Origin: Anaerolineales bacterium
GTDB lineage: Bacteria > Chloroflexota > Anaerolineae > Anaerolineales > Villigracilaceae
Length of the DNA: 64,000 nt
Reading direction: 5' to 3'
NCBI GenBank assembly: GCA_050305405.1
Contig: JBNLFG010000015.1
Location: 68,971-132,970, forward strand
Below the pieces are notes generated by a model. That model saw only the letters and a list, made by a program, of their open reading frames with translations, did not search any database and had not been told where the DNA came from. Positions 1-64,000 of this stretch are shown in pieces. The position numbers and the translations under genes were made by a program. Each line of letters starts with the position of its first letter. Positions within the stretch are counted from its first letter, which is position 1.

Positions 1-2
1 TC

Positions 3-1616
3 ACTATCACCTTTTTGGGAATACTTGCCTCTGCCCTCAATCTCATCATGGGGGAATATTTCTTCGTTCTCGATTTGATTCGCCCGGTTCTGCTTTGGTT
101 CGCCCTTGCAGAAATACCTGATTCCAAAGAACGCATCAAGCGCGGATTTTGGGCTTGGTTCCCTTATCTCATCATCTTCGCGGCTGGCGTATTGGGGCGT
201 TCCCTGATCTTCAACAATCAAGTCTACGGCTACAGTCTGCTCGACAATCTCAAAGAAGCCCCCCTCCCTGCGCTCTGGACGTTGATCCAAACCGTCGTTC
301 TCAGCCTGTGGACAACCCTCGTCTCTGCTTGGGGACAAGCCTTCGTTCTGCCGGATTTTGCTCTACAAGGTACTGTGACGATCGGGATTTATCTCGGCAT
401 TATTTTTGCTTCTTTTTTTATTGTCTTTCTTTCTTTACACAAAAAGAATGCAGTCTCTGAGCGGAGCGCAGCGCAGTCGAAGAGCGGTGCTAACAAACCC
501 CATCCTTCGACTACCGCTTCGATACGCCCGTCACTACATTCAGGGCTACTCAGCCTCCGCTCAGGAACTGACATACCTTTAATAACCATCGGCATCTTCG
601 CCATGCTCCTCGCTGGCGTTCCCTTCTGGCTGACAGACCTGCCCATCACACTCGGCTTTCCTGCCAACCGCGCGACATTGCCCTTCATCTTCGGCAGCAC
701 GTTCGTTCTGGTCGGCATTTTGCGCTTGATCCCGCGCCAAACGTTAACGACCATTCTGCTAACGCTGCTGATCGCATTCTCGGCGGGCCGACAATTCCTG
801 TGGGGGGACGAGTTCCGGCGTGACTGGCGCGTACAAAAGAATCTTTTCTGGCAATTATCGTGGCGTGTGCCCGCCCTCGAAGAAGACACAGCAATTCTGC
901 TCAACGAAGGCGCACTCAAATTTTATGCCGATAACTCCCTCGCCACCCCATTGAATTGGGTCTACGCACCCGGCACAACCGTAGAGCGCATCCCGTATAT
1001 GCTTTTTTATCCGCGCAGCCGCTTCGGGTTGGAAGCCGAAAATTTAGCGCCGAATATGCCTTTATCCCATGATTTCATCGCCAGCGAATGGAACGGCAAT
1101 TCCGACCAGATGCTGCTGGTTAATTTCGATCCGCCGGGGTGTCTGCATATTGTTGACCCCGCCCTTGATGAGAAGAATAAGTTCATTGCCGATCTGCTGA
1201 TCCGTAAGAATGCGGCTTACTCGCGCCCAGAATTAATCTTGCCAAACGGCGCGTCCGTGATGCCTACACTCTATGGCACGGAGCCTAATCACGGTTGGTG
1301 CTATTACTACGAGAAAGCAGACCTTGCCCGTCAATTCGGCGATTGGGACGAGGTTGTCCGCTTGGGCGCCCAGGCTTTTAATGCCGGGGATTACCCCAAC
1401 GACCCAACCGAGTATTTCCCGTTCATCGAAGGATATGCGCACACAGGAGACTGGGCGCAGGCCGAGCAACTATCCTTAAGAGCGTATCGGGTTTCCAAAA
1501 ATTATATGCGTCAAATGCTTTGTCCGCTCTGGGAAGAAGTTGGCGCCACGCTTCCTGAAAATCCTGACTCTGAAGCTTTCCTGATAAGTTTACGCACCTC
1601 TTTAAAATGTGACTAG
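3..1616 (+). CDS. 5'-truncated polytopic membrane protein with a soluble C-terminal domain. Function unknown. The ORF is open to the window edge.
   Basis: No stop codon lies upstream in frame. Multiple hydrophobic segments precede a hydrophilic C-terminus. Confidence 0.4.
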   Translation, partial: TITFLGILASALNLIMGEYFFVLDLIRPVLLWFALAEIPDSKERIKRGFWAWFPYLIIFAAGVLGRSLIFNNQVYGYSLLDNLKEAPLPALWTLIQTVVLSLWTTLVSAWGQAFVLPDFALQGTVTIGIYLGIIFASFFIVFLSLHKKNAVSERSAAQSKSGANKPHPSTTASIRPSLHSGLLSLRSGTDIPLITIGIFAMLLAGVPFWLTDLPITLGFPANRATLPFIFGSTFVLVGILRLIPRQTLTTILLTLLIAFSAGRQFLWGDEFRRDWRVQKNLFWQLSWRVPALEEDTAILLNEGALKFYADNSLATPLNWVYAPGTTVERIPYMLFYPRSRFGLEAENLAPNMPLSHDFIASEWNGNSDQMLLVNFDPPGCLHIVDPALDEKNKFIADLLIRKNAAYSRPELILPNGASVMPTLYGTEPNHGWCYYYEKADLARQFGDWDEVVRLGAQAFNAGDYPNDPTEYFPFIEGYAHTGDWAQAEQLSLRAYRVSKNYMRQMLCPLWEEVGATLPENPDSEAFLISLRTSLKCD

Positions 1617-1759
1617 ACAAGTTAAGAGATGCGATTTATCATCCTGAATGAGGATGTCTTGCATTCGACTTAAGGTTCCAAAAACCTTATTCTATGAAAT
1701 TGAAGCATGTAAATCTCGACTACGTGCTCAATATTTTATTCAACTTAAAAGGAGTAGAA

Positions 1760-3028
1760 ATGAATAAAAAAGTTTTATGGCTCGCTAGTGTTTTGATGAT
1801 CGCTGCTTTTGTACTGTCTGCCTGTGGCGGCGGTGCAGCAGCCCCGGCTGCTGAAGAACCCGCAGCAGCTGAAGAAGGCGCCGCTGAAGCACCTGCGGCC
1901 GAAGAAGCGGCCCCCGAAGGCGCTTATCAGATTCCGACCATCGAAGATGGCAAATATAATGTCGCTTTCGTTTACGTTGGACCACATGATGATGGTGGCT
2001 GGTCGCAGGCGCATGATGTTGGCCGCATGTGGGTAGAAGAGAACGTTGCTGACGTTCATACCGCTTATGTTGAGATCGTTGCCGAAGGCGCTGATGCTGA
2101 GCAAGTAATTCGCTCTTTAGCCCGCAAAGGCTTTGATGTCATCTTCACCACTTCCTTTGGCTATATGGATGCATCTGAAATCGTCGCCGACGAATTCCCG
2201 GATGTAGACATCATCCACTTGAGTGGTTACAAGGCTAATGGCGCCAACTTCGGTAACCTGATGGGCGCAATGGAAGACATGAAGTACCTCGCCGGGATGT
2301 TAGCTGGCTCTCGCACCAAGACCGATGGTAACGACAAAATCGGTTATATCGCCACCTTCCCGATCCCCGAAGAACTTCGCTTAGGCAATGCTTTTGCTTT
2401 AGGCGTACAAGAGACCTGCCCCGAATGCACCATCGACGTGCGCTGGATCTTCTCTTGGCATGATCCCATCCTTGAAAAAGAAGCTGCTTCCTCGCTCTTT
2501 GACAGTGGCGCACAGGTCGTAATGACTGGCGCTGACACTCCCGCTCCCGCCGAAGTTGCTCCTGAAGGCAAATGGGGCATCACCTATGACTACAGCGGCA
2601 ACTGCACCGTGCCCGCCTGCTTGACCTCCATGTACTGGAACTGGGGTCCCATTTATGGTGACATCGTTGAACAGTCGCGTGAAGGCACCTGGGTCGGCGG
2701 TTGGCAGTACTTCGATGCTGATGCTGGCGGTATGGGCTTGCTCGGCTTCATGGAAGGCGAAACCCCGCAACCCGGTGTTGAAGGTCTCCCCGCTGAAGAT
2801 CTGGCTCTGATCGAAGATACCCTCGCCAAGATGCTGGCTGGTGAATTCGACCGCTTTGATGTCTTCGCTGGTCCGATCACTGATAATCAGGGCAACGTTG
2901 TACTTGAAGACGGCGCCGAACTCGATCAGCTCGACCTCGATGGTTTCTCCCAATTCGGCAGCGAATGCACCACTTGTATGTACTGGTGGAACGAAAATAT
3001 CACCGCTGAATTGCCTGCGCTTGATTAA
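1760..3028 (+). CDS. BMP-family (basic membrane protein, nucleoside-binding) ABC substrate-binding lipoprotein
   Basis: AAGGAG RBS at 1748. Lipobox LSAC. Ala/Glu/Pro-rich tether, then a BMP/PnrA-like domain. Confidence 0.8.
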   Translation: MNKKVLWLASVLMIAAFVLSACGGGAAAPAAEEPAAAEEGAAEAPAAEEAAPEGAYQIPTIEDGKYNVAFVYVGPHDDGGWSQAHDVGRMWVEENVADVHTAYVEIVAEGADAEQVIRSLARKGFDVIFTTSFGYMDASEIVADEFPDVDIIHLSGYKANGANFGNLMGAMEDMKYLAGMLAGSRTKTDGNDKIGYIATFPIPEELRLGNAFALGVQETCPECTIDVRWIFSWHDPILEKEAASSLFDSGAQVVMTGADTPAPAEVAPEGKWGITYDYSGNCTVPACLTSMYWNWGPIYGDIVEQSREGTWVGGWQYFDADAGGMGLLGFMEGETPQPGVEGLPAEDLALIEDTLAKMLAGEFDRFDVFAGPITDNQGNVVLEDGAELDQLDLDGFSQFGSECTTCMYWWNENITAELPALD

Positions 3029-3047
3029 GTTTGTGCAGTAATAATGA

Positions 3048-3083
3048 GAGGCGACCCAAGATTTGGGTCGCCTCTTCTTTTTT
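3048..3083 (+). terminator. Intrinsic terminator/attenuator between the SBP and ATPase genes
   Basis: GAGGCGACCCA..TGGGTCGCCTC stem followed by a T-run. Confidence 0.6.
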
Positions 3084-3151
3084 AGCAATTATTTATTTCC
3101 ATCATGGTATGATTTTTTACGTCAATCCAACTTGATACAGGAGCGCTGCCT

Positions 3152-4678
3152 ATGACTTCATCTCCTCCCCCACATGCTGTTGAAATGAAAGACATTGTCA
3201 TTCGCTTTCCCGGCGTTTTGGCAAATGACCACGTCAATCTCACGTTGAAACACGGCGAGATCCATGCCCTTTTGGGCGAGAATGGCGCTGGCAAGAGCAC
3301 TTTAATGAACGCCCTCTCGGGTCTATATAAACCCGTTTCAGGCACAATGAAGGTACACGGCGAAACTGTCAGCTTTAACTCACCCAAAGATGCCATCGCC
3401 AAAGGGATCGGGATGGTGCATCAGCACTTTATGCTTGTCCCCACCCAAACCGTGACCGAGAATATTCTGCTCGGATTGAATGAACCCAAGTTCTTTATGA
3501 ACCTGACAAAATACGATCAGAAGATCAGAGACCTTCAAGATCAATTCGGTCTGCGCGTCGATCCGACAGCCAAAATTTGGCAACTTTCAGTCGGCGAGCA
3601 GCAGCGCGTTGAAATTTTGAAAGTGCTCTATCGCGGTGCAGATATTCTCATCATGGATGAACCGACAGCCGTTCTTGCCCCGCAAGAGATCGACGATTTG
3701 ATGAAGACCATGCACACCATGACAGAGCAGGGCAAATCGATCATTTTCATCAGCCACAAACTCCACGAAGTAACCACCGTTGCCAATCGACTGACGGTTT
3801 TACGCAAAGGCGTTGCCACTGCGGAAGGCATCAGCATTGAAGGCTTGACGGGTGAAAAACTCGCCGAATTGATGGTCGGGCGCAAGGTCATTTTCAATAT
3901 TGAGAAGAAGGAGCAAGAGCCGGGCGAGGTGGTACTCGATATTCGCGGTGTAAGTGCTGAAAATAATAAGGGCGTAAAGGCGCTTAATAATCTTTCGCTG
4001 GATGTCCGTGAAGGTGAAATTTTGGGCATTGCCGGTGTTGCGGGTAATGGACAAAGTGAATTGGCAGAAGTCATTACAGGGTTACGGGCTTGTGAGGGCA
4101 GTATCCTGATCAACGGAGAAGATGTTGCCAACGCGGAACCAGGCAAAGCCATCGCGAGCGGCGTCGCACACGTTCCCGAAGATCGCACCGGTGTTGGATC
4201 CGCTCCGAATATGAGCATCACAGAAAACACCATCATGAAGAATTACCGCGAGGAACCAATCGGCAGCCGTTGGAGCATCAACTTCACGGAAGCGCGCAAT
4301 CACGCCCGTGAATTGAAAGAAGCCTACGATATTCTCGCCCCTAACGTGCGGACGATGGCTCGCAAACTATCTGGCGGCAACTTGCAAAAAGTAATTCTTG
4401 CGCGCGAGATCACCACCCAGCCGAAATTGATGGTTGCCATGCAGCCAACACGCGGCCTGGATGTGGGTGCGATCGAATCCATTCAGCGGCTGCTGCTTGG
4501 ACAGCGTGAAGCGGGCACCGCCATTTTATTGATCTCGGAAGAGTTGGATGAGTTACTGACCCTCAGCGACCGGATTGCCGTTCTTTATGAAGGTGAAGTG
4601 ATGGGCATTATCGATGCTAAAAACGCAGATATCAACGAGATCGGTCTCATGATGACCGGACAAAGGAGCAACGCATGA
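3152..4678 (+). CDS. ABC transporter ATP-binding protein with duplicated ATPase domains (sugar/nucleoside type)
   Basis: Two Walker A motifs (GENGAGKST and GVAGNGQSE) and LSGG signatures. Confidence 0.85.
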   Translation: MTSSPPPHAVEMKDIVIRFPGVLANDHVNLTLKHGEIHALLGENGAGKSTLMNALSGLYKPVSGTMKVHGETVSFNSPKDAIAKGIGMVHQHFMLVPTQTVTENILLGLNEPKFFMNLTKYDQKIRDLQDQFGLRVDPTAKIWQLSVGEQQRVEILKVLYRGADILIMDEPTAVLAPQEIDDLMKTMHTMTEQGKSIIFISHKLHEVTTVANRLTVLRKGVATAEGISIEGLTGEKLAELMVGRKVIFNIEKKEQEPGEVVLDIRGVSAENNKGVKALNNLSLDVREGEILGIAGVAGNGQSELAEVITGLRACEGSILINGEDVANAEPGKAIASGVAHVPEDRTGVGSAPNMSITENTIMKNYREEPIGSRWSINFTEARNHARELKEAYDILAPNVRTMARKLSGGNLQKVILAREITTQPKLMVAMQPTRGLDVGAIESIQRLLLGQREAGTAILLISEELDELLTLSDRIAVLYEGEVMGIIDAKNADINEIGLMMTGQRSNA

Positions 4679-5790
4679 ATCTGCCCTTTAAAATAATTCT
4701 TGAAAAACGTACCGATGATGTGCCAAAGTGGCTGCCCGCAGCGACAGCATTTGGCTCTGTCATCGTCGCCTTTATCATCAGCGGCATTGTTCTCAAGATC
4801 ATTGGCGGCGAACCGTTGCGCGTCTTGAAATTTTTCTTCACCGCCACCTTTGGCTCGTGGCCCGTTATCTCCGATACACTCGTCAAAGCGACACCGCTCA
4901 TCATGGTCGGTCTGGCCTGTTCGGTTGCCTTCAAAATGAAACTCTGGAATATCGGCGCGGAAGGCCAATTCTATATCGGGGCCTTCGCAGCCAGCCTGGT
5001 TGTGCTCATTCCGATGGTCGATCTTGAAACCACGCCAAAGTTCATTGTGATCGGCTTAATGATCATCATGGGCATGATCGGCGGCGCGGTCTGGGGTTTC
5101 TTCCCGGGCTATCTCAAAGCCAAATACAAAGTCAACGAGATCATCACCACGCTGATGCTCAACTATATCGCGCTCTACTGGAACAACTTCTGGATTTTCG
5201 ACAAGTGGAGTGATGCTGGGTTCCAGATGACCCCAACCTTCCCAAAAGTTGCCTGGTTGCCGCGTCTTTCCGATTTGGCCAAAGAATATAAAGTCTTTTC
5301 CGGCATCACCCTCCATTTGGGCGTGGTCTTTGGCATTATCGCCGCCATCATCATCTGGTGGATTCTTGAACGCAGCCACTGGGGCTACCAGATCAAACTG
5401 ATCGGTGACAACCCGAAGGCGGCGCGGTATGCCGGTCTCAACATCAGCCGCAACCTGATCCTCGTCATGATGCTCTCCGGCGCACTGGCAGGCTTGGCAG
5501 GCATGGCTGAAGTCAGTGGTGTTGTTCACCGCCTGCAAGAGCGCATCTCCCCCGGCTACGGCTTTACGGGCATCATCGTCGCATGGCTGGCAAAGCTCAA
5601 CCCCTTCGCCGTGATCCTCGTTTCGGTACTCTTCGGCGCACTTATCGTTGCCGGGCGCGAAATTCAGCCTTCAGGATTATCTTCCCTCCTGCAAGGCATC
5701 ATTCTCTTCATGGTCATCAGCAGTGATGTTCTGCTGCGCTACCAAATCCGTATCGTACGCACAGAACAGACAGAGCAGGAGGCAGCATGA
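4675..5790 (+). CDS. ABC transporter permease (BMP-type uptake system)
   Basis: Polytopic membrane protein. Translationally coupled to the ATPase by an ATGA overlap. Confidence 0.8.
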   Translation: MNLPFKIILEKRTDDVPKWLPAATAFGSVIVAFIISGIVLKIIGGEPLRVLKFFFTATFGSWPVISDTLVKATPLIMVGLACSVAFKMKLWNIGAEGQFYIGAFAASLVVLIPMVDLETTPKFIVIGLMIIMGMIGGAVWGFFPGYLKAKYKVNEIITTLMLNYIALYWNNFWIFDKWSDAGFQMTPTFPKVAWLPRLSDLAKEYKVFSGITLHLGVVFGIIAAIIIWWILERSHWGYQIKLIGDNPKAARYAGLNISRNLILVMMLSGALAGLAGMAEVSGVVHRLQERISPGYGFTGIIVAWLAKLNPFAVILVSVLFGALIVAGREIQPSGLSSLLQGIILFMVISSDVLLRYQIRIVRTEQTEQEAA

Positions 5791-6752
5791 ATTTAGAGAT
5801 CATTCTCCACGCTGGTTTAGCGACCGGCACCATTCTCCTATTTGCCGCGATCGGTGAAATTTTCGCCGAACGCGCAGGCATTCTCAACCTCGGCGTCGAA
5901 GGCATGATGCTGCTCGGCGCGATGGCAGGCTTCAGCACATCCCTCTCAACGGGGAACGCCTGGCTCGGTTTGCTGGTCGCCATGCTTGCCGGTGGGATTT
6001 TGAGTCTCGCACACGGATTGGTGACAATCCACTTCCAGGCGGATCAGGTCGTTAGCGGCCTCTCGCTGACCTTCCTTGGAACAGGGCTTGCCCTCGTTTT
6101 AGGAGAGGGGCTCACCGGTCAGAATCCGGCGTTAATTCCCACCGTCAGCATCCCCCTGCTCTCTCAAATCCCCTTCCTGGGGCCGGTCTTCTTCGCAGAG
6201 CACAGCGTGCTGGTCTACATCGGCTACATCTTTGCGCCGCTCTCTGCCTACTACGTCTACAAAACCCGTCCCGGAATGCACCTACGCGCGGTCGGAGAAA
6301 AGCCATCCGCAGCCGACACCCTCGGCATCAACGTTTACGGCGTGCGTTACTTCTATACCTTCGTCGGCGGGATGTTGGCAGGGCTGGCAGGCGCGACCAT
6401 CACTCTCTCCATATCACCGGGTTGGTACAGTACCCAGACCACCTCCGGACAGGGCTGGATCGCCGTTGGCTTGGTCATCTTCGCCCAGTGGAATCCGCTG
6501 CGCGCTGCCTTTGGCGGCTACCTCTTCGGCATGTTGCGTCGCTTCATCCTTGATCTTCAAGGCCCAGCTTTACTCTTTGGCTTTGCCAATCCGCTTTACG
6601 TCAACTCGAACTACGGCTTCTTCCTCCAAATGATGCCCTTCGTGCTGACCATCATTGCTCTGGTTTGGGGCTCACGCGCTGCAACCAAGAAACGACTTGG
6701 CTCACCTGCTGCGCTTGGCATCCCCTACATACGCGGTGAACGCGGTTTATAA
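5787..6752 (+). CDS. ABC transporter permease (second subunit)
   Basis: Polytopic. ATGA overlap with the upstream permease. Confidence 0.8.
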   Translation: MNLEIILHAGLATGTILLFAAIGEIFAERAGILNLGVEGMMLLGAMAGFSTSLSTGNAWLGLLVAMLAGGILSLAHGLVTIHFQADQVVSGLSLTFLGTGLALVLGEGLTGQNPALIPTVSIPLLSQIPFLGPVFFAEHSVLVYIGYIFAPLSAYYVYKTRPGMHLRAVGEKPSAADTLGINVYGVRYFYTFVGGMLAGLAGATITLSISPGWYSTQTTSGQGWIAVGLVIFAQWNPLRAAFGGYLFGMLRRFILDLQGPALLFGFANPLYVNSNYGFFLQMMPFVLTIIALVWGSRAATKKRLGSPAALGIPYIRGERGL

Positions 6753-6771
6753 GGAAAATTTTTACACGATC

Positions 6772-6813
6772 AAAAAACTTCCGAAGTTTTGAAAACTTCG
6801 GAAGTTTTTGTTT
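6772..6813. terminator. Bidirectional intrinsic terminator
   Basis: AAAACTTCCGAAGTTTT followed by its exact reverse complement AAAACTTCGGAAGTTTTT, with T-runs. Confidence 0.7.
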
Positions 6814-7255
6814 AATTTCTCGCTTGTGCGATCACTTCACGTTGGAGCGGAACATGATGCCAATCAATATCCAAGTGATGAAAAGATAGGCAAGGTCAAA
6901 AACGATCTCCACCCACATGCGTACTGGTTCAGACAAATCATTCTCCTTTACTGTTGCAATGCAACAGACCGGATTATTATAATGCTAAGGAATAAGCCGT
7001 AAATAATAACGTGCGCATTTCCAAACAAGAAGATCGTGCCGGTTGAGTAGGCTGACAGTTTCATCGTCAGCCGTATCGAAACCAAACAGTTTGCTACTAC
7101 AATTTCGCTACTTAATCTCCGCCATCAGAATACTGCAAACAGGAAAGTTATTTACTTCCCACTCCTAAGCCAGATCGAAAGCAGAAACTACGGTTTATTT
7201 TTAGGCTTCAATGATAAAATTCAGCATACTAACCAACCAATAAAGGGTATCGGAT

Positions 7256-8497
7256 ATGAACCACTCATTCAGCTACGAATGCTCCATTTGCGGAAAGAAA
7301 TATGCGCCAGACGACATCACCTATACCTGCTATCAGGATGGGGGAAACTTGAACGTCATGCTGGATTATGCGGCTATCCAGCAAAAATACCATCCTGATG
7401 ATATTACCTCACGCACCGAGACATCGCTCTGGCGCTATCTACCCCTGCTGCCTGTCTCTGCGCCCGAGGGCGAGAACACCCCCCTCTACGCTGTCGGCTG
7501 GACACCAACTTTTGAGTTTCCCCGCCTTGCCGCCAAATTGGGTTTGCATAATCTCTGGCTCAAAGATGAGAGCAGCAATCCAACCGCCTCCTTCAAAGAT
7601 CGCGCCAGTGCTATTCTGGTTGCACGCGCGGGCGAGATCGGCGCGGATGTGATCGTGACGGCATCCACGGGTAACGCGGGTGCAGCACTAGCGGGAATGT
7701 GTGCGGCTGCCGGGCATAAAGCGGTCATCTTTGCGCCCAAGACCGCGCCTGTCGCCAAGATCACGCAGTTGCTGGTCTTCGGCGCACAAGTGATGCTAGT
7801 GGATGGTAATTATGACGACGCGGTTGAACTTGCAGTCAAAGCGGCGAATGAGTTCGGCTGGTATTGCCGCAACACAGGTTACAACCCCTTCACGCTCGAA
7901 GGCAAGAAGACAGCTGCCTTTGAAATTTGGGAATGGGCGCTCAAGACCCTCCCTGAACATAGCAAACCCTTGACAATTTTCGTCTCGGTTGGGGATGGGA
8001 ATATCATCTCGGGCATACACAAGGGTTTTAAAGACCTTAAGCGTTTAGGCTGGCTGGGACAAATGCCGCGCATCATCGGCGTGCAGGCGGAAGGTTCAGC
8101 CGCCATCGCAAATGCCTACCATAACGGGACCGAGAATATCACGCCGGTCTCGGCGACGACGATGGCAGACAGCATCTCGGTCGATATGCCCAGCGACGGT
8201 GTGCGCGCCCTGCGTGCGGCAACCGAGACGGGCGGACGATATGTGATCGTCAGCGATGAGCAGATTTATGCTGCCATAGCGGAACTCGGTCGGGTGGGCG
8301 TTTTTGCGGAACCTGCCGGGGCGACGGCCTATGCCGGTTTGGTGGAAGCAATTTCACAGGGGAGCGTTGCGACAGATGATCCTGTCCTCGTCCTGAATAC
8401 AGGCAGTGGGTTGAAGGATGTTAAGGCTGCGATGAAATCCGTATCTGAAGCGCCGATCATAGCACCGACGTTGGAGGCTGTGAAAGCACAATTATGA
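7256..8497 (+). CDS. thrC: Threonine synthase (PLP-dependent)
   Basis: FKDR PLP-lysine motif. N-terminal Cys-rich zinc-ribbon-like segment typical of the small ThrC type. Confidence 0.8.
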   Translation: MNHSFSYECSICGKKYAPDDITYTCYQDGGNLNVMLDYAAIQQKYHPDDITSRTETSLWRYLPLLPVSAPEGENTPLYAVGWTPTFEFPRLAAKLGLHNLWLKDESSNPTASFKDRASAILVARAGEIGADVIVTASTGNAGAALAGMCAAAGHKAVIFAPKTAPVAKITQLLVFGAQVMLVDGNYDDAVELAVKAANEFGWYCRNTGYNPFTLEGKKTAAFEIWEWALKTLPEHSKPLTIFVSVGDGNIISGIHKGFKDLKRLGWLGQMPRIIGVQAEGSAAIANAYHNGTENITPVSATTMADSISVDMPSDGVRALRAATETGGRYVIVSDEQIYAAIAELGRVGVFAEPAGATAYAGLVEAISQGSVATDDPVLVLNTGSGLKDVKAAMKSVSEAPIIAPTLEAVKAQL

Positions 8498-9642
8498 GTC
8501 GTGAACAGTGGAGTACACCAGCGCGTTATCTGACGCTGATTTTGATCGTCGTTTTTCTTGCCGGGTTGAGTTGGTATTCACGCACGATCTTTCAACCGCT
8601 GATCATTGCCGGGCTACTTGCCTATGTGATGATGCCTGCGGTGAATTGGCTGAAAGAGAAGCTAAAGATGAAACACAAATGGGCTGTCAATCTGGTCTAT
8701 TTTGTGCTTTTGGCGCTCGTATTGGCTTCGCCAGTCTTTTTTGTTCCAGAACTACTTTCACAATTACAGATATTCTCTGATGACCTGTTGCGCCTCTACG
8801 AACAGGCACTCGCCTTTCTAAATAAGCCGATTTACTTTGGCACTTTCGTGATCGAAATTGGGGATTACTTCCCTGAGCTTGAAAACTCGGTCGCGAATAT
8901 GCTCAGCGCAATCCCTGAACGCGCCCTGCAAATTTTGGAAAGCACGTCGCGTAATACCGCCTGGTTCTTTGTAATCGTGGTAGCGGTCTATTATTTACTG
9001 CTGGACTGGGACAAGATCCGTGATGGGATCATTCGGCAAGCGCCCGTGGATTATCGACGGGATGCACGCACGATCTTTTTGGAGATCAAAGAGATTTGGG
9101 CATCCTACCTGCGCAGTCAATTGGCCTTGATGGGGATCGTGGGTGTGGTTTTCTCGATCGTTTGGTTGGCGATTGGTTTGCCGGGGGCATTGATTATTGG
9201 TATCTTGACGGGATTGCTCAACATCATCCCGGATTTGGGCCCCTTGGTCGCGACGGTCATTGCACTAGGTGTCGCTTTGCTTGAAGGTTCGCTCTTTTTA
9301 CCGATCTCGAATTTCTGGTTCACGGTTTTGGTCTTGGTGATCTATCTGGTGCTGGTGAATCTAAAAAATATCTGGCTGCGACCGCGCCTGATGGGACGCA
9401 GCGTGCATCTACACGAGGGCTTGGTTTTCATCGCCATTATCGCGGCGGTGCTGCTACAAGGTATCTTGGGCGCAATCATCGTTGTGCCGGTCATCGCCTC
9501 GGTGCTGGCGATTGGACGCTATTTGAAGGCGGGCATCATGGGCTATGAGCCCGTTTTACGCGATGATTTGTATGCGGCTTGGGAGGCGGAGCAGGGGATA
9601 ACAAAAAAAGAGCCAGAAAAAGACAACAAAGAACAAGTATAG
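8494..9642 (+). CDS. AI-2E family transporter (PerM/YhhT-like)
   Basis: 8-TM topology with family-typical length. ATGA overlap with thrC. Confidence 0.6.
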   Translation: MSREQWSTPARYLTLILIVVFLAGLSWYSRTIFQPLIIAGLLAYVMMPAVNWLKEKLKMKHKWAVNLVYFVLLALVLASPVFFVPELLSQLQIFSDDLLRLYEQALAFLNKPIYFGTFVIEIGDYFPELENSVANMLSAIPERALQILESTSRNTAWFFVIVVAVYYLLLDWDKIRDGIIRQAPVDYRRDARTIFLEIKEIWASYLRSQLALMGIVGVVFSIVWLAIGLPGALIIGILTGLLNIIPDLGPLVATVIALGVALLEGSLFLPISNFWFTVLVLVIYLVLVNLKNIWLRPRLMGRSVHLHEGLVFIAIIAAVLLQGILGAIIVVPVIASVLAIGRYLKAGIMGYEPVLRDDLYAAWEAEQGITKKEPEKDNKEQV

Positions 9643-9670
9643 TTTCTCAGTAAAAAACATGTGCGATTCC

Positions 9671-9700
9671 AGTGCCTTCCTGATAGGAAGGCACTTTTTG
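9671..9700 (+). terminator. Intrinsic terminator
   Basis: AGTGCCTTCC-tgata-GGAAGGCACT followed by TTTTT. Confidence 0.7.
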
Positions 9701-9800
9701 TATATATAACGCTAACAAAGAAAGACTTGACTCAACAGGATTTAAGGATACAATAGTCATTAGTGACTATTACAAAAATGACTATATAGGAGAAAAAATT

Positions 9801-10799
9801 ATGAAAAAAATCTTTAGCCGCATCGGAAAAGTGGCAGTCGCCATCGCTGTCTTGTTAATTCTTGCCATGTTAGTTGGGCCGTTTTTGGTCCCTGTAAATC
9901 CACTGGAGGGTTTGTCCACCGTAGAGCAAGTTGCAAGTGATCAGAGTAAATTCATCACTATCCCCTATGCAGGCACAGATGGCATTGATATCCATTATCT
10001 CAGTGATGAAGACGAGTCAAGCGCTAAAGAGCCGACTTTTGTTCTATTACACGGTTCTAACTTCAACGCCTATACCTGGACAGAGGTGCTCGATTTCTTT
10101 GACAAAAAAGGACGTGTGATCGCCTATGATCAAATCCCCTATGGGTTGAGCGAAAAACTGGTTGAAGGTGACTGGAGTGGAAAAAACCCCTATTCATCGA
10201 CAGGGGCTGTTGAGCAACTCTTTACGTTATTGGATGAACTTGGTGTTGACAGCGCAATTTTAGTTGGAAATTCCTATGGTGGTACGTTGGCTGTTCAAGC
10301 GACCTTAGCCAACCCTGACCGGATTGATGGGCTGATCCTTATCGATGCAGCAGTTTATGTCTCCGAAGAAATGCCTGCCTGGCTCATGCAGTCGCCCCAA
10401 ATGCAACGCATTGGCCCATTATTTGCCCGCACACTTGGTCAAAGCGAAGCCTTTATTCAGCAAACCTATTTGAATACCGACCTGCTCAGTGACGAGAGAA
10501 TGGCGCAGACCCTAATCCAAACACAGGTTCAAAACTGGGATACAGCCTACTGGGAATATCTGCAAGTTTGGGGGCTGGATGCACCCGATTACGTTGCCGA
10601 AATTCCAACAATCAACAAACCAGCGTTGGTGATTTCCGGTGACAGTGACGCCATTGTTCCTGTTGCCGACAGCGAGCGCCTGAACTCAGAATTGCCAAAT
10701 TCAACGCTGACGATCTTACCCAACTGCGGACATGTGCCACAGGAAGAATGTCCTGATATTTTTGAAAACGCGGTTGAGGCCTGGCTTGCTGAAAATTAG
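9801..10799 (+). CDS. Alpha/beta hydrolase with an N-terminal membrane anchor
   Basis: GNSYGG nucleophile elbow. The HG oxyanion-hole motif is present. Confidence 0.75.
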   Translation: MKKIFSRIGKVAVAIAVLLILAMLVGPFLVPVNPLEGLSTVEQVASDQSKFITIPYAGTDGIDIHYLSDEDESSAKEPTFVLLHGSNFNAYTWTEVLDFFDKKGRVIAYDQIPYGLSEKLVEGDWSGKNPYSSTGAVEQLFTLLDELGVDSAILVGNSYGGTLAVQATLANPDRIDGLILIDAAVYVSEEMPAWLMQSPQMQRIGPLFARTLGQSEAFIQQTYLNTDLLSDERMAQTLIQTQVQNWDTAYWEYLQVWGLDAPDYVAEIPTINKPALVISGDSDAIVPVADSERLNSELPNSTLTILPNCGHVPQEECPDIFENAVEAWLAEN

Positions 10800-10910
10800 A
10801 AGAGCTTTTTAAGATTACAGAGCAAGTGTAGAGACCATCCCCTTGACAAGCGACTAATAGACGCTACACTGGTCATTAGTAACTATAAAAAATGATTAGG
10901 ATAAAAAGCT

Positions 10911-11423
10911 ATGGAGAAAAAGCTATTACTTCTCGGCATCTTATCAAGTCATGATATGCATGGCTATGAGATAAGCGAAATATTCAAACACAATATTGGC
11001 ATGCCGATTGAGATGAAAAAATCAAATGCTTACCGTCTTCTCAATGTCTTAGAAAAAGATGGTTTGATCACACACACTGAAGATCAGGTAGGCAATCGCC
11101 CTATACGACGGGTTTACTCGATCACGGAAGCAGGCGAGAAAGAATTCAAACGTCTCTTACGCGCAAATATCGCTGCTTACGCAGAACCGGATTTTCCCAG
11201 CATGGTTGGGATCGACCTTATCAGCCTACTGCCGAGTGAAGAAGCGATCGAGCTACTTACTGAGCGCTTAGAGCTCATCGAGAAAAAAGTAGATGCTTTT
11301 ACTGAACTTCCTGCAGAAATATTGGAAGCTCATCCAACGACGGCTTACCTGAAAGCTTTTTATTTGCAGGAAGTGAATTGGTTGAGAGAATTTATTGAAG
11401 AACTGAGAGAGCAAAGGAATTAG
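10911..11423 (+). CDS. PadR family transcriptional regulator
   Basis: N-terminal winged-HTH PadR signature (HGYEI...YRLLNVLEKDGLI). Confidence 0.8.
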   Translation: MEKKLLLLGILSSHDMHGYEISEIFKHNIGMPIEMKKSNAYRLLNVLEKDGLITHTEDQVGNRPIRRVYSITEAGEKEFKRLLRANIAAYAEPDFPSMVGIDLISLLPSEEAIELLTERLELIEKKVDAFTELPAEILEAHPTTAYLKAFYLQEVNWLREFIEELREQRN

Positions 11424-11429
11424 GAGAAA

Positions 11430-12251
11430 ATGAAAACAATTATCATCACCGGTGCCAACTCCGGGATTGGGAAAGAAGCAGCCCTTCAGCTTGCACAAGC
11501 AGGCAACCAAATCGTGATGTTGAGCCGAAACAGCCAAAAATCAAGAGACGCTCTACAAGAGATTGTTTCTGCAACGGGCAACCAGCATGTCGACTTGGTC
11601 ACTGCTGATTTGGCGGAATCAAGCTCCATTCGGCGGGCGGTTACGGAAATCCAAAAGAAATATTCCAAAATCGATGCGCTGGTCAATAATGCCGGTATTT
11701 ACAAAGTGAAACGAGCTGAAAATTCAGCAGGGATTGAAATCAGCTTTGCTGTCAATTATTTGGCAACTTTCATGCTATGCCAACTTTTGCTCGATAATTT
11801 GGAAGCCAGCGGAAACGGACGCATTGTGAACGTGGTTTCGGAATTGTACAAAAGTGGCAAAATCAATTTTGATGACCTGATGCTCGAAAAAGGATATAAA
11901 GTCGGGGATGCGTATGCAAATGCGAAATATGCGACAGTGCTTTATTCTGCAAAGTTGGCAGAAAGAGTGAAAGGGAAAGGCATTACGGTCAACACGTTGC
12001 ATCCCGGTGTTTTAGGCACTGATGTTTTTCGAGAGTATCCAAAATTCCTGAGCAAGGTACTGAACATCTTCCTTGAAAAGCCCGAAAAGGGCGGCGAGCG
12101 AATCACTTATTTGGCAACAGACGAAGCAGTTGCCAACACAACCGGAAAATATTTTTACAAGCTGGATGAACGTGAGATTGGGATTACAGCAGAGGAAAAA
12201 GAGATCACCGAAAGACTTTGGAAACTCTCTGAAGAAATGATGAATAGCTAG
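11430..12251 (+). CDS. Short-chain dehydrogenase/reductase
   Basis: TGANSGIG cofactor motif and YxxxK. Forms an operon with padR. Confidence 0.8.
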   Translation: MKTIIITGANSGIGKEAALQLAQAGNQIVMLSRNSQKSRDALQEIVSATGNQHVDLVTADLAESSSIRRAVTEIQKKYSKIDALVNNAGIYKVKRAENSAGIEISFAVNYLATFMLCQLLLDNLEASGNGRIVNVVSELYKSGKINFDDLMLEKGYKVGDAYANAKYATVLYSAKLAERVKGKGITVNTLHPGVLGTDVFREYPKFLSKVLNIFLEKPEKGGERITYLATDEAVANTTGKYFYKLDEREIGITAEEKEITERLWKLSEEMMNS

Positions 12252-12260
12252 AAAACGCAA

Positions 12261-12290
12261 GCGCCTCCCGAGTTTTGGGAGGCGCTTTTT
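12261..12290. terminator. Bidirectional intrinsic terminator
   Basis: GCGCCTCCC-gagtttt-GGGAGGCGC followed by TTTTT. Confidence 0.7.
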
Positions 12291-12328
12291 GTATTTGCTG
12301 TCAAACTTTCACTAAACTCTGACTATAA

Positions 12329-14923
12329 TCAATCGATTTGTACCAACTTTTTCACTACTTTCTTGCGAGGCTTCTTCGGTAAGGGCATCGGGAACTTGGT
12401 ACGGCGCACACCATCGTATTGATAGAGCGCATTCGCCACAGCTGCTGCGGTTGGCACCAAGCCGATCTCACCGACGCCTTTCGCACCGTACGGTCCCAAC
12501 GGATCGGGCACTTCGACGCCGATCACTTCGACAGGGGGCGTCTCTTTGGCACGTAAAATGCCCAGCTTGCGGAAATTCGTGTGCAGCGGAACGCCATTCT
12601 CCATCGGCAAATCTTCGCTGATGGCGTAGCCGATCCCCATGTGGACAGCGCCTTCGACCTGTCCTTCAAAAAGCATTGGATTGTAGATTTTGCCCGCGTC
12701 GTGTGCGGCGGTCACTTTTTCGATCTGCCCGTCATCGTCGATGGAGACAAGCTGCGCCGCATAGCTGTACGAATAATGCGTGATCGGTTCATCGGTGATA
12801 GCATCGGGTTTGGTGGTGAAGTCAACGATCCATTCGCCGAAGTATTCATTGCCAACCAGATCAGCGAGGGTATTGTTTTGCAGATCTTCGCTCAACTTTT
12901 TGCAGGCATCCAAGAGCGCATTCCCCAGCAGGGATGTTGCCCGCGAGGCGGTGGTCATACCGGCATTCTGCTCGGCAACGGTATCGACGCGCACCTCGAT
13001 CAAATCCGGGTGAATGCCCGTTTCATTGCAAACAAGTTGACGGGCGATCGTATTCACGCCCTGTCCCATCTCGGTCCAGCCGTGGTCGATGATGACCTTA
13101 TCCAGCGCAGCAATCGTGATCAGCACGGATGATTCATCCGGCATCCCGTTGCCAATCCCCGTATTTTTCAATCCACACGCCAAACCCGCATTTTTGGTCT
13201 TGTAGAAGGCATCCTTGATCGCTTCAAGCGCGCGTTTGACGCCCACGCCGCCCAACAAAACCTGACCAGTTGCGGTCATTGAACCATCTTGTAGCGCGTT
13301 GTCATAGCGGAACTGCCAGCGGTCAAAACCGCCCTGTTCACAGAGATCATCCACACAACTTTCCATGCCAAAGGTCGCCTGATTGACGCCAAATCCGCGC
13401 ATCGCGCCACAGGGCAGGTTGTTGGTGTAAACTGCAAAGGCTTCAATATCGGTCGCGGGGACGTGATAGGCGCCCGTCGCGTGGCTGGCGATGCGCGTCA
13501 GCACCTTCGCGCCGACCGATGCATACGCGCCCGTATCGCCGACAATGCGTGCCTTGATATAGGTCAGTTTGCCCTCAGCATCGCAGCCGAGTTCGTAATC
13601 CATCCAAACGGGATGGCGTTTGGGGTGCATGATGATCGACTCGTCGCGCGTCAGGTGCACCTTGACAGGCACGCCCATCAGCCAGGCCGCCAGAGCGGCG
13701 TGTCCCTGTACGCTCAAATCTTCCTTACCGCCAAAACCGCCGCCGTTTGCGACCAAAATCACGCGCACCTGCTCCAGCGGCAGTCCCAAAATCTTGGCGA
13801 CCTGCTTGCGGTCATCGTAAATCCCCTGGCTTTGCGAATAGAGCTTGATACCCTCGCCATCCGGCAGTGCGACCGCTGCTTCCACTTCCATAAAAGCATG
13901 CTCGATGCGCTGGGTTTCATAAACGCCCTTCGAGACAAATGCCGTCTTCGCTTTGGCTTCGTCCAGATCGCCGCGCACAAAAACGGGATGGGCGAGGATA
14001 TTCGTCTCGCCATGCACTTTCGGGGATTCAGGTTTCAGCGCTGCGTGCATATCGCTGACGACTTCCAGCGGCTCATACTCGACCTTGAGCTTGCTCATTG
14101 CAGCCCGAGCTTCAGCTTCAGTCCCAGCGACGACACACGCTAAGACGTCCCCGAGGTAATGTGTCACCTCCCCGACCGCAATCATCAGGGGCCAGTCCTG
14201 CGAGATCAAGCCAATCACACGCTCGCCAGGCACATCGTCCGCAGTGATGACGCGCAACACACCGGGCATCTGTTCCGCTTCGCTGCTGTCAATGCTCAAA
14301 ACGCGCGCACGCGGATAGTCACTGAATTTCAGCGCCCCATGCACCATCCCCTCGATGCGGATGTCGTCTGTGTAGTTATGGTCACCTAAAACGAGTTTAT
14401 CCGCTTCGTATTTTGGGTGCCGCGAACCGAGCTTCCCGTCGCTGCTTGGCACAGGAATCTCCTTCTCATCCCGGATCGCTTCAGCCGCATATTGAATAGA
14501 ATCCACAACTTTGGCATACCCCGTACAACGGCAGATATGCGGCGTAAGCGCCTGCTTGATCTCATCTGCTGTTGGGATGGCATTCTTGTTGATAAGCGTA
14601 TTCGCGCGCATCACGATGCCGGGGGTGCAAAATCCGCATTGCACACCGCCCTTTTCGGCAAAGGCATTCGCAAAAACATCGCGGCGATAGTCGCCCAATC
14701 CATCTGGCGTGGTGATGTTGACACCATCAACTTTGCTCATTTTCGTCGCGCAAGAAAGCTTGGATTTCCCGTCAATATCAACGGTGCAAGCGCCACAAGA
14801 GGCTTGCCCGGAGCAGCCATCCTTGACCGAAGTAATGTTCTCATGCTCACGCAGGTAGGTTAAAAGCGAAATCTCAGGATCGCCATCAAATTCTTTTTCC
14901 TGTCCATTCAGGATAAATTTCAT
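12329..14923 (-). CDS. Xanthine-dehydrogenase-family molybdoenzyme with fused N-terminal 2x[2Fe-2S] domains (D. gigas MOP-type aldehyde oxidoreductase architecture, no FAD subunit)
   Basis: CGxCTPG and CRCTGY Fe-S motifs, then a roughly 700-aa Moco-binding domain. Start refined to the MKFILNG Met with a GAGG RBS. Confidence 0.8.
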   Translation of the reverse strand: MKFILNGQEKEFDGDPEISLLTYLREHENITSVKDGCSGQASCGACTVDIDGKSKLSCATKMSKVDGVNITTPDGLGDYRRDVFANAFAEKGGVQCGFCTPGIVMRANTLINKNAIPTADEIKQALTPHICRCTGYAKVVDSIQYAAEAIRDEKEIPVPSSDGKLGSRHPKYEADKLVLGDHNYTDDIRIEGMVHGALKFSDYPRARVLSIDSSEAEQMPGVLRVITADDVPGERVIGLISQDWPLMIAVGEVTHYLGDVLACVVAGTEAEARAAMSKLKVEYEPLEVVSDMHAALKPESPKVHGETNILAHPVFVRGDLDEAKAKTAFVSKGVYETQRIEHAFMEVEAAVALPDGEGIKLYSQSQGIYDDRKQVAKILGLPLEQVRVILVANGGGFGGKEDLSVQGHAALAAWLMGVPVKVHLTRDESIIMHPKRHPVWMDYELGCDAEGKLTYIKARIVGDTGAYASVGAKVLTRIASHATGAYHVPATDIEAFAVYTNNLPCGAMRGFGVNQATFGMESCVDDLCEQGGFDRWQFRYDNALQDGSMTATGQVLLGGVGVKRALEAIKDAFYKTKNAGLACGLKNTGIGNGMPDESSVLITIAALDKVIIDHGWTEMGQGVNTIARQLVCNETGIHPDLIEVRVDTVAEQNAGMTTASRATSLLGNALLDACKKLSEDLQNNTLADLVGNEYFGEWIVDFTTKPDAITDEPITHYSYSYAAQLVSIDDDGQIEKVTAAHDAGKIYNPMLFEGQVEGAVHMGIGYAISEDLPMENGVPLHTNFRKLGILRAKETPPVEVIGVEVPDPLGPYGAKGVGEIGLVPTAAAVANALYQYDGVRRTKFPMPLPKKPRKKVVKKLVQID

Positions 14924-15197
14924 ATTGTGCCTCATTTAAGAGAAGAAAGGGAAAGGTCTGACCTATTAATATCATAAGCCATATAGATTTACAAGGAAGA
15001 GCAAAAAAACGATTACAAAAGCAAATATTTTTACATTTTTTACGTAAGAAAACACTCTTTTTTTAAGGGAAGCACGATAAAATACTGAGAAGCGTCACCT
15101 AATATGTCAAATTTCACAAACGCTTGCTATTTGCTATAAGTTATGCTAAAACTAAAAAGTCAGACGACTGTCCACTATTCTACAGAACAGGAAACAG

Positions 15198-15926
15198 ATG
15201 CTGGTTACCCGCTCCAAGTCCATTGTTGAGCAAGTCAATGAAATTCTCCGCGAGAGGATCCATGACGCGACCTACCAGCCCGGAGAACGTTTGCCGTCTG
15301 AAAGCGAACTGGCAGAGCAATTTGGGGTTAGCCGAGCCACTGTCCGCACCGTTTTAGCGAAACTATCCGTCGAGGGCCTCATCCTGCGTCGACAAGGGGA
15401 CGGGACCTACGTCAACGAGCGCATTCGCGATGTTAACACACATTTGGGGGGCTTATGGGATTTCACACGTCTGATCGAAACCAGCGGATTTTCCGCATCC
15501 ATCCAAGCTTTATCCGTAAAATTAACCGAAGCTACAGAAGAAGACGCACACGCGCTGGCTGTTGACCCGGGCGAGAAACTTTTATCATTAAAACGCCTCT
15601 TCTTTGCGGATGAAACCCCGGTCATCCTTGCCCACAACTTGATACCACAACAATTTATTTCTGCCGCGCCCGAAACCATCGACGGCAACCTGCACATCCG
15701 CGATATTCTACGCGAATACTGCGAACAAGAGATTGCCTTTGCTATTACCGAAATTTGTTCTGCCAGCTATGAGCAGGTCAACGAATATCTCAATCTCAAC
15801 GACAAGGATCACATCCTCAATTTGCGGATGGCATTCTACAGCAAGGAAAACCGCCCGCTGGCTTTGGGCGACAGCTACTTTGACGACAGCAAATTACGTC
15901 TGCGCCTTGTGCAGGCATGGAACTAA
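15198..15926 (+). CDS. GntR/HutC-family transcriptional regulator (HTH plus UTRA effector domain)
   Basis: VSRATVRTVL winged-HTH motif. C-terminal UTRA-like domain. Confidence 0.8.
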   Translation: MLVTRSKSIVEQVNEILRERIHDATYQPGERLPSESELAEQFGVSRATVRTVLAKLSVEGLILRRQGDGTYVNERIRDVNTHLGGLWDFTRLIETSGFSASIQALSVKLTEATEEDAHALAVDPGEKLLSLKRLFFADETPVILAHNLIPQQFISAAPETIDGNLHIRDILREYCEQEIAFAITEICSASYEQVNEYLNLNDKDHILNLRMAFYSKENRPLALGDSYFDDSKLRLRLVQAWN

Positions 15927-16034
15927 TATTTCAACGCCAGATTTATAGCATATTTGCTAAAAAGTGCACGCGTAAAAGATCGGCAAATGCAAGTTTGCAC
16001 ATAGGCTCTAACGCGGAGGAGGCCCCACCTAACT

Positions 16035-17174
16035 ATGCGATCTCGACTAAATTCATTATTTGATGCCCTGCTGCCAGTCTTTGCGACTTTGGCTGCGCTT
16101 GGCGTGGGCATGATTATGTTGCTTATTCTGCGAGTCAGCCCACTAGAAGCCTATGGCGCCCTCTGGGAAGGCGCTTTTGGTAGCACGAATGCCATCGCCG
16201 AAACTTTGGTTAAAGCGACGCCGCTTTTGCTGGTCGGTCTGGGTATTTGTATCGCCTTCCGCGCCAATGTCATCAACATCGGTGGCGAAGGGCAAATGAT
16301 TATCGGGGGCATTCTCGCCACGCAAGTTGGTCTTACCTTCACGGATCTACCCGGTTGGTTGGTCATCATTTTAGCAATGTTCGCTGGCTTTCTGGGCGGC
16401 GCAATTTGGGGCGGCATCCCTGGTTTTTTGAAAGCCTACTTTCGTGTAAATGAAATTCTTAGCACTGTCATGATGAATGCCATCGCTGTCCAACTGATGA
16501 ACTTCCTCCTGCGCGGCCCCATGATCGATCCCGCACAAGCAGAAAAAGCCTCCAAAATTCCGCAAACTGCTCGTTTGCTCGAAGCCTTCCGTTTACCACG
16601 TCTGGCCCCCACCCGCTTGCATATTGGCTTCATCATCGCGCTGGTTTTAGCGATCATTGTCTACGTTTTGCTCTGGCGCACCACATTGGGATATCGTATC
16701 CGCGCAGTGGGACAGAACCCACACGCATCCCGTTATGGCGGCATCCGCGTCCGCCGACGCATCGTGACGGCCCTGCTTCTCAGCGGTGCCTTTGCCGGAC
16801 TTGCTGGCGCCATTCAGGTTTACGGCGTTAACTATCGTATGATCACCGACGGCTCGGCATCCGGCTTTACGGGCGCAGCGGGCTTCAATGGCATCGTAGC
16901 GGCGCTCTTTGGGCAACTGCATCCCATCGGCACGATCCCCGCTTCGATCTTCTTCGGCGCGCTGCTGGTCGGCGCGAACAAGATGCAGCGCGTTGTCCAA
17001 ATTCCCTCTGCCCTAATCACCGCCCTAAACGGCTTGGTGGTCATTTTTGTTGTCAGCAGCGAAATCTGGCGCAAACGTCGTCAACGTCAGCGCCTCGCAC
17101 TGGTGCGAATCGCGGAAAAAGAGGGCCCACCCACAGAAACCATCCCCCCTGCTGAGGAGGCAAGTGCATTATGA
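16035..17174 (+). CDS. ABC permease (BMP-type system, paralog of 4675..5790)
   Basis: Similar sequence to the first-operon permease (for example, VKATPLLLVGLGI). Confidence 0.8.
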   Translation: MRSRLNSLFDALLPVFATLAALGVGMIMLLILRVSPLEAYGALWEGAFGSTNAIAETLVKATPLLLVGLGICIAFRANVINIGGEGQMIIGGILATQVGLTFTDLPGWLVIILAMFAGFLGGAIWGGIPGFLKAYFRVNEILSTVMMNAIAVQLMNFLLRGPMIDPAQAEKASKIPQTARLLEAFRLPRLAPTRLHIGFIIALVLAIIVYVLLWRTTLGYRIRAVGQNPHASRYGGIRVRRRIVTALLLSGAFAGLAGAIQVYGVNYRMITDGSASGFTGAAGFNGIVAALFGQLHPIGTIPASIFFGALLVGANKMQRVVQIPSALITALNGLVVIFVVSSEIWRKRRQRQRLALVRIAEKEGPPTETIPPAEEASAL

Positions 17175-18100
17175 ACGAGATCTTTTCAGCAACTGTCATC
17201 ATCGGCATTCTGACATCCGGTATTCGTCTGGCGACACCCTATCTCTATGCCGCCATCGGCGAAACCTTCGGGCAGCGTAGCGGTGTACTTAACCTTGGTG
17301 TGGAAGGGCAAATGCTGCTCGGCGCCTTCGTTTCTTTCTACGTTGCCTTCACGACAGGCAGTTTATGGCTTGGCCTTCTGGGCGCGATGATCGTCGGCGC
17401 GCTGATGGGTCTGGCAATGGCCTACGTGACCGTCAACCTGCAAGCCGAACAAGGCATCAGCGGCATCGGTTTCTATCTTTTCGGTTTGGGTATGAGCGAT
17501 CTGCTCTTTAAGATGCTGCTCGGTACCGTTGAAACCGTCAAAGGCTTCCCGATTGCGCCAATCCCCTTCTTGAGTGATATTCCCGTCATTGGAGCGATCT
17601 TCTTTCAGCAAAATATCCTTGTCTATATCGCCTTTCTGTTGGTGCCAACCGCGTGGTTCGTGCTTAACAAGACCACGCTCGGGCTGAAAATCCGCTCGGT
17701 TGGCGAAAACCCAGATGCAGCCGATTCTCTTGGGGTTAGCGTTGCCAAAGTTCGGTACTTCACGATTATCCTAGGCGGAACCCTCTCCGGGGTCGCGGGC
17801 GCTTCGATGTCGATCGCCTTACTAAACGTCTTCCAGCAAAATATGACCAGCGGCTTGGGCTTCATCGCCGTCGCATTGGTCTACTTTGGTGCCTGGCGTG
17901 CCTGGGGTGTTCTAGCTGGCGCGTTGCTCTTCAGCATGGTCAACTCGCTCCAGTTGTGGATGCAGGTGCTTAATGTCCCGATCCCATCCGACATCGCTGT
18001 GATGCTGCCTTACCTGTTGACCATCATCGTGCTGGTCGCCACCGTTTCACGCGTACGCGCGCCCGCTGCGCTCACAAAACCTTTTGACCGAGGTGATTAA
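17171..18100 (+). CDS. ABC permease (paralog of 5787..6752)
   Basis: ATGA coupling. Similar to the second permease of operon 1. Confidence 0.8.
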   Translation: MNEIFSATVIIGILTSGIRLATPYLYAAIGETFGQRSGVLNLGVEGQMLLGAFVSFYVAFTTGSLWLGLLGAMIVGALMGLAMAYVTVNLQAEQGISGIGFYLFGLGMSDLLFKMLLGTVETVKGFPIAPIPFLSDIPVIGAIFFQQNILVYIAFLLVPTAWFVLNKTTLGLKIRSVGENPDAADSLGVSVAKVRYFTIILGGTLSGVAGASMSIALLNVFQQNMTSGLGFIAVALVYFGAWRAWGVLAGALLFSMVNSLQLWMQVLNVPIPSDIAVMLPYLLTIIVLVATVSRVRAPAALTKPFDRGD

Positions 18101-18197
18101 TTTGGAGAAAGCCAGCCTGTAAAATCGTGGCTGGTTCAAAACAAGGTGGTTTTCTCAATGTTCTCGTACCACCTACAATTCTTATAGGAGAAGAAAA

Positions 18198-19241
18198 ATG
18201 AAGAAAAACTTGCTTTTCGTACTCGTTCTTGCGTTCGCGCTGGTATTGAGTGCATGTGGCGGCGCCCCTGCTGCTGAAGAACCCGCTGCCCCCGCCGAGG
18301 AAATGCCCGCAGAAGAAATGCCTGCTGAGCCTTTCAAAGTTGCGATCATCATGCCCAGCTCCATCACCGACCTGGCATTCAGCCAGAGCATGTACGATGC
18401 TCTTGTAGCTATTCAGGAAGAGATGGGTGGCGAAAGTGCGATGGAAATCGTCTACTCTGAAGGTATGTTCGTGGTGGATGACGCCGCAGCCGCGATCCGC
18501 GACTACGCTTCTGAAGGCTACAACCTGGTCATTGCTCACGGTTCGCAATACGGATCATCCTTGCAGGAAATTGCTCCCGATTTCCCGACCACTGCCTTCG
18601 CCTGGGGTACTACCCTTAACACCTTCGCTGACGAAGGTATCACCAACGTCTTCGCTTACGAAGCTGCCGCACAAGAAGGTGGTTACGTGAACGGCGTGAT
18701 CGCTGCCAGCCTCTCCGAAGCTGGTGTGATCGGCGTTGTTGGTCCGATCGAAGCTGGTGATGCAGCTCTCTACGTCAAAGGTTTTGAAGCTGGCGCAAAA
18801 GCCACCAATGCCGATGTAACCGTCAACGTCAACTGGATCGGCTCCTTCTCCGATGTCGCTTTGGCATCTGAAGCAGCCAATACCCACGTTGCCGCAGGCG
18901 CAGACGTGCTGACCGGTACCGCCCAAATGGTTGTTGGTGCAATCGGCGTCGCAGAAGAGAACGGCGCGCTTTGGTTCGGCACCCAAGCCAGCCAGACATC
19001 CCTCGCTCCTGACGTTGTTGTTGCCAATCAGGTTTACGACTTTACCGGCGTGGTCAAAGACATGATCGCCAAGATCAACGGCGGCGTTTATGGCGGCGAA
19101 GCCTACACCATCACGCTCGCCAATGGCGGCTTGGTCATGGACTACAACAGCGCCTACGACCTGCCCGCTGACGTGAAAGCCCTCGCAGATGAAACCGTTG
19201 CCGGTATCGTCGACGGCTCGATCGAAATCCCCGTAGAATAA
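18198..19241 (+). CDS. BMP-family substrate-binding lipoprotein (paralog 2)
   Basis: Lipobox LSAC. AAEEPAAPAEEMPAEEMP tether. BMP fold. Confidence 0.8.
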   Translation: MKKNLLFVLVLAFALVLSACGGAPAAEEPAAPAEEMPAEEMPAEPFKVAIIMPSSITDLAFSQSMYDALVAIQEEMGGESAMEIVYSEGMFVVDDAAAAIRDYASEGYNLVIAHGSQYGSSLQEIAPDFPTTAFAWGTTLNTFADEGITNVFAYEAAAQEGGYVNGVIAASLSEAGVIGVVGPIEAGDAALYVKGFEAGAKATNADVTVNVNWIGSFSDVALASEAANTHVAAGADVLTGTAQMVVGAIGVAEENGALWFGTQASQTSLAPDVVVANQVYDFTGVVKDMIAKINGGVYGGEAYTITLANGGLVMDYNSAYDLPADVKALADETVAGIVDGSIEIPVE

Positions 19242-19250
19242 TTCAGACTA

Positions 19251-19290
19251 AGACCTGGCAGGCTTGCCTGTCAGGTCTTCTTTCAAAAGC
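19251..19290 (+). terminator. Intra-operon hairpin terminator/attenuator after the SBP gene
   Basis: AGACCTGGCAGGC-ttg-CCTGTCAGGTCTT followed by a T-rich tail. Confidence 0.5.
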
Positions 19291-19360
19291 GCGTGAAGTT
19301 CTTCATGCCTTTTTGAAAGAAGACCCATCCAAAAGATGATTTCCATAAAAGGATAAAGCG

Positions 19361-20929
19361 ATGAGCGATAATAAACTCCCATCAGGGCACACTCGAATCG
19401 ACACTCTGGAGATGCGTGGAGTCACCAAGCGTTTCCCCGGCGTACTTGCCAACAACAAAGTGGATTTTGACGTCCGCGCTGGAGAAGTGCACGCCCTTCT
19501 CGGCGAAAACGGCGCTGGAAAAAGCACCCTGATGAAAGTTCTCTATGGCTTATACGGCCCAGATGAAGGTGAGATTTATCTGAATGGGAAAGCGATCAAG
19601 ATCGAATCCCCAAACGACTCCATCAATCACGGCATCGGGATGATCCACCAGCACTTCATGTTGGTGGAAACCCTCACCGTTGCTGAAAACGTCGCCTTGG
19701 GAATGCCCTCCTCGCGCGGCTTCCTGACCGATCTTGACCGCGTCTCCGAGCGCATCCTTGAATTGGGCAAAATCTACGGGCTGGATGTTGACCCCAACGC
19801 CTACATCTGGCAGCTTTCTGTGGGTCAGCAGCAGCGCGTTGAAATCATCAAAGCCCTCTATCGCGGTGCAGCTCTGCTCATTCTCGACGAACCGACCGCC
19901 GTCTTAACTCCGCAAGAAGTCAAAGAATTCTTCGTCATCATGCGCCAGATGGTCGCCGATGGGCACGCACTAATTTTCATCTCACACAAATTGCACGAGA
20001 TCATGGATATCTGCGACCGCGTCACAGTCCTGCGCGATGGAGAACTGGTGGGCACCAAGATCATCAAAGAGATCACCAAATCGGAACTTGCGAACTGGAT
20101 GGTCGGGCGCGAAGTCAGTATGACGCGCACGCTGGAACCCGTCGAGCGCGGCGCAGCGCGGCTGGAAATCTCGAACGTGAGCTGTAACAGCGACCGTGGA
20201 ACACCTGCTCTGCGCGGGGTTTCGCTGGATGTCCACTCGGGCGAGATTTTAGGGGTAGCAGGCATCTCTGGCAACGGTCAGAAAGAGTTAGCGGAAGCAA
20301 TTACCGGGTTGCGTGAGATTACGGGTGGAACAGTCCTCTTCGAGGGCGAAGATATTACCCACGACCGCCCCGGCGATGTCACCGAGCGAATGCTATCCTA
20401 CATCCCCGAAGAGCGCATGAAAGACGGCATGATCAAAGACTTCACCATCTCTGAAAATATGATCCTGCGCGAGCATCACAAAAGCCCCTTTGCTGAACGC
20501 GGCTTTCTGATGCTCAAAACCATTGCCAAACACACAGATGAATTGATCGACAGTTTCCGTGTAAAAACCCCTTCGCGTGACACAAAAGCTGGCAGCCTGT
20601 CTGGTGGGAATATCCAAAAAGTGGTTTTGGCGCGTGAAATATCACGCCAGCCACGTGTGCTGATCGCCGCCCAACCCACGCGCGGCCTCGACGTTGGTGC
20701 GACAGAATATGTCCACACTCAACTGCTTGAGCAGCGCATCAAGGGCACTGCCATCATGATGATCTCGGAAGACCTCGACGAAGTGATGGCGCTCTCAGAC
20801 CGCATTGCCGTCATCTGTGAAGGCGAGATCATGGGCATCGTCCCGCGCCATGAAGCCACGCCTGAAAAACTTGGCTTGATGATGGCAGGTGTCATGCCCG
20901 AAGAGGAGAAACCCCGCCTGACCCTCTAG
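19361..20929 (+). CDS. ABC ATP-binding protein with duplicated ATPase domains (paralog of 3152..4678)
   Basis: Two Walker A and LSGG motifs. Roughly 50% similar to the first ATPase. Confidence 0.85.
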   Translation: MSDNKLPSGHTRIDTLEMRGVTKRFPGVLANNKVDFDVRAGEVHALLGENGAGKSTLMKVLYGLYGPDEGEIYLNGKAIKIESPNDSINHGIGMIHQHFMLVETLTVAENVALGMPSSRGFLTDLDRVSERILELGKIYGLDVDPNAYIWQLSVGQQQRVEIIKALYRGAALLILDEPTAVLTPQEVKEFFVIMRQMVADGHALIFISHKLHEIMDICDRVTVLRDGELVGTKIIKEITKSELANWMVGREVSMTRTLEPVERGAARLEISNVSCNSDRGTPALRGVSLDVHSGEILGVAGISGNGQKELAEAITGLREITGGTVLFEGEDITHDRPGDVTERMLSYIPEERMKDGMIKDFTISENMILREHHKSPFAERGFLMLKTIAKHTDELIDSFRVKTPSRDTKAGSLSGGNIQKVVLAREISRQPRVLIAAQPTRGLDVGATEYVHTQLLEQRIKGTAIMMISEDLDEVMALSDRIAVICEGEIMGIVPRHEATPEKLGLMMAGVMPEEEKPRLTL

Positions 20930-20947
20930 ACAAAGATAATTCGAACC

Positions 20948-21000
20948 GAACTCGGCTTTTTAGAGTAAACTTATCACTCGAAAAGCCGAGTTTTTGTTTT
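20948..21000 (+). terminator. Intrinsic terminator
   Basis: GAACTCGGCTTTT...AAAAGCCGAGTT 12-bp stem followed by TTTTGTTTT. Confidence 0.7.
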
Positions 21001-21088
21001 AATATAAATAAAACCACAAAAACTTCTGAACAACTTCTACATATCTTTTTTCTATACTCTTGACATAAACAAGACAAAAGGAAAACGC

Positions 21089-22027
21089 ATGACCCAAAAA
21101 ATCACCTACTCAGTCGTCGCTCCGATTTATAACGAGATCGAAATCGTAGACCAATTTTGCAAGCGCGTGACGGATGTCATGGCTGCCACCGGCGAAAGCT
21201 GGGAACTCGTCCTTGTGGATGACGGCTCCAACGACGGCTCGACCGAACGCATCCTGGAACTTGCTTCCGCTAACCCGAACATCCGCCCGGTGATATTTGC
21301 GCGCAACTTCGGGCATCAGATCGCAATCACAGCAGGCTGGGATCACGCACGCGGCGAAACCGTCACCATCATTGACGCTGACCTGCAAGACCCGCCCGAA
21401 GTCATCCTTGACCTGATCGCAAAATGGAAAGAGGGTTACGAAGTGGTCTATGCTGTGCGCGCCGAACGCGAAGGCGAAAGCTGGTTTAAACTCTTCACAG
21501 CCTCCCTTTTCTATCGCATCATCTACCGCATCACCGATGTAAAAATTCCCCTCGACACAGGCGACTTCCGCTTGATGGATCGCAAGGTTGTCGATGTACT
21601 TAAAACCATGCCGGAACGCCATCGTTTCCCACGCGGGATGTCTGCCTGGGTAGGCTTCAAACAAATTGGCGTGGAATATAAGCGCGCCGCACGTGTTGCA
21701 GGCGAGACCAAATATCCCTTTAAGAAAATGCTGCAACTCGCCTTGAATGCGGTAACCAGCTTCTCTTATTTCCCCTTGCAGGTTGCGAGCTATTTCGGTT
21801 TTGCCTCGGCTGGCTTGGCGATTGTCGCCATCCCGGTTGTCGCAATCATGCGCATGACCGGCTCACAATTCTTTGAAGGGCAAACCACCACGCTCATCTC
21901 GGTGCTCTTTCTGGGTGGCGTGCAACTGATTTCGCTGGGGATTTTGGGCGAGTATATCGGTCGGCTCTACGATGAAGCGAAGGGACGTCCGCTCTATATC
22001 GTGGCGCGAGCGCCGGAAGACGAATAA
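21089..22027 (+). CDS. GT2 polyprenol-phosphate glycosyltransferase (GtrB/ArnC/DPM1-like) with C-terminal TM segments
   Basis: DxD (VDDGSNDGS) motif of the GT-A fold, with two C-terminal TM helices. Confidence 0.8.
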
Positions 22028-22152
22028 AAGACAGTAAAAGAAAAAGTAGTAAAAAGAAACGAGTGAGAAGAATTTCTCACTCGTTTTTGTTTTAAAATGC
22101 TCGGATTTCAAGAAAGCAAGCTGATAACTGCTTACTTCTTTCTCGTTACTCT

Positions 22153-23136
22153 TTACTCAAAGGGATATTTCACCCCGATCTCGGCGCGGATATTATCCAT
22201 CAGCGTCATGGTGGCGAGGGTATCGGTGTGAGGCATGGCCGGACTTTCGAGCAACCCCTTTTGAATACAGCGCATCGCTTCTTTGATCTGGTATTCAAAG
22301 CCATTCACTTTGAAGGGCTTTTTCTTGGTCTTTGCTTTGCCATCAACAACCAGCGTCGCTTCGGTGGCGCCCCAGAAGGGGCCGTTGATGCGAATATGCC
22401 CTTTCGAGCCGTAGATGTAGAAGGCGTTCTCAGCCTGTGTCAGGAAGGTGCTGGTGAATTGCGAGACGACATCATTTTCGTAGATGAGATTGACAGATAA
22501 TAATTCGTCCACGCCGGTACTACCGATCAGGGCGTGGACATTGAAGGAGACGGGATTCGCGCCCATGACCCACTGCGAGACGGTGATCGGATAGACGCCA
22601 ATATCGAGCAGCGTGCCGCCAGCCAGATCGGGGTTGAGCAGGCGTCCACGCTCGTCACGCCCGGGGTTGAATCCAAAGCTGGATTGCAGGAGCGTTACGT
22701 CGCCAATCTTGCCTTTATCCAGCCATTTGCGCACTGTTCCGTAGATGGGCAGATAGCGCGTCCAGACCGCTTCCATCAGAAAGAGTTTTTTCTCGGCGGC
22801 AAGGTCAATCAGCTTTTTGCTTTCAAGCGCATTGACGGTGAAGGGCTTTTCACAGAGTACGTGTTTGCCCGCTTCGAGCGCCATGAGGGCATGCCCAGCG
22901 TGCTGCTGGTGCAGAGATGCGATATAGACGGCGTCGACTTCAGGGTTAGCGACGAGGGCAGCGTAATCATCGTAGGCGTTGGGAACGCCGAACTCTTTTG
23001 CAAAGGCATCAGCGCGTTCCTGGCTACTGCTGGCTACGGCGTGGATTTCGGCATCGGGCACAGATTTAAGGGCTTTGGCAAAAGTGTGCGCGATACGTCC
23101 GGGTGAGATAATGCCCCATTTGAACTTGGTAGACAT
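22153..23136 (-). CDS. Gfo/Idh/MocA-family NAD(P)-dependent oxidoreductase
   Basis: N-terminal Rossmann motif GIISPGRIA. Start refined to MSTKFKWG with an AAGGAG RBS. Confidence 0.75.
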   Translation of the reverse strand: MSTKFKWGIISPGRIAHTFAKALKSVPDAEIHAVASSSQERADAFAKEFGVPNAYDDYAALVANPEVDAVYIASLHQQHAGHALMALEAGKHVLCEKPFTVNALESKKLIDLAAEKKLFLMEAVWTRYLPIYGTVRKWLDKGKIGDVTLLQSSFGFNPGRDERGRLLNPDLAGGTLLDIGVYPITVSQWVMGANPVSFNVHALIGSTGVDELLSVNLIYENDVVSQFTSTFLTQAENAFYIYGSKGHIRINGPFWGATEATLVVDGKAKTKKKPFKVNGFEYQIKEAMRCIQKGLLESPAMPHTDTLATMTLMDNIRAEIGVKYPFE

Positions 23137-23191
23137 AGGTACTCCTTTATAAAAAACGCCAGGCCTTAAAGACCTGGCGGGGTTGGTTATT

Positions 23192-24874
23192 TTATTCGTC
23201 CACTGGTTCTTCAACCGGCGGGACATAATCCATCGCCAACCAGCCGCTGGCATCAAAAATATCGTTCAGGAAGACAGCGCGGTCTTCGTCGCTCATCAGC
23301 TCGGGGCGGGCATAGTCCATCAGTATGGCCGTGATAAGTTCGGTGCCGATATATTGCCCATCGTAGAAGACATGTCGGTCGATGAACTCCTGACGTGTAA
23401 TGTCGCCCGACGGATGATTCATTTGGTCGAAGAAGAGATTGCCGAGGCCATAGTCGATAAAGCTCTCACCGTAAAACTCTTTTACCTGCGGGGCGTGTGC
23501 CTGGCTGCCACTGACGATGACCGCACCGGCATCTGCCAAGCTACGGAAGTCACGTCCCTGCCAGGGGCGGATTTCGGGTGAGTAATATTCAAAATATTGG
23601 AAGGTGGCGATTGGCAAATAACCTTTGGCACGAATCGTTGCGATCTGCTCGGTCATATACTCATAATCGCAGGGAGCCGCGCCGGGCCAGCCGTCGTCGC
23701 GCGCCCAGGCAAAATCGGGGCCGACCGGGTTGCAACCGATAAAAGCAAATTTATTGCCGTTATGCTCCAGCAAGGTCAGGTCGCGGGCGTCTTCCAAATC
23801 CCTGCCACCGCCGTAGTATGGGATGCCGAGTTCGTCGTACATATCGAGCGTATAGAGCGTCGCAGCCGAGCCGCGATCCTGAAAGTGGTTGCCTGTTAGC
23901 TCAATCAAGTCTGTGCCGACGTATTTGAGTAACTCAATATATTTCGGGTCGCTGCAAAACTGCAAACTTTTCTGCCCACGATTTGGCGGCGGGCAATAAG
24001 GATCAAAGGGAATTTCGTTGCTGATGTGCGTAATATCCGCCGAGCGCAGCAGATCACCAATATCCCGCGCGGGGTAGGTCAGCCCTTCTTCTTCCATTTT
24101 ATAGGCGGTCGCGCGCACAAGGGCGGTTACGCCGGTCAACACCATCACGGTCAGCTTATCGGGGTCGCGGTTGAAAATAGGCAGCTCAGGAGGGGTGACA
24201 GGACAAGGTATGGCACACTTCCATGCAAAGTTTACAGTGAGCGGATATTCTTCCGAGACAAAATCATTATGCAATGGCGATTGCCCGTCGATGGTCAGCA
24301 CTTTCCAACGCGGTTGGATCTCTTCAAAGGGGATGATGGCAAGGAAATCGCCCTGCTCCCAAGCCCGCTCTAATAATTCATCGGAAGGAACGATGCGCAC
24401 ATTCTCTCTGCTGGTTGCGCCCCAAATCCAAGTGAGCGCCATTCGAGTGGACTCTGCCATCCACAACGGTAAGTCGTTCCATTCTTCGGGCGCATTTTCA
24501 TTGGTCGGGTCAGGCGGGGTGCCTTCCTGCCACATTGTTTTTAGCTCGTCCAACGTGACCCCGTCGCGGATGGTCGGGAAAGGTGCAACAAGGGCGTATG
24601 TCCATGCGGTGGCATCGGGGTCATTGCTGGGATTCAGCACGAGCGAGGCAGCCTCTATATCGTCCACGAGCGGAATCGTTTCATCCAGCACTGCATCACG
24701 GAGTTGATCGGGGACAAACTGGCTGATCCACATTGTCTGCGGCAGGGGTTCAGGTGTCGCCGTCGCAGCAGGGGCGGGCGTACTCACGACTGCTTCAGTC
24801 GCTGTTGGAGTGGGCGCTACTGGTTGGCAGGCAACCAGAAAAATCAGAAGAAAAAGGATAAATTGTTTTTTCAT
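23192..24874 (-). CDS. CapA/PgsA-family (metallophosphatase-like) lipoprotein with an N-terminal extension
   Basis: Lipobox LVAC. C-terminal CapA-like block (SGSQAHAPQ...YGLGNLFFDQ). Confidence 0.65.
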   Translation of the reverse strand: MKKQFILFLLIFLVACQPVAPTPTATEAVVSTPAPAATATPEPLPQTMWISQFVPDQLRDAVLDETIPLVDDIEAASLVLNPSNDPDATAWTYALVAPFPTIRDGVTLDELKTMWQEGTPPDPTNENAPEEWNDLPLWMAESTRMALTWIWGATSRENVRIVPSDELLERAWEQGDFLAIIPFEEIQPRWKVLTIDGQSPLHNDFVSEEYPLTVNFAWKCAIPCPVTPPELPIFNRDPDKLTVMVLTGVTALVRATAYKMEEEGLTYPARDIGDLLRSADITHISNEIPFDPYCPPPNRGQKSLQFCSDPKYIELLKYVGTDLIELTGNHFQDRGSAATLYTLDMYDELGIPYYGGGRDLEDARDLTLLEHNGNKFAFIGCNPVGPDFAWARDDGWPGAAPCDYEYMTEQIATIRAKGYLPIATFQYFEYYSPEIRPWQGRDFRSLADAGAVIVSGSQAHAPQVKEFYGESFIDYGLGNLFFDQMNHPSGDITRQEFIDRHVFYDGQYIGTELITAILMDYARPELMSDEDRAVFLNDIFDASGWLAMDYVPPVEEPVDE

Positions 24875-25975
24875 TTAGGGGTATTGTCTCAAGGTAAATT
24901 TTTTCACCGCAGATACATTCAGAGTCACACCCAAGCCAACGCCTGTCGGCACGTCGATGGTGCTATCGGGGTTGAGCATGAAACGTTCGTTGGTGATGTC
25001 TTCGTGATAATAGCGGTCGGTGGCTGAGATGTCGCCGGGGAGCGTGAAGTTAGGCAGCGAGGCAATCGCCAGATTTGCGGCACGACCAATGCCCGTTTCG
25101 AGCATCCCGCCGCACCAAACGGGGATATTGTTTTCCGCGCAAAGATCGTGAATGGCGAGCGCTTCGCTCAATCCACCCACACGTCCCGTTTTGATATTGA
25201 TAATGCCGCAAGCCTTCATCTCGATGGACTGGCGTGTGTGGCGCAATGAGATGATGCTCTCGTCGAGGCAAAGCGGGGTTTTGAACTTCTTCTGCAAAAT
25301 ATGATGATCCCAAAGATCGTCCTCTGCGAGGGGCTGTTCAATGAGCAGCAAATTCAGATCATCGAGCGGAAGCAGAGCATCAGCTGTTTCGAGGCTGTAG
25401 GCAGAGTTGGCATCAACCTGCAATTTTAAGTCAGGAAGGGCTTCGCGGATAACGCGCACATCACCAACATCACGCCCTGGTTTGATCTTCAATTTGACGC
25501 GTTTGTAGCCAAGTTTGAGATAGTCTTCGACGGCACGCAACAGATCAGCGGGCGTATCCTGCAAGCCCACTGAGACACCCACATCGACTTTGGGCTTGCT
25601 TCCGCCCAAGAGCGTTTGGATGGATTTATTTTCTTTCTTGCCCCACAAATCCCAGAACGCCATCTCAATACCCGCCTTTGCCATCTCATGGCCCTTGATA
25701 GGTTTCATCAGGGCGCGCAAGTCGGCTGGGGTCTCAATATCTTGCCCCTGCACTGCGGGGATGATGAAATTAGTCAGGATATGCCAGGCCGTGCCGGAGG
25801 TTTCGTAGGCATAGCCGGGGTCGCGGTCTGCGGCGCATTCGCCATAGCCAACCAGCCCTTCGGCGTAGATGGTGACGAGAATCCCGTCGCGATCGAAGAT
25901 ACGTCCGAAAGATGTCTCAAAATGCGAAACAAGGGGCATTCGTAAATGATGCAGAGTGATCTTTTCAAGTTTCAT
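24875..25975 (-). CDS. Enolase-superfamily MR/MLE enzyme (dipeptide epimerase / OSBS-like)
   Basis: KxK...D...E...D metal-ligand pattern (KLKIKPG, QVDANSAY, LIEQPL). Confidence 0.75.
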   Translation of the reverse strand: MKLEKITLHHLRMPLVSHFETSFGRIFDRDGILVTIYAEGLVGYGECAADRDPGYAYETSGTAWHILTNFIIPAVQGQDIETPADLRALMKPIKGHEMAKAGIEMAFWDLWGKKENKSIQTLLGGSKPKVDVGVSVGLQDTPADLLRAVEDYLKLGYKRVKLKIKPGRDVGDVRVIREALPDLKLQVDANSAYSLETADALLPLDDLNLLLIEQPLAEDDLWDHHILQKKFKTPLCLDESIISLRHTRQSIEMKACGIINIKTGRVGGLSEALAIHDLCAENNIPVWCGGMLETGIGRAANLAIASLPNFTLPGDISATDRYYHEDITNERFMLNPDSTIDVPTGVGLGVTLNVSAVKKFTLRQYP

Positions 25976-26024
25976 TTTTTATTCCAAAGAAAAAGAGAAT
26001 TTCTTTCCCCACTGCTTCTCTCAT

Positions 26025-26564
26025 TTATTCGTCGTTAGGCTGAAGGGTGGGCAAATCTCCTTGCCCATCGTCATCTACTTTCAAATTACGTAAGACATCG
26101 TCCATGCTCATGCCTTCGCGGCGCATACCCAGCTCGGGCGTGCCGCAGTAGGGGCAAATATTCCATGGGAGTTCCATCAGTTTGTCGCATTCGTGGCAAT
26201 TCTTTTTGAGCTTGGTCTGACAGTTCGGGCAGACCATCCAATCATCTTTGACGCGGCGTTCACAGCCCGGACAAAGCAATTGATCTTCGATGGCAGCCAG
26301 CAGGGCTTCTTCTTCGAGAGTGCGTTGATATTCATCTTCCAACGTGCGCGGTGGGCGCAACACGAGATAAACCAAAACACCAGGTAAATTAAGCAGCGCT
26401 ACCAAGATGGTCGAAAGTATCTGCGCCAGCGGATCACGGGCGCGGTTGCGAATATCTCGATAGGTCCAGATTACGAGACTGATCCACAGCGCAATCACGA
26501 AGGCGATTCCAAAGCCTGTCAGCACGATGGTAAGATTATTTAAGAAGGTAGGGTCAAGGTTCAT
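26025..26564 (-). CDS. Membrane-anchored double zinc-ribbon protein
   Basis: N-terminal TM helices. CPGCx..CPNCx..CHECx..CPYC motifs. Confidence 0.6.
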   Translation of the reverse strand: MNLDPTFLNNLTIVLTGFGIAFVIALWISLVIWTYRDIRNRARDPLAQILSTILVALLNLPGVLVYLVLRPPRTLEDEYQRTLEEEALLAAIEDQLLCPGCERRVKDDWMVCPNCQTKLKKNCHECDKLMELPWNICPYCGTPELGMRREGMSMDDVLRNLKVDDDGQGDLPTLQPNDE

Positions 26565-26623
26565 AGGTTTCCTCGAGAGAAAGATGCCGTTATTGTACTA
26601 CGCTAAATGAAGAGGTACCTCTC

Positions 26624-27937
26624 TTAGGGATTGAACTGAAAGTACCACTGCGCACCCTGATTTGTCACCAGAGACTCTTCACGCAAGACTTCGTAGAAGG
26701 TGCGCCCGGGTTTGAGCGGGAGCGGCATCCCGTTTAGGTCGGTAATTTCGAGAGGCTGATCAATGGCAAACCTGCGCCAATGAGCCGGAATCACGATTCC
26801 ATCCCGGAAGAGATACGCGTCTCCCGTCCCCATCGGGTCGATGTGATAGACTTCGTCCTCTTCCTGCCATTTATCTGCAAAACTGTGCGGCACAAAAAGA
26901 AAAACGACGTTATCCGTCCAGACCTGTTGTCCGGTGAGATTATCGATCAGGGGCGCATAGCTGGGAGATTTCCCATCACGCAGATCATCAGTCTCCTGTT
27001 GACGATAGTAGCGTTTATTGATCGGCTCATAGCCCCAATAATGATAGTCATCGACGGAGTAGTTCGTAAAAATGCCCATCGCCTGCTGCGTTGCTCCGCG
27101 CGGGTGGGCGCTGAAATAGCCGGCACGCAAGTCCGGCTTCGAGTTATCGAATCCATTTTCTTCAAGACAAGGGCCAAAGCGAGTATAGTTAAAGAAAATA
27201 TTATTGTAGACGGCACGTTCTTCCTTGCCGACAAAAAACGGAGAACAATTCGAGAGCAGCGGCACAACCAAAAAATCACGAATATCAATCGACTTAAAAT
27301 AATCGTAAACGCGTGGATCGGCATATTTGAAAACAAGGTAGGCCTGATACATGCGCACAATATGCTCATCAAAAAAACGTCCTGAACGCACGGGGCCGAT
27401 TTGCTCCGGGTTTGTACCGTAAAAAACAGCAATAAAGCGCGTTGCCCCCCACTCAATATAGTATTCGTAAACCACATCCGCCATCGTCAGGCCATATTCG
27501 GGACGTGCCGAGCGCGGAAAGAGAGTGATCTTACTGGCAATTGGACGTCGATTGAGCAATTCGGGCGAATCGGGCGCTTTGCCCGTCAACGGGTTAATGC
27601 CCTCAGGGAGGGAATAAGGCGTGATGTCGGAAAATGTCGGCAAGGCCTCGGGGATCGTAGTTGGGTAAAGACCATCTTCATAAACAACGGTCGGATATGC
27701 TGTTGGGCTTGATACCGCTACAGCAGCCGTATCAAAAAGAAAAGCATCTGCCTCACTACTCGGCAAAAAAGGGGTTGGGGTGATATCCACCGCAAGGCCC
27801 TCTACCTGTTGTGAGGCTTGCGCAGCCCCTCTGCCCTCGCTTACGGCAAAGCCAAGAAATGCAAGCACCGTTAAAAGGAATGCCCCACCAAAAAACTTAA
27901 TTTGTCGAATAGATATGGATACTTTTCGTTGACTCAT
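26624..27937 (-). CDS. DUF3048 (YerB-like) secreted/anchored protein
   Basis: Signal/anchor segment. Characteristic NPLTG...RPIA.KI...ADVVYEY...TRF.A.F blocks. Confidence 0.6.
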   Translation of the reverse strand: MSQRKVSISIRQIKFFGGAFLLTVLAFLGFAVSEGRGAAQASQQVEGLAVDITPTPFLPSSEADAFLFDTAAVAVSSPTAYPTVVYEDGLYPTTIPEALPTFSDITPYSLPEGINPLTGKAPDSPELLNRRPIASKITLFPRSARPEYGLTMADVVYEYYIEWGATRFIAVFYGTNPEQIGPVRSGRFFDEHIVRMYQAYLVFKYADPRVYDYFKSIDIRDFLVVPLLSNCSPFFVGKEERAVYNNIFFNYTRFGPCLEENGFDNSKPDLRAGYFSAHPRGATQQAMGIFTNYSVDDYHYWGYEPINKRYYRQQETDDLRDGKSPSYAPLIDNLTGQQVWTDNVVFLFVPHSFADKWQEEDEVYHIDPMGTGDAYLFRDGIVIPAHWRRFAIDQPLEITDLNGMPLPLKPGRTFYEVLREESLVTNQGAQWYFQFNP

Positions 27938-28043
27938 TCAGAACCTTCTCAAAACACAGCGATAATAGACCCGTTGATTCTACAGCAAAATGTCGCTTGC
28001 ATCCTTACAAAGCTGATAAAATAAACTATTCTTTCGTATTGCA

Positions 28044-29615
28044 TTGCACAAATTTATGTCTATTCTAATCACAGTTTTAATACTATTCATCACCGCGCTG
28101 AGTTTACTCCTTTTGCGTCTCTTTTTACCAGATTTCCGCTACTCGTGGATATTGGCTGTAACAGGCGCTTTCATCGCGTGGATCAGTGTCTTGCTTTGGC
28201 ACCTGAGCCTGCCCATCGTCCTCTCCTTGCCTGTTTGGCAACCTGCCATTCTTTTTCCTGATTCGCCATTCTTTCTTGCCGATCAATCAGCGTGGGTATA
28301 TGCCTTCAGTCTGGTCACACTGATATTGGGGACTCTGCTAACAGCGATTGCGCGCCCTTACTCCCCAAACATCATGGCATGGATATCGACACTCGCTCTC
28401 GGCGGGGTCGGGCTTTTTGCAGTATTGGCAAACAATCCCCTGACCCTCGTGCTCGCATGGACGGCGATTGATCTGGCGGAGTTATTCACCTTGCTCGGTT
28501 CCGTCAAAGGCAAAAAGCTACGTGAGCGCGTGGTCATCTCTTTCACCACGCGCGTTTTGGGCTCTGCCTTTTTGCTCTGGGCAAATTTCGTCAGCGCAGC
28601 GGCGGGGACTTCGCTCAACTTTGTTGCGGCACCCAGCCAAGCGGGCATCTACATGCTTATTGCGGCTGGGTTACGCCTGGGTATACTTCCCATGCATCTC
28701 CCCTTTCGTACGGAATCAAGCCTACGTCGCGGGTTCGGGACGATGTTGCGTCTCACTTCAGCAGCATCCAGTTTGGTCTTGCTGGCACGCATCCCCTTTA
28801 GCAGTTTGCATTCCCCGCTAATCCCCTACATTTTAGGCCTCGTCACCATCGCTGCGCTCTACAGCAGTTGGATGTGGTTCCGTGCCAGCGAAACACTGGA
28901 CGCGCGCCCCTACTGGCTGCTCGGCATGGGCTCGCTCGCTCTCGCCGCGACTTTGCACGCCAACCCCACCGGCAGCATCGCCTGGGGGCTTGCTCTGGTC
29001 TTTGGCGGCGGCATCCTCTTTCTTTCATCCGTGGAGCACATCTGGCTGCGACGCCTGCTCTTTCTTAACGTCGCACTCATGGCCGGGCTACCCTTCACCT
29101 TTACAGCCACAGGCTGGGTCAGTAAAAGCGGAGCATGGTGGATATTTACGCCCTTCCTGCTGGCCGCACATGCGCTGCTTCTGGCAGGCTACATCCGACA
29201 TGCACGCCGCAGCGATAAAATACCACTCAACCTGGACAACACCTTCACGCGTATTCTCTACCCGGCTGGCATTCTTATTTTTAGCATCTCGCAAATTGCG
29301 CTTGGCGTCATCGGCTGGCCGGGCGCGGCACAATTCGGGGCATGGTTCTCCAGCATCATTGTCGCCTTGCTCATCGCAGGATTAATTTGGCTGCGTCCAC
29401 GTATTCGTGCCTTCAACCCTCTGGATGCACATTGGCTCAAGCCAAATAGCGAAACAAGTTTCAACAGGGTCTACAATATTTTCTGGAATATCTACTACTC
29501 TCTGCGCAGTTTTAGCGAACAGATCACCCGCATCCTTGAAAGTGATGGCGGAATCTTGTGGGCGCTGCTTTTCCTGATCGCATTTGCATCTCTTCTTGCG
29601 GGAGGCATCCGCTAA
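28044..29615 (+). CDS. Divergent complex-I antiporter-like membrane subunit (PF00361-like, NuoL/M/N superfamily)
   Basis: 523 aa with roughly 14 TM segments. Weak LPxH..E...P antiporter core motif. Confidence 0.45.
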   Translation: MHKFMSILITVLILFITALSLLLLRLFLPDFRYSWILAVTGAFIAWISVLLWHLSLPIVLSLPVWQPAILFPDSPFFLADQSAWVYAFSLVTLILGTLLTAIARPYSPNIMAWISTLALGGVGLFAVLANNPLTLVLAWTAIDLAELFTLLGSVKGKKLRERVVISFTTRVLGSAFLLWANFVSAAAGTSLNFVAAPSQAGIYMLIAAGLRLGILPMHLPFRTESSLRRGFGTMLRLTSAASSLVLLARIPFSSLHSPLIPYILGLVTIAALYSSWMWFRASETLDARPYWLLGMGSLALAATLHANPTGSIAWGLALVFGGGILFLSSVEHIWLRRLLFLNVALMAGLPFTFTATGWVSKSGAWWIFTPFLLAAHALLLAGYIRHARRSDKIPLNLDNTFTRILYPAGILIFSISQIALGVIGWPGAAQFGAWFSSIIVALLIAGLIWLRPRIRAFNPLDAHWLKPNSETSFNRVYNIFWNIYYSLRSFSEQITRILESDGGILWALLFLIAFASLLAGGIR

Positions 29616-30220
29616 TGTTCGCCAATATCCTCACCTGGGGTGCCGTACTGCTTCTTTTTGCTGCATCCATATCCCTTCTGGTTTCCAACGATTGGCGTCG
29701 TACGCTTGCCTTTCTTGCCGTACTCTATCTCGGCGTTTTCGGATTAACTCTGACACACTGGACTCTCTCGATGGCAGCCGTCAAACTGGTTACCGGCTGG
29801 ATGGCAGCCACCATTCTGGGTATCACCCGATCCGCCCCCGACCTTGAACCTGCTTCCGCGCCCAGAGACTCGCTCCCCGAGAATATCCTCTTCCGCATCT
29901 TTGCCTCGATCATTCTTGCCATCGTCGTCTTCTCGGCCACCCCACTCGTAACCGACCTGCTCCCCGGCATTGGCAGCGCCGAGGTCGCTGGCGGGCTCGT
30001 CCTGATGATGATGGGCTTACTCCATCTCGGTCTAACCATCGAACCCCTGCGCGTGGTGATTGGCTTATTAACCGTGCTGGCTGGCTTTGAGATCATCTAC
30101 GCCTCGGTGGAAAGCTCAACGCTGGTCGCTGCGCTTCTCGCCCTCATCAACCTGGGCTTGGCGTTAGTTGGGGCCTATCTACTTACCGCCGCTCCCGATG
30201 AAGAGGAGATCAGTCTATGA
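29615..30220 (+). CDS. Small polytopic membrane subunit (NuoJ/ND6- or MnhB-like)
   Basis: 202 aa with 5 TM segments. TAATG overlap with the upstream gene. Confidence 0.4.
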   Translation: MFANILTWGAVLLLFAASISLLVSNDWRRTLAFLAVLYLGVFGLTLTHWTLSMAAVKLVTGWMAATILGITRSAPDLEPASAPRDSLPENILFRIFASIILAIVVFSATPLVTDLLPGIGSAEVAGGLVLMMMGLLHLGLTIEPLRVVIGLLTVLAGFEIIYASVESSTLVAALLALINLGLALVGAYLLTAAPDEEEISL

Positions 30221-31617
30221 GCGCGCCCTTCATTTGGATTATTCTGCCTATCATCCTTGCGCCATTCCTGTGGCTGCCCCGTCGTGCCAATCTAACCGCC
30301 TTTTTGGGAGGTTCTGTCGCGCTCTTTTTTGCTGTTTTCGCATGGCTCTTTCCCATTGACACCGCCCTGCGAATTTCGGCAGACATTTCGATAAAACTAT
30401 CGCCATCCCTCACTATTTTAGGACGCCAAATTCTTCTCAGCCCGGAACGACAGCCTTTACTCGTGCTAATCTACGGGATAACAGCGCTCTGGTTCTTCGG
30501 CTCAAGCGCCGCCGGAATCGCCCGTCGTTTGGTCCCGTTAGGGTTAAGCATCACGGCTCTTCTGGTGGCATCGTTAGCAGTGGAACCTTTTCTCTACGCA
30601 GCCCTGCTCATCCAAACCGTTGTCCTGCTCGCTGTACCTCTGCTTTCGCCTCTCGACCAAAAACCCGGGCGTGGCATTTTACGCTTTTTGATCTACCAAA
30701 CACTGGCGATGCCCTTCATTCTCTTTGCAGGTTGGCTATTGGCAGGTGTCGAATCCAGCCCCGGGGATATTGAACTTGTTGTCCAATCAGCAACGCTGCT
30801 GGCATTGGGCTTTGCCTTCCTGCTGGCAATCTTCCCACTCTACACTTGGATCCCGCTATTGCTCGAAGAGACGTCACCCTATGCAGTTGGCTTCATCTTG
30901 TGGCTGCTCTCCACGGCGACATTGCTCTTTGCGATCAGCTTCCTGAACCGCTACGCCTGGCTGCGTGAATTTCCGCAACTACCCACTGCGTTGCGTTCCG
31001 CAGGGTTGCTGATGATAGCAACGGGTGGCATCTGGGCGGCGTTCCAGCGGCATCTCGGTAGATTGATGGGCTATGCAACTGTGATGAATACAGGTTTTGC
31101 GCTGCTCTCCCTGAGCTTATTGCGAGAGTATCAACTCTCGGCATTTTTTCTATTGCTCGTCCCACAGGCTCTGGGATTAGCTGTTTGGTCATTATCTCTC
31201 TCGGTTTTGCAACTACGAGAAGGGTCACTTGAATTAAGTAAGCTGCAGGGCATCCTGCAACGTTACCCGGTTATCTTTTCGGGGTTACTTTTTGCGCATT
31301 TTTCAGCGGCATCCCTGCCTTTGCTGGCTGGTTTTCCGGCAATCCTGTCCATTTGGGAGGGGGTAGCGCGGGAAACAATTGGGGGCGCGCTCTGGGTTGC
31401 TGCGGGGCTGGCAGGTTTATTTATAGGAGCGATCCGCACATTGGCTGTAGGCGTTATGTCTGCTGAAGAAGAGAAATGGTCGCTTGGTGGCAGTTATCTG
31501 CAAAACATCCTGATTGGGATTGGGATGCTTTTCCTTTTGATCTTGGGCATTCTCCCGCAGTGGTTGCATCCGCTGCTGATAAATTTACCGGCTGCATTTG
31601 AACGACTTGGTGGATAA
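30217..31617 (+). CDS. Divergent NuoN/MnhD-like proton-antiporter-family subunit
   Basis: YTWIPLLLEETSPYAVGFILWLLSTATLL aligns to the [22 protein letters not shown] core of PF00361. GYATVMNTGFALLSL resembles AYSSIAHMGF. Confidence 0.6.
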   Translation: MSAPFIWIILPIILAPFLWLPRRANLTAFLGGSVALFFAVFAWLFPIDTALRISADISIKLSPSLTILGRQILLSPERQPLLVLIYGITALWFFGSSAAGIARRLVPLGLSITALLVASLAVEPFLYAALLIQTVVLLAVPLLSPLDQKPGRGILRFLIYQTLAMPFILFAGWLLAGVESSPGDIELVVQSATLLALGFAFLLAIFPLYTWIPLLLEETSPYAVGFILWLLSTATLLFAISFLNRYAWLREFPQLPTALRSAGLLMIATGGIWAAFQRHLGRLMGYATVMNTGFALLSLSLLREYQLSAFFLLLVPQALGLAVWSLSLSVLQLREGSLELSKLQGILQRYPVIFSGLLFAHFSAASLPLLAGFPAILSIWEGVARETIGGALWVAAGLAGLFIGAIRTLAVGVMSAEEEKWSLGGSYLQNILIGIGMLFLLILGILPQWLHPLLINLPAAFERLGG

Positions 31618-31692
31618 TAAAGTTGCATCCAAAAGACAGGATGTTTGACAAGCAGTGCTATAATCTGCCGAGATTGTCACTTGGAGGTTTCC

Positions 31693-32877
31693 ATGGAATT
31701 TGAACAAATCATAAAACAGCTTGACTGGCTGGATGAAGAACGACGTAAAGATAAAGCGACTATCGCTGCGCAAGTAGAGCATATTGCCACGTTAAATGCT
31801 ACATTGAAAACGCTCGAAGAAAAAACAAAATCACTAGAGAAAGAAATGACGGGCTATGCCTCGCTAAATGCCAGAGTGGAACAGTTTGATGGTTTTTTGG
31901 CGCAAGTTCGTGAAGAGATGGGCGAGACCTTTGGCAAGATGGATAAAAGTGCCAAGGTACGAGAAAAAGAATTGATCGAACGCTTTGAGAGCCAACTTCC
32001 TGAATTCAAAGAGGCGATCACAGATATTCGCAGCAAGATCGATGTTTCAGATATTCGGCGTGACCTGAAGACTCGTGAAAACGAAGAGGTGCGTCTGAGC
32101 GCGGCCTTTACCGAGGTAAAGGCCAAGTTTGACGAGGTCGTCAAAAGCAATAAAGACCTGCAATATGCACAAACGCTCTACGAAGAAAATCGCCGTCAGG
32201 ATCAGAAACGTTTCGCTGATACACAGGGCGAGATCGTGGCTTTACGCAAACGACTCGACGAAGAGCGCGACAAACATCAATTGAATACCGACAACCTGAA
32301 AAATATTGATGCTCGTGTTGCGGAAGTGCTCGCAAGCGAACATAAACGTAAACAAGAGCAAACCGAATTTATTGACAAGCAAATGATCCAATACGCAGAC
32401 CGTGAGCGTGTCTGGAACGAATGGCTTGAAAAAGCGGATACCTTTGCAACCCAGACTGAACTACTTGACACTGAGCTTCAAAAGATGAACGAAGCCACAC
32501 GCGCTACCAAAAAAGCGGAAGAAAGCTACGCTGAACTCAGCCAGAAGATCGAACGTCGCGTACATGAGATCACAGAGATGCAGCGCCTTGCAGAAGACCG
32601 CTTGCGTCAGGAATGGGTCACCTTCAAAGCCGATGACCAAAAACGTTGGACGGGCTATGGGCTCACTCAAGATGAGACCATGAAGAATATCCAAAAGGCT
32701 CTGCAAAAGCTCGAAGAGCGCATGACCGACCTTGATGACAGCGCCCAAACCATGCAAGACAAACTCGAACAAACCACAGATGTGACCGAGCATCAGATGC
32801 AGGAATTGATGAATTGGGCGCACGAATGGCTGACGGCTTACGAACGCGTCATGGGGCACACAAAGAAGAGTAGTTAA
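31693..32877 (+). CDS. K/E-rich coiled-coil protein of unknown function
   Basis: GGAGG RBS and a TGcTATAAT extended -10 upstream. Heptad-rich charged sequence. Confidence 0.5.
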   Translation: MEFEQIIKQLDWLDEERRKDKATIAAQVEHIATLNATLKTLEEKTKSLEKEMTGYASLNARVEQFDGFLAQVREEMGETFGKMDKSAKVREKELIERFESQLPEFKEAITDIRSKIDVSDIRRDLKTRENEEVRLSAAFTEVKAKFDEVVKSNKDLQYAQTLYEENRRQDQKRFADTQGEIVALRKRLDEERDKHQLNTDNLKNIDARVAEVLASEHKRKQEQTEFIDKQMIQYADRERVWNEWLEKADTFATQTELLDTELQKMNEATRATKKAEESYAELSQKIERRVHEITEMQRLAEDRLRQEWVTFKADDQKRWTGYGLTQDETMKNIQKALQKLEERMTDLDDSAQTMQDKLEQTTDVTEHQMQELMNWAHEWLTAYERVMGHTKKSS

Positions 32878-32880
32878 TTT

Positions 32881-34749
32881 ATGCGCGTTATCGGCACCGC
32901 CGGACATGTAGACCACGGTAAATCCACCCTCATCGCTGCGCTGACGGGTACCCATCCTGACCGCTTGAAAGAAGAGCAAGAGCGCGAGATGACCATAGAA
33001 CTCGGCTTTGGTTGGCTGACGCTACCCGATGGCGAAGAGATCGGCATTGTCGATGTCCCCGGTCACCGCGATTTTATCGGCAACATGCTCGCGGGCATTG
33101 GCGGCATTGATGCAGTGGTACTCGTCATCGCCGCCGACGAAGGCGTGATGCCCCAAACCAAAGAGCATCTCGCCATTCTCGACCTGCTTCAAATCCCCAG
33201 CGGCATGGTTGCCCTGACCAAAACCGATCTCGTCCCCGATGCTGAGTGGCTCGACCTCGTCGAAGCCGACATCCGCGAGAGCCTTGAAGGCACGGTACTC
33301 GAAAATGCGCCTTTTGTGCGAGTCTCCGCCAAAGCCAAAACGGGCTTAGACGAGTTCCTAACCACACTTACAAACCTACTGAAAGACAAACCCGAGCGTC
33401 TTGATCTCGGTCGCCCGCGCCTGCCGATTGACCGCACCTTCACCATCGCGGGCTTCGGCACGGTCGTCACCGGCACACTCGCGGATGGCAGTCTAAGCAT
33501 CGGTGATGAAGTCGTCGTGCTGCCATCCGGTCAAAAGGGGCGCGTGCGCGGTCTCCAAACCCACAAGAAAAAAGAAGAATTTTCCGTTCCTGGCAGCCGC
33601 ACCGCTGTCAATATCTCCGGTATTTCGCTCGAAGATATTCGGCGCGGCGAAGTTGTCGTCAAACCGGGACAATATGAATCGACACGCCGACTAGACACGC
33701 ATCTGCGCCTGCTGGATGATATATCCCAACCACTGAAGCATAATACCGAAGTGAAACTCTTCGTCGGCGCGTCCGAGACGATCGCGACCCTGCGCTTGCT
33801 CGGCGTCGAGATGCTTAATCCCGGTGACGAGGGCTGGATCCAACTAGAACTACGCGACCCGACCGTAACCGTGCGCGGCGACCGCTACATCCTGCGCCGC
33901 CCCTCCCCTGCCGAAACGCTTGGCGGCGGCGTGATCGTCGATCATCAACCCAAAGGTCGCCACAAACGCTTTGACGAGAAAGCCATCGAAAAACTGACAT
34001 CGCTCATGGCTGGCTCACCCGCCGACTTACTCTATCAAGCCTCCCTGACGAATGGAGCCGACCTGCTCCAAAACCTGATCCGCGATGCCCGTCTTGAAGA
34101 AGCCGATGCTGCAATAGCCATCGATGAACTTTTTACAGAAGGTAAACTGACCGAACTCGCCAATAAATATGTTATGGCAACGCCCCAATGGGAAACGCTC
34201 CAGAGCCGCACCGTGAATATGGTCACGACCTATCACGAGAATTTTCCTTTGCGGCGTGGCGTGCCGCGCGAGGAGTTGAAGAGCAGGCTCAAGATCGACA
34301 CGAAACTCTTCAACGCCATGTTGACAAAACTCGTCGAGGCAGAGCTGCTCGTCGAAGCGGGGAAAACGGTCGCCCTGCCGACACACGGCATCACGTTTGG
34401 GAGCAAGGAGCAAGCCAAAATTTCAGAGTTGATGCGCCAATTTGATGCAAATCCCTTCTCACCGCCAACAGTCAAATTAGCCACCGAGGAAGTTGGCGAG
34501 GAAATCTTCAACGCCTTAGTCGTACTTGAAGAGTTGATCCAACTTTCGGCAGAGGTGGTTTTCCGTAAATCCGATTATGAAAAAATGATTGGCATGCTGC
34601 GCGAGTATTTGGCAGCGAACGAAAAAATCACCGTCGCCAATGCGCGTGACTTGTACAACACCAGCCGTCGCTACGTGCTGGCCTTTTTGGAGCATCTCGA
34701 TGCCCAGCGCGTGACCCGACGCGATGGCGATTACCGGGTCTTAAACTAA
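32881..34749 (+). CDS. selB: Selenocysteine-specific translation elongation factor SelB
   Basis: MRVIGTAGHVDHGKSTLIAALTG G-domain. Roughly 620 aa with C-terminal winged-helix SECIS-binding domains. Confidence 0.85.
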   Translation: MRVIGTAGHVDHGKSTLIAALTGTHPDRLKEEQEREMTIELGFGWLTLPDGEEIGIVDVPGHRDFIGNMLAGIGGIDAVVLVIAADEGVMPQTKEHLAILDLLQIPSGMVALTKTDLVPDAEWLDLVEADIRESLEGTVLENAPFVRVSAKAKTGLDEFLTTLTNLLKDKPERLDLGRPRLPIDRTFTIAGFGTVVTGTLADGSLSIGDEVVVLPSGQKGRVRGLQTHKKKEEFSVPGSRTAVNISGISLEDIRRGEVVVKPGQYESTRRLDTHLRLLDDISQPLKHNTEVKLFVGASETIATLRLLGVEMLNPGDEGWIQLELRDPTVTVRGDRYILRRPSPAETLGGGVIVDHQPKGRHKRFDEKAIEKLTSLMAGSPADLLYQASLTNGADLLQNLIRDARLEEADAAIAIDELFTEGKLTELANKYVMATPQWETLQSRTVNMVTTYHENFPLRRGVPREELKSRLKIDTKLFNAMLTKLVEAELLVEAGKTVALPTHGITFGSKEQAKISELMRQFDANPFSPPTVKLATEEVGEEIFNALVVLEELIQLSAEVVFRKSDYEKMIGMLREYLAANEKITVANARDLYNTSRRYVLAFLEHLDAQRVTRRDGDYRVLN

Positions 34750-35414
34750 TGTGCGGACGATTTACCCTAACAACCAACCCAGCCGAAGCCCAAGGTGCCT
34801 TCCGCGGCTTTGGCTTCCCGCCTGTTTTTGCGCCGCGCTTCAACATCGCGCCGAGTCAGCCGCTTTTGGCGATTCCCAACGACGGCAGTAGACAAGCGAC
34901 CTTCTTTTTATGGGGCTTCATGCCCACTTGGGCAAAAGATGCCAATTTTGAAAGACGGCTCATCAACGCACGCGGCGAAACGCTGGCAGAAAAACCATCC
35001 TTTAAAGGGGCATATAAATATCGCCGCTGCCTGATTCTGGCGGATGGTTTTTATGAATGGAAAACGCTCTCCGGGCAAAAAACACCGCATTTTATTTTTA
35101 TGAAATCGCGCCAGCCTTTCGCCTTCGCCGGTCTCTGGTCCGATTGGGAAAGCGCAGATGGCTCAACGCTCAAAACCTGCACAATTATCACGACGGAACC
35201 AAACGAACTGATGCGCCCCATCCACAAGCGGATGCCCGTCATCCTGCCGCCTTCCGCTTACCAAGCCTGGCTCGACCCGCGCCCGCGAAATGACTTGCAA
35301 CCGTTATTGAAACCCTATCCCGCCGAGGATATGGATGCGTACCCCGTCTCGACCCTCGTCAATAACCCCGCCAACGAACGTGCGGAGTGCGTCGTACCGA
35401 GCACGTTGATGTAG
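34749..35414 (+). CDS. SOS-response-associated peptidase (SRAP / YedK family)
   Basis: N-terminal MCGRF catalytic Cys2 motif. Overlaps the selB stop codon. Confidence 0.85.
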   Translation: MCGRFTLTTNPAEAQGAFRGFGFPPVFAPRFNIAPSQPLLAIPNDGSRQATFFLWGFMPTWAKDANFERRLINARGETLAEKPSFKGAYKYRRCLILADGFYEWKTLSGQKTPHFIFMKSRQPFAFAGLWSDWESADGSTLKTCTIITTEPNELMRPIHKRMPVILPPSAYQAWLDPRPRNDLQPLLKPYPAEDMDAYPVSTLVNNPANERAECVVPSTLM

Positions 35415-35555
35415 GAAAAGAAAAAAATCACATCTTCATCATTGCGAGGCAGCTCTACCGCCGAAGCAATATCCAACTCAAGGCGGGGAGATTGCTTCAC
35501 TCCATTCGAAATGACATGTTTTTTTGAAATTGCATAAGAAAAATAGAGAGAATTT

Positions 35556-36728
35556 ATGATTCCAGGTTTGGATGGCTTACGTGCCATCGCTTTTTTATTG
35601 GTTTTTGCCATACATACAGACTACCTGAACTTTGGTTGGATGGGGGTGCAACTATTTTTCGTTTTGTCGGGCTTTCTCATTACGGGAATTTTGCTCGACA
35701 TGAAGGAATACCTGCCGAAAAAAGAATATTACGCCAAATTTTACGGGCGCCGCTTTTTACGCATTTTTCCGCTTTATTATTTTTATCTACTACTGATGAC
35801 GGGCATCGCCAATTGGCTAAAAAGTCTTGCCTATCGCCCGCAAAAGATGCAGACATTCCTCGACCAAGCTCCCTACGCGATGGTCTACGTCTACAACTTC
35901 TTTTACGCCAGCGCCAAATTTGAACATACCGCCCTGCTGGAACACTTTTGGTCTCTGTCGGTCGAAGAACAATTTTATATCTTCTGGCCGCTGCTAATTA
36001 TGTTAACACCCAAGAAGCATTTGAAAAAACTCTTCGTGGGCGCAATTTTTGGCGGTTTGGGCTTTCGTATTTTGTATACGGTCTTCTATCGTATTTATCC
36101 GCTGCCCTTTTTTCAAGAGAACATGGCAATCGCGCTCTATGCGCTGCCGTTCACCCATTTGGATGCCTTCGGCTTTGGCGCTTTTTTGACACACTTCGAG
36201 TTCAAGAAACCGAAGCTACAGCTGGCTATTTTAGCGGTACTCACCCCCCTGCTTGGATTTGGTACCCGCTACCTGACCACTGGTTCGTGGACCGATCACC
36301 TAACCGGATTTGGCTATCCATTCGCAATGCCAAAGGGAGGGCAATATATTTGGGGCTATACCATCCTAAACTATCTCTTTGCGGTGTTGATTTATCTAGT
36401 TATGCGCGAGAAACTTTTTGTGCGTTTTCTCGAGTTGCCCTGGCTGCGTTATTTGGGCAAAATCTCTTATGGGCTATACGTTTATCACTTTGCGGTGATC
36501 TGGTTTACGGGACGAGTTATCTTTGATATTGTTGGGAAAAATCTGACTTATTCGCAGGGTGTATTCATCCAGGCTGTGATTAGTTTCGCAATCACGGTCT
36601 TACTTGCTTCAGCAAGTTATTATTTCCTAGAGAAACCCTTGCTCTCGCTGAAAAGCCGCTTGTTTCCCGTTCGCTCGCGCAAGCCAGAGACATTTTTCAA
36701 CGATACAAACGGCCTGATCTCAGATTAA
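35556..36728 (+). CDS. Acyltransferase family 3 (OatA-like) membrane protein
   Basis: IPGLDGLRAIAFLLVFxxH signature. Confidence 0.8.
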   Translation: MIPGLDGLRAIAFLLVFAIHTDYLNFGWMGVQLFFVLSGFLITGILLDMKEYLPKKEYYAKFYGRRFLRIFPLYYFYLLLMTGIANWLKSLAYRPQKMQTFLDQAPYAMVYVYNFFYASAKFEHTALLEHFWSLSVEEQFYIFWPLLIMLTPKKHLKKLFVGAIFGGLGFRILYTVFYRIYPLPFFQENMAIALYALPFTHLDAFGFGAFLTHFEFKKPKLQLAILAVLTPLLGFGTRYLTTGSWTDHLTGFGYPFAMPKGGQYIWGYTILNYLFAVLIYLVMREKLFVRFLELPWLRYLGKISYGLYVYHFAVIWFTGRVIFDIVGKNLTYSQGVFIQAVISFAITVLLASASYYFLEKPLLSLKSRLFPVRSRKPETFFNDTNGLISD

Positions 36729-36783
36729 AACCTTCTCATCCCTTGCTTGACTGTCCATTTTGCCCATGATATGATGCCGAGCA

Positions 36784-38007
36784 GTGAGTAATATGGATAA
36801 TAACTTCTTAGATCAAGATCCCGAGGCAGAGCAGGGGGCGAGCGCTGAAAACGGGAAAAAGTCTCGTGCAGAACGTTCCCCCAATTTCTTTAGCCGTTCA
36901 CTGGAGTTTCTACTTCAGTTAGGTTTGGGTGAAACGACCTTACGTGTGGCAAGCAACGCCCTTCTTCTAATCGTTGTCGTTGGGGTGATTCTTCTGATGC
37001 GGGAATTCTATTCCGATTCAAGCGATAGCCCAAGCGGGCAAAACGCTTTGATAGCAGAACCCACGCCCAATACCGAGATCGCAATCGATGATGCTCCGGT
37101 GGTCGTCAGCCCCGATGCGGGCGGCATTCCGCGTATGGCATTGATCCACACCACAATCCCCTCCCGCCCACGTTTGGAAGTGGTGCCTTATGATGTCCAA
37201 GAGGGCGACACGGTTTTCGGGATCAGCGAAAAATATAATTTAACGCCCCAAACCATTTTGTGGGGTAACTACAATATTTTATTAGATGATCCGCACAACC
37301 TGCGCGCAGGGCAAACCCTGAATATTCTTCCGGTCAATGGCACCTACTATGAATGGCAGGATGGTGACGGCTTAAACGGCGTCGCCGACTTCTTCGGTGT
37401 TGACCCTGATGTAATCATAGACTATCCATCCAATCATCTGGACAAGGCCACCATCGGCGATTACGCCAATCCAAATATCCAACCGGGGACCTGGTTGATC
37501 GTACCGGGCGGGGAACGTCTCTTCATCTCGTGGAGTGCGCCTGCCGGAATCACCCGTGAAGACCCTGCCAACTCCTATATTCTGGGGGATGGTGCCTGTG
37601 AAGCGATCACTGGCGGTGCGATAGGCTACGGCGCGTTTGTTTGGCCCTCTGCAAACCATTATCTTTCTGGCTACAACTGGTCCCCCGAGACCAATCATCG
37701 CGGCATCGACATTGCGGGGCAGGAAGGCATGGCCATCTTCGCCGCCGATGCAGGCGTGGTGGTTTACTCCGGCTGGAATAATTATGGCTATGGCAATGTG
37801 GTCATTCTCGATCATGGCACCGGCTTCCAGACACTTTACGCGCACATGAGCGCTATCAATGTAGGGTGTGGTCAGAGCGTCGGGCAGGGTGAAGTGATCG
37901 GTGCTTTTGGCAACACAGGCAACTCGTCTGGTGCCCATTTGCATTTTGAGATCATGACCTCGCGCTATGGCAAAGTCAACCCATGGGATTTCCTCCCCCC
38001 ACCCTAA
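36784..38007 (+). CDS. LysM-domain M23 metallopeptidase (membrane-anchored)
   Basis: LysM (YDVQEGDTVFGISEKYNL) and M23 HxxxD...HLHFE motifs. Confidence 0.8.
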   Translation: MSNMDNNFLDQDPEAEQGASAENGKKSRAERSPNFFSRSLEFLLQLGLGETTLRVASNALLLIVVVGVILLMREFYSDSSDSPSGQNALIAEPTPNTEIAIDDAPVVVSPDAGGIPRMALIHTTIPSRPRLEVVPYDVQEGDTVFGISEKYNLTPQTILWGNYNILLDDPHNLRAGQTLNILPVNGTYYEWQDGDGLNGVADFFGVDPDVIIDYPSNHLDKATIGDYANPNIQPGTWLIVPGGERLFISWSAPAGITREDPANSYILGDGACEAITGGAIGYGAFVWPSANHYLSGYNWSPETNHRGIDIAGQEGMAIFAADAGVVVYSGWNNYGYGNVVILDHGTGFQTLYAHMSAINVGCGQSVGQGEVIGAFGNTGNSSGAHLHFEIMTSRYGKVNPWDFLPPP

Positions 38008-38084
38008 TGTTACGCGGTACAATAGCGCGCTTACTTTTACAAAAGCAGTTTTTGAAGAAATTTCAAAAACTGCTTTTTTTCGGG

Positions 38085-39458
38085 ATGAATATGGACCTGT
38101 CATTTTTTCGCGATAAAGAATTTATTAGCAGAATGTTGAAATTGGCGATTCCGGTCGCTTTTCAACAATTTATTTCCGCTGGCCTCAATATGGTCGATGT
38201 GCTCATGGTCGGGCAATTGGGTGAGGCCGCCATCGCCGCCTTAGGTTTAGCTAACCAGGTCTTCTTTCTCTTCATCCTTTTTCTCTTCGGCATCACCAGC
38301 GGGATGGCAATCTTCACCGCTCAATTCTGGGGCAAGGGCGATACAGAGAGCATTCACAAAGTGCTAGGCATCAGCCTGACGGTTGCCTCGCTAATCGGCA
38401 TCTTCTTTTCCCTCGCTGCGACCCTCTTTCCTGAGACGATCTTGCGCTTTTACACCGAAGACAGCGAAGTCATCGCACTTGCCAGCAGCTATCTGCGCAT
38501 TGTCGGGTTCTCCTATATTTTCACCGCAATCGTCACCTCCTACCACGCCGTTTTACGCAGCATCACACAGGTCAAATTGGCTGTCACAGTTAGTGTGATC
38601 GCCCTGATCCTGAAATCGATTCTTAGCTATCTACTCATTTTTGGGATTGGCGGACTGCCCGCGCTCGGCGTGCGCGGGGCCGCAATCGCGACTGCTTTTG
38701 GTTGGGTATTCCAATTCATCTTGATTTTAATTTTGATATATACCCTTAAAACGCCCCTGGCAGTTAATCCGTTAACCTTCTTCCGCTTTGATCGTACCTT
38801 TCTCTTCCGCGTTCTGGGCACAGCCATGCCTGCTGCGATCAATGAGGTCTTTTGGTCAGTCGGCATCACCATCTATAATGCCGTTTACGCCCATATCAGC
38901 ACCGGCGCAATCGCTGCAGTCCAGATCAATGCAAGCATCGAAGAAGTTGCCTTTGTACTTTTCATCGGTCTGGGAAATGCTTGTGCGATCATGATTGGCA
39001 ACGAGATCGGAGCCGGTGAGAAAGAAACTGCATTTGAACATAGCCGCCGTTTTCTAATCATCACTGTGTTAATTGCAATCTTATCGGGTATCATTATTTT
39101 GATTATTCGAGAACCTGTCATCAGCCTGTATAAAATATCCCCTGAAGTTGCTCATAGTGCCTACCAACTGATGACCATATTTGCGCTAACCGCTTGGTTG
39201 CGCTCAATAAACTTCATCCTTTTCATTGGAGCTTTGCGCGCAGGCGGGGACACGAAATTCGCCATGTTCATGGAAATCTTCTCGATCTGGGCAATTGGCG
39301 TCCCCGCCGCATTGATTGGCGGCTTCGTTTTACATCTCCCCGTCTATGGCGTTTATCTACTCGTATTAAGCGAAGAATTGGTCAAAATCTTTATCATCTC
39401 CAAACGCTACCGTTCTCGCAAATGGATCCACGATCTTGTTGGCTCTCCAGCTCATTAG
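38085..39458 (+). CDS. MATE family efflux transporter
   Basis: 12-TM topology and MATE-typical N-terminus. Start taken at the MNMD Met. Confidence 0.75.
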   Translation: MNMDLSFFRDKEFISRMLKLAIPVAFQQFISAGLNMVDVLMVGQLGEAAIAALGLANQVFFLFILFLFGITSGMAIFTAQFWGKGDTESIHKVLGISLTVASLIGIFFSLAATLFPETILRFYTEDSEVIALASSYLRIVGFSYIFTAIVTSYHAVLRSITQVKLAVTVSVIALILKSILSYLLIFGIGGLPALGVRGAAIATAFGWVFQFILILILIYTLKTPLAVNPLTFFRFDRTFLFRVLGTAMPAAINEVFWSVGITIYNAVYAHISTGAIAAVQINASIEEVAFVLFIGLGNACAIMIGNEIGAGEKETAFEHSRRFLIITVLIAILSGIIILIIREPVISLYKISPEVAHSAYQLMTIFALTAWLRSINFILFIGALRAGGDTKFAMFMEIFSIWAIGVPAALIGGFVLHLPVYGVYLLVLSEELVKIFIISKRYRSRKWIHDLVGSPAH

Positions 39459-39483
39459 GAATATCCTTCAGGAGTTCGAAAGA

Positions 39484-40503
39484 ATGAAAAAATCTTATCC
39501 GTTCGTATTAACAATCCTGGCACTCTCACTCATACTGATTAGTTGTGGTCAAAACGAGCAGATGATCGAAGAACGCGTTGCGCAGACACAAGCCGCCATC
39601 GCAATCAGTTGGACAGAAACTGCCCAAGCGATACAACCATCTCCCACAATAGAGCCAACAGCAACCGCAATCACGCTTGCGACAGCAACTTCCACACCAC
39701 AACCCTACTCCAGCCTGCCGCCCGAAGAATGGCGTGAATGGCCTGTCATCCCAACAATGCTTAGCGAGCGCATGATTACCATCTATGAGTTGGGACAAAT
39801 AACAGGCAATAATCCAAACGCCTTCACCAAAATCGGTGACTGCCATAGTATACCCCCTGAATTTTTCGCTGTCTTTGAAACCGGCAATTATGATCTTGGT
39901 AATTATGATTACTTGCAAGAAACCATCGACTATTTCCCTGGTTCTTTTGAACGTCAGGGGCGTGCTGCGAAATTAGGTTTAACTGCGACGGGTGTTTTGA
40001 GCGTCCTGTGGAACGACTGGAAAGATTGCACGCCAATGGAAACCCCGCTCGATTGTGAGTATCGCTTGAATACCCCGAGCTTTGCAATCATTTCATTGGG
40101 GACAAACGATGCCAATGGTGTTGCGCCCTTCGAGACCACGCTGCGCCGCGTAATTGATGTGACCATCGGGCATGGTGTGGTTCCCATTCTCGCTACCAAG
40201 GCGGATAATGCTGAGGGTGACAACTCGATTAACGAGACGATTGCGCGCCTTGCTTATGAATACGAAATTCCCATGTGGAATTTTTGGCGCGCTGTCCAGC
40301 CCTTGCCCGATCATGGCGTTATCCTGCCGGATCACCGTGAGCATCTTTCATACTCTGGCATTGCCAGCACAGGCGACTTACGCGAGGAATATCTCGAGTT
40401 CGGCTACAACACCCGTAATTTAACGGGGCTGCAAGTTCTGGATATTGTGCGCAGAAATATTATCGGCGAGCCGCTCGAACTGATTCCAACGCCTTTGCCA
40501 TAA
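39484..40503 (+). CDS. SGNH/GDSL-type hydrolase lipoprotein
   Basis: Lipobox LISC. Block I GDCHS and block II LGTND motifs. Confidence 0.55.
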   Translation: MKKSYPFVLTILALSLILISCGQNEQMIEERVAQTQAAIAISWTETAQAIQPSPTIEPTATAITLATATSTPQPYSSLPPEEWREWPVIPTMLSERMITIYELGQITGNNPNAFTKIGDCHSIPPEFFAVFETGNYDLGNYDYLQETIDYFPGSFERQGRAAKLGLTATGVLSVLWNDWKDCTPMETPLDCEYRLNTPSFAIISLGTNDANGVAPFETTLRRVIDVTIGHGVVPILATKADNAEGDNSINETIARLAYEYEIPMWNFWRAVQPLPDHGVILPDHREHLSYSGIASTGDLREEYLEFGYNTRNLTGLQVLDIVRRNIIGEPLELIPTPLP

Positions 40504-40526
40504 AGAAGGCAGATAGAGGATTAACG

Positions 40527-40560
40527 AAAGGAGGGATGCCCTGTATGGGCCTCCCTCCTT
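40527..40560. terminator. Bidirectional intrinsic terminator
   Basis: AGGAGGGATGCCC-tgta-GGGCCTCCCTCCT followed by TTTTT. Confidence 0.7.
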
Positions 40561-40627
40561 TTTATTTAATTCCCTTGAAGCATTTCTATTATTTAGCTTA
40601 AAACACTATCGAAAATTCCAAGTGGGG

Positions 40628-41446
40628 CTAATTATCTTGACAAAAATGTCCATTGATCCAGCCCGTTTCTCCCTCAAAGATGATTGGGACCCAGCCATCT
40701 TTGTCGTCCTGGAAGGCAAGCTGAAGCTCATCTCCTGAAACAGCATGCCCCAGCGTTGCACAAGCGGTAGCAGGGCATTCACGCACATAAAGGAATGTGC
40801 TGGTGACAGAGCATGAGATTGGAATCAGCCCACTGGCTTCGGGAACATTCTCTGCCCACATTTGAAATTCTTTGGCAGTCATTTCACCTTTGATCGGCGC
40901 AGCGCCACCAGCGGGGAGATCGGCCGCTTCACCAGCTGTGAATTCAACAGAACCAGCTTCATTTTCAGCTGAACAATGCCCCTCCAAACAGGTGACACGC
41001 ACTTCTCCACTCTCGGGATTAAATCCCGCAGACATATATGACCCACGCACACCAGCCAACCCGGAGGGCATTTCAACTTCCAGTTCTCCGCCGACCAAAA
41101 CGATCCAAATTTGACCTACATCTACTTTGATACGTGTCAGTAGACCTTGCTCTGCTTCATGATTGGTCTTCAAGACAAAAACGCTCTCAGGCCCAACGCG
41201 GATCACTGTCCCACTGGAAAGATCAAGCTTCGTGCGGCTTTCAACGCCCGTACTAACTTGTGATCTGACGGCAAGGGTTTCGTTCATTTGCGCTGGCTGA
41301 AATTCATTTGCATTAGCATGACGTACAGTAACATCATCGCCTTGAATTTCTGCAATGATCGCGCTCAAATTTTCAGGGACAGGGGTAAGCGGCTCACAAC
41401 TACTGAGAAAGAGTACAGCAAAGATAAGCAAATAGTATTTTTTCAT
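40628..41446 (-). CDS. Lipoprotein with a FecR-like domain and a C-terminal SH3b-like domain
   Basis: Lipobox LSSC. C-terminal GW...GWI pattern. Confidence 0.5.
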   Translation of the reverse strand: MKKYYLLIFAVLFLSSCEPLTPVPENLSAIIAEIQGDDVTVRHANANEFQPAQMNETLAVRSQVSTGVESRTKLDLSSGTVIRVGPESVFVLKTNHEAEQGLLTRIKVDVGQIWIVLVGGELEVEMPSGLAGVRGSYMSAGFNPESGEVRVTCLEGHCSAENEAGSVEFTAGEAADLPAGGAAPIKGEMTAKEFQMWAENVPEASGLIPISCSVTSTFLYVRECPATACATLGHAVSGDELQLAFQDDKDGWVPIIFEGETGWINGHFCQDN

Positions 41447-41588
41447 AAAACCTCTTGTAATAGAATTTTGGAAAAGACACAAAATTATAATGTGAGGTTC
41501 TCTGGTCTCTATCCCCCATTTGTGTAGAAAAAAAACTACAGACTTTGTAAGTGTGTCTATAGCTTTATATTCACATCTTTTAATTGTT

Positions 41589-42053
41589 TTAGTTGAGCGT
41601 TCTCAGAATTTCGAGCAATTCCTGGTTCTCCGGGATGTCACTCATCGAATGGCCGTAGTGGGCATAACGTGCCACGCCCGCTTTATCGACGATGACCTGT
41701 GCAGGCATACGTCCCAATTTGAAGAGTTTGACTTCTTGCCCAAAGAGCTTCAGCACACTATGTTTAGGGTCGGGAATGCCGATAAAGGGCAGGGTATGCT
41801 CATCCCAATATTTGGCGAAGGCAGCTTCGTTTTCTGGCCCGACCACCAGAATGGTTGTTTGGGCAGCTTCAAATTTTGCGTAGTCATGGCGCAACTGCGC
41901 CATATGCCGTTGGCAATAGGGTCAGAGGAAGCCACGATTGAAAACGAGCAGGACATTGCTCTCTTGGCGGAATTCGGACAAGGTGATGGGGCGTCCGGTG
42001 AAACTATCTAATGAAAAATCGGGGGCTGGGGCGTTGATCTCTACTTTTGGCAT
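41589..42053 (-). CDS. Peroxiredoxin-like (AhpC/TSA / redoxin family) selenoprotein. The in-frame TGA at 41922..41924 encodes Sec in a U-P-Y-C redox motif.
   Basis: Continuous reading frame MPKVEINAPAPDFSL...VLLVFNRGFL-[TGA]-PYCQRHMAQLRHDYAKF. The TGA sits at the conserved peroxidatic Cys position. A downstream hairpin, an RBS and selB in the window support it. Confidence 0.75.
41883..41900 (-). ncRNA. Putative bacterial SECIS element (mRNA hairpin AUGGCGC-AGUU-GCGCCAU)
   Basis: 7-bp perfect stem and a 4-nt GU-containing apical loop. Starts 19 nt 3' of the UGA. Confidence 0.55.
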
Positions 42054-42054
42054 A

Positions 42055-42813
42055 TTATTTCTCCGCTTGGAATTTTATCAGTACTGCATACAAAAATGCA
42101 ATCAAAACCAAGCCAAAGCTTACCCAAATCGCCGAGGTGACAATGCCATTTTGCGGGAATTTGACTCCGATGCCAAATAAGGCCCAGAGAAAAACGGCGA
42201 GATAAGCAAGGTCCCAGCGGCGGAGGGAGATTGCCCACGCTAAGGCTACGACCACGATCAGGATGATGACCATCCACGTTTCAGCGGCGATGCCGAACTG
42301 TCCCCATTTGAAGTAGTAGAGCACGTCGCTGACGTTGGCGATGGTGGCAACCGATATCCAGCCGAGATAAATACTAAATGGAACGGAAGCAAGCCAAAAT
42401 TCCACGCGTGTCGCGTTTTCGTTATCCTGTCTTAAACCTTCGTAGGTGAAGAGCAGGCTGGCGAGCAAAATCAGCATGAAGACTAAGGTCCAACCGAATA
42501 GTTGGTAATGCCAACAGAATATCCAGGTGGCATTGACGAGATTACCGAGCACAACCCACCAGCCGATGCGAGCCAGACGCGGATTGTCGCGTTGTTTTGG
42601 GCTGGCTTGGTAGATGGCAAAGGCGATCAGCCCGATGTAGATAATGCCCCAAATTGAGAAAACATATCCAGCGGGGACGAAGTAAGTGTTGAAGCTATCG
42701 GAGACTTCGCCGGTGGTCAGCCCGTTGATGGGCAGGGCGTTGGCAAGACCGTTGACCGTGATAGTCAGGATGGTGCTGAGAAGCACAGCTATTTGACGGA
42801 AGGTGATTTTCAT
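42055..42813 (-). CDS. TspO/MBR-like tryptophan-rich membrane protein (tentative)
   Basis: Multi-TM protein with an FVPAGYVFSIWGIIY block resembling TspO_MBR. Longer than canonical TspO. Confidence 0.45.
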   Translation of the reverse strand: MKITFRQIAVLLSTILTITVNGLANALPINGLTTGEVSDSFNTYFVPAGYVFSIWGIIYIGLIAFAIYQASPKQRDNPRLARIGWWVVLGNLVNATWIFCWHYQLFGWTLVFMLILLASLLFTYEGLRQDNENATRVEFWLASVPFSIYLGWISVATIANVSDVLYYFKWGQFGIAAETWMVIILIVVVALAWAISLRRWDLAYLAVFLWALFGIGVKFPQNGIVTSAIWVSFGLVLIAFLYAVLIKFQAEK

Positions 42814-43253
42814 TTTTCACTCCTTAATGCGCGTTTGGTTGCCCATGCGCGATAGGTGAATAAAAATTGCAAGCTAAGTCTGCCAAAAAGCAGATGGGTG
42901 AAAAGCCCGCGCCAACCTTTGGGATGACGATATTCGATCTGCTCGTGGATGCGGGTTTGTCTTTCATTGATCGTTTCAAAGCGATGCGTATGCGCCCAAA
43001 ACTCCATCGGGCCGCTCTCTTGTGTATCGGTGAAGCCTTGCTCGCTAACGTTGCTATGCACCGCTCGCCAACGGATGGGAATCGGCCCCAGCCAGAGCGT
43101 GAATTCGGAGATTGAGCCTTCGCCCATCGGATCGGCACGATGAAGCTGCATCGGCGTTGGGCTGAGTTTTTTGAGTGCGCTGGTATGGCGATGAAATTCG
43201 GCTACATCGGCAAGCGGCGCATACACGGTGAAGCTGTAATTGAAAGTCGGCAT
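42810..43253 (-). CDS. SRPBCC-superfamily (cyclase/dehydrase-like) protein
   Basis: FWAHTHRFE motif shared with the paralog at 49052. Confidence 0.6.
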   Translation of the reverse strand: MPTFNYSFTVYAPLADVAEFHRHTSALKKLSPTPMQLHRADPMGEGSISEFTLWLGPIPIRWRAVHSNVSEQGFTDTQESGPMEFWAHTHRFETINERQTRIHEQIEYRHPKGWRGLFTHLLFGRLSLQFLFTYRAWATKRALRSEK

Positions 43254-43254
43254 C

Positions 43255-43626
43255 TTACTCCAGGAATTCGATCTTGATAGAAGTATGCTGCACCCTCTTC
43301 ATCTTGCCCATCAAACGAAACCCTTGAAACGCCAAGCCGTATTTTTTGCGCATCAAACTAGTTGTGAAGGATAAGGCTTCCGGCGATTCATTTGTTGTAG
43401 CGTGAGCATCGATCCACTCACCAAGCGGCTCACCACTCGCCGTTGAGGGGACAACTTTCACCGCACCATTATTGCGAATGCGTTTCGCTTTCCATGAATC
43501 AGCTTGCGTCCAGACGTAAAAAACATCTCGATCCTGCACAAACCAGACGGGCGTTTTAACACCTACGCCGCTCTTGCGAAAGGTTTCGATATTGAGATAT
43601 TTTTGGTTTTTAAATTGGTCTAGCAT
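43255..43626 (-). CDS. Pyridoxamine 5'-phosphate oxidase-like (PPOX-class, possibly F420/FMN-binding) protein
   Basis: Size and split-barrel family pattern. Confidence 0.55.
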   Translation of the reverse strand: MLDQFKNQKYLNIETFRKSGVGVKTPVWFVQDRDVFYVWTQADSWKAKRIRNNGAVKVVPSTASGEPLGEWIDAHATTNESPEALSFTTSLMRKKYGLAFQGFRLMGKMKRVQHTSIKIEFLE

Positions 43627-43681
43627 TACTTTTTCCTTTTGCTTCAGAGGTGGTTGAGTAGTCCCGAATGCTTTTTAGCTG

Positions 43682-44665
43682 TCATTTCACCAATTCCTTT
43701 AACGTCTCGCGCCGACGGCGATACTCGATGATCGGCCCATCAGCTTTGATCGGTTTCTCATCCCCGTCACGTAAGCTGCTGATAAGGGGCGTATGTGTTT
43801 CGACAATGCCACGATCTTGGTGTGCGATATAGATATTCGAAGGCATGGAAAGTTGTGCAACCAGCTTTCCCAAAATTGGCGCAGGCAGGAATTTTTGATA
43901 AAAACGCAAATACAGCAAGGTGTTCTCATCATCGACGGGGACAAAGGCAGCCAGCACACGCACATCATCACTGATGAAGTTTTGCCAGAGATTGGGCATG
44001 ATAAGCTCAAGATGCACCTGTCCATCACGCACATCTAATTCGTCGGCAGAGCGGGGCTTGCTGCCATCGTCGACACGGTTGAAGACGTAGGTACACATCA
44101 TCTTTTCATTCCTGTCGCACCAGATCACCTTAGGGCCGTCCACAAGAGTACGGTTGCCACGCCCGATAGTGTTGTAGTGCACGAAGGGCAGATGCGCCAC
44201 ATCAAGCTGATTTTCGATCACACGCGAGTAGTGCGCCTTCCACGGGTCAATGGCACTGCCATACTGAAATTTTCCATCGAGATTATCGAAGAAGGTCGGC
44301 GGCTCCAAATCTTCGGGCGGATTTTCGCCCCACCAAATCCAGATAAAGCCGTGTGCTTCGTAGGCCGGATAAGAATTCAGACGCATGGCGGCGGGCGGTT
44401 GGCTGCTGCGCCCCTCGGCAGGGATGTGGACACATTGCCCGCTCGAGTCAAATTCAAAGCCATGAAAGGGACATTGCAAATGCCCATCGTGGACTTTGCC
44501 AAGGCTCAACGCCACTCCCCGATGCGGACAACGGTCGAAAGCGCACCTGACCTGCTGCTTGCTATCACGCCAAAAGACCAGTTTCTCACCCAAGCGTTTT
44601 ACCCCAACCGGCTTATCCCCAACCTGCTTCGAGTCTAAAACAACGTACCACTGATTACGGATCAT
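43682..44665 (-). CDS. Rieske [2Fe-2S] non-heme iron oxygenase, PAO/Tic55/CAO-like
   Basis: CPHRG...CPFHG Rieske motif plus a D-x2-H-x4-H mononuclear iron site (DVAHLPFVH). Confidence 0.8.
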   Translation of the reverse strand: MIRNQWYVVLDSKQVGDKPVGVKRLGEKLVFWRDSKQQVRCAFDRCPHRGVALSLGKVHDGHLQCPFHGFEFDSSGQCVHIPAEGRSSQPPAAMRLNSYPAYEAHGFIWIWWGENPPEDLEPPTFFDNLDGKFQYGSAIDPWKAHYSRVIENQLDVAHLPFVHYNTIGRGNRTLVDGPKVIWCDRNEKMMCTYVFNRVDDGSKPRSADELDVRDGQVHLELIMPNLWQNFISDDVRVLAAFVPVDDENTLLYLRFYQKFLPAPILGKLVAQLSMPSNIYIAHQDRGIVETHTPLISSLRDGDEKPIKADGPIIEYRRRRETLKELVK

Positions 44666-44739
44666 CGCTCCCTCCCGAGAAAATTCACTTTGCTAGCACA
44701 GCTTGCGCCACTAGATGGTTGAAAATAGCGCACGAAGAT

Positions 44740-45669
44740 TTATTCTTCAACTTTCTGCTCAACAGGCGCTTCAAAAGGCGGCAAAATCTCAAATTCCTGC
44801 GAGGCGGGGCGGGCGCTCTTATTCATGCCCATCCACGCAAAATTCGCCATCATCTTCATCAGGCGCAGACCACTCATTAGCTTATATTCCACAAAAGGCT
44901 TCTCATTCGTTTCGAGCAAATGCACCAATTCACGAGCAGGTACTTTCGGCGGGTTACCGAGCGCTTTCAACGCCATCGGGAAATTCACCATCGTTCCCGC
45001 GATCTGCTCGCCGACCACTTCCTGTACATCGAGCATATCTGTGAACATCATGCCCGGGCTAAACCCGACAAACTGCACGCCCAAATCGGCATATTCCTTC
45101 GCCATCGTGCGCGTAAATGACGTGATCCATGCCTTCGTCGCTCCATACAAGCCTGATGGCGTCGCCGCTCGCAAATCGCTGCCGCGCCCGTACAGGCTCA
45201 CAATCGTGCCGCGCCGCGCAGACTTCATATAATGCAGGGCTGCCTGCGTCCCGTTGATCGTCCCCACACAATTCACGCGGAATGTCTGCTCGGCAACTTC
45301 AGGAGCAAAATCAAGGATACCGCCCGCCGTCGGGGTGATGCCCGCGTTGTTGACCCAGATATCGATCTGCCCGAATTCTTGGATAGCGTGACGAGCGAGT
45401 GCATACACATCTTCGGAGACGGACACGTCACACGCCAGACCCGAAACTTGCTCTCGTTTGTCGAGTTCTGCCACGACCCGATCCACATCCGTTTGCTTGC
45501 GCCCCGAAATGACGACCCGCGCCCCAACAGAGAGCATCTCTTCGGCGATGGCGCGCCCAAATCCACGCGTAGAGCCAGTGATAACGACGACTTTATTTTT
45601 CAAATCCATAATTTTCCTCGTAGTAAGGGCTTCAGCCCTTTTCTCTTGTAAAACCGCAGTGCAATGCAT
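44740..45669 (-). CDS. Short-chain dehydrogenase/reductase. The true start is probably Met21 at 45609.
   Basis: VVVITGSTRGFG motif. Long ORF with a possible upstream extension. Confidence 0.75.
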   Translation of the reverse strand: MHCTAVLQEKRAEALTTRKIMDLKNKVVVITGSTRGFGRAIAEEMLSVGARVVISGRKQTDVDRVVAELDKREQVSGLACDVSVSEDVYALARHAIQEFGQIDIWVNNAGITPTAGGILDFAPEVAEQTFRVNCVGTINGTQAALHYMKSARRGTIVSLYGRGSDLRAATPSGLYGATKAWITSFTRTMAKEYADLGVQFVGFSPGMMFTDMLDVQEVVGEQIAGTMVNFPMALKALGNPPKVPARELVHLLETNEKPFVEYKLMSGLRLMKMMANFAWMGMNKSARPASQEFEILPPFEAPVEQKVEE

Positions 45670-45737
45670 CTTTATCTTTCTCCATCGTTTCGCTCGAAGT
45701 GCTTCGCAATATGCAATGCACTGCTACTTTTATTCAT

Positions 45738-46607
45738 TTAAAGCTTCGGTATCAAAACAGGCGTATTCTTCTTGTAGTCCTCATAATCTGCTTGCCCGCC
45801 CCATTTCTCATCGGCGCGTGCTTCAAGCATTGGCACGCCGCTGACGCGAGTTAGCAGCAAGGTCACAAAGATCGGCGAGATGAGTGCGATCCACTGCCAA
45901 CCCTGCAAAACGGGGACAGCGATCAACATCACGCCCAGCCAAAGAGAGATCTCACCAAAATAATTTGGGTGGCGCGAGCGTGCCCATAAACCCGTATTGA
46001 TGAATTTGCCTTTGTTGGCAGAGGCTTTGCGGAAAGCGCTTTTTTGTGCATCAGCAGCCACTTCAATTACAAAGCCAAAGAGCCAGACCAAACCACCAAC
46101 CAAGCCCCATGCCCCGAGCGGTTGATGTGTGGTGCTCGTCATCGCCATCGAGGCAGCAATTACCGTAAAAGTGACCCACAATCCCTGCAATGTCCAGACG
46201 TGGAAAAAACGCACAAAGGAGGGCTTGATATCATCAAAGCGTCCATCCTTGCCATCACGTTGAATACGCGAGAAGAGGAAAGTCCCCAAACGGAATGCCC
46301 ATGCCAAGACAATGCCCAGCATCAACACCGAGCGTGCATCGCGTGCTTCGGGGTTCAGAAAAAACGCCAAAAGCATGGTCGTGATGTAGGTAATACTGCC
46401 AGTCAGATCAAAGAATTTTTCGGTCTGATTTTTGTAGGCATGGATAAAGACCAGCCAGTTGAGCAAAAACGCCCAAGCGACCAAAATCCCAAAGAGGGGT
46501 ACCCCACCAACCTTGACGCTGTACTGGCTGCCCGCAAAGGCAACGCCTACAGCAATAAGTACCTCGATGATGCTGGCGATGAAGTATTTATTTTCTTCTT
46601 GATTCAT
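45738..46607 (-). CDS. DUF1295 / steroid-5-alpha-reductase-like (ICMT/PEMT-type) membrane protein
   Basis: Multi-TM protein. C-terminal HPNYFGE motif. Confidence 0.65.
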   Translation of the reverse strand: MNQEENKYFIASIIEVLIAVGVAFAGSQYSVKVGGVPLFGILVAWAFLLNWLVFIHAYKNQTEKFFDLTGSITYITTMLLAFFLNPEARDARSVLMLGIVLAWAFRLGTFLFSRIQRDGKDGRFDDIKPSFVRFFHVWTLQGLWVTFTVIAASMAMTSTTHQPLGAWGLVGGLVWLFGFVIEVAADAQKSAFRKASANKGKFINTGLWARSRHPNYFGEISLWLGVMLIAVPVLQGWQWIALISPIFVTLLLTRVSGVPMLEARADEKWGGQADYEDYKKNTPVLIPKL

Positions 46608-46766
46608 TTTTTATTCCTTATTTCTAAAGGTGGTTGAGTAGTTTCGAGCGGAGCGAGAAGTGTATCGCCTGTACCCGAAGGGTGAAACCACATAATCCAG
46701 TTTCTTGTAAAAACTCGTTGGTTTCGATACGGCGAAAAGCACCGCCTACTCAACCAACGGACGCTT

Positions 46767-47498
46767 CTATTTACCAATAAACGCAAGCGTCTCTCTCAAA
46801 ATCCAATCTTGCTGTGCTTCACGCGAGATGGATGCAATCCTATCCCCGGGCTGGAGGCCGTACCAGCCAAATTGGGCGTGATTAGCACCGTCCATCTCAA
46901 CCCAAACGACATCTTCGGGTGAGCGTTCTTTTGACAAGCGAATTTCCTCCGCTCCGCCATCTTCCGTCCCGTAGATGGATAAAACTTGCAGACCGGGGAT
47001 CGCGCTCAAATCGGTGCTTTCAGCCGAATACGACGCCCACAAAAAGAGACCGTCGATCTTCTCGGCATTTGCCGCTGCGTATTCAGCGGCCATCGCCCCA
47101 CCGAGCGAATGCCCGCCAACATACCAATGCTCAATGGCAGGATTCTTTGCCATGATCTCATCTGCCACGTTGATGGCGGTGAACGCCAAGTTGAGCGGCA
47201 CGGGCGGCAAAACAACGAGATAGCCCGCACGAGCGATCTCTTTTGCCAAAGGCGAGTATGCACGTGGGTCAACATGCCCACCCGGGTAGATGATGACGCC
47301 CGTTGTGGCAACCATCTCGGTCGGAGTGAAGACCATCCAATCCTGTTGCGTGATGCTGACTTGATCGTCGCTTTCGAGAGCAACAATTGCTTCGGGCATC
47401 GCATCGAGGGGATTTTCCGCCCATATCACAAAAGCAGCCATCGCCACGATGAGCAGGGCGAGTACTGTAAGGGAAATTCGTTTAAGCCAGAATTTCAT
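46767..47498 (-). CDS. Alpha/beta hydrolase (secreted/anchored)
   Basis: GGHSLGG nucleophile elbow. Start refined to MKFWLKRIS. Confidence 0.7.
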   Translation of the reverse strand: MKFWLKRISLTVLALLIVAMAAFVIWAENPLDAMPEAIVALESDDQVSITQQDWMVFTPTEMVATTGVIIYPGGHVDPRAYSPLAKEIARAGYLVVLPPVPLNLAFTAINVADEIMAKNPAIEHWYVGGHSLGGAMAAEYAAANAEKIDGLFLWASYSAESTDLSAIPGLQVLSIYGTEDGGAEEIRLSKERSPEDVVWVEMDGANHAQFGWYGLQPGDRIASISREAQQDWILRETLAFIGK

Positions 47499-47553
47499 AG
47501 TTATCCTAAATAATCTCTGAGATTGGTTCAATCTTAAAGATTGAACCAATCTG

Positions 47554-48294
47554 TTAAAATCCACGCCGCTGGCCAGACCAGGGAGCGGGCACGTTTTCTT
47601 TGAATTCATCCACGCTGGGACCTTGCAGGTTGCGCAAGCGCCATGTGCCATATAGATAGGTAATCACAAGCAAAAGAGCAAGTGCTGGAAATCCCGTTAG
47701 GGGCTGCACCCAAGCGAGTTGTGTCGCATCGCCGCCTTGATAGAGAGCAAGCTGCCACCAGAATTTGACGCTAAAGAAGAGCGCCCAGAGCAGAGTGGTT
47801 TCGGTGTAGGCTGGCCGCACTCGAGGATGCCAGTACCAAGTCAAATCCCAGCGGCGAGAGATGAAGCTAGTCCAGGCGGTCAGCGGACGACCGACGAGCA
47901 GGCTCAGGAGGCACAAAGCAACTGTCAGCCCGCCACTCAAGACACCGGGCAGGAAGAAACTCTCGGCACGCCCGAGTAACGTGACCAAGCCGATTGCCAG
48001 CAGAACGCTAAGAACGCCGAACAAGCCGTAGGTCAGGGGTTCGTTCCGGCGCACACGGCGAATGCCGAGCAGGACGCTTAATCCCAGCGCTGCCCACATG
48101 GCGAAGCGCAGTCCCCAAATCGCATTGGCAATTAAGAAGAGCAGCGGCGGCAGGATGGCATCCACAAGACGCGCCCCCAGCACGGCGCTAAATTCATCGC
48201 GAAGTTCGGCGAGCTTAGAGGGCATGTTTTCCCATCCAGAATTTCGCCCAATCGCCGTTGCTTTTTTGCAGGGCGAGGAAGGCGTAGAGCGCAC
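47554..48294 (-). CDS. Polytopic membrane protein of unknown function. Start uncertain.
   Basis: 6 predicted TM segments. Confidence 0.4.
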   Translation of the reverse strand: MRSTPSSPCKKATAIGRNSGWENMPSKLAELRDEFSAVLGARLVDAILPPLLFLIANAIWGLRFAMWAALGLSVLLGIRRVRRNEPLTYGLFGVLSVLLAIGLVTLLGRAESFFLPGVLSGGLTVALCLLSLLVGRPLTAWTSFISRRWDLTWYWHPRVRPAYTETTLLWALFFSVKFWWQLALYQGGDATQLAWVQPLTGFPALALLLVITYLYGTWRLRNLQGPSVDEFKENVPAPWSGQRRGF

Positions 48295-48544
48295 CCGCGA
48301 AGAAGCCGAGCGTCATCATCGTGATTGTCCACAGGATGGCAGCGAGCAATTTCTCTTCACGGTAGAAAATCCAGAGAGAGAAAAGCGTGAAGCCGGTATA
48401 GAGATCGACCAGCGAGACGATGCCCCAGGGCATGGACAGCAGTTGGCTGCCCTCGCCGGAGAAGTCGCCGATGGTAAAGCCGTAGATGAGCACGGCGGTC
48501 ATGGCAAGGATGCCAAGAAAGGAGATTCTTTTTGCAGTTTTCAT
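48215..48544 (-). CDS. Small membrane protein (DUF1475-like, tentative)
   Basis: 109 aa with 3 TM segments. Confidence 0.4.
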   Translation of the reverse strand: MKTAKRISFLGILAMTAVLIYGFTIGDFSGEGSQLLSMPWGIVSLVDLYTGFTLFSLWIFYREEKLLAAILWTITMMTLGFFAGALYAFLALQKSNGDWAKFWMGKHAL

Positions 48545-48593
48545 AATAATTCCCAGAAGTGACAGTCACCTTAAAGGTGACTGTCACTTGATT

Positions 48594-48929
48594 TTATAGG
48601 AGGAAGAGCACGCCGAAAACGATCTCGACGACAAAACTGATCAGATTGGATTGCTCACGGGATTTATCAGCGACGATGCTGATGCCGCGCACCGCAGCAA
48701 TGACGAGATAGACGATACCGAGCGTGGGGTAGGCTTGGTTGCCAAGAACAAAGGGCGCTATGCCCAGCCCTATGAATGTTCCGCCAAAAATAGCGCGCAC
48801 TTCCGAAATACCACGTCGACCAATGGGCTTGATACCCGTAAAACCGTCGATTTTGGTAGGTGCGAGGAGTGAATACAGTCCGGTTAAAATCGTGGCGATA
48901 GCGGCGATAATCTGAAGAATTGAGATCAT
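48594..48929 (-). CDS. Small membrane protein (DUF4345-like, tentative)
   Basis: 111 aa. AAGGAG RBS. Confidence 0.45.
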   Translation of the reverse strand: MISILQIIAAIATILTGLYSLLAPTKIDGFTGIKPIGRRGISEVRAIFGGTFIGLGIAPFVLGNQAYPTLGIVYLVIAAVRGISIVADKSREQSNLISFVVEIVFGVLFLL

Positions 48930-49051
48930 TTTTGCTCCTTTGAGCGAGAGTTTTTAAACACGAAGGTCACGAAGATTCACGAAGGAGAACAAAGGTTTTA
49001 AATCTTTTCTTTGGGTCCCTTTGTGTCCGTCGTGTTTAAACTAGAACGAAA

Positions 49052-49516
49052 TTACCCAAAAAGCTCTTTCACCTTCACCGTCCGAAAGTCAAAAATGCCT
49101 TTCAGACGGCGCCCCACCCAAAGCGCGTGGACAATGTCTCCGAGAAAACCGAAAGGTAACTCGTAAGTGATTTGGTCAGTAATCTGTGTGCCGCCCTCCA
49201 CCGCTTCAAAACGATGTTCGTGATACCAGAAGCGATAAGGGCCGATCCGCTGCTCATCGACGAAATAGGCCTTCTCTTCAACATGCGCGATCTCGGTCAG
49301 CCAGCGTGATTTAACGAGCGGCATGAACTGCACGCGATATTCGATCAGCTGTCCCTGAAACATCTTGCCTTCCCCGCCGTGAATAATCTCAAATTGCATA
49401 TCGTCAGGGGTCATCTCGTTCAGGTTTTGGGGTGTGGCGAAGTATGCCCAAACATCAGCGAGTGGAGCGGGGACGGTTTGTTGACGGATTAGACGCTGGA
49501 TCATTGCATACTCCAA
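49052..49516 (-). CDS. SRPBCC-superfamily protein (paralog)
   Basis: FWYHEHRFE motif. Confidence 0.6.
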   Translation of the reverse strand: MEYAMIQRLIRQQTVPAPLADVWAYFATPQNLNEMTPDDMQFEIIHGGEGKMFQGQLIEYRVQFMPLVKSRWLTEIAHVEEKAYFVDEQRIGPYRFWYHEHRFEAVEGGTQITDQITYELPFGFLGDIVHALWVGRRLKGIFDFRTVKVKELFG

Positions 49517-50145
49517 GAAAAGACTAGCGCAGCGGGAATATTCGAATACTCTTTATCTTCCATCCAATAGCCCATCTCACCAAGAAAAGTTGTTTCTCTT
49601 CGCTGGTCAGGGCTAAGTCTGTCGAATAACGAAATCACCTTGTGGAGCTCGGTTTTAACCGGAGGCTTACGCAAAATTTCGACGAGCTTTTCTGCCAATC
49701 CCTCGAAACTGAACTGCTCCATATTTTTCTCCAATTCCCGAAGAGTTTCTTCACCACGCACCAAAACCGAGTAACGATGATGCTGCCAAAGCTCTTGCTT
49801 ATTACGGGGAAGGGGAATACGCCCTTGTTGTTTACCGTCGTATTTAGCGCCTAGCAGAGAAATTTGTTTAGCCGGAGCGTCAAGAAAAAGCGGGAAATCT
49901 GTTGTATCATGAATAACGGGCAGAGGAGAATGATGTTGATAGCCACGTAACTTCATCTCTAAAACAAGTAGTTCATGACGGAAAGCCAACGCACCAAGTG
50001 TATTCGCCCAACGCATCGTTTCAGGATGCCGTGAATAGCCTTTCTTCTGATTGATGTGAATAGAGATCAGGCCGTGCAATTCACGATGTTCGCCCAAAAG
50101 GCTGGTACGGCTTAAATAACCCGGCGAAATATCCCAAATCCGCAT
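49501..50145 (-). CDS. Pyrimidine dimer DNA glycosylase / UV endonuclease (T4 endonuclease V family)
   Basis: N-terminal MRIWDISPGYL...EHRELHG matches the DenV-like LxxxHLxxEYREL block. Confidence 0.7.
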   Translation of the reverse strand: MRIWDISPGYLSRTSLLGEHRELHGLISIHINQKKGYSRHPETMRWANTLGALAFRHELLVLEMKLRGYQHHSPLPVIHDTTDFPLFLDAPAKQISLLGAKYDGKQQGRIPLPRNKQELWQHHRYSVLVRGEETLRELEKNMEQFSFEGLAEKLVEILRKPPVKTELHKVISLFDRLSPDQRRETTFLGEMGYWMEDKEYSNIPAALVFSWSMQ

Positions 50146-50147
50146 CG

Positions 50148-50987
50148 TTATTTCTCTTTCGCAATCCCGGCAAAGCCGAGCGCGCCAATGCCCAGATTTG
50201 TTCCCAAAACGGGCGTAATCTGCTGAATGATGATCTCGCTTTCAGGCAAATATTTGCGGGCTTGCTCACGCAATTCTTCAGCGCGTTCCTGCACGCCCGC
50301 ATGGACGACGGCCAACTGCTCAAAGGGACCATATTCATCCAGCCAAGTGAAGAGGCGATTGATCGCATTTTGCCTGGTGCGCACACGGTGAGCATCCGGT
50401 TTGCCATTATTCATAAAGACAAGCGGCTTCAGGCGCAACAACTCACCAAAACGTGCCACAGCGATATGCATTCGTCCGCTGCGGCGCAGATATTCGAGTG
50501 TATCCAGCGCAGCAAAAACATAGGCACGCGGCATCATCGCATTCAGCTTTTCTACGATCTCTTCAAGTTTTGCCCCAAGTTTCGCCATATGTGCAGCATG
50601 TCGAACCAGAAAGCCCATACCCAGGCTAAGCTGCGTTGAATCCAGCACGGTGACGGGAATTCGGGTAAATTCTTTCGCCGCCAAACGTGCCGAGTTGATG
50701 GTTGCGCTCAATGACTCTGAGATGTGGATCGAGAGAATTGCCTGCGCACCCTGCTCCGCGAGCGCTTCAAAACGCTCGGCGAAAACTTCCGGTCCCGGTG
50801 CAGCCGTGCTGGGAGATGGGTCATAATCCGGTAGGCGGCGGTAAAACTCTGCTTTGGTGATACTCACACCATCCACAAAGGTCTCGCTGCCCATATTGAT
50901 ATGCAACGGGATAACTTCGATGCCATATTCTGCGATGGTCTCAGCAGGCAGGTCACAGGTACTGTCAGTTACGATACGAATACTCAT
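50148..50987 (-). CDS. DegV family fatty-acid-binding protein
   Basis: N-terminal IVTDSTCDLP motif and DegV fold length. Confidence 0.8.
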   Translation of the reverse strand: MSIRIVTDSTCDLPAETIAEYGIEVIPLHINMGSETFVDGVSITKAEFYRRLPDYDPSPSTAAPGPEVFAERFEALAEQGAQAILSIHISESLSATINSARLAAKEFTRIPVTVLDSTQLSLGMGFLVRHAAHMAKLGAKLEEIVEKLNAMMPRAYVFAALDTLEYLRRSGRMHIAVARFGELLRLKPLVFMNNGKPDAHRVRTRQNAINRLFTWLDEYGPFEQLAVVHAGVQERAEELREQARKYLPESEIIIQQITPVLGTNLGIGALGFAGIAKEK

Positions 50988-50996
50988 ATTTTCCTC

Positions 50997-51929
50997 CTAA
51001 AGCAGGTCAGCAAGGGCGGTTTCAAAATCATCGAATCGGAAGTGAAAACCTTCCAATCGCAAATTATCGGGGACAGCACGCTGCCCATCGAGGACAAGCG
51101 TGGATTTCTCGCCCAGCGCCAATTTCAGGATGAAAGCTGGAGTCGGGATAAAGCTCGGACGGCGCAAGAGACGCCCGGCGATTTTGGCTAGTTCCCGCTG
51201 CTTGAGCGGATTCGAGGCCGTTAGGTTATAGGCGCCACGCGCATCTTCGTTATTCAGGAGGAAGCGAATAGCATTCACCTCATCTTCGATATGGATCCAC
51301 GGCACAACCTGCTCGCCACTACCCAAATTGCCGCCTGCAAAAAGACGGAAGGGCAGCAACATGATCGGCAGGATACCGCCTTTCGGCGCAAGCACCAACC
51401 CTGTGCGGATGACCGCACGCCGCACACCCAACGCACCGAGTTTAGCCGTCGAGTCTTCCCAGATGCGGCAGGTCTCAGCGAGAAAATCTTCGCCTGCTGC
51501 GCTGTTTTCGGGGACTTCCTCGTCGCCACGGGGACCGTAATAGCCCACCGCCGATGCCTGAATAAAGACCTGCGGCCTCTTCTCCGAATTTTCGATAGCG
51601 GAAACAAGTGCATTCCCCGCGTCCATGCGGCTTTGCCGGATGCGGGTTTTGGATGCGGCATTCCAGCGTTTGGTCAGAATGTCGAACAGGGATTCACCTG
51701 CGATGCTTTCGCCCGCGAGATTGATAACCGCGTCCATCGTGGGGATTAAGTGAGACCACCCCTCGGGGCTGCGCCCATCCCATTGAAACGGAAGCACGCC
51801 GGAAGGGAGCGTGTCCCGTGCTTTGTCAACATTCCGCGTCAGGACGCTAATCTCATGTCCATCTGCGAGGAGCGCATCAATCAACGCGCGTCCGATCAAG
51901 CCGGTACCACCAGTCATTAATATTTTCAT
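50997..51929 (-). CDS. TIGR01777-family NAD-dependent epimerase-like protein (SDR39U1/YfcH)
   Basis: ILMTGGTGLIGRAL Rossmann motif. C-terminal DUF1731-like tail. Confidence 0.75.
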   Translation of the reverse strand: MKILMTGGTGLIGRALIDALLADGHEISVLTRNVDKARDTLPSGVLPFQWDGRSPEGWSHLIPTMDAVINLAGESIAGESLFDILTKRWNAASKTRIRQSRMDAGNALVSAIENSEKRPQVFIQASAVGYYGPRGDEEVPENSAAGEDFLAETCRIWEDSTAKLGALGVRRAVIRTGLVLAPKGGILPIMLLPFRLFAGGNLGSGEQVVPWIHIEDEVNAIRFLLNNEDARGAYNLTASNPLKQRELAKIAGRLLRRPSFIPTPAFILKLALGEKSTLVLDGQRAVPDNLRLEGFHFRFDDFETALADLL

Positions 51930-51946
51930 TTTCTTATCCTATAAAA

Positions 51947-51975
51947 TAAAACGCCCGCATCTGCTAGGCGTTCGC
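51947..51975 (-). terminator. Intrinsic terminator/attenuator spanning the stop codon of the MerR-B12 gene
   Basis: mRNA hairpin GAACGCC-UAGCAGAUGCG-GGCGUUU followed by UUUAUUUUAU. Confidence 0.5.
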
Positions 51976-53256
51976 GTAAATTTCACTTTGTGTTTCAAGC
52001 CACTCAACCAAGGGCGCTGAGATTTCTCCCAGTATTTCGTAGCTCGCTTTGGCATAAACATCCAGAAAATTCTCAACCTGTATGATCTTGATATCACGGT
52101 GATTCAGCAAATCTTTTACCCAAGCTAATTCGGGCAGAAGGAGATCAAGATTGCCGAGATAAAGAGCGGCAGCGATATTTTCACTGAGCGCTTCGGTAGC
52201 GACGGTGAGGGCTTGCAGCGGGAAATCCCACTGCGCAAGGGTTTCATTGAGAAGGGCATGAATACCCGCTCGATTGCGGTGAAAGGCATCCAGCAACGCC
52301 TGATGGGGATTCTCTGGAAAAAGATACTCTTCTGCTTTATGTGCTAAGAGGGTTTCGATACTGGCAAGAATTTCAGGAAAACCCATCCCCAGAAAATGCC
52401 CGTGAACACGCTCCTGCGTAGCAGGCGTGCTGTGAAAAATGCGTCCGCTGTAGCCAATCGTCACACCGCAGGGAGCAAGTTCACGCACGGTTTGCTCAAG
52501 CGTGGCTGCGCTGGAAAGCTGTTGGGCAGAGAAAAGCACGAGTTGGGGCTGAATGGAATCGACCGTTTCTCTGAACTCTTCCAGAGGGACGTTGGTGCCA
52601 AGGTAGACCACATGATAGCCACGCCGTCGTAGGAAGAGGGTCAGCATGAGCGATGAAAGGGTATGCTCTTCTTTGGGGGGACAAGCCACAATAATCTTTT
52701 CAGGTCGGGTTGGCACAGGGGCAGAGGTAATGAGCGCATTCAAACGACGCATAAGGAGTGCCGAGGCAAAATGTTCCTGCTGAACAGAGACTTTTCCCTG
52801 ATACCAAAGCTCACCGATCTCGCGAATTGCTGGAACAAATATCTCTGTAAAGGCAACTTCCGGCGAGAAGCGCGAAAAGACCTGGCTGGCAACTTGCTCG
52901 GCTCTTACATCATTAAAAGCAATACAGGCAGCAATCCAATTGCTGCGAAAACTTTCCAATTGTGAGTGATCTGCACTTATCAAGACAGGTTGAGTGCCTT
53001 CACTAAGTGGGTCTTCCCCAGCAACAACCCTGCTCTGCCAGAGCTTGACCGCCTGCCCAATGCGCATACCGCGCGTCTGTTGACGCATCAGCCATTTGAT
53101 AACTTCCACATCATGTTCGGAGTAGAGGCGATGGCCTCCTTCAGTGCGTTCAGGTTGGGGCAGGTTATAGCGCCGCTCCCAGGCACGCAAAGTATCGGCG
53201 TTGATGCCTGTTTCGCGTAAAACGGTACCGAGATTGTAGGTTGCAAGTTGATTCAT
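51964..53256 (-). CDS. MerR-family regulator with a cobalamin-binding photoreceptor module (CarH/LitR-like) plus a roughly 150-aa C-terminal extension
   Basis: N-terminal MerR HTH. Wx9EH motif (WYQGKVSVQQEH). B12 Rossmann domain with an E-x-H-x-x-S lower-ligand motif and VVYLGTNVP. Confidence 0.75.
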   Translation of the reverse strand: MNQLATYNLGTVLRETGINADTLRAWERRYNLPQPERTEGGHRLYSEHDVEVIKWLMRQQTRGMRIGQAVKLWQSRVVAGEDPLSEGTQPVLISADHSQLESFRSNWIAACIAFNDVRAEQVASQVFSRFSPEVAFTEIFVPAIREIGELWYQGKVSVQQEHFASALLMRRLNALITSAPVPTRPEKIIVACPPKEEHTLSSLMLTLFLRRRGYHVVYLGTNVPLEEFRETVDSIQPQLVLFSAQQLSSAATLEQTVRELAPCGVTIGYSGRIFHSTPATQERVHGHFLGMGFPEILASIETLLAHKAEEYLFPENPHQALLDAFHRNRAGIHALLNETLAQWDFPLQALTVATEALSENIAAALYLGNLDLLLPELAWVKDLLNHRDIKIIQVENFLDVYAKASYEILGEISAPLVEWLETQSEIYANA

Positions 53257-53286
53257 TCTGAAGAAATCCTTTGTTGAAGTATACAC

Positions 53287-53373
53287 ATAATAGCATTACA
53301 GAACAAACTTGTCAAGTATTTGCACAGAATACATGTGCAAATACTTGACAAAACAAAATTAACCATGTATATT
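53287..53373. promoter_or_regulatory. Divergent sigma-70 promoters (TTGACA-17-TATTAT leftward, TTGACA-17-TATATT rightward). Both -35 boxes lie inside a perfect 18-7-18 palindromic operator (53309..53351).
   Basis: TTGTCAAGTATTTGCACA gaataca TGTGCAAATACTTGACAA, read directly from the sequence. Confidence 0.65.
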
Positions 53374-53413
53374 CACACCATATTGGTCAACTTTAACCAA
53401 AAAGGAACAGTTT

Positions 53414-54562
53414 ATGTCAGCTTATCTTAGTCTCAAAGAAATTTGGCGCAACAAAGGGCGCTTCTTCCTCTTCAGTCTCGTCATTGCCTTGATCGCTATT
53501 TTAGTGCTCTTCACTGCGGGTCTTGGCGAGGGGCTCGCCTCCGCGAATAAGGAATATCTCGAAAAACTGGATGCAGAACTACTCGTTTTTCAGGAAGGCT
53601 CCAGCTATTCCACCATTGAAAGCCGTCTGGATTACCAGAAAGTCAAGCGGATCAACCGCGTAGACGGGATCGCAGATGCCGGAGCGATCGGTTTCTCGAA
53701 CGCCGAAATCGTCCTCGGCGAGGGGCTTGATCCCATTGATATATCTTTTATCGGTATCGAACCCGGGAAGCCGGGACTCCCCGCCCCCATTCTCGGTGAA
53801 ACGATCCGCTCCCGTCAGGCAAAAGTCATCATGGTCGACGAAAGAATCGCGAAAGCTGCCAACATCAGCGTCGGGGACTATATCACCATCAAATCCACGC
53901 AGGGTACTGACGATAAATACTTCGACTTACGCGTGGTCGGCATCACCAGCGGACAGCAGTACTTCTTTCAACCTTCAGCTTTCGTCTCGCTCTCAATTTG
54001 GGATAAATACCGTCCCAAAGCAGACCCCAATATTTCATCATCCCGCCCGGTCACCAATATCGTCGCCGTGCGGCTGGAAAACCCCGAAGCCATGGAAGAA
54101 ATGGGCGCGCGCATCGCATCCGCCGTTACCGACGTGGAAACATCTGACATCAAAACCGCCTACGAGTCCTCACCCGGCTACTCCGCCCAACAAAGCACGT
54201 TGAACACGATCAAAGGCTTCACCTTCCTGATCGGCACATTGGTTATCGGTGGCTTCTTCCAAATTCAGACCCTGCAAAAAGTGCCCCAGATCGGCATGTT
54301 GAAAGCCATCGGCACCCCTAATTTCACCGTCGCAACTGCCGCCATCATGCAAATCATCTTCGTGACCGTCTTCGGGGTCGGTTTTGGCGGGCTGGTCGTG
54401 CTCGGACTTGCCTTGGGATTGCCTTCAAGCGTCCCAATTCTATTCACAGGCACATCCATTGCCATCGCCACGGTCTCCCTACTGCTCATTGGCCCGATTG
54501 GCGGCATGGTGTCCATTCGTCTCGCACTCAAAGTTGAACCGCTACGCGCCTTAGGCATGTAG
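53414..54562 (+). CDS. MacB/FtsX-type ABC permease with a periplasmic domain
   Basis: N-terminal TM, a roughly 220-aa periplasmic domain, then a C-terminal FtsX 3-TM bundle. Confidence 0.75.
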   Translation: MSAYLSLKEIWRNKGRFFLFSLVIALIAILVLFTAGLGEGLASANKEYLEKLDAELLVFQEGSSYSTIESRLDYQKVKRINRVDGIADAGAIGFSNAEIVLGEGLDPIDISFIGIEPGKPGLPAPILGETIRSRQAKVIMVDERIAKAANISVGDYITIKSTQGTDDKYFDLRVVGITSGQQYFFQPSAFVSLSIWDKYRPKADPNISSSRPVTNIVAVRLENPEAMEEMGARIASAVTDVETSDIKTAYESSPGYSAQQSTLNTIKGFTFLIGTLVIGGFFQIQTLQKVPQIGMLKAIGTPNFTVATAAIMQIIFVTVFGVGFGGLVVLGLALGLPSSVPILFTGTSIAIATVSLLLIGPIGGMVSIRLALKVEPLRALGM

Positions 54563-54571
54563 GAGAAAACC

Positions 54572-55399
54572 ATGAACAACAAATATATTCTCGAAACCAA
54601 AGATGTTACAAAAATTTACGACGGCAACGGCTTGATTGTCAAAGCTGTCGATGAAGTCTCTTTACATGTCAAAGCAGGCGAATTTGTTGGGCTGGTCGGC
54701 CCCAGCGGATCAGGCAAAACGACCATGCTAGCCATGCTCGCCACCCTGCTGCGTGAAAGCAAAGGCAGCCTGATGATCGACGGACAGGATTTGGGCGCAA
54801 TGAGCGACAAAGAGCGCACCAAATTCCGCCGCGAGCGCATCGGCTTTACCTTTCAATCGAATAACCTCGTCCCCTATCTGACTGCGCTCGAAAACGTCGA
54901 ATTGATGCTGCGCCTAAACAAGAAAAGCGGACGTCAGAGCCGAGAGCAGGCCGCCGCCCTACTTACCCGACTGGGATTGGAAGATCGTCTCGACAGCCTG
55001 CCTTCCCAGCTATCTGGCGGACAGCAACAGCGTGTGGCGATTGCCCGCTCGCTCATCCATGACCCGAGCGTGGTGCTCGCCGATGAGCCGACAGCCAGTC
55101 TTGACACGGAACGCGCCAATCAGGTCGTCGGCATCTTTGCTGACCTGATCCACGAAGGCAACCGCGCTGGCATCATGGTCACCCACGACCTGCGCATGTG
55201 CAAATACGTCGACAAAGTCGTCCAGATGGTCGATGGCAAAATCGCCCACATCATCACCGAACGCGCCGAGATCAATGCTCTTGCCAATAACAGCGAATTT
55301 GAAAGAATACCCGAAGTCATAAGCGTGCCGGAGCCGATCTTGCTTCGCAAGCCAAGCTTGCATCAAACCGATCTGGCTGCCATGCCTTCCGGAAACTAA
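54572..55399 (+). CDS. ABC ATP-binding protein (MacB/LolD-type)
   Basis: GPSGSGKTT Walker [14 protein letters not shown] signature. Confidence 0.85.
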
Positions 55400-55475
55400 C
55401 CCGAAAACAGTATAGGGATGGTCGAAGAAGATCATTCCCATCTAAACAAACAGCCCCATACTCAGGAGAACTCTG

Positions 55476-56531
55476 ATGAAACGAACATTCATTTTCACCC
55501 TACTTATTCTTTCCGCTTTTGCTGTGAGCGCCTGCGGTGGCGCAGCAACGGTTGAAGCCGCTGCCGACGCAAGCACAGCCAATCTTACCGAGAACGCCAT
55601 CATTGCCGAAGGACGTTTGGAACCGGTCGAATTTGCCCAGTTGGCATTCTCTAGCAGCGGCGTTGTTGAAGAAGTATTGATCACTGAAGGCCAGACTATC
55701 GCTGCCGGAGATCTAATCGCGCGGCTCCAAAACACCGATGTTTTGGTCGCTGATATCGAGAACGCGAACGCGGAACTCGAAAATGCCGAAACCGCCCTGA
55801 TAAACGAATTATCTGAAGCTTACAAGGAATACCGCTCTGCACAAGAGCAAGTGGATACCTTCTTCGTTTCAGCACGTTTCGCTGGCATGACCCCAACCGA
55901 AGCCGCAGTTGCAATGCTCGATGAAGTGAACAAAGCTCGTGCCAACTACGAGCCTTATTTCGGCACAGAAAAGCCACGCGGATTTGTAAAGGGCCTGAAA
56001 GAAGCCCTTGATGATAGCTGGGCATATTACAACCATGCCCTCGAATGGGTAAACCGTGAAGCGCGCTTCAATGCTGCCCAAGTCCGGTTGGCACAGGCAC
56101 AACAAAATTTGGCAGATTTTCGGTCCGGGCAGAATATCGTTGTCCAGCGCGAACTTTTGGCGGCACAAAATGCGCTGGAAAGCGCGGAACTGCGCACCCC
56201 ATTCAACGGAACGGTAGCAGACCTGAACGTCAAAGCGGGCGAAGCGGTTGGCGCAGGCAGTGCGGCAGTCATCATTGCAGATTTCTCCAACTGGATCATC
56301 AAAACCACCGATCTATCTGAACTGGATGTTGTCAACATCCGCGAAGGGCAGAGCGTCGTCGTCACGCTTGATGCGCTTCCGAATATAGCCCTGGCCGGCA
56401 CCGTTGAAGCGATCGGCACAACCTTCAGCAACGCACAGGGTGACGTGACCTATGAGGTCATCATCAGCCTGCAAGAGAGCAATCCTGCAATGCGTTGGGG
56501 CATGACGGCACTGGTTGAATTTGATGAATAA
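55476..56531 (+). CDS. HlyD/MFP-family periplasmic adaptor lipoprotein
   Basis: Lipobox VSAC. Coiled-coil hairpin and beta-barrel regions. Confidence 0.75.
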   Translation: MKRTFIFTLLILSAFAVSACGGAATVEAAADASTANLTENAIIAEGRLEPVEFAQLAFSSSGVVEEVLITEGQTIAAGDLIARLQNTDVLVADIENANAELENAETALINELSEAYKEYRSAQEQVDTFFVSARFAGMTPTEAAVAMLDEVNKARANYEPYFGTEKPRGFVKGLKEALDDSWAYYNHALEWVNREARFNAAQVRLAQAQQNLADFRSGQNIVVQRELLAAQNALESAELRTPFNGTVADLNVKAGEAVGAGSAAVIIADFSNWIIKTTDLSELDVVNIREGQSVVVTLDALPNIALAGTVEAIGTTFSNAQGDVTYEVIISLQESNPAMRWGMTALVEFDE

Positions 56532-56599
56532 GAATATTTAAGATAAAATTGGTAAGAATTAGAAATATTCTCTCATCTAAAGCAGTAAGGAGAAACACA

Positions 56600-57217
56600 A
56601 TGAAAAAACTCAACCTGGAAAAGCTGGTTTGCACCCGTATCCCGACAGAAGAGGGTTCGTTCCAGCTTTGCCTGTACGATAACGATAACGACCACAAGGA
56701 ACATATGGCGCTGGTCTTTGGCGATGTGCGCGGCAAGGATGTGCTCGTGCGCGTCCACTCGGAATGCTTTACCGGCGATGTACTCGGTTCGCAGCGCTGT
56801 GATTGTGGGCCACAATTGCATTATGCAATGGATGCTGTCGCCAACGAAGGGCGCGGCATCGTGCTCTATCTGCGACAGGAAGGTCGCGGCATCGGATTGG
56901 CAGAAAAGCTGCGCGCCTACAATTTGCAGGATGAGGGCTTGGACACAGTGGATGCGAATTTGGCATTGGGTCACCAAGCCGACGAACGCGAATATGATAT
57001 TGCCGTAGCAATGCTTAAGGATTTGGGCGTCGAATCGGTACGCCTGTTGACCAATAACCCCGCCAAAATCGAATCGCTCACCGCCCTGGGTATGCCCGTG
57101 GACGAACGTGTCCCGATCCTGATCCAGCCCAACGATGAGAATATCCACTACCTGGCAACCAAAGCCGAACGAATGCGGCATCTCTTCGCCTTTGATCGGG
57201 TGCCTGTCAGAATTTAG
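56600..57217 (+). CDS. ribA: GTP cyclohydrolase II
   Basis: RVHSECFTGDVLGSQRCDCG zinc/catalytic motif. Confidence 0.85.
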   Translation: MKKLNLEKLVCTRIPTEEGSFQLCLYDNDNDHKEHMALVFGDVRGKDVLVRVHSECFTGDVLGSQRCDCGPQLHYAMDAVANEGRGIVLYLRQEGRGIGLAEKLRAYNLQDEGLDTVDANLALGHQADEREYDIAVAMLKDLGVESVRLLTNNPAKIESLTALGMPVDERVPILIQPNDENIHYLATKAERMRHLFAFDRVPVRI

Positions 57218-57223
57218 ACAGCA

Positions 57224-57253
57224 AAAAGCCGAGCGTAATGCTCGGCTTTTTTT
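57224..57253. terminator. Bidirectional intrinsic terminator
   Basis: AAAAGCCGAGC-gtaat-GCTCGGC followed by TTTTTTT. Confidence 0.7.
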
Positions 57254-57263
57254 GTTTAGCCTT

Positions 57264-57755
57264 TTACATCCCCTCCATCGGCTCCCAATACCCCAAGACC
57301 TGTCCTCTTGGCTCTGCCCACAGTTCTTCCCAAGCATCAATTTCAAAACCAAGATAAGCAGCCGCAGCCGGATTAAAGGGCTGGAAACGATCAGAGAAAA
57401 ACTCAAAGGCGCTCGAGATGGTCGGGTTATGACCAACGATCAGCGCGGTTTCGACATCGCCGGGCAAAGCAGAGAGCAGATCAACATAATCACGAATTTC
57501 GGCATTGTAGAGCGCATCGGAATAGAGCGGCTCAACAGCAGACGGGAGGTTTTCGAGCACCAGCGCCAAGGTCTCGCGCGTGCGCTGCGCGGCTGAACAG
57601 AAAATTGCGTCCAGAACAATTTCTTGAGATTGGAGTAATTTTCCCATCGCAGAAGCATCGCTACGACCACGCGCACTGAGTAAGCGTTGATGATCGAGTT
57701 TCCCCGCTTGATAGGGGCTTGAATGGGCGTGGCGCATTAAGATGAGTTTCTTCAT
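57264..57755 (-). CDS. sixA: SixA-type phosphohistidine phosphatase
   Basis: LILMRHAHS histidine-phosphatase motif. Roughly 160 aa. Confidence 0.75.
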   Translation of the reverse strand: MKKLILMRHAHSSPYQAGKLDHQRLLSARGRSDASAMGKLLQSQEIVLDAIFCSAAQRTRETLALVLENLPSAVEPLYSDALYNAEIRDYVDLLSALPGDVETALIVGHNPTISSAFEFFSDRFQPFNPAAAAYLGFEIDAWEELWAEPRGQVLGYWEPMEGM

Positions 57756-57833
57756 AGGCTCTCCTGCCTATTATTCTACTGTCTTTTTCTTCAGAGGAGT
57801 ATAATTTTCAGTACACTCAACCAAACCAAAGGA

Positions 57834-59021
57834 ATGCTCATGCCAACTGATTTCGATACAGTGATCGACCGCCGTTCCAGCAACTCCGTCAAGTGGAACG
57901 CTTTTGCTGAAGATATACTCCCCATGTGGGTCGCCGATATGGACTTCGCCGCCCCGCCCGCCATTCTCGGTGCGCTGCACGGCGCTATTGGACATGGCGT
58001 TTTGGGCTATGAATTTGCCACCGAAAAACTACGCGCCAGCGTCGCCGCACGCATGCAGCGTCTCTACAATTGGGATCTGACCGCCGATGACGTCGTCCCT
58101 GTACCCGGCTTGGTGACCGGCTTCAATCTAGCCGCGCGCATCACTTGTCAGCCCGGTGAGGGCATTCTCATCCAACCGCCAGTCTACTTCCCCTTTATGA
58201 AGGTGCAGAAGAACACCGGCACTGTCATGCAAGTTGCCGAACTCAAAAAAGTCACGCACGGCCACACTTTGCACCACGAAATTGACTGGGATATTTTTGA
58301 AAACGCCATCCACTCGGAAGATGCGAAAACCAGCATGTTCCTGCTCTGCAACCCGCATAACCCGACCGGCACAATTTACACAAAAGAAGAGCTCGGCCGC
58401 ATGGTTGAAATCTGTGAGAAGGAAGATATTCTGATCTGCTCGGACGAAATTCACAGCGAATTACTTCTCGGTGGCACCAAACATCTTCCCATCGCAACGC
58501 TCTCCCCCGAAGCTGCTCAGCGGACGATAACATTGGTCGCGGCGAGTAAAACCTTCAATGTCGCGGGGCTATTCGTCGGCTTTGCGATCATCCAAAACAA
58601 GGAAATCCGCGAGAAATTCAAAGCCGAAGCCGAAAAACTGACCCTGCACACCAACGCTCTTGGGCATATCGCATCCGAGGTCGCTTTTGCGGGCGAATGC
58701 GATGAATGGCTCGACGAGCTACTCGTCTACCTGACCGACAACCGCGATTTCGTCGTCAATTATGTCGAGAAGAACCTGCCCGGGGTACGCGTCTCGAAAC
58801 CGGATGCGACCTTCCTATCTTGGCTGGATTTCAGCGAATTGGTAGCGCAGGGCAAGGTCAGCGAACCTTTGCAGGATTTCTTCATCGAGAAAGGCAAAGT
58901 CGCCTTCAACGAGGGCGCCAGCTTTGGCCCCGGCGGCGAGGGCTTTATCCGCCTGAATTTCGGTTGTCCGCGTAAGACATTAGTCGATGGATTGGAGCGA
59001 ATCAAAAAGGCCTTGGGATAG
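57834..59021 (+). CDS. PLP-dependent aminotransferase class I/II, MalY/PatB-like C-S lyase
   Basis: SKTFNVAG PLP-lysine motif. Confidence 0.8.
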   Translation: MLMPTDFDTVIDRRSSNSVKWNAFAEDILPMWVADMDFAAPPAILGALHGAIGHGVLGYEFATEKLRASVAARMQRLYNWDLTADDVVPVPGLVTGFNLAARITCQPGEGILIQPPVYFPFMKVQKNTGTVMQVAELKKVTHGHTLHHEIDWDIFENAIHSEDAKTSMFLLCNPHNPTGTIYTKEELGRMVEICEKEDILICSDEIHSELLLGGTKHLPIATLSPEAAQRTITLVAASKTFNVAGLFVGFAIIQNKEIREKFKAEAEKLTLHTNALGHIASEVAFAGECDEWLDELLVYLTDNRDFVVNYVEKNLPGVRVSKPDATFLSWLDFSELVAQGKVSEPLQDFFIEKGKVAFNEGASFGPGGEGFIRLNFGCPRKTLVDGLERIKKALG

Positions 59022-59238
59022 AGATAAATCCCAGACTACGATTAAACGGATATCCGCCCATCTTCGGGCGGATATTTCTTTTAACGGTAGCCAACAAAAA
59101 CCACGAGCGAGGCGAATATATATATTTCTTATAAATCCGCATCCAGAATCCTGTAAAATTGTTTCGTTGTGCAGGGGGGAAAATCCCGCCCCCGCCAATC
59201 TGTTTTCTACGGGATTTAGATCCAAGAGAGGGATCATC

Positions 59239-61425
59239 ATGGCAGAGCAAAATCTACCCAATAATCAGCAACCACAGCGATCAAAGGTCGCAAAAGCTGA
59301 AAGCGCATTAAGTGAATTTAATGCCAGTGCAGCGTCTTTGCGGACCGAAGCTGACCGCGCCAAAGGCATGTTTGGCGTCGGTCGCAGGATTTTGGTGCCG
59401 CCGGATGAAATTCATGTAATCGTTGGTGATGGTCGGCATACCTGGCTGATCTCGAATGCGCGCAAGGTTTTCGGGCAGAGTGCCGACCGCCCGTCGCGCT
59501 ACTGGCTGAACAAGCTGACACAGGTCATCAAACTCAAGACAATCAGCTTCACCGTGCCGATTCGCGGACATAATGATGAAGGCGTTGAAGCGCTGGATAA
59601 TAGTAAAGTCAGTTTTCGCTTGTGGGCACATGCCGTTGCGAAACTAAACCCTGATAAAGCCGAGATTGCTGCCCAACGCGTTGGCGCTGACACAGCGGGT
59701 TTGATTAACACCATCATGGAGGTTGGTAAAGCAGAGTTGATTGCTGCCGCCGCGACGATGGAGTTGCAGGAAATCATTGCCAATCGTCAGAAGTTGGCAG
59801 AGATCGCCTTCCCGAAAGTAAACCAGATTCTTTCAGAATTAGGCTATGATCTTGCGCTTTTAACGATCACGAAGCTGGATGGCGTTGCTTATGGCAAACT
59901 CGTTGAGCAGGCAGAATCGCGCGTCTCGAAAGAGACCAGCATTGCGACCAACCTTGAGCAGGTCGCAGAATTGAAAGACGACCAAGCACGCGAACGCACC
60001 GAAGCCGAGATCCAAGCCACGACTGAGAAGAAGCTCGCTTTTGAACGTTTGGAAGCCAAGCGCGAAGTGGAAACCACGACCCTAAATCAGGAAGAAACCT
60101 TGGCGGTTCGCAGGCACGAGGTCAACATCCTGCAAACGGAACGTGAAAAATCTGCAGCTGAGATCGCCCATGAGCGCGACCTGACCAAAGTGCAGCTTGA
60201 CCAAAAACTTGGCGAAGGTGAAGCCGAAAAAGATGCACGCATTGCACGCATTACGGCAGAACGGGCGGCAGAGCTACGTTCTATTGAGCAGAAGCGCAAT
60301 GCCGAAATCAAATTTGCGGAATCAGAAGCCGAAGCAAAACGCCTTGCGATTGTGCAGGCACGCGATATTGAGCGCAAAGCGGAACTGACTCAAGCTGAAG
60401 TTAAACGCTTGAAAGAAGAAGAACTAGCAGCTGCCCTACGCGCCAAGGAAATTGCACTGACCGAAGCCAGCCAAGTCGGTGAATCGTTGAAAGTGGAAGC
60501 ACAGGCTGAAGCACAGGCTTTACAAACAAAAGTGGGTGCTGAGACCAAAGCCGAATTAATGCGCGCAGATGCCGAAGCGAACGCGTCGGAGAAGCGCGCA
60601 GAAGCGGCAAAGATCCGCGCTGAGGCGACCCGTGCCGAAACGGCAGCTCCCGGCTTGGCAGAAGCCGAAGTTGAAGCCGCACGCGTCGAGGTTGCTGAGA
60701 AACAGGTTGCGGTGAATCGTGCAGATGGTCTTGCGCAGGCTGAAGTGGCGCAGGCACAAGCCGAAGCTGAGGCCGAACGCCGACGCCGCTTGAAAGAAGT
60801 CGACATCAATGCGCAACAGCAACTGGTCGCTCTCTATGACCAGGCACCCATCCTTGTGGAACTGGAAAAGCTGCGGATGCAGTACGAACACGACGAGAAG
60901 ATCACCACACTACAGATGGAAGCCTATCTCGAAGCCTTCAAAGCAATCGCTCCCGGTGTGCGCGTCAACATCTTTGGCAGCGGCGACCAAACCAGCAATA
61001 TCTTTAATAATCTAATGTCTTTCTCGCATGGTCTAAACACCGCGAGTGATGACATCCCCCTGTTGCGGCAATTGATGAAAAACGGCAAAGACAGTGACAG
61101 TTTGGCAATACTCAAGAAGTTTCAGCCCTTTATGCCCTACCTGCAGCAGGTATTTGCTGATATGAAACCAAGAGTATTCTCCAGCCTGAAGATCGCGGAC
61201 CTAGCAGAACGCCTTGAGCCGGTTGTTGCGGGACGCGAAGACCTCTCTACCGCGCTCTCAAGTATTAAGGAAGATGCTAACTTCCGCGTGGTAGGCGACT
61301 TGCCAGTCAAACCGCTTTTGAGCTTGCTCGGTATCAAGTTTGATGAGAAGGCACAAGAAGAAAGCATCATTGATGCCTCGGTGGAAGAAGAAGCCGAGAA
61401 AGCTGCCGAAAGTACAGCAAGTTAG
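59239..61425 (+). CDS. Flotillin-like SPFH/band-7 protein with a very long Ala/Glu/Lys-rich coiled coil
   Basis: SPFH core (residues around IRGHNDEGVEALDNSKVSFRLWAH...). Start refined to the internal ATG MAEQNLP. Confidence 0.7.
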   Translation: MAEQNLPNNQQPQRSKVAKAESALSEFNASAASLRTEADRAKGMFGVGRRILVPPDEIHVIVGDGRHTWLISNARKVFGQSADRPSRYWLNKLTQVIKLKTISFTVPIRGHNDEGVEALDNSKVSFRLWAHAVAKLNPDKAEIAAQRVGADTAGLINTIMEVGKAELIAAAATMELQEIIANRQKLAEIAFPKVNQILSELGYDLALLTITKLDGVAYGKLVEQAESRVSKETSIATNLEQVAELKDDQARERTEAEIQATTEKKLAFERLEAKREVETTTLNQEETLAVRRHEVNILQTEREKSAAEIAHERDLTKVQLDQKLGEGEAEKDARIARITAERAAELRSIEQKRNAEIKFAESEAEAKRLAIVQARDIERKAELTQAEVKRLKEEELAAALRAKEIALTEASQVGESLKVEAQAEAQALQTKVGAETKAELMRADAEANASEKRAEAAKIRAEATRAETAAPGLAEAEVEAARVEVAEKQVAVNRADGLAQAEVAQAQAEAEAERRRRLKEVDINAQQQLVALYDQAPILVELEKLRMQYEHDEKITTLQMEAYLEAFKAIAPGVRVNIFGSGDQTSNIFNNLMSFSHGLNTASDDIPLLRQLMKNGKDSDSLAILKKFQPFMPYLQQVFADMKPRVFSSLKIADLAERLEPVVAGREDLSTALSSIKEDANFRVVGDLPVKPLLSLLGIKFDEKAQEESIIDASVEEEAEKAAESTAS

Positions 61426-61448
61426 CCTTACTCAAGGTAAAAATAAAA

Positions 61449-61480
61449 ATCCCCGTTCACGCTGAACGGGGATTTTTTAT
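61449..61480. terminator. Bidirectional intrinsic terminator
   Basis: ATCCCCGTTCA-cgc-TGAACGGGGAT flanked by A- and T-runs. Confidence 0.75.
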
Positions 61481-61492
61481 CTTATGGCCCTG

Positions 61493-62932
61493 TCAATCGA
61501 GCTTATCGAGGACAGTGGAACTGCGTTTACGGCGGGCAATACGCCAGGAAAGCAGGCTATCTTCGTAGGTGGCGCGAATGCGGGAGGCGATGTAAATCGC
61601 GCCGCAGGCTGCCAGTAGCGCAGCAAGCAAGTCTAATGTATGGGCGTTTGCGAGATCCACATCCAAAAGGACGAGCAGTAGCCGCGTCCCGCCAATGAAG
61701 AGGGCCGCGAAAAGCGATCCCACAATATAGGAATAGCTGCCGAGCAAGCCGCGTATGCGTCCACGATTGGCTTGGGGGACGAGCGCATAGAGCGATTGGT
61801 AGAGGGGCATATACCAGCCACGATAGACAATGATGGAAATGAAAAGCGCGCTGACACCTCCCCATAATCCAGGCACAAAGAACGCCAACCCAACACCGAT
61901 CAGGATGGTGACAGGCAAAAAGAAATAACCGTTCTTTGGCGAGACACGCTCAAGAAGCTCATCGCCGATTGTCCACTGGAAAAGTAGCGGAAGGAGTAGA
62001 ACAGAAATATTGTAAATACTGTAGACGGTCTGGAATTGCAAGCCTTGGGCAGAGGCAGCATCAAGGCTGGCATAAAAGTTATAAAGCAACAAGGTTAGTG
62101 CAATCCAGGTTACAGAGACAAGTGCCGCGACATACCGAAAGAAGGGCACTTCGTGGATAGTCTCGTAGCTGGTTTTGATATTCTCAAACCACGTGCTTTC
62201 TTCATATACAGGGAAGGAAGATTCATATTGCGGAAAACGCGTATAAAAGAAAATCCCGACTGCATAAAGAAAGGCGCTAAAAGCCATGAGCAAAGAGGGA
62301 TTGTCTATCAAGCCTTTGCTCAAATCGACATAACCGAGCAAGCCCGTTAATGTAAAAAGGCTGTACCCTGCCAGACGACCAAGTAGATCACCCGAGGAAA
62401 GGACAGGGAAGAATTTCTTCGCTTCGGAGGGCGTGTAGACCTGATTCGCCAAATTCCAGAGCGCCATAGGGAAAAGAATCCCCTGCTGGGCATAGATCAG
62501 GTACATAATCGGGTACAGGATCGCTGTTGAAACGTTGAAATAAAAGAGTATTGCGAGAGAAAGATAGGTTATGAAAAGGGTCAGGATAAGCACACGCAGC
62601 ATCTTAACCCGCGAGAGCTTATCGATCAGTTGAATGATTGTCCCTGAGATGACCAGATTCAAGATCAATTCAGCCGCCCATAGCCAAGGCAGTTTTTCGA
62701 TGCCAGTCTCGCCAATAAAACCGGAGATCGCAACCACATCCACAACGCCCAAGACAAAGGTGTTCACCAGGGCTGCACCGATCAAAGTCAACAAAACCCA
62801 CGTCTTCTCTTTTAAGATAGGCTGGGTAAACCTTTGCTCCTTCTCAAGCGTTTCTGCTGCCAAGCGGTCTGCGAGGGCTTTTTCAATATCCTTACGGCGA
62901 AAAAGCCCGGATTCGAGGGTATCGTTGTGCAT
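61493..62932 (-). CDS. TLC/AAA-family (ATP:ADP antiporter-like) nucleotide transporter (tentative)
   Basis: 12-TM, 479 aa. LWNLANQVYTPSEAKKFFPV resembles the TLC FANEIT...EAKRFY signature. Confidence 0.45.
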   Translation of the reverse strand: MHNDTLESGLFRRKDIEKALADRLAAETLEKEQRFTQPILKEKTWVLLTLIGAALVNTFVLGVVDVVAISGFIGETGIEKLPWLWAAELILNLVISGTIIQLIDKLSRVKMLRVLILTLFITYLSLAILFYFNVSTAILYPIMYLIYAQQGILFPMALWNLANQVYTPSEAKKFFPVLSSGDLLGRLAGYSLFTLTGLLGYVDLSKGLIDNPSLLMAFSAFLYAVGIFFYTRFPQYESSFPVYEESTWFENIKTSYETIHEVPFFRYVAALVSVTWIALTLLLYNFYASLDAASAQGLQFQTVYSIYNISVLLLPLLFQWTIGDELLERVSPKNGYFFLPVTILIGVGLAFFVPGLWGGVSALFISIIVYRGWYMPLYQSLYALVPQANRGRIRGLLGSYSYIVGSLFAALFIGGTRLLLVLLDVDLANAHTLDLLAALLAACGAIYIASRIRATYEDSLLSWRIARRKRSSTVLDKLD

Positions 62933-63108
62933 CTTCCAATCCTTGGATCATTACAAATGAAGCGTTCAGTTTATATGATTTCAAAAAACAAGTCAATTAT
63001 AATTAGCAAAAGCAACATATTGTCTGACATTTCTCTCCCGCTCAGAGAACATTCTCGGTTACAATTACCAAACCCTATTTCATTAATTTAATATATAGAA
63101 AGAAAGCA

Positions 63109-64000
63109 ATGCGTGCCTTAGACATCATCATCAAAAAACGTGAAAACGAAGAGCTCAGCAAAGAGGAAATCGACTTTTTTATAGAGGGCTTTACAAAAGG
63201 CGATATTCCAGATTATCAGGCATCCGCCTGGGCAATGGCCGTTTTACTCAACGGCATGAATCCGCGCGAAACCACCGATCTGACGTTGGCAATTGCCGCA
63301 TCAGGCGACACGCTCGATCTTTCGGATGTGGTCGATATTGCCATCGACAAGCATTCATCGGGGGGCGTGGGTGATAAGACCTCACTGGTCGTGCTGCCCG
63401 TTGTCGCAGCATGTGGATTGCCCGTCGGCAAAATGTCGGGGCGTGGATTAGGCTTCAGCGGCGGAACGCTCGATAAATTGGAATCGATCCCGGGCTTCAG
63501 ATCTGATTTGACCACCGATGAATTTAAGCGTCAACTCCATGACGTGGGCATGGTTCTCTCTGGACAAAGTGCCGATCTCGCCCCGGCAGATGGCAAGCTC
63601 TATGCCCTGCGCGATGTGACAGGCACTGTTCCCTCGATGCCCTTGATCGCCTCGTCGATTATGAGCAAGAAGATTGCAGCGGGTGCACAAGCCATCGTTT
63701 TAGATGTAAAACTTGGGCTGGGCGCATTTATGCAATCGCTGCCGGAAGCGCGTGAACTCGCTCATCGGATGGTTGCTATTGGTGAGTTGGCGGGACGTAA
63801 AACTGTCGCGCTGCTTTCGGATATGAACCAGCCGCTTGGTCACGCAGTTGGGAATGCGCTTGAAGTACGTGAAGCGCTCGACGCCCTGCACGGCGGCGGC
63901 CCCGACGATTTTTTCCATGATGACCGTCGTACCCACACCGCGCCGACCCGCTGTATACAGGCTGTCTTTCACAGCAACATCGTCATCAATCAGAATGCTC
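63109..64000 (+). CDS. pdp: Pyrimidine-nucleoside (thymidine) phosphorylase. The 3' end runs past the window edge.
   Basis: [12 protein letters not shown] phosphate-binding motif. Confidence 0.8.

What the first reader, a model, noticed from the sequence alone, without database searches (positions are those of the whole stretch)
41589..42053. Peroxiredoxin-like selenoprotein hidden as two ORF fragments
Reading the minus strand from ATG 42053 gives MPKVEINAPAPDFSLDSFTGRPITLSEFAQESNVLLVFNRGFL. An in-frame TGA follows at 41922..41924. The same frame then continues as PYCQRHMAQLRHDYAKF...TLN to the stop at 41589, 154 codons in total. The TGA sits exactly where the redoxin family has its peroxidatic/resolving Cys (the W-C-P-x-C consensus block), which here gives U-P-Y-C, a classic UxxC selenoprotein motif. 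The ORF track reports only the 104-aa 3' fragment, so automated annotation would call this a pseudogene or miss the redox-active N-terminus. A GGAGA RBS precedes the ATG.
Basis: partly seen in the sequence, partly recalled or inferred. Interest (0 to 1): 0.78.

Follow-up and report, generated by a model that had tools for sequence, protein, structure and literature searches.

The report
Peroxiredoxin-like selenoprotein gene with SECIS hairpin
The two ORF fragments are one real gene for a small thioredoxin-fold redox protein whose in-frame TGA encodes selenocysteine; it belongs to an already described selenoprotein family that gene callers routinely split or mistranslate.

Summary
On the minus strand, ATG 42053 to TAA 41589 is a 154-codon frame with a single TGA at 41924..41922. 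The AhpC/TSA domain match runs across that TGA.

The TGA is conserved, not a lesion. All 80 species-level genome loci recovered with the family have TGA at this column, as do 60 of 63 metagenome loci. Two metagenome loci have TGC (Cys) and one has CGA. More distant homologs carry C-P-x-C.

A hairpin (GGCGC-AGUU-GCGYC core) starts 17 nt after the UGA. It meets all four published bacterial SECIS criteria. Its synonymous sites are frozen (Ala GCG, Gln CAG, Leu UUG in 80-81 of 81 genes), while every other conserved codon varies. One AT-rich subgroup keeps the hairpin through two double compensatory changes. A divergent subgroup has an equivalent hairpin 9 nt closer to the UGA.

A SelB gene lies 7 kb away in the same window (32881..34749). 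TGA ends 13 of 56 other ORFs, so the code is standard.

The window comes from an Anaerolineales (Chloroflexota) genome. The protein fits the known "Prx-like thiol:disulfide oxidoreductase" (PF00578, UxxC) selenoprotein family. Sec aligns with the Thr/Ser of the peroxiredoxin PxxxTxxC motif, and C47 aligns with the peroxidatic Cys.

Verdict: real, well supported, a new member of a known kind, of modest interest.

The parts
41589..42053 (-). Complete selenoprotein gene: 154 codons (153 standard residues plus Sec44) and a TAA stop. It encodes a Prx-like thioredoxin-fold protein.
   Evidence: Full-length homologs. Variability is highest at the third codon position on both sides of the TGA.
41922..41924 (-). 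UGA codon 44, read as selenocysteine. It is the first position of the U-P-Y-C redox motif.
   Evidence: TGA at this column in 85/85 loci and 60/63 loci. Cys sits in homologs at the same column.
41913..41915 (-). TGC codon for Cys47, the invariant partner of Sec44. It aligns with the peroxidatic Cys of BCP and AhpE.
   Evidence: Invariant column C47. PDB alignments.
41885..41904 (-). SECIS candidate: an 8-bp hairpin UAUGGCGC-AGUU-GCGCCAUG at nt +21..+40 counted from the U of UGA. The apical loop AGUU is at 41896..41893. The conserved 5-bp core is at 41901..41888.
   Evidence: The fold gives -12.4 kcal/mol for the hairpin alone. Core pairs are kept in 111-114 of 114 distinct sequences, the loop AGUU in 113/114, and two pairs show double compensatory changes. 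Synonymous sites are frozen. The published bSECIS constraints are met (PMC13188914).
41905..41915 (-). Small proximal hairpin UGCC-AAC-GGCA at nt +10..+20. It is a possible lower part of, or spacer for, the SECIS.
   Evidence: Three of its pairs hold in 79-82 of 82 sequences. The third position of codon 49 is G in 80/82 despite four or more amino acids there. Its role is inferred only.
42060..42064 (-). GGAGA Shine-Dalgarno-like sequence, 6 nt upstream of the ATG.
   Evidence: Direct reading.
41528..41566 (-). Terminator-like hairpin (12 bp) followed by U8, 23 nt after the stop codon.
   Evidence: -15 kcal/mol, z = -3.2 against shuffles.
42055..42813 (-). Upstream co-directional gene for a 252-aa Trp-rich multi-pass membrane protein with no family match. 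Its TAA stop ends 1 nt before the selenoprotein ATG, so the two are probably co-transcribed and translationally coupled.
   Evidence: A homolog lies within 6 kb of the selenoprotein gene in 21 of 79 related loci.
32881..34749 (+). selB, the selenocysteine-specific elongation factor. This is the trans-acting factor that reads the SECIS.
   Evidence: Pfam GTP_EFTU, Beta-barrel_SelB, SelB-wing_2 and SelB-wing_3. NCBIfam TIGR00475 selB scores 329.5 bits against a cutoff of 242. The same gene is present in the syntenic relative L001.

Best explanation
This is a single gene for a cytoplasmic, about 17 kDa thioredoxin-fold oxidoreductase of the 'Prx-like thiol:disulfide oxidoreductase' selenoprotein family. 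During translation, SelB-GTP-Sec-tRNA(Sec) binds the mRNA hairpin that begins 17 nt after the UGA. The hairpin has an AGUU apical loop 25 nt from the UGA. SelB then delivers selenocysteine to UGA codon 44, so the ribosome continues to the TAA at 41589. In the protein, Sec44 sits at the N-terminus of the first long helix and forms a U-P-Y-C47 redox centre, the selenium version of a CxxC motif. The inferred mechanism is that the selenolate attacks an oxidised substrate (a disulfide or a hydroperoxide/sulfenic acid), Cys47 resolves the adduct as a selenenylsulfide, and the centre is re-reduced by a thiol system. Shown: gene integrity, conservation of the TGA, Sec/Cys pairing, RNA-level constraint on the hairpin, presence of SelB, and fold class. 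Inferred: actual Sec insertion, the chemical steps, and the substrate.
For: (1) The frame and TGA are as described, and the Pfam AhpC-TSA/Redoxin match spans the TGA. (2) TGA sits at the identical column in 85/85 loci, including 80 species-representative genomes down to 61% identity, and in 60/63 metagenome loci down to about 38% identity. (3) Both halves evolve as coding sequence in this frame: entropy at codon positions 1/2/3 is 0.88/0.64/1.57 upstream and 0.65/0.44/1.49 downstream. (4) Cys homologs occupy the same column: TGC in L102 and L104, CPFC or CPYC in P0017, P0027, P0049, P0087, P0128-P0141 and others. (5) The hairpin meets the four bSECIS constraints quoted in PMC13188914: a 4-nt loop with G at position 2 followed by U, a 5-8 bp stem, 25 nt spacing, and -12.4 kcal/mol. 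(6) There is RNA-level selection on the hairpin. In the 81 distinct gene sequences, codons +8 to +10 after the TGA are GCG (80/81), CAG (81/81) and UUG (81/81), and codon +11 is only CGC or CGU. In the same genes the background usage is GCG 23%, CAG 61% and UUG 19.5%, and all other conserved columns use 2-6 synonymous codons. (7) The AT-rich subgroup (L086, L089) has GAUGC-AGUU-GCAUC, i.e. G:C->A:U and C:G->U:A at two pairs. The divergent LRGF-U-PYCRAQLARLR subgroup has GCGCGC-AGUUG-GCGCGC shifted 9 nt. (8) selB is in the window. (9) TGA is an ordinary stop for 13/56 window ORFs. (10) An AlphaFold model of the Cys homolog P0027 (pLDDT 92.5) places residue 44 immediately before helix 45-56. Its nearest solved folds are BCP peroxiredoxins (TM 0.83) and ResA thiol-disulfide oxidoreductases (TM 0.72-0.76). 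(11) The family (PF00578, UxxC) is listed as a high-confidence predicted prokaryotic selenoprotein (PMC13188914; PMC2398784; PMC1794560).
Against: There is no direct evidence of selenium incorporation. selA, selD and tRNA-Sec were not found in the 64 kb window and the rest of the genome could not be examined. The hairpin is almost invariant, so classical covariation support is thin. It rests on two sequences with double changes, and the shuffle control shows no excess. Part of the nucleotide conservation overlaps conserved amino acids (H-M-A-Q-L-R). No Rfam family matches. The biochemical function is inferred from fold and motif only. The protein lacks the Pro and Thr of the canonical Prx motif, so peroxidase activity is uncertain.
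Confidence: 0.92

Rival explanations
1. The gene is a pseudogene, a peroxiredoxin-like gene inactivated by a nonsense mutation (TGG or TGC to TGA).
For: Database 'full-length' homologs show W at this column, which at first sight suggests an ancestral TGG. One metagenome copy (L088) has CGA and an out-of-frame N-terminus, so decayed copies do exist.
Against: Where the DNA was checked, the W is TGA mistranslated with genetic code 4 (L005; L086 and L087). P0124, P0091 and P0125 look like a 43-aa piece, a 104-aa piece and a 154-aa W-form of one gene. TGA recurs in more than 140 sequences across phyla, with purifying selection on both halves.
Confidence: 0.02
2. Translation stops at the UGA. The 43-aa peptide and/or a 104-aa protein started at ATG 41903 are the real products, giving two separate genes.
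For: Gene callers report exactly these two ORFs. An ATG (Met51) lies 6 codons after the TGA.
Against: Neither piece is a complete thioredoxin fold. The single Pfam domain and the AlphaFold model span both pieces. Met51 lies inside the conserved hairpin and has no SD-like sequence of its own. The conserved redox Cys47 would be lost. The two halves are never found as separate genes. Cys homologs are single 150-160 aa proteins.
Confidence: 0.03
3. UGA is decoded as a standard amino acid (Trp or Gly) through an altered genetic code or near-cognate read-through, not as Sec.
For: Read-through with Trp would also give a full-length protein, and database translations show W.
Against: TGA terminates 13 of 56 ORFs in the window. 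The organism encodes SelB. The column is Cys in homologs, never a verified TGG. A SECIS-type hairpin under RNA-level selection follows the codon.
Confidence: 0.02

Closest known systems
Prx-like thiol:disulfide oxidoreductase selenoprotein family (Kryukov & Gladyshev 2004). It is listed as PF00578, UxxC/UxxU in PMC13188914, and as 'Prx-like 1' in the GOS selenoproteome, PMC2398784.
   Same: Both have an AhpC/TSA (PF00578) domain, a UxxC motif, Cys homologs with CxxC, and a SECIS directly downstream of the UGA. The published occurrence in anaerobic Deltaproteobacteria is matched here by Smithella and deltaproteobacterial loci L060 and L079.
   Different: I could not align the window protein to the type sequence (WP_010940744.1), so whether it belongs to the same subfamily is not shown. 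The members found here are overwhelmingly Anaerolineae/Chloroflexota. The 2006 survey reports only 3 selenoproteins for the whole phylum Chloroflexi.
BCP/PrxQ and AhpE-type peroxiredoxins (e.g. 2cx3, 3drn, 1xvw)
   Same: These are the best sequence and structure matches (E=3e-9; TM 0.83). C47 aligns with the peroxidatic Cys.
   Different: The PxxxT/SxxC motif is not kept. Pro is replaced by invariant Arg40 and Thr/Ser by Sec44. The Prx catalytic Arg aligns with invariant Pro117 rather than with an Arg. The active centre is therefore CxxC-like.
ResA/TlpA-type thiol-disulfide oxidoreductases (1su9, 4nmu)
   Same: Both have the thioredoxin fold with an insertion and a CxxC at the helix N-terminus. 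Identity is 27-30% and TM 0.72-0.76. The NCBIfam ResA model gives a weak hit. An M-P-A motif before the beta-strand resembles the Trx-fold cis-Pro; this last point is an inference.
   Different: There is no signal peptide or membrane anchor (the N-terminus is MPKVEINAPAPDF), so the protein is presumably cytoplasmic. The scores are far below the ResA family cutoff.
NCBIfam NF040769, SelL-related redox protein
   Same: It is the best NCBIfam hit (76 bits, E=2.5e-21), and SelL is itself a Prx-like selenoprotein family.
   Different: The score is below the curated cutoff of 120, and only residues 9-105 align. The protein is not a member.
E. coli fdhF/fdnG bacterial SECIS
   Same: Both are hairpins inside the coding sequence just after the UGA, with G-U in a small apical loop, read by SelB.
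   Different: The sequences differ, and this hairpin has a tight AGUU tetraloop. No bulged U was identified. Binding to SelB has not been tested.

Membership tests
Bacterial selenoprotein gene (Sec-UGA recoding) | An in-frame UGA conserved among orthologs, with coding conservation on both sides | tested here: met
   TGA in 85/85 and 60/63 loci. Variability is highest at the third codon position on both sides.
Bacterial selenoprotein gene (Sec-UGA recoding) | Cys-containing homologs with Cys aligned to the UGA (a Sec/Cys pair) | tested here: met
   TGC in L102 and L104. C-P-x-C in P0017, P0027, P0049, P0087, P0128-P0141, P0186, P0206, P0215 and P0266.
Bacterial selenoprotein gene (Sec-UGA recoding) | [quoted passage not shown] | tested here: met
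   Loop AGUU, 8-bp stem (5-bp conserved core), 25 nt spacing, -12.4 kcal/mol. Synonymous sites are frozen.
Bacterial selenoprotein gene (Sec-UGA recoding) | The genome encodes the Sec machinery (selA, selB, selC, selD) | tested here: inconclusive
   selB is present at 32881..34749. No selA, selD or tRNA-Sec were found in the 64 kb window.
Bacterial selenoprotein gene (Sec-UGA recoding) | Selenium physically incorporated at the UGA position | not testable with these tools
   This needs 75Se labelling or mass spectrometry.
Prx-like thiol:disulfide oxidoreductase selenoprotein (PF00578, UxxC) | An AhpC/TSA (PF00578) domain above the gathering threshold | tested here: met
   71.9 bits against a cutoff of 26.
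Prx-like thiol:disulfide oxidoreductase selenoprotein (PF00578, UxxC) | A UxxC redox motif at the CxxC position of the thioredoxin fold | tested here: met
   U44-P-Y-C47. Residue 44 immediately precedes helix 45-56 in the model. The motif is conserved as U-P-[FY]-C.
Prx-like thiol:disulfide oxidoreductase selenoprotein (PF00578, UxxC) | Sequence relationship to the published type members (e.g. Geobacter WP_010940744.1) | not tested
   The type sequence could not be retrieved with the available tools.
Canonical peroxiredoxin (BCP/PrxQ, AhpE) | A PxxxT/SxxC active-site motif with peroxidatic Cys | tested here: not met
   In the alignment to 2cx3 and AhpE, Pro -> Arg40, Ser/Thr -> Sec44, and only the Cys (C47) is kept.
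Canonical peroxiredoxin (BCP/PrxQ, AhpE) | A conserved catalytic Arg before the beta-strand (RxxFIID) | tested here: inconclusive
   The Prx Arg aligns with Pro117. A nearly invariant Arg115 lies two residues earlier.
NCBIfam NF040769 SelL-related redox protein | A score at or above the curated cutoff (120 bits) | tested here: not met
   76.1 bits, partial alignment.
ResA/TlpA extracytoplasmic thiol-disulfide oxidoreductase | An N-terminal signal peptide or membrane anchor, and a score above the family cutoff | tested here: not met
   35.8 bits against a cutoff of 170. The N-terminus has no hydrophobic segment.

The most novel reading that the evidence does not exclude
The Anaerolineae-centred clade (motifs NRGF-x-U-P-[FY]-C and HYGHSMSDIP) may be a functionally distinct, uncharacterised selenoenzyme subfamily rather than just another Prx-like copy. 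Two hints point toward it being a dedicated selenium-based reductant for BCP-type peroxiredoxins or for a membrane partner. First, a Cys-form is fused to a canonical BCP domain in P0131. Second, a Trp-rich membrane protein is translationally coupled upstream. In addition, the SECIS appears to dictate the protein sequence: A-Q-L is invariant in Sec forms of the main group but variable in Cys forms.
Probability: 0.2. Interest if true: 0.4.

Novelty: new member of a known kind. Interest (0 to 1): 0.3.

Why it matters
The redox-active N-terminus of this protein is missing or wrong in essentially every automated annotation I looked at. It appears as a 43-aa stub plus a 104-aa 'peroxiredoxin Q/BCP', or as a full-length protein with a spurious Trp from code-4 translation. 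The family is present in at least 80 species-level genomes, mostly Anaerolineae, a phylum for which early selenoproteome surveys listed almost no selenoproteins. So selenium use in these abundant anaerobic-digester and sediment bacteria is under-counted. The nearly invariant AGUU hairpin gives a simple signature for re-annotating these genes. The biology itself, a UxxC thioredoxin-fold selenoprotein, is already established in principle.

Tried and rejected
Several checks led nowhere:
- Rfam gave no gathering-level match in the window. A permissive scan of 41500..42100 gave only a sub-threshold sRNA hit over the terminator and a chance pseudoknot hit. Bacterial SECIS elements of this type are not modelled there.
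- ARAGORN found no tRNA or tRNA-Sec in the window.
- Pfam scans found no SelA or SelD in the window. These covered all but six of the 57 long window ORFs, plus syntenic L001 annotations for most of the rest.
- A window-wide scan for other split-by-TGA frames gave no other credible selenoprotein candidate.
- My first hairpin notation was shifted by one column and gave poor pairing. I corrected it.
- Formal covariation statistics are uninformative because the stem is nearly invariant. RNAalifold's covariation term is -0.18, and the shuffles equal the observed value. The support comes instead from synonymous-site freezing and from the divergent subgroups.

I considered and rejected three readings: pseudogene, two separate genes, and an altered genetic code (see rival explanations).

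Neighbourhood conservation was weak: the 252-aa membrane gene in 21/79 loci, DUF1295 in 31/79, DegV in 31/79 and DUF4345 in 29/79. I judged this to reflect synteny among related Anaerolineae rather than a functional operon. selB proximity is seen only in the closest relatives, with no homolog within 6 kb in the other 79 loci.

Full report
**Observation**

The minus strand from ATG 42053 to TAA 41589 translates to MPKVEINAPAPDFSLDSFTGRPITLSEFRQESNVLLVFNRGFL*PYCQRHMAQLRHDY...TLN. It contains a single internal TGA at 41924..41922. The mechanical ORF list holds only the 43-aa and 104-aa pieces. GGAGA sits 6 nt upstream of the ATG. Everything else is as described. With U replaced by C, the protein matches Pfam AhpC-TSA (6e-20) and Redoxin (2.7e-16) over residues 6-137, straight across the TGA.

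**Source organism and homologs**

The closest database entries are 104-aa fragments that are 98% identical. They come from three Anaerolineales MAGs (GCA_050292365.1 and relatives) with the same gene order. A word-indexed search returned 7,201 homologs. Among the best 120 there were three kinds:
- 42 proteins of about 104 aa starting at the Met after the TGA.
- About 70 'full-length' proteins with W at the TGA column.
- Only a handful with C, R or L at that column.

In every case where I looked at the DNA, the W is an artefact. In L005 (P0001), L086 and L087 (P0113) the codon is TGA, and the stored protein does not equal the table-11 translation. One cluster also holds a 43-aa piece, a 104-aa piece and a 154-aa W-version whose sequences tile exactly, as expected for one gene.

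**Conservation of the TGA**

A scan of one genome per GTDB species gave 517 confirmed relatives. All of the best 80, which are 61-98% identical, have TGA at this column in the motif NR[GT]F-x-U-P-[FY]-C. Most are labelled Anaerolineae or Chloroflexota. This includes the complete genome of Leptolinea sp. HRD-7 and MAGs of Anaerolinea thermophila and Brevefilum fermentans. The exceptions are:
- Actinomycetota/Thermoleophilia: L025, L027, L036, L065, L074, L078.
- Acidobacteriota: L029.
- Deltaproteobacteria/Smithella: L060, L079.
- A short contig binned as Oscillospiraceae: L061.

A metagenome scan seeded with a divergent AT-rich member added 63 loci down to about 38% identity. Of these, 60 have TGA, two have TGC (L102, L104) and one has CGA (L088). 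The N-terminus of L088 is out of frame, so it is probably a damaged copy.

More distant representatives of 50%-identity clusters carry Cys at the column: CPFC, CPYC, CSHC, WCPFC. This is the classical Sec/Cys pair.

Variability across 81 genes is concentrated at third codon positions both upstream of the TGA (0.88/0.64/1.57 bits at positions 1/2/3) and downstream (0.65/0.44/1.49). Both halves are therefore translated in this frame.

**SECIS**

In the window, nt +21..+40 after the U of UGA form UAUGGCGC-AGUU-GCGCCAUG. This is -12.4 kcal/mol as the centroid structure.

The published bacterial SECIS model has four requirements (PMC13188914):
- a 3-9 nt apical loop;
- G in the first two loop positions, usually followed by G or U;
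- a 4-16 bp stem;
- 16-37 nt between the UGA and the loop, with MFE <= -7.5 kcal/mol.

All are met: loop AGUU, 8 bp, 25 nt spacing.

Across 114 distinct sequences in this register, the five core pairs hold in 111-114 cases and the loop is AGUU in 113. Because the stem is nearly invariant, covariation statistics say nothing. The informative signal is at synonymous sites. In the 81 distinct gene sequences, Ala is GCG in 80 of 81 (82 distinct 63-nt segments, including the window, give 81 of 82). Gln is CAG and Leu is UUG in all 81, and Arg is only CGC or CGU. Background usage in the same genes is GCG 23%, CAG 61% and UUG 19.5%. Every other conserved amino-acid column uses two to six synonymous codons. 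Third-position entropy is 0.43 bits in the hairpin against about 1.5 elsewhere.

Three natural variants support structure rather than sequence:
- The AT-rich HMMQLH subgroup (32% GC, L086/L089) has GAUGC-AGUU-GCAUC. Two pairs are changed on both sides and still pair.
- L111 keeps a 7-bp stem with loop GGCU.
- A divergent LRGF-U-PYCRAQLARLRD subgroup (19 distinct sequences) has GCGCGC-AGUUG-GCGCGC, 9 nt closer to the UGA.

One of the two TGC (Cys) copies has already lost a stem pair through a synonymous GCG->GCA change (L104). In Cys homologs the A-Q-L tripeptide is not conserved. This suggests that the RNA element constrains the protein sequence in the Sec forms.

A second small hairpin (UGCC..GGCA, +10..+20) with a frozen third-position G is also conserved. 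I have not established its role.

**Sec machinery and genetic code**

The ORF at 32881..34749 is SelB. It matches TIGR00475 at 329.5 bits against a cutoff of 242, and the SelB beta-barrel and winged-helix domains. It is also present in the syntenic relative L001. No selA, selD or tRNA-Sec lie in the window. TGA terminates 13 of 56 long ORFs in the window, so TGA is not generally reassigned. No other split-by-TGA candidate in the window looked credible.

**What the protein is**

Against solved structures, the best sequence matches are BCP-type peroxiredoxins and M. tuberculosis AhpE. In those alignments Sec44 falls on the Ser/Thr of PxxxT/SxxC, Cys47 falls on the peroxidatic Cys, and the motif's Pro is replaced by invariant Arg40.

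An AlphaFold model of the true-Cys homolog P0027 (59% identical, pLDDT 92.5) has a thioredoxin-type fold with residue 44 just before helix 45-56. Foldseek places it between Sulfolobus Bcp1/Bcp4 (TM 0.83) and ResA thiol-disulfide oxidoreductases (TM 0.72-0.76, 27-30% identity).

NCBIfam gives only sub-threshold hits. The best is 'SelL-related redox protein' NF040769 at 76 bits against a cutoff of 120.

The protein therefore is not a canonical peroxiredoxin. It is a CxxC-type (here UxxC) Prx-like oxidoreductase. That is exactly the profile of the 'Prx-like thiol:disulfide oxidoreductase' selenoprotein family. This family is listed as PF00578, UxxC among the high-confidence predicted prokaryotic selenoproteins. 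It is abundant as 'Prx-like 1' in marine metagenomes, and was reported earlier in Geobacter, Syntrophus and Desulfotalea. I could not align the protein to the published type sequence, so membership of that exact subfamily is not shown.

**Mechanism (inferred)**

SelB bound to the AGUU hairpin delivers Sec-tRNA(Sec) to UGA44. Sec44 at the helix N-terminus is the nucleophile. Cys47 resolves the adduct as a selenenylsulfide, and a thiol reductant recycles the centre. The substrate is unknown. There are three hints only:
- One representative (P0131) fuses a Cys-form of this domain to a canonical BCP domain.
- The upstream gene, whose stop ends 1 nt before the selenoprotein ATG, encodes a Trp-rich multi-pass membrane protein without family assignment. 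Its homolog lies nearby in 21 of 79 loci.
- A family-specific HYGHSMSDIP motif is nearly invariant.

A terminator-like hairpin with a U8 run follows the gene.

**Verdict**

It is one more member of a selenoprotein family known since 2004, though one that is much better represented in Anaerolineae than the literature I could read indicates. The practical value lies in annotation: fragments and spurious Trp residues in the databases. It is not new biology. Interest 0.3; new member of a known kind.

Noticed in passing
window 32881..34749 (+): A complete selB gene (622 aa) lies 7 kb from the selenoprotein gene. It is not next to selA. The upstream 410-aa ORF (31645..32877) has no Pfam match and only weak coiled-coil-type NCBIfam hits.
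   Followed up: partly
database proteins P0001-P0120; loci L005, L086, L087: Many 'full-length' homologs in public protein collections carry Trp at the Sec position. The gene caller used a code-4 model, even on contigs of about 10 kb. P0124, P0091 and P0125 tile as a 43-aa stub, a 104-aa fragment and a 154-aa W-form of what appears to be one gene.
   Followed up: yes
window 42055..42813 (-): A 252-aa Trp-rich multi-pass membrane protein has no Pfam or NCBIfam match. It is translationally coupled to the selenoprotein gene, and a homolog lies near that gene in 21 of 79 related loci.
   Followed up: partly
L102:1630 and L104:1630 (metagenome loci): Two close relatives have TGC (Cys) instead of TGA. 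L102 still has the intact SECIS hairpin sequence. L104 has a synonymous GCG->GCA change that breaks one stem pair. This looks like recent Sec-to-Cys conversion with relaxation of the RNA constraint.
   Followed up: partly
L088:3031 (JGI contig Ga0568853_0004210): One copy has CGA (Arg) at the Sec column with an intact hairpin but an out-of-frame N-terminal region. It is probably a decaying copy or an assembly error.
   Followed up: partly
L126-L148 (metagenome loci): A divergent Sec-containing subgroup (LRGF[LM]-U-PYCRAQLARLRD) carries its hairpin GCGCGC-AGUUG-GCGCGC 9 nt closer to the UGA than the main group. The Q-L codons that provide the AGUU loop have moved by three codons in the protein.
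   Followed up: partly
protein P0131 (309 aa): This is a tandem fusion of a Cys-form of this Prx-like domain (LRGFACPYC) with a canonical BCP peroxiredoxin domain (FYPKDMTPGC). It may be a Rosetta-stone hint that the family works together with peroxiredoxins.
   Followed up: partly
window 42810..43253 (-) and 49052..49516 (-): These two ORFs (147 and 154 aa) hit the same set of related loci in tblastn and so appear to be paralogs. The second corresponds to a gene annotated Polyketide_cyc2 (weak) in the syntenic locus L001.
   Followed up: no
window 1694..6752 and 16035..20929 (+): There are two separate Bmp/PnrA-type ABC uptake operons (binding protein, ATPase, two permeases). A xanthine-dehydrogenase-type molybdoenzyme gene lies at 12329..14935 (-), with a GntR regulator at 15198..15926. 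Together they suggest a purine/nucleoside utilisation region.
   Followed up: no
window 41528..41611 (-): A sub-threshold Rfam hit to Streptococcus sRNA SpF39 (31 bits against 60) overlaps the terminator-like hairpin after the gene. It is most likely a chance match to a terminator.
   Followed up: no

What the first reader, a model, noticed from the sequence alone, without database searches (positions are those of the whole stretch)
41883..41900. SECIS-like hairpin immediately 3' of the in-frame UGA
The mRNA reads UGA CCC UAU UGC CAA CGG CAU followed by AUGGCGC-AGUU-GCGCCAU. That is a perfect 7-bp stem with a 4-nt apical loop containing GU, beginning 19 nt after the UGA. This geometry falls within the range reported for bacterial SECIS elements that SelB binds.
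Basis: seen in the sequence. Interest (0 to 1): 0.55.

Follow-up and report, generated by a model that had tools for sequence, protein, structure and literature searches.

The report
Selenocysteine insertion hairpin in peroxiredoxin-like gene
The small RNA hairpin after the in-frame UGA of this peroxiredoxin-like gene is very probably a genuine bacterial selenocysteine-insertion signal (SECIS), but it belongs to a selenoprotein family that is already known, so it is a solid yet ordinary result.

Summary
The hairpin exists as described (AUGGCGC-AGUU-GCGCCAU, minus strand), but at 41886-41903, 3 nt from the stated coordinates. It lies 18 nt after the UGA (41924-41922) of a 154-codon AhpC/TSA-fold gene (42053-41589) with a U-P-Y-C motif.

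In this sequence alone it is not significant: the window holds 75 comparable hairpins. Comparison with other sequences settles it.
- In 23 UGA-containing orthologues from several phyla, the only invariant run of 6 nt or more in the gene is ATGGCGCAGTTGCG. Ala-GCG, Gln-CAG and Leu-UUG are the only 3 of 79 conserved degenerate codon columns with no synonymous variation.
- Variant Sec forms keep the stem through compensatory changes that alter amino acids (Ala/Arg to Met/His, Thr+CGU, Ser+CGA). G-U wobbles place the structure in the sense RNA.
- The four inner pairs are intact in 30/30 Sec forms and 4/10 Cys forms. The MAQLR peptide occurs in 0/11 divergent Cys representatives.
- The hairpin meets all published bSECIS criteria: 4-nt loop, G then U, 25-nt spacing, -10.6 to -12 kcal/mol.
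- A selB gene with SECIS-binding winged-helix domains lies 7 kb away.

This is a new member of the known Prx-like UxxC selenoprotein family, so interest is low to moderate.

The parts
41589..42053 (-). Prx-like (AhpC/TSA-Redoxin fold) selenoprotein gene: 154 codons plus a TAA stop, with the redox motif U-P-Y-C.
   Evidence: Translation. Pfam AhpC-TSA 6e-20 and Redoxin 2.7e-16. Full-length collinear orthologues with a TGA at the same codon in 26 of 27 genome loci.
41922..41924 (-). In-frame UGA (codon 44), read as selenocysteine.
   Evidence: TGA in 23/23 close orthologues. It aligns with the first Cys of CxxC in Cys homologues.
41886..41903 (-). SECIS hairpin as seen in the window: stem AUGGCGC/GCGCCAU, loop AGUU (41896-41893). 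It encodes M51-A-Q-L-R-H56.
41887..41902 (-). Conserved SECIS core: a 6-bp stem (UGGCGC/GCGCCA) plus the 4-nt loop with G30 U31 (numbering the U of UGA as 1).
   Evidence: RNAalifold consensus. Pair counts: four inner pairs paired in 30/30, three pairs with compensatory changes, covariation score 0.215 against 0.121 for shuffles (0/500). Invariant 14-nt run ATGGCGCAGTTGCG.
41905..41915 (-). Possible accessory 3-bp mini-helix UGC/GCA with a 5-nt loop between the UGA and the hairpin. It includes a constrained G at UGA+18 (41907).
   Evidence: RNAalifold. The third position of codon +5 is G in 28/30 despite four different amino acids. Weak evidence: there is no double covariation.
42061..42064 (-). 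GGAG ribosome-binding site 7 nt upstream of the ATG. The stop codon of the upstream ORF (42057-42055) lies 1 nt before the ATG.
   Evidence: Read directly from the sequence and the ORF list.
32881..34749 (+). selB, the selenocysteine-specific elongation factor. It is the trans-acting protein expected to bind the hairpin.
   Evidence: NCBIfam TIGR00475 selB, 329.5 bits (cut-off 242.25), E = 4e-98. Pfam SelB-wing_2, SelB-wing_3 and Beta-barrel_SelB.

Best explanation
The hairpin is the bacterial SECIS element of a Prx-like UxxC selenoprotein mRNA.

Proposed mechanism: while the ribosome decodes the gene, the 6-8 bp stem with its AGUU loop forms in the mRNA 25 nt downstream of the UGA. The C-terminal winged-helix domain of SelB, which is encoded 7 kb away in the same window, binds the loop (G30, U31) and stem. 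This tethers SelB-GTP-Sec-tRNASec at the ribosome, so UGA-44 is read as selenocysteine rather than stop. The product is a thioredoxin-fold redox protein with a Sec-Pro-Tyr-Cys active site.

Because the element lies inside the reading frame, it constrains both the synonymous sites and the amino acids M-A-Q-L-R.

Shown here: the hairpin itself, RNA-level purifying selection, covariation, loss of the hairpin in Cys forms, and the presence of selB.

Inferred, not shown: physical binding by SelB and actual Sec insertion.
For: (1) Geometry fits the published bSECIS model (loop 3-9 nt, stem 4-16 bp, G in the first two loop positions followed by G or U, 16-37 nt from UGA to loop, MFE <= -7.5; PMC13188914). 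Here the values are loop AGUU, stem 6-8 bp, spacing 25 nt, and -10.6 to -12.1 kcal/mol.

(2) In 23 UGA orthologues (58-98% aa identity) labelled Chloroflexota, Actinomycetes, delta proteobacterium, Coriobacteriia and Cellvibrionaceae, only 3 of 79 conserved degenerate codon columns use a single codon. These three are adjacent: Ala52 GCG, Gln53 CAG and Leu54 UUG. GCG and UUG make up only 17% and 18% of Ala and Leu codons elsewhere in the same genes. Arg55 is only CGC or CGU, both of which pair with G25. The sole invariant run of 6 nt or more in the gene is ATGGCGCAGTTGCG. The loci were retrieved with peptide patterns lying outside these codons.

(3) Covariation: pair 25-36 is GC 20, GU 5, AU 4, UA 1; pair 26-35 is CG 27, UA 3; pair 24-37 is GC 27, CG 1. 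These changes are achieved through coupled amino-acid changes: Ala/Arg to Met/His, Thr with CGU, and Ser with CGA. The G-U wobbles pair only in the sense RNA.

(4) The loop sequence itself is constrained. CAA (41% of Gln codons elsewhere) is never used, and CUG (37% of Leu codons) is used only once, so the loop is AGUU in 28/30.

(5) Relaxation in Cys forms. The inner four pairs are intact in 30/30 Sec forms and 4/10 Cys forms (Fisher p = 5.5e-5). Among sequences that keep the MAQLR peptide, the full codon set GCG-CAG-UUG-CGY is kept in 23/23 Sec and 4/8 Cys forms. MAQLR occurs in 0/11 divergent Cys representatives and 32/44 UGA-truncated representatives.

(6) selB with its SECIS-binding winged helices is in the window.

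(7) TGA is an ordinary stop for 7 of 44 long ORFs in the window.
Against: There is no experimental evidence for SelB binding or Sec incorporation. No tRNA-Sec, selA or selD was found in the 64-kb window, although most of the genome was not seen.

The single-sequence fold is not significant (z = -0.74).

The sequences compared are phylogenetically related, so the Fisher and shuffle statistics overstate independence.

The hairpin lacks the bulged U of the E. coli fdhF SECIS, and its GU lies 7 nt further from the UGA.

Four of ten Cys forms still carry an intact hairpin.

Three distant Sec forms (L024, L025, L027) do not keep this register.

Rfam has no model that matches.
Confidence: 0.9

Rival explanations
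1. The hairpin is incidental. The protein needs the helix residues M-A-Q-L-R, and the palindrome follows from those codons, so it has no RNA function.
For: The closest Cys homologues also have HMAQLR, and 4 of 10 carry the same nucleotides. The peptide sits just after the CxxC motif, in a region likely to be structurally important.
Against: Synonymous sites are frozen only at these codons in Sec forms. Rare codons (GCG 17%, UUG 18%) are fixed. Amino acids change in pairs that preserve base pairing. Divergent Cys forms do not keep MAQLR (0/11). Cys forms that do keep the peptide show stem-breaking synonymous changes (GCA, CGG, CGA, UUA) never seen in the 30 Sec forms.
Confidence: 0.03
2. The structure is a real, selected RNA element with a function other than recruiting SelB, for example ribosome pausing, mRNA stability or regulation.
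For: Covariation and synonymous constraint prove that a structure is selected, not who binds it. No binding data exist. A hairpin downstream of a stop codon can slow the ribosome in a general way.
Against: The constraint tracks the UGA and decays when UGA becomes UGY. The loop bases G and U, which are the SelB contacts in E. coli, are themselves fixed although the alternatives would be synonymous. The spacing is constant at 25 nt, inside the bSECIS range. selB is present.
Confidence: 0.05
3. The palindrome acts at the DNA level or on the antisense strand (a protein-binding site or antisense RNA), or it marks an internal translation start at AUG-51.
For: ATGGCGCAACTGCGCCAT is a perfect DNA palindrome. 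Gene callers do start truncated ORFs at this AUG.
Against: G-U wobble pairs (9 cells in 3 pairs) would be C-A mismatches on the other strand or in DNA. Codon 51 is CUC or CUA in Sec forms with an intact stem (L023, L045), and HLAQLR and HIAQLR variants exist, so the AUG is not required. A product starting at M51 would lack the active site.
Confidence: 0.01
4. The UGA is a true stop: a pseudogene, a sequencing error or a split gene. Alternatively, the genome reassigns UGA (code 4 or 25), so no SECIS is needed.
For: Public protein databases hold this family either truncated at M51 or translated with W at the site. One relative has TTA at the site (L049) and two others have Arg there in their database protein sequences (P0045, P0094; DNA not examined).
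Against: TGA is conserved at exactly the catalytic-Cys position in 26 of 27 genome loci from many lineages, with both halves under protein-level conservation. TGA terminates 7 of 44 long ORFs in the window. selB is present. The W forms carry TGA in the DNA and do not translate to the database protein under code 11.
Confidence: 0.01

Closest known systems
Bacterial SECIS consensus model (bSECISearch; Zhang and Gladyshev 2005, as summarised in PMC13188914, Fig. 2)
   Same: A hairpin inside the ORF just 3' of the Sec-UGA. Small apical loop (4 nt) with G in the second position followed by U. Upper stem 6-8 bp. 25 nt from UGA to loop (allowed range 16-37). Free energy below -7.5 kcal/mol.
   Different: No convincing lower stem, only a doubtful 3-bp mini-helix. 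The sequence is unusually fixed: a 14-nt invariant run across phyla, whereas bSECIS elements are described as having little sequence resemblance to each other.
E. coli fdhF SECIS, the experimentally defined SelB-binding hairpin
   Same: A stem-loop read by SelB with an essential G-U dinucleotide in the apical loop. It is located in the coding sequence after the UGA.
   Different: In E. coli the minimal 17-nt hairpin starts 11 nt from the UGA, has a bulged U17, and has GU at positions 23-24. Here there is no bulge, the stem starts at nt 22-23, and GU is at positions 30-31.
Prx-like thiol:disulfide oxidoreductase selenoproteins ('Prx-like 1', PF00578, UxxC)
   Same: AhpC/TSA domain and a UxxC motif in place of the TxxU motif of true Sec-peroxiredoxins. 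Sec forms outnumber Cys forms, and occurrence in deltaproteobacteria is shared with the literature. Among our own loci it is also found in Chloroflexota and Actinomycetes MAGs.
   Different: This copy is from an Anaerolineales-type genome (98% identical to MAG JBNKMO010000074). It does not reach the NCBIfam cut-off for 'SelL-related redox protein' (76 bits against 120).
Remnant ('fossil') SECIS-like structures in Cys homologues derived from selenoproteins (PMC1794560, Fig. 4)
   Same: Some Cys forms of this family (L030, L031, L032, L034) still carry the intact hairpin after the Cys codon. Others show early decay through single stem-breaking substitutions.
   Different: The cited paper describes these for FdhA and HesB-like proteins. 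Here the same pattern is seen in the Prx-like family.

Membership tests
Bacterial SECIS (bSECIS consensus model) | [quoted passage not shown] | tested here: met
   UGA at codon 44, with the hairpin at codons 51-56. Cys homologues have TGY at the same codon.
Bacterial SECIS (bSECIS consensus model) | Apical loop 3-9 nt and upper stem 4-16 bp | tested here: met
   Loop of 4 nt. Stem of 7 bp (8 with U-G) in the window, with a 6-bp conserved core.
Bacterial SECIS (bSECIS consensus model) | At least one G in the first two loop positions, usually followed by G or U | tested here: met
   The loop is A-G-U-U. A G falls in the first two loop positions in all 30 Sec forms (loop position 2 in 29, position 1 in L023's GCCU loop); the following U is kept in 28 of 30, even though synonymous alternatives exist.
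Bacterial SECIS (bSECIS consensus model) | 16-37 nt between the UGA and the apical loop | tested here: met
   25 nt, with no indel in any of the 30 Sec forms.
Bacterial SECIS (bSECIS consensus model) | Free energy <= -7.5 kcal/mol | tested here: met
   -10.6 kcal/mol for the 6-bp core and -12.1 kcal/mol for the 20-nt segment in the window. A few AT-rich variants (L036, L039, L045, L047) score only -3.5 to -6.4.
Bacterial SECIS (bSECIS consensus model) | Structure conserved by selection in orthologous selenoprotein genes and relaxed in Cys forms | tested here: met
   (30/30 against 4/10).
Bacterial SECIS (bSECIS consensus model) | Binds SelB and directs Sec insertion at the UGA | not testable with these tools
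   This needs a reporter assay, 75Se labelling or a gel-shift binding assay. Only the selB gene was shown to be present.
Bacterial SECIS (bSECIS consensus model) | [quoted passage not shown] | tested here: inconclusive
   selB was found at 32881-34749. No tRNA is present in the window. selA and selD were not among the 36 window ORFs scanned, 28 of them in the selB and prx-like neighbourhoods. The rest of the genome is not available.
E. coli fdhF-type SECIS | Bulged U in the 5' arm, with the minimal hairpin starting 11 nt from the UGA and GU at positions 23-24 | tested here: not met
   The stem is perfect with no bulge, and GU is at positions 30-31. It works like this element but is not of this subtype.
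Rfam RNA families | Match to a curated covariance model | tested here: not met
   No hit at the gathering threshold in the window. No hit at the hairpin at E <= 10. No Rfam model matched the hairpin, so this says nothing against SECIS identity.
Prx-like thiol:disulfide oxidoreductase selenoprotein (UxxC, PF00578) | AhpC/TSA (PF00578) domain | tested here: met
   71.9 bits against a cut-off of 26.
Prx-like thiol:disulfide oxidoreductase selenoprotein (UxxC, PF00578) | A UxxC redox motif, with Sec at the position of the first Cys of CxxC homologues | tested here: met
   U-P-Y-C in the window and C-P-F-C in the Cys forms.
SelL-related redox protein (NCBIfam NF040769) | Score above the curated cut-off | tested here: not met
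   76.1 bits against a cut-off of 120.

The most novel reading that the evidence does not exclude
In this Prx-like subfamily the SECIS may be an unusually sequence-specific, near-invariant 14-nt module (AUGGCGCAGUUGCG, loop AGUU). It is shared across at least five bacterial lineages and may be extended by a constrained G at +18 and a mini-helix. On this reading the RNA, not the protein, dictates the M-A-Q-L-R peptide and forces coupled amino-acid substitutions (Ala/Arg to Met/His, Thr/Arg-CGU, Ser/Arg-CGA). That would make it a clean natural model for RNA-protein co-constraint, and for a SelB recognition code that travels with the gene during horizontal transfer.
Probability: 0.5. Interest if true: 0.4.

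Novelty: new member of a known kind. Interest (0 to 1): 0.25.

Why it matters
The result confirms that this gene should be annotated as one 154-residue selenoprotein, not as the 43-aa and 104-aa fragments, or the Trp-containing translations, that fill public protein databases.

It shows that an Anaerolineales-type Chloroflexota genome uses the Sec-decoding trait, with selB nearby.

It also gives a compact, well-supported SECIS consensus for the Prx-like subfamily: stem UGGCGC/GCGCCA, loop AGUU, 25 nt from the UGA. This could improve automatic selenoprotein annotation. It illustrates how an intragenic RNA signal shapes amino-acid sequence.

It does not reveal a new mechanism.

Tried and rejected
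- Rfam at the gathering threshold on the whole window, and at E <= 10 on 41500-42150, found nothing at the hairpin. No model matched the hairpin, so this is uninformative.
- Single-sequence folding statistics were not significant (z = -0.74). The count of comparable hairpins shows the motif alone cannot be called.
- A longer lower stem seen in the window's minimum-free-energy fold (GGCUUC...GAAGCU) is not conserved and is absent from the consensus fold of -15 to +84. It was rejected.
- A 4-bp UGCC/GGCA helper stem in the window is not conserved. Only a 3-bp UGC/GCA version survives in the consensus fold, and it rests on invariant Cys and His codon bases.
- The metagenome pattern scan for Cys forms with C-P-[FY]-C-x-x-H-M-A-Q-L-R returned only 5 loci.
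- A crude scan of the window for other ORF pairs split by TGA gave 72 candidates, nearly all frame artefacts. None besides this gene had a redox motif.
- The ORF directly upstream of selB (31645-32877) was tested as a possible selA. It has no Pfam or NCBIfam hit.
- The distant Sec forms L024, L025 and L027 do not keep the hairpin register. L027 has a different 7-bp, GUU-loop hairpin 17 nt after the UGA, while L024 and L025 are unclear. They were left out of the alignment and remain unresolved.

Full report
**1. What is in the sequence**

The feature lies on the minus strand. An ORF starts at ATG 42053-42051, preceded by GGAG at 42064-42061. It runs 154 codons to TAA at 41591-41589 if the TGA at 41924-41922 is read through. 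The product is MPKVEINAPAPDF...VFNRGFL-U-PYCQRHMAQLRHDY.... It matches Pfam AhpC-TSA (6e-20) and Redoxin (2.7e-16). Its best NCBIfam hit, below the cut-off, is 'SelL-related redox protein'.

AUGGCGC/GCGCCAU forms a perfect 7-bp stem around the loop AGUU, and RNAfold adds a flanking U-G pair. There are 18 nt between the UGA and the stem, and 25 nt between the UGA and the loop.

**2. Is it more than chance?**

From this one sequence, no.
- The 66-nt region folds no better than shuffles (z = -0.74).
- The window contains 75 perfect 7-bp hairpins with 3-9 nt loops, against about 32 in Markov simulations.
- About 15 distinct TGA-plus-hairpin sites (21 raw matches, some overlapping) meet the loose SECIS geometry in some frame.

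The question therefore had to be settled by comparing sequences.

**3. Orthologues**

A scan of one genome per species found 27 related loci, using peptide patterns that lie outside codons 51-55. Of these, 26 carry TGA at the same codon. Their record titles name Anaerolineae and other Chloroflexota, Actinomycetes, delta proteobacteria, Coriobacteriia, a Cellvibrionaceae MAG and a Bathyarchaeota MAG. The closest (98%) is an Anaerolineales MAG.

In the protein database the family appears in two forms. One is roughly 104-aa fragments starting at M51. The other is full-length proteins with W at the Sec position. The DNA of every such W form examined has TGA, so these are code-4 translations of the same selenoprotein gene.

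**4. RNA-level selection**

I made a codon alignment of the window plus L001-L022, giving 23 sequences at 58-98% amino-acid identity.
- It has 79 columns with a conserved, degenerate amino acid.
- Only three of them use a single codon, and they are adjacent: Ala52 GCG, Gln53 CAG and Leu54 UUG.
- Elsewhere in the same genes, GCG, CAG and UUG make up 17%, 59% and 18% of their codon families.
- Arg55 uses only CGC or CGU, both of which pair with the opposing G. Other Arg columns use up to six codons.
- The only run of 6 or more invariant nucleotides in the whole gene is ATGGCGCAGTTGCG.
- Neighbouring codons drift freely: Pro45 uses four codons, and His50 is CAU 10 and CAC 13.

**5. Covariation**

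I deliberately fetched Sec forms whose peptide differs from MAQLR. Each keeps the stem through compensating changes.
- HMMQLH forms (L036-L039) read AUG AUG CAG UUG CAU. Two G-C pairs become A-U and U-A.
- The HMTQLR form (L044) reads ACG...CGU, giving A-U.
- The HLSQLR form (L045) reads UCG...CGA, giving U-A. This is the only occurrence of CGA at this Arg codon.
- The HMMQLY form (L047) reads AUG...UAU.
- L023 swaps G-C for C-G.

On the 30-sequence alignment A1 the four inner pairs are paired in 30/30. Pair 25-36 shows GC 20, GU 5, AU 4 and UA 1. Pair 26-35 shows CG 27 and UA 3. The covariation score is 0.215 against 0.121 for shuffles (0 of 500 reach it) and at most 0.088 for slid registers. 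RNAalifold recovers the same 6-bp helix independently.

The outermost A-U pair of the window's stem is present in only 5 of 30, so the conserved element is 6 bp. The G-U wobbles would be mismatches on the opposite strand or in DNA, which places the structure in the sense RNA.

The loop is also fixed, as AGUU in 28/30. The synonymous CAA would remove the G, and the synonymous CUG would change the U. CAA is never used and CUG is used once.

**6. The Cys-homologue control**

I assembled ten independent Cys forms.
- Five came from a metagenome scan with a pattern that fixed the peptide but left all synonymous sites free.
- Five came from the protein search.

The inner stem is intact in 4 (L030, L031, L032, L034) and broken in 6. 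The breaks are GCA in L029, CGG in L028, CGA in L033, UUA in L035, and loss of the peptide in L040 and L043. In Sec forms the stem is intact in 30/30 (Fisher p = 5.5e-5). The sequences are related, so this p-value is indicative only.

Among sequences that retain MAQLR, the full codon set is kept in 23/23 Sec forms and 4/8 Cys forms.

At greater divergence I used representatives of 50%-identity clusters. None of 11 Cys forms has MAQLR; they read HMALLR, HMDQLQ, HLNQLR, NLADLQ, HMARLR and so on. By contrast, 32 of 44 UGA-truncated forms starting at codon 51 have it.

So the protein fold does not require this peptide. The RNA imposes it while the UGA is present. The intact hairpins in some Cys forms fit the known phenomenon of remnant SECIS-like structures after Sec-to-Cys conversion (PMC1794560).

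**7. Context**

The window encodes selB at 32881-34749. It scores 329.5 bits against TIGR00475 (cut-off 242). Pfam finds SelB-wing_2, SelB-wing_3 and the SelB beta-barrel. This is the factor whose C-terminal winged helix binds bacterial SECIS hairpins.

No tRNA gene lies in the window. No selA or selD was found among the ORFs scanned. TGA ends 7 of 44 long ORFs, so the genome does not reassign UGA generally.

**8. Mechanism proposed**

SelB-GTP-Sec-tRNASec binds the AGUU loop and stem through its winged-helix domains and delivers Sec to the ribosomal A site at UGA-44. The product is a thioredoxin-fold protein with a Sec-x-x-Cys redox centre.

The following are shown: the structure, its selection, its link to the UGA, and the presence of selB. 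Binding and Sec insertion are inferred.

**9. Comparison with what is known**

The element meets every criterion of the published bSECIS model. It differs from the E. coli fdhF SECIS in having no bulged U and in placing GU at nt 30-31 rather than 23-24.

The gene belongs to the long-known 'Prx-like thiol:disulfide oxidoreductase' or 'Prx-like 1' UxxC selenoprotein family. Rfam has no matching model.

**10. Verdict**

Novelty is low: this is a new member of a known kind. The mildly notable points are:
- the near-invariance of a 14-nt SECIS core across phyla;
- the RNA-driven coupling of amino-acid substitutions;
- a possibly constrained G at +18;
- the systematic mis-annotation of this family in public protein sets.

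Noticed in passing
window 32881-34749 (+): A complete selB gene (selenocysteine-specific elongation factor with winged-helix domains) lies about 7 kb from the selenoprotein gene. It is on the other strand and not in the same operon.
   Followed up: yes
window 31645-32877 (+), 28044-29615 (+) and 30217-31617 (+): The ORF directly upstream of selB, where selA often sits, is 410 aa and has no Pfam or NCBIfam hit. The 523-aa ORF also has no hit. The 466-aa ORF has only weak NuoN/MrpD-like membrane-protein similarity.
   Followed up: partly
window 41905-41915 (-), alignment A1 columns 10-20: The third position of the codon five after the UGA is G in 28 of 30 Sec forms, although it encodes K, A, R or E. 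It could pair with the third base of the Cys codon (UGC 26, UGU 4) in a 3-bp mini-helix just 5' of the SECIS stem. There is no double covariation, so this is unproven.
   Followed up: partly
window 42055-43626 (-): The selenoprotein gene is the last of four tightly packed minus-strand ORFs of 123, 147, 252 and 154 aa. The stop of the 252-aa ORF lies 1 nt before its ATG. The three upstream ORFs have no Pfam hits, and the 252-aa one looks like a multi-pass membrane protein.
   Followed up: partly
P0001-P0120; loci L036-L048: Public protein collections hold this family in three forms: C-terminal fragments starting at M51, fragments starting at Leu54-UUG called as a start codon, or full-length proteins with W at the Sec site. 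In the loci checked, the DNA has TGA, so the W comes from code-4 gene calling on short contigs.
   Followed up: yes
L049:1001-1474 (P0002); also P0045 and P0094: One relative has TTA (Leu) in place of TGA, with a fully intact SECIS hairpin downstream. Two others have Arg at the site in their protein sequence. Each is one base away from TGA, so these are probably sequencing errors or very recent inactivating mutations.
   Followed up: partly
L025 (WJJB01000003.1, Bathyarchaeota MAG) and L014 (Cellvibrionaceae MAG): UGA-containing homologues occur in bins assigned to an archaeon and to a gammaproteobacterium. The archaeal copy lacks the conserved hairpin register. The cause could be horizontal transfer, mis-binning or a different SECIS arrangement.
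   Followed up: no
L024 and L027 (Anaerolineaceae MAGs, about 51-53% identity): These distant Sec forms have LARLR and LARMS in place of MAQLR and do not keep the hairpin register. L027 instead has a 7-bp stem with a GUU loop 17 nt after the UGA, which suggests SECIS turnover within the family.
   Followed up: partly
L036, L037, L039 and L047: In the HMMQLH/HMMQLY subclade the selenoprotein gene sits in a conserved position between rpsO (ribosomal protein S15) and pnp (PNPase). This context differs from that in the window.
   Followed up: no

What the first reader, a model, noticed from the sequence alone, without database searches (positions are those of the whole stretch)
53287..53373. Perfect 18-7-18 palindrome embedding both -35 boxes of divergent consensus promoters
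TTGTCAAGTATTTGCACA-gaataca-TGTGCAAATACTTGACAA (53309..53351) is a perfect inverted repeat. Its left arm contains the -35 TTGACA (minus strand, 17-bp spacer to TATTAT) that drives the CarH-like gene. Its right arm contains the -35 TTGACA (17-bp spacer to TATATT) that drives the MacB/HlyD efflux-ribA operon. One repressor bound here would shut both promoters. This is a textbook autoregulated divergent operator, and the neighbouring B12 photoreceptor is the most plausible binder. It implies light control of an efflux system plus GTP cyclohydrolase II.
Basis: seen in the sequence. Interest (0 to 1): 0.65.

Follow-up and report, generated by a model that had tools for sequence, protein, structure and literature searches.

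The report
Light-sensor operator between divergent promoters
The perfect palindrome is real and is most likely the DNA docking site of the neighbouring vitamin-B12 light-sensor repressor, built from four 11-bp repeats that cover the -35 boxes of two back-to-back promoters, so that light would switch on both the sensor's own operon and a MacB-type export pump.

Summary
A perfect 18-7-18 inverted repeat (53309-53351) sits between two 11/12-match sigma-70 promoters, and both -35 hexamers lie in its arms.

Comparison across loci shows a conserved operator, not a hairpin. The half-site TGTGCAAATACTTGACAA is about 60 times denser upstream of homologues of the adjacent regulator than in other intergenic DNA. 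It also marks the crtB/crtI (carotenoid) intergenic regions next to those homologues. In nine macB-linked loci both arms, both -10 boxes and the 7-bp gap are kept, while the spacer sequences drift and the arms change without keeping complementarity.

Each arm is two tandem 11-bp repeats (TnnGCA, then TnnACA), the known CarH repeat type. The 2+2 inverted layout is the commonest in this family and differs from the 3-4 tandem repeats of studied CarH proteins.

The regulator has a MerR helix (RAWERRY), Wx9EH and ExH motifs, and an extra C-terminal phycobiliprotein-like domain. This is the predicted MerR-B12-photoglobin architecture, whose solved relatives are the photocobilins. No DNA-binding member has been characterised in the papers I searched.

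FtsX/MacB-family ABC exporters recur downstream of this site in metagenomes. Co-regulation of ribA is less certain. DNA binding and light response are inferred, not shown.

The parts
53334..53351 (+). Right arm, the operator half for the macB promoter: TGTGCAAATACTTGACAA. It is two tandem 11-bp repeats, TnnGCA with its core at 53334-53340 and TnnACA at 53345-53351. The second contains the -35 box.
   Evidence: Same-strand sites in the family lie 11 bp apart in 17 of 18 pairs. The repeat consensus comes from PMC9304148.
53309..53326 (-). Left arm, the operator half for the regulator promoter. It is the same 18-mer on the minus strand, and its outer repeat contains the -35 box.
53327..53333 (.). 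Central gap of 7 bp. Its length is kept in all nine macB-linked loci while its sequence varies.
   Evidence: A start-to-start offset of 25-26 bp is the commonest for divergent site pairs (15 pairs).
53345..53373 (+). P_macB: -35 TTGACA (53345-53350), 17-nt spacer, -10 TATATT (53368-53373). The predicted transcription start is near 53380.
   Evidence: The -10 block GTATATTC is conserved in seven of the eight aligned loci. The start site is inferred.
53287..53315 (-). P_reg: -35 TTGACA (53315-53310), 17-nt spacer, extended -10 TGcTATTAT (to 53287). The predicted transcription start is near 53280.
   Evidence: The TGCTATTAT block is conserved. The same -35 / 17 nt / TGnTAnnnT pattern lies upstream of distant homologues.
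51964..53256 (-). Regulator, 430 aa. It has a MerR HTH (RAWERRY, residues 24-30), a B12-binding four-helix bundle (Wx9EH, 151-162), a Rossmann domain (E196-x-H198) and a C-terminal phycobiliprotein-like globin domain (about 286-430).
53414..55399 (+). macB-type permease (MacB_PCD and FtsX, 53414-54562) and ABC ATPase (54572-55399). This pair is the conserved core of the target operon.
   Evidence: Synteny is shown.
55476..56531 (+). HlyD / YknX-like membrane-fusion adaptor. It is present in the closer relatives and absent in L001 and L062.
56600..57217 (+). ribA, GTP cyclohydrolase II, 205 aa from the ATG at 56600. It is probably the last gene of the operon but may have its own promoter in the 68-nt gap.
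   Evidence: TIGR00505 at 248.8 bits, above its cut-off of 205.85. Gap alignment. Homologues of 205 aa.
57223..57251 (+). Strong intrinsic-terminator-like hairpin (13 pairs followed by a T run) that would end the macB-ribA transcript.
49052..51929 (-). Genes probably co-transcribed with the regulator: a TIGR01777-family oxidoreductase (50997-51929), DegV (50148-50987), a pyrimidine-dimer DNA glycosylase (49501-50145) and a 154-aa ORF (49052-49516; no Pfam run and no NCBIfam match, weak tblastn matches next to some homologues). Gaps are 34, 9 and 2 nt, and the last two ORFs overlap. No strong terminator lies between them.
   Evidence: Linkage of the regulator to the oxidoreductase and DegV is widespread. 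The exact half-site directly precedes an oxidoreductase plus a homologue of the 154-aa ORF in L159.

Best explanation
The 43-bp element is the operator of the adjacent MerR-family B12 photoreceptor.

It is made of four 11-bp CarH-type repeats with core T-n-n-R-C-A, two in tandem on each strand and pointing outwards, separated by 7 bp. The outer repeat of each arm is the -35 hexamer of a near-consensus promoter.

In the dark, the adenosylcobalamin-loaded regulator would bind as an oligomer. The most likely form is two head-to-tail dimers, one per arm and held in a fixed helical register. This would cover both -35 boxes and exclude RNA polymerase.

That would repress two transcription units:
- its own operon: the regulator, a TIGR01777-family oxidoreductase, DegV, a pyrimidine-dimer glycosylase and a 154-aa ORF;
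- the divergent macB-abc-hlyD(-ribA) operon.

Light would break the Co-C bond, dissolve the oligomer and release both promoters. The extra bilin-type globin domain might extend the response to red light.

Shown here: the sequence anatomy, the conservation, the co-occurrence of site and regulator, and the protein motifs and fold. Inferred: DNA binding, stoichiometry, repression, dependence on B12 and light, and the extent of both operons.
For: 1. Anatomy and uniqueness.

2. The site travels with the regulator. At up to 4 mismatches the window's 18-mer occurs at 1.0 per kb in the 350 nt upstream of 80 regulator homologues (39-59% identical), against 0.017 per kb in other intergenic DNA. In 39 of 80 loci a site lies upstream of the regulator or in the crtB/crtI intergenic region next to it. 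L027 and L034 carry the identical 18-mer although their proteins are only about 41% identical.

3. The homologues look like CarH-type regulators by context. In 29 of 80 loci the gene follows crtI, with a divergent crtB. In 11 more it is itself divergent from crtB. The sites sit in those intergenic regions.

4. Footprint. In eight macB-linked loci both arms and both -10 boxes are conserved blocks with no indel between the arms. The 7-nt centre and both 17-nt spacers vary.

5. No selection for base pairing. Arm complementarity falls to 12-15 of 18 in six of nine loci. The mismatches fall mostly at low-information half-site positions 2 and 8-11.

6. Repeat geometry. Same-strand sites are offset by 11 bp in 17 of 18 pairs. 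Divergent pairs cluster at 14-16, 25-26 (15 pairs), 33-36 and 45-46 bp. There are no convergent pairs. In crt operators the same 2-7-2 geometry is kept but the crtI -35 is the inner repeat. Geometry therefore follows the protein, not the promoter.

7. Match to known CarH. Published operators are tandem 11-bp repeats nnnnTnnACAn that overlap the -35 or -10, read by an RxWERRY helix. Cystobacter CarH dimers each need two tandem repeats (PMC9304148).

8. The protein. It has RAWERRY, Wx9EH and E-x-H. Its best matches among solved structures are T. thermophilus LitR/CarH (3WHP, E = 4e-36; 5C8D, E = 5.5e-36) over residues 5-263.

9. The exporter is a recurrent target. Of 32 metagenomic promoters that carry the exact 18-mer with a -10 box at a 16-18-nt spacer (17 nt in 30 of them), 14 precede FtsX/MacB-family ABC transporter genes of two architectures and 6 precede regulator homologues.
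Against: - There is no experimental evidence here for binding, repression or light response.
- Studied CarH proteins use 3-4 repeats in one orientation. A 2+2 inverted layout has no structural precedent. A third in-phase repeat is rare in this family (about 5 of 88 sites).
- The strict B12 motif D/ExHx2G/P...SxT/V...GG is not matched: Ser replaces Gly/Pro and GG becomes G-x-x-G.
- The protein scores below NCBI's CarH cut-off.
- The extra C-terminal domain could change oligomerisation or signalling.
- Many exporter promoters with the site have no regulator gene on the same contig. For those, the link to this protein is indirect.
- The PWM was seeded from the window's own half-site. The orthologous intergenic regions are not independent samples.
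Confidence: 0.72

Rival explanations
1. The motif is an operator, but for a different, unlinked transcription factor conserved in Anaerolineae. The adjacent photoreceptor gene would then be only one of that factor's targets.
For: Exact copies of the half-site precede ABC transporter, oxidoreductase, sigma-factor and FMN-reductase genes on contigs that carry no regulator gene.
Against: The strongest and most general association is with the regulator gene itself and with the crt genes beside it, across unrelated neighbourhoods. The motif has the 11-bp T-n-n-ACA repeat structure read by the RxWERRY helix that this protein carries. No other regulator gene lies at the locus. Targets acting in trans are expected for any regulon.
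Confidence: 0.1
2. No repressor is involved. The arms are promoter sequence only (a -35 box plus an upstream element), duplicated in inverted orientation to make two strong constitutive promoters.
For: Both promoters are near consensus (11 of 12), and the region upstream of each -35 box is AT-rich.
Against: TGTGCAAA does not accompany other promoter-like sites in the window: the next best PWM score is 13.8 bits against 27.1. In crt operators a repeat (TAGACAA) lies inside the promoter spacer and the -35 is the inner repeat. Divergent arms keep a spacing ladder of about 10-11 bp, which two independent promoters have no reason to keep.
Confidence: 0.05
3. The palindrome acts as a nucleic-acid structure: a bidirectional terminator, an RNA hairpin or a cruciform.
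For: The terminator scan flags it on the minus strand as 19 pairs with a loop of 7 and a T-rich tail. It gives weak hairpin-type matches to miRNA models.
Against: It lies between the -35 boxes of two genes that point away from it, so neither promoter transcribes it. The relatives change the arms without compensating changes, down to 12 of 18 complementary. The Rfam matches are far below gathering scores, for example 22.9 against 65 bits.
Confidence: 0.02

Closest known systems
Thermus thermophilus CarH (LitR) and its operator (PDB 5C8D, 5C8E)
   Same: Both have a MerR HTH, a four-helix bundle with Wx9EH and a Rossmann B12 domain with a His ligand. The protein is the window regulator's best sequence and fold match. 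The operator is built from 11-bp repeats nnnnTnnACAn, one of which contains the -35 box, and the protein acts as a repressor (PMC9304148).
   Different: The Thermus protein binds as a tetramer to three tandem repeats in one orientation. Here there are two plus two repeats in inverted orientation. The Thermus protein ends after the Rossmann domain (chains of 290-305 aa). The window protein has about 145 further residues, and has Tyr rather than His after the Trp of Wx9EH.
Bacillus megaterium CarH and Cystobacter CarH
   Same: Both depend on AdoCbl to bind tandem 11-bp repeats that overlap the -35 or -10. The Cystobacter protein binds as dimers, each needing two tandem repeats, and two dimers act cooperatively. 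This is the closest precedent for one dimer per arm.
   Different: Their repeats are all head to tail (four in B. megaterium, overlapping sets in Cystobacter). They are not back to back, and they serve one promoter.
Myxococcus xanthus CarA/CarH operator at the crt promoter
   Same: The operator of about 55 bp includes inverted repeats and the -35 TTGACA. It is bound by two dimers cooperatively and controls light-induced carotenoid synthesis.
   Different: CarA does not depend on B12 and needs the antirepressor CarS. That operator was later read as five tandem repeats and serves one promoter.
Photocobilins (SasPcob 8J2W/8J2X, AbPcob 8J2Y) and the predicted MerR-B12-photoglobin architecture
   Same: A CarH-like B12 domain is followed by a helical globin-type domain. 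Full-model TM-score against these chains is 0.80-0.83 over about 335 columns. The isolated C-terminal domain best matches allophycocyanin, phycocyanin, smURFP and the photocobilins. The MerR fusion was predicted bioinformatically (PMC8717448).
   Different: The characterised photocobilins are stand-alone or fused to a diguanylate cyclase. In the papers read, no DNA-binding member, operator or regulon is described. The C-terminal domain shows no sequence-level similarity to the solved photocobilins. Conservation of the biliverdin-binding Asp was not tested.
LitR-family light regulons of Pseudomonas
   Same: These MerR-type light regulators autoregulate and control photoprotective genes such as photolyase, fatty-acid modification enzymes and GTP cyclohydrolase I (PMC9758184). 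The window pairs a regulator with a pyrimidine-dimer glycosylase, DegV and a GTP cyclohydrolase.
   Different: The Pseudomonas proteins are class II and lack the Rossmann B12 domain. Their cyclohydrolase is type I (folate and pterin), not type II (riboflavin). That paper lists no ABC exporter among the named genes.

Membership tests
CarH/LitR class I (AdoCbl-dependent MerR photoreceptor repressors) | N-terminal MerR HTH with an RxWERRY recognition helix | tested here: met
   MerR_1 and MerR Pfam hits. RAWERRY lies at residues 24-30. DTLRAWERR is invariant in 30 homologues.
CarH/LitR class I (AdoCbl-dependent MerR photoreceptor repressors) | Wx9EH motif in the four-helix bundle, which contacts the adenosyl group | tested here: met
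   WYQGKVSVQQEH at 151-162. W151, E161 and H162 are invariant. The motif aligns with the Thermus CarH motif.
CarH/LitR class I (AdoCbl-dependent MerR photoreceptor repressors) | Classic B12 motif D/ExHx2G/P-x41-SxT/V-x22-27-GG | tested here: inconclusive
   E196-x-H198 is present and invariant. Ser201 replaces Gly/Pro, SAQ replaces SxT/V and G-x-x-G replaces GG. The strict pattern is not matched.
CarH/LitR class I (AdoCbl-dependent MerR photoreceptor repressors) | Protein-level equivalence to CarH (NCBIfam NF052513 cut-off) and a two-module architecture | tested here: not met
   The score is 170.9 bits against a cut-off of 400, and the match covers only residues 2-268. About 145 extra C-terminal residues form a further domain.
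CarH/LitR class I (AdoCbl-dependent MerR photoreceptor repressors) | Operator of 11-bp direct repeats nnnnTnnACAn overlapping the -35 or -10 | tested here: met
   Each arm reads TnnGCA then TnnACA with an 11-bp step, and the second repeat contains the -35. Same-strand sites are offset by 11 bp in 17 of 18 pairs. The consensus comes from PMC9304148.
CarH/LitR class I (AdoCbl-dependent MerR photoreceptor repressors) | Three or four repeats in tandem, all in one orientation | tested here: not met
   There are two repeats per arm and the arms are inverted. A third in-phase repeat appears at about 5 of 88 family sites.
CarH/LitR class I (AdoCbl-dependent MerR photoreceptor repressors) | AdoCbl-dependent oligomerisation and DNA binding that light abolishes | not testable with these tools
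   This needs purified protein, EMSA and size-exclusion analysis in dark and light.
CarH/LitR class I (AdoCbl-dependent MerR photoreceptor repressors) | Genomic link to carotenoid genes | tested here: not met
   The window has no crtB or crtI. The link is met for homologues: 40 of 80 loci have crtI or crtB adjacent.
Photocobilin / B12-photoglobin photoreceptors | CarH-like B12 domain followed by a C-terminal helical globin domain that packs on it | tested here: met
   The full model (pLDDT 88.6) matches 8J2W, 8J2X and 8J2Y with target-normalised TM 0.80-0.83. The isolated domain (pLDDT 87.6) best matches phycobiliproteins, smURFP and 8J2X/8J2W, with query-normalised TM 0.55-0.63 but weak E-values of 0.1-1.
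Photocobilin / B12-photoglobin photoreceptors | Bilin binding (key Asp270 of SasPcob) and optical coupling to B12 | not tested
   No sequence-level alignment to the solved photocobilins could be obtained for the C-terminal domain. The chemistry is not testable here.
MacB-type (FtsX-family) ABC exporter with membrane-fusion adaptor | Permease with MacB_PCD and FtsX domains, a cognate ATPase and an HlyD-family adaptor | tested here: met
   Pfam hits for all three proteins. The ATPase is closest to the LolD, DevA and MacB models but below their cut-offs. Substrate and any outer partner are unknown.
Intrinsic terminator | Hairpin plus T run at the 3' end of a transcription unit | tested here: not met
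   The scan flags the hairpin. However, it lies upstream of both flanking genes, and its pairing is not conserved.

The most novel reading that the evidence does not exclude
The regulator would be the first DNA-binding photocobilin: a transcription factor with two chromophores, B12 and a bilin. It would assemble as a two-fold-symmetric pair of dimers on a 2+2 inverted array of CarH-type repeats. This would give Anaerolineae control by green to red light of FtsX/MacB-family exporters, alongside carotenoid synthesis and UV repair. The exporters might remove photosensitising tetrapyrroles or flavins.
Probability: 0.25. Interest if true: 0.75.

Novelty: new variant of a known kind. Interest (0 to 1): 0.55.

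Why it matters
B12-based light sensing by CarH is well understood for a few proteins that control carotenoid genes.

This locus, with about 90 related loci, gives a defined operator consensus, a spacing rule and a candidate regulon for the large MerR-B12-photoglobin subgroup. In the papers I read, that subgroup is known only as a predicted architecture, while the related photocobilins were studied as enzyme regulators.

It makes three questions directly testable with one 43-bp DNA fragment and one protein:
- whether a photocobilin-type module can gate DNA binding;
- whether a CarH-type protein can read back-to-back repeat pairs;
- whether FtsX/MacB exporters belong to a bacterial light response.

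The compact operator with its two strong promoters is also a ready-made bidirectional light switch for synthetic biology.

If binding or light dependence fails, the element is still a well-conserved divergent operator and promoter pair of ordinary kind.

Tried and rejected
- **RNA or terminator reading.** Rfam found nothing at gathering score in the whole window. Only sub-threshold miRNA-hairpin matches fell on the palindrome. The position and the non-compensated arm changes argue against it.

- **Sites about 70 nt upstream of some homologues.** I first took GGTACAATAyCTGTGCAAAAC.TGGTCAA as proof that the site is conserved independently of a -35 role. These sites lie inside the 3' end of the crtI coding sequence (..GTIPVQNVVN..), so I dropped them as evidence.

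- **A third in-phase repeat, as in the Thermus CarH operator.** I searched for one. It is rare in the family and absent from the window's arms.

- **Exact 18-mer in metagenomes.** Of 100 sites on 97 contigs, 21 lie in frame inside one conserved ORF (..LEIQEKIVQILDKM..). By eye this looks like a type I restriction S subunit, which I did not test. These are coincidences. Only the 32 sites with a -10 box at a 16-18-nt spacer were used.

- **Sequence-level link of the C-terminal domain to solved photocobilins.** Neither phmmer nor a 20-sequence profile found one. Only the fold comparison supports the assignment.

- **CRP-like reading of the centre.** GCACA-N7-TGTGC has the opposite polarity to TGTGA-N6-TCACA (the CRP consensus is from my own knowledge). 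Single-arm sites also lack it.

- **Mobile-element or repeat origin.** The 18-mer is unique to this spot in the window, and the position is orthologous in the relatives.

Full report
**1. The observation**

The repeat finder gives arms 53309-53326 and 53334-53351 of 18 nt, 100% complementary and 7 nt apart.

The promoter scan finds two 11-of-12 matches, the best in 51500-58000:
- On the + strand: TTGACA 53345, 17 nt, TATATT to 53373.
- On the - strand: TTGACA 53315, 17 nt, TATTAT to 53287, preceded by TG.

The 18-mer occurs nowhere else in the window at up to 3 mismatches. Shuffles give 0.05 matches. Long inverted repeats are not rare in this window, so the case rests on position and conservation rather than on the palindrome alone.

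**2. The flanking genes**

The minus-strand gene starts at the ATG at 53256. Thirty homologues align from MNQLATYNLG, and the upstream GTG at 53286 would overlap the -10 box. [quoted passage not shown]

The plus-strand genes are a MacB_PCD/FtsX permease, an ABC ATPase, an HlyD-family adaptor and GTP cyclohydrolase II. A strong terminator-like hairpin follows at 57223-57251.

Downstream of the regulator, on the same strand, lie four more ORFs. They are a TIGR01777-family oxidoreductase, DegV, a pyrimidine-dimer DNA glycosylase and a 154-aa ORF without a family match. The gaps are 34, 9 and 2 nt, the last two ORFs overlap, and there is no convincing terminator. The minus-strand promoter therefore probably drives a five-gene operon.

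**3. Relatives**

The regulator belongs to a large family of 428-450-aa proteins from Anaerolineae and other Chloroflexota. All 120 listed hits carry the MerR and B12-binding_2 domains and all but one the B12-binding domain. In all, 5199 hits reached E <= 1e-10 among the candidates scored.

I fetched four sets of loci:
- 80 genomic loci with homologues 39-59% identical.
- Seven loci for closer relatives, 62-69% identical.
- 97 metagenomic contigs that carry the exact half-site.

**4. The half-site follows the regulator**

With the window's own 18-mer as probe (up to 4 mismatches), sites occur at 1.0 per kb in the 350 nt upstream of the homologues. The density is 0.017 per kb in other intergenic DNA of the same loci.

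In 39 of 80 loci a site lies either there or in the crtB/crtI intergenic region beside the regulator. At up to 5 mismatches this rises to 62 of 80. L027 and L034 carry the identical 18-mer although their proteins are about 41% identical overall and 60-61% in the DNA-binding domain.

Downstream of the site, the regulator promoters share TTGACA, 17 nt, and TGnTAnnnT.

**5. What the homologues sit next to**

- In 29 of 80 loci the regulator follows a phytoene-desaturase-type gene, with a divergent squalene/phytoene synthase gene.
- In 11 loci the regulator is itself divergent from that synthase gene.
- In 7 loci DegV is the upstream neighbour, divergent in 6 of them.
- In the window's own lineage the divergent neighbour is macB.

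High-scoring sites lie in the crtB/crtI intergenic regions. This is the classical CarH context, and it ties the motif to a light-regulated carotenoid regulon. The window itself has no crtB or crtI.

**6. Footprint of the macB-linked loci**

An alignment of eight intergenic regions shows four conserved blocks: the macB -10 (GTATATTC), the left arm, the right arm and the regulator -10 (TGCTATTAT). There is no indel between the arms. The 7-nt centre and both 17-nt promoter spacers vary freely.

The palindrome is perfect in three of nine loci (the window, L081 and L144), each with a different centre. In the other six the arms match at only 12-15 of 18 positions. The differences fall mostly at half-site positions 2 and 8-11, the low-information columns of the family matrix. 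Each arm is therefore selected for its own sequence, not for pairing with the other. That argues for protein recognition and against any hairpin or cruciform function.

**7. Repeat structure**

Published CarH operators are tandem 11-bp direct repeats 5'-nnnnTnnACAn-3'. There are three for the Thermus protein and four for the Bacillus megaterium protein, and they overlap the -35 or -10. They are read by a helix carrying RxWERRY. Cystobacter CarH binds as dimers that each need two tandem repeats (PMC9304148).

Each arm here reads T-GT-GCA-A then, 11 bp on, T-TG-ACA-A. In the family matrix the first core is G or A at the R position.

Across all loci:
- Same-strand sites are offset by exactly 11 bp in 17 of 18 pairs.
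- Divergent pairs fall at start-to-start offsets of 14-16 (4 pairs), 25-26 (15 pairs), 33-36 (6 pairs) and 45-46 (4 pairs). This is a ladder with a step of about one helical turn.
- Convergent pairs do not occur.

The window's offset of 25, which is the 7-bp gap, is therefore the commonest architecture.

In the crtB/crtI operators the same 2-7-2 layout is kept. There, however, the crtI -35 is the inner repeat, and the outer repeat (TAGACAA) lies in the promoter spacer. In the window both -35 boxes are the outer repeats. Geometry thus follows the binding protein rather than the promoters.

A third in-phase repeat is uncommon, at about 5 of 88 sites.

These regions are partly orthologous and so are not independent counts. 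Even so, the macB/regulator and crtB/crtI regions are unrelated contexts that share the layout.

**8. The protein**

It carries RAWERRY (24-30), Wx9EH (151-162) and E196-x-H198, all invariant in 30 homologues.

The strict B12 motif is not matched: Ser stands for Gly/Pro and G-x-x-G for GG. The NCBIfam CarH model scores 170.9 bits against a cut-off of 400 and covers only residues 2-268.

Among solved structures the best sequence matches are T. thermophilus LitR/CarH (3WHP, E = 4e-36; 5C8D, E = 5.5e-36) over residues 5-263.

An AlphaFold model (pLDDT 88.6) matches CarH. Over about 335 columns it also matches the photocobilins 8J2W, 8J2X and 8J2Y, with target-normalised TM 0.80-0.83.

The C-terminal 145 residues were modelled alone (pLDDT 87.6). 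They best match allophycocyanin, phycocyanin, the biliverdin-binding smURFP and the photocobilins, with query-normalised TM 0.55-0.63 and weak E-values.

Photocobilins combine AdoCbl with biliverdin bound in such a globin domain, and they form CarH-like head-to-tail dimers (PMC10979010). The MerR-B12-photoglobin fusion was predicted in a survey which states that none of the loci had been studied experimentally (PMC8717448).

I could not align the C-terminal domain to the solved proteins by sequence. Whether the biliverdin-binding Asp is kept is therefore untested.

**9. The targets**

The macB-abc pair is the conserved core. hlyD is missing in L001, and hlyD and ribA are both missing in L062.

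The 68-nt hlyD-ribA gap contains a conserved AT-rich block, which in L001 and L085 includes TTATAAT. ribA may therefore have its own promoter.

In metagenomes, 32 of 100 exact copies of the half-site have a -10 box at a 16-18-nt spacer (17 nt in 30 of them). Of these:
- 7 precede macB-type permease genes.
- 7 precede ABC ATPase genes. In the two contigs examined, a permease of about 1030 aa with two FtsX domains follows the ATPase.
- 6 precede regulator homologues.
- Single cases precede a TIGR01777-family oxidoreductase, a sigma-70 factor and an FMN reductase.

Some of these contigs are near-duplicates.

FtsX-family exporters are thus a recurrent class of target. What they export is unknown. 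E. coli MacAB-TolC has been reported to export protoporphyrin IX (PMC4263509, title only). This makes removal of a photosensitiser an attractive but untested idea.

Known LitR regulons include photolyase and GTP cyclohydrolase I (PMC9758184). A pyrimidine-dimer glycosylase and a GTP cyclohydrolase II would be analogous members.

**10. Mechanism and verdict**

The best reading has four parts. The AdoCbl-loaded regulator binds the four repeats in the dark, most simply as one dimer per arm held in register. This covers both -35 boxes and represses both operons. Light dissolves the oligomer and frees two near-consensus promoters. The bilin-type domain may broaden the colour range.

The anatomy, the conservation and the link between site and regulator are shown. 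Binding, stoichiometry and light dependence are inferred.

The element is a CarH-type operator in kind. It is a new variant in three respects: its 2+2 inverted layout, its photocobilin-type regulator and its exporter target.

Noticed in passing
window 47520-47552: A perfect 16-1-16 palindrome, AGATTGGTTCAATCTT / AAGATTGAACCAATCT. It lies between the stop of a minus-strand gene (47554..48294) and the likely ATG of the next one (about 47498). It has no T run.
   Followed up: no
window 48557-48589: A second perfect 16-1-16 palindrome, AAGTGACAGTCACCTT / AAGGTGACTGTCACTT. It lies between the stop of 48594..48929 (-) and the ATG at about 48544 (-). The scan flags it as terminator-like on the + strand only.
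   Followed up: no
window 53383-53400: The macB 5' leader holds TTGGTCAACTTTAACCAA, a small hairpin next to the ribosome-binding site. Its 5' half (TTGGTCAA) is conserved in the window, L081, L083 and L086, with one change in L085, but not in L001, L018 or L062.
   Followed up: partly
window 56532-56599: The hlyD-ribA gap carries a conserved AT-rich block (GATAAAA..GGTAA). In L001 and L085 it becomes GGTAATAAAACTTGTTATAATCAC, which may be a separate ribA promoter.
   Followed up: partly
window 49501-50145: A pyrimidine-dimer DNA glycosylase gene (Pyr_excise) sits in the probable regulator operon. This would put UV repair under the same light switch.
   Followed up: partly
L072 12354-12438: Two high-scoring sites (25.7 and 25.4 bits) lie 67 bp apart and back to back, between a 135-aa gene and a Staygreen (PF12638) homologue, about 6.4 kb from the regulator gene.
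   Followed up: partly
L038 5610-5627 and 10871-10899: Sites lie upstream of a protein with three fasciclin repeats and of an AhpC/TSA-like gene. These may be further regulon members.
   Followed up: no
L137 5-22 and L154 171-188: The exact half-site, with a -10 box at a 17-nt spacer, lies at the start of L137, where the first long ORF downstream encodes a sigma-70-family factor with regions 2, 3 and 4. L154 carries the same promoter sequence. This recalls light-induced sigma factors of other carotenoid regulons.
   Followed up: partly
L085 3830-3985: An insertion of about 145 nt with G/C-rich inverted repeats (CCCCCCTCAGGGGGGGG...) lies in the macB leader, between the macB start codon and its promoter. 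It is absent from the other loci.
   Followed up: no
L009, L013, L042, L071, about -70 from the regulator start: GGTACAATAyCTGTGCAAAA lies inside the 3' end of crtI and shows almost no synonymous variation over seven codons. It may be an internal promoter and operator for the regulator, or only coding conservation.
   Followed up: partly
L088, L095, L106 and 18 other metagenome contigs: The exact 18-mer lies in frame inside a conserved ORF (..LEIQEKIVQILDKMTEYV..). This is a coding coincidence unrelated to the operator.
   Followed up: yes
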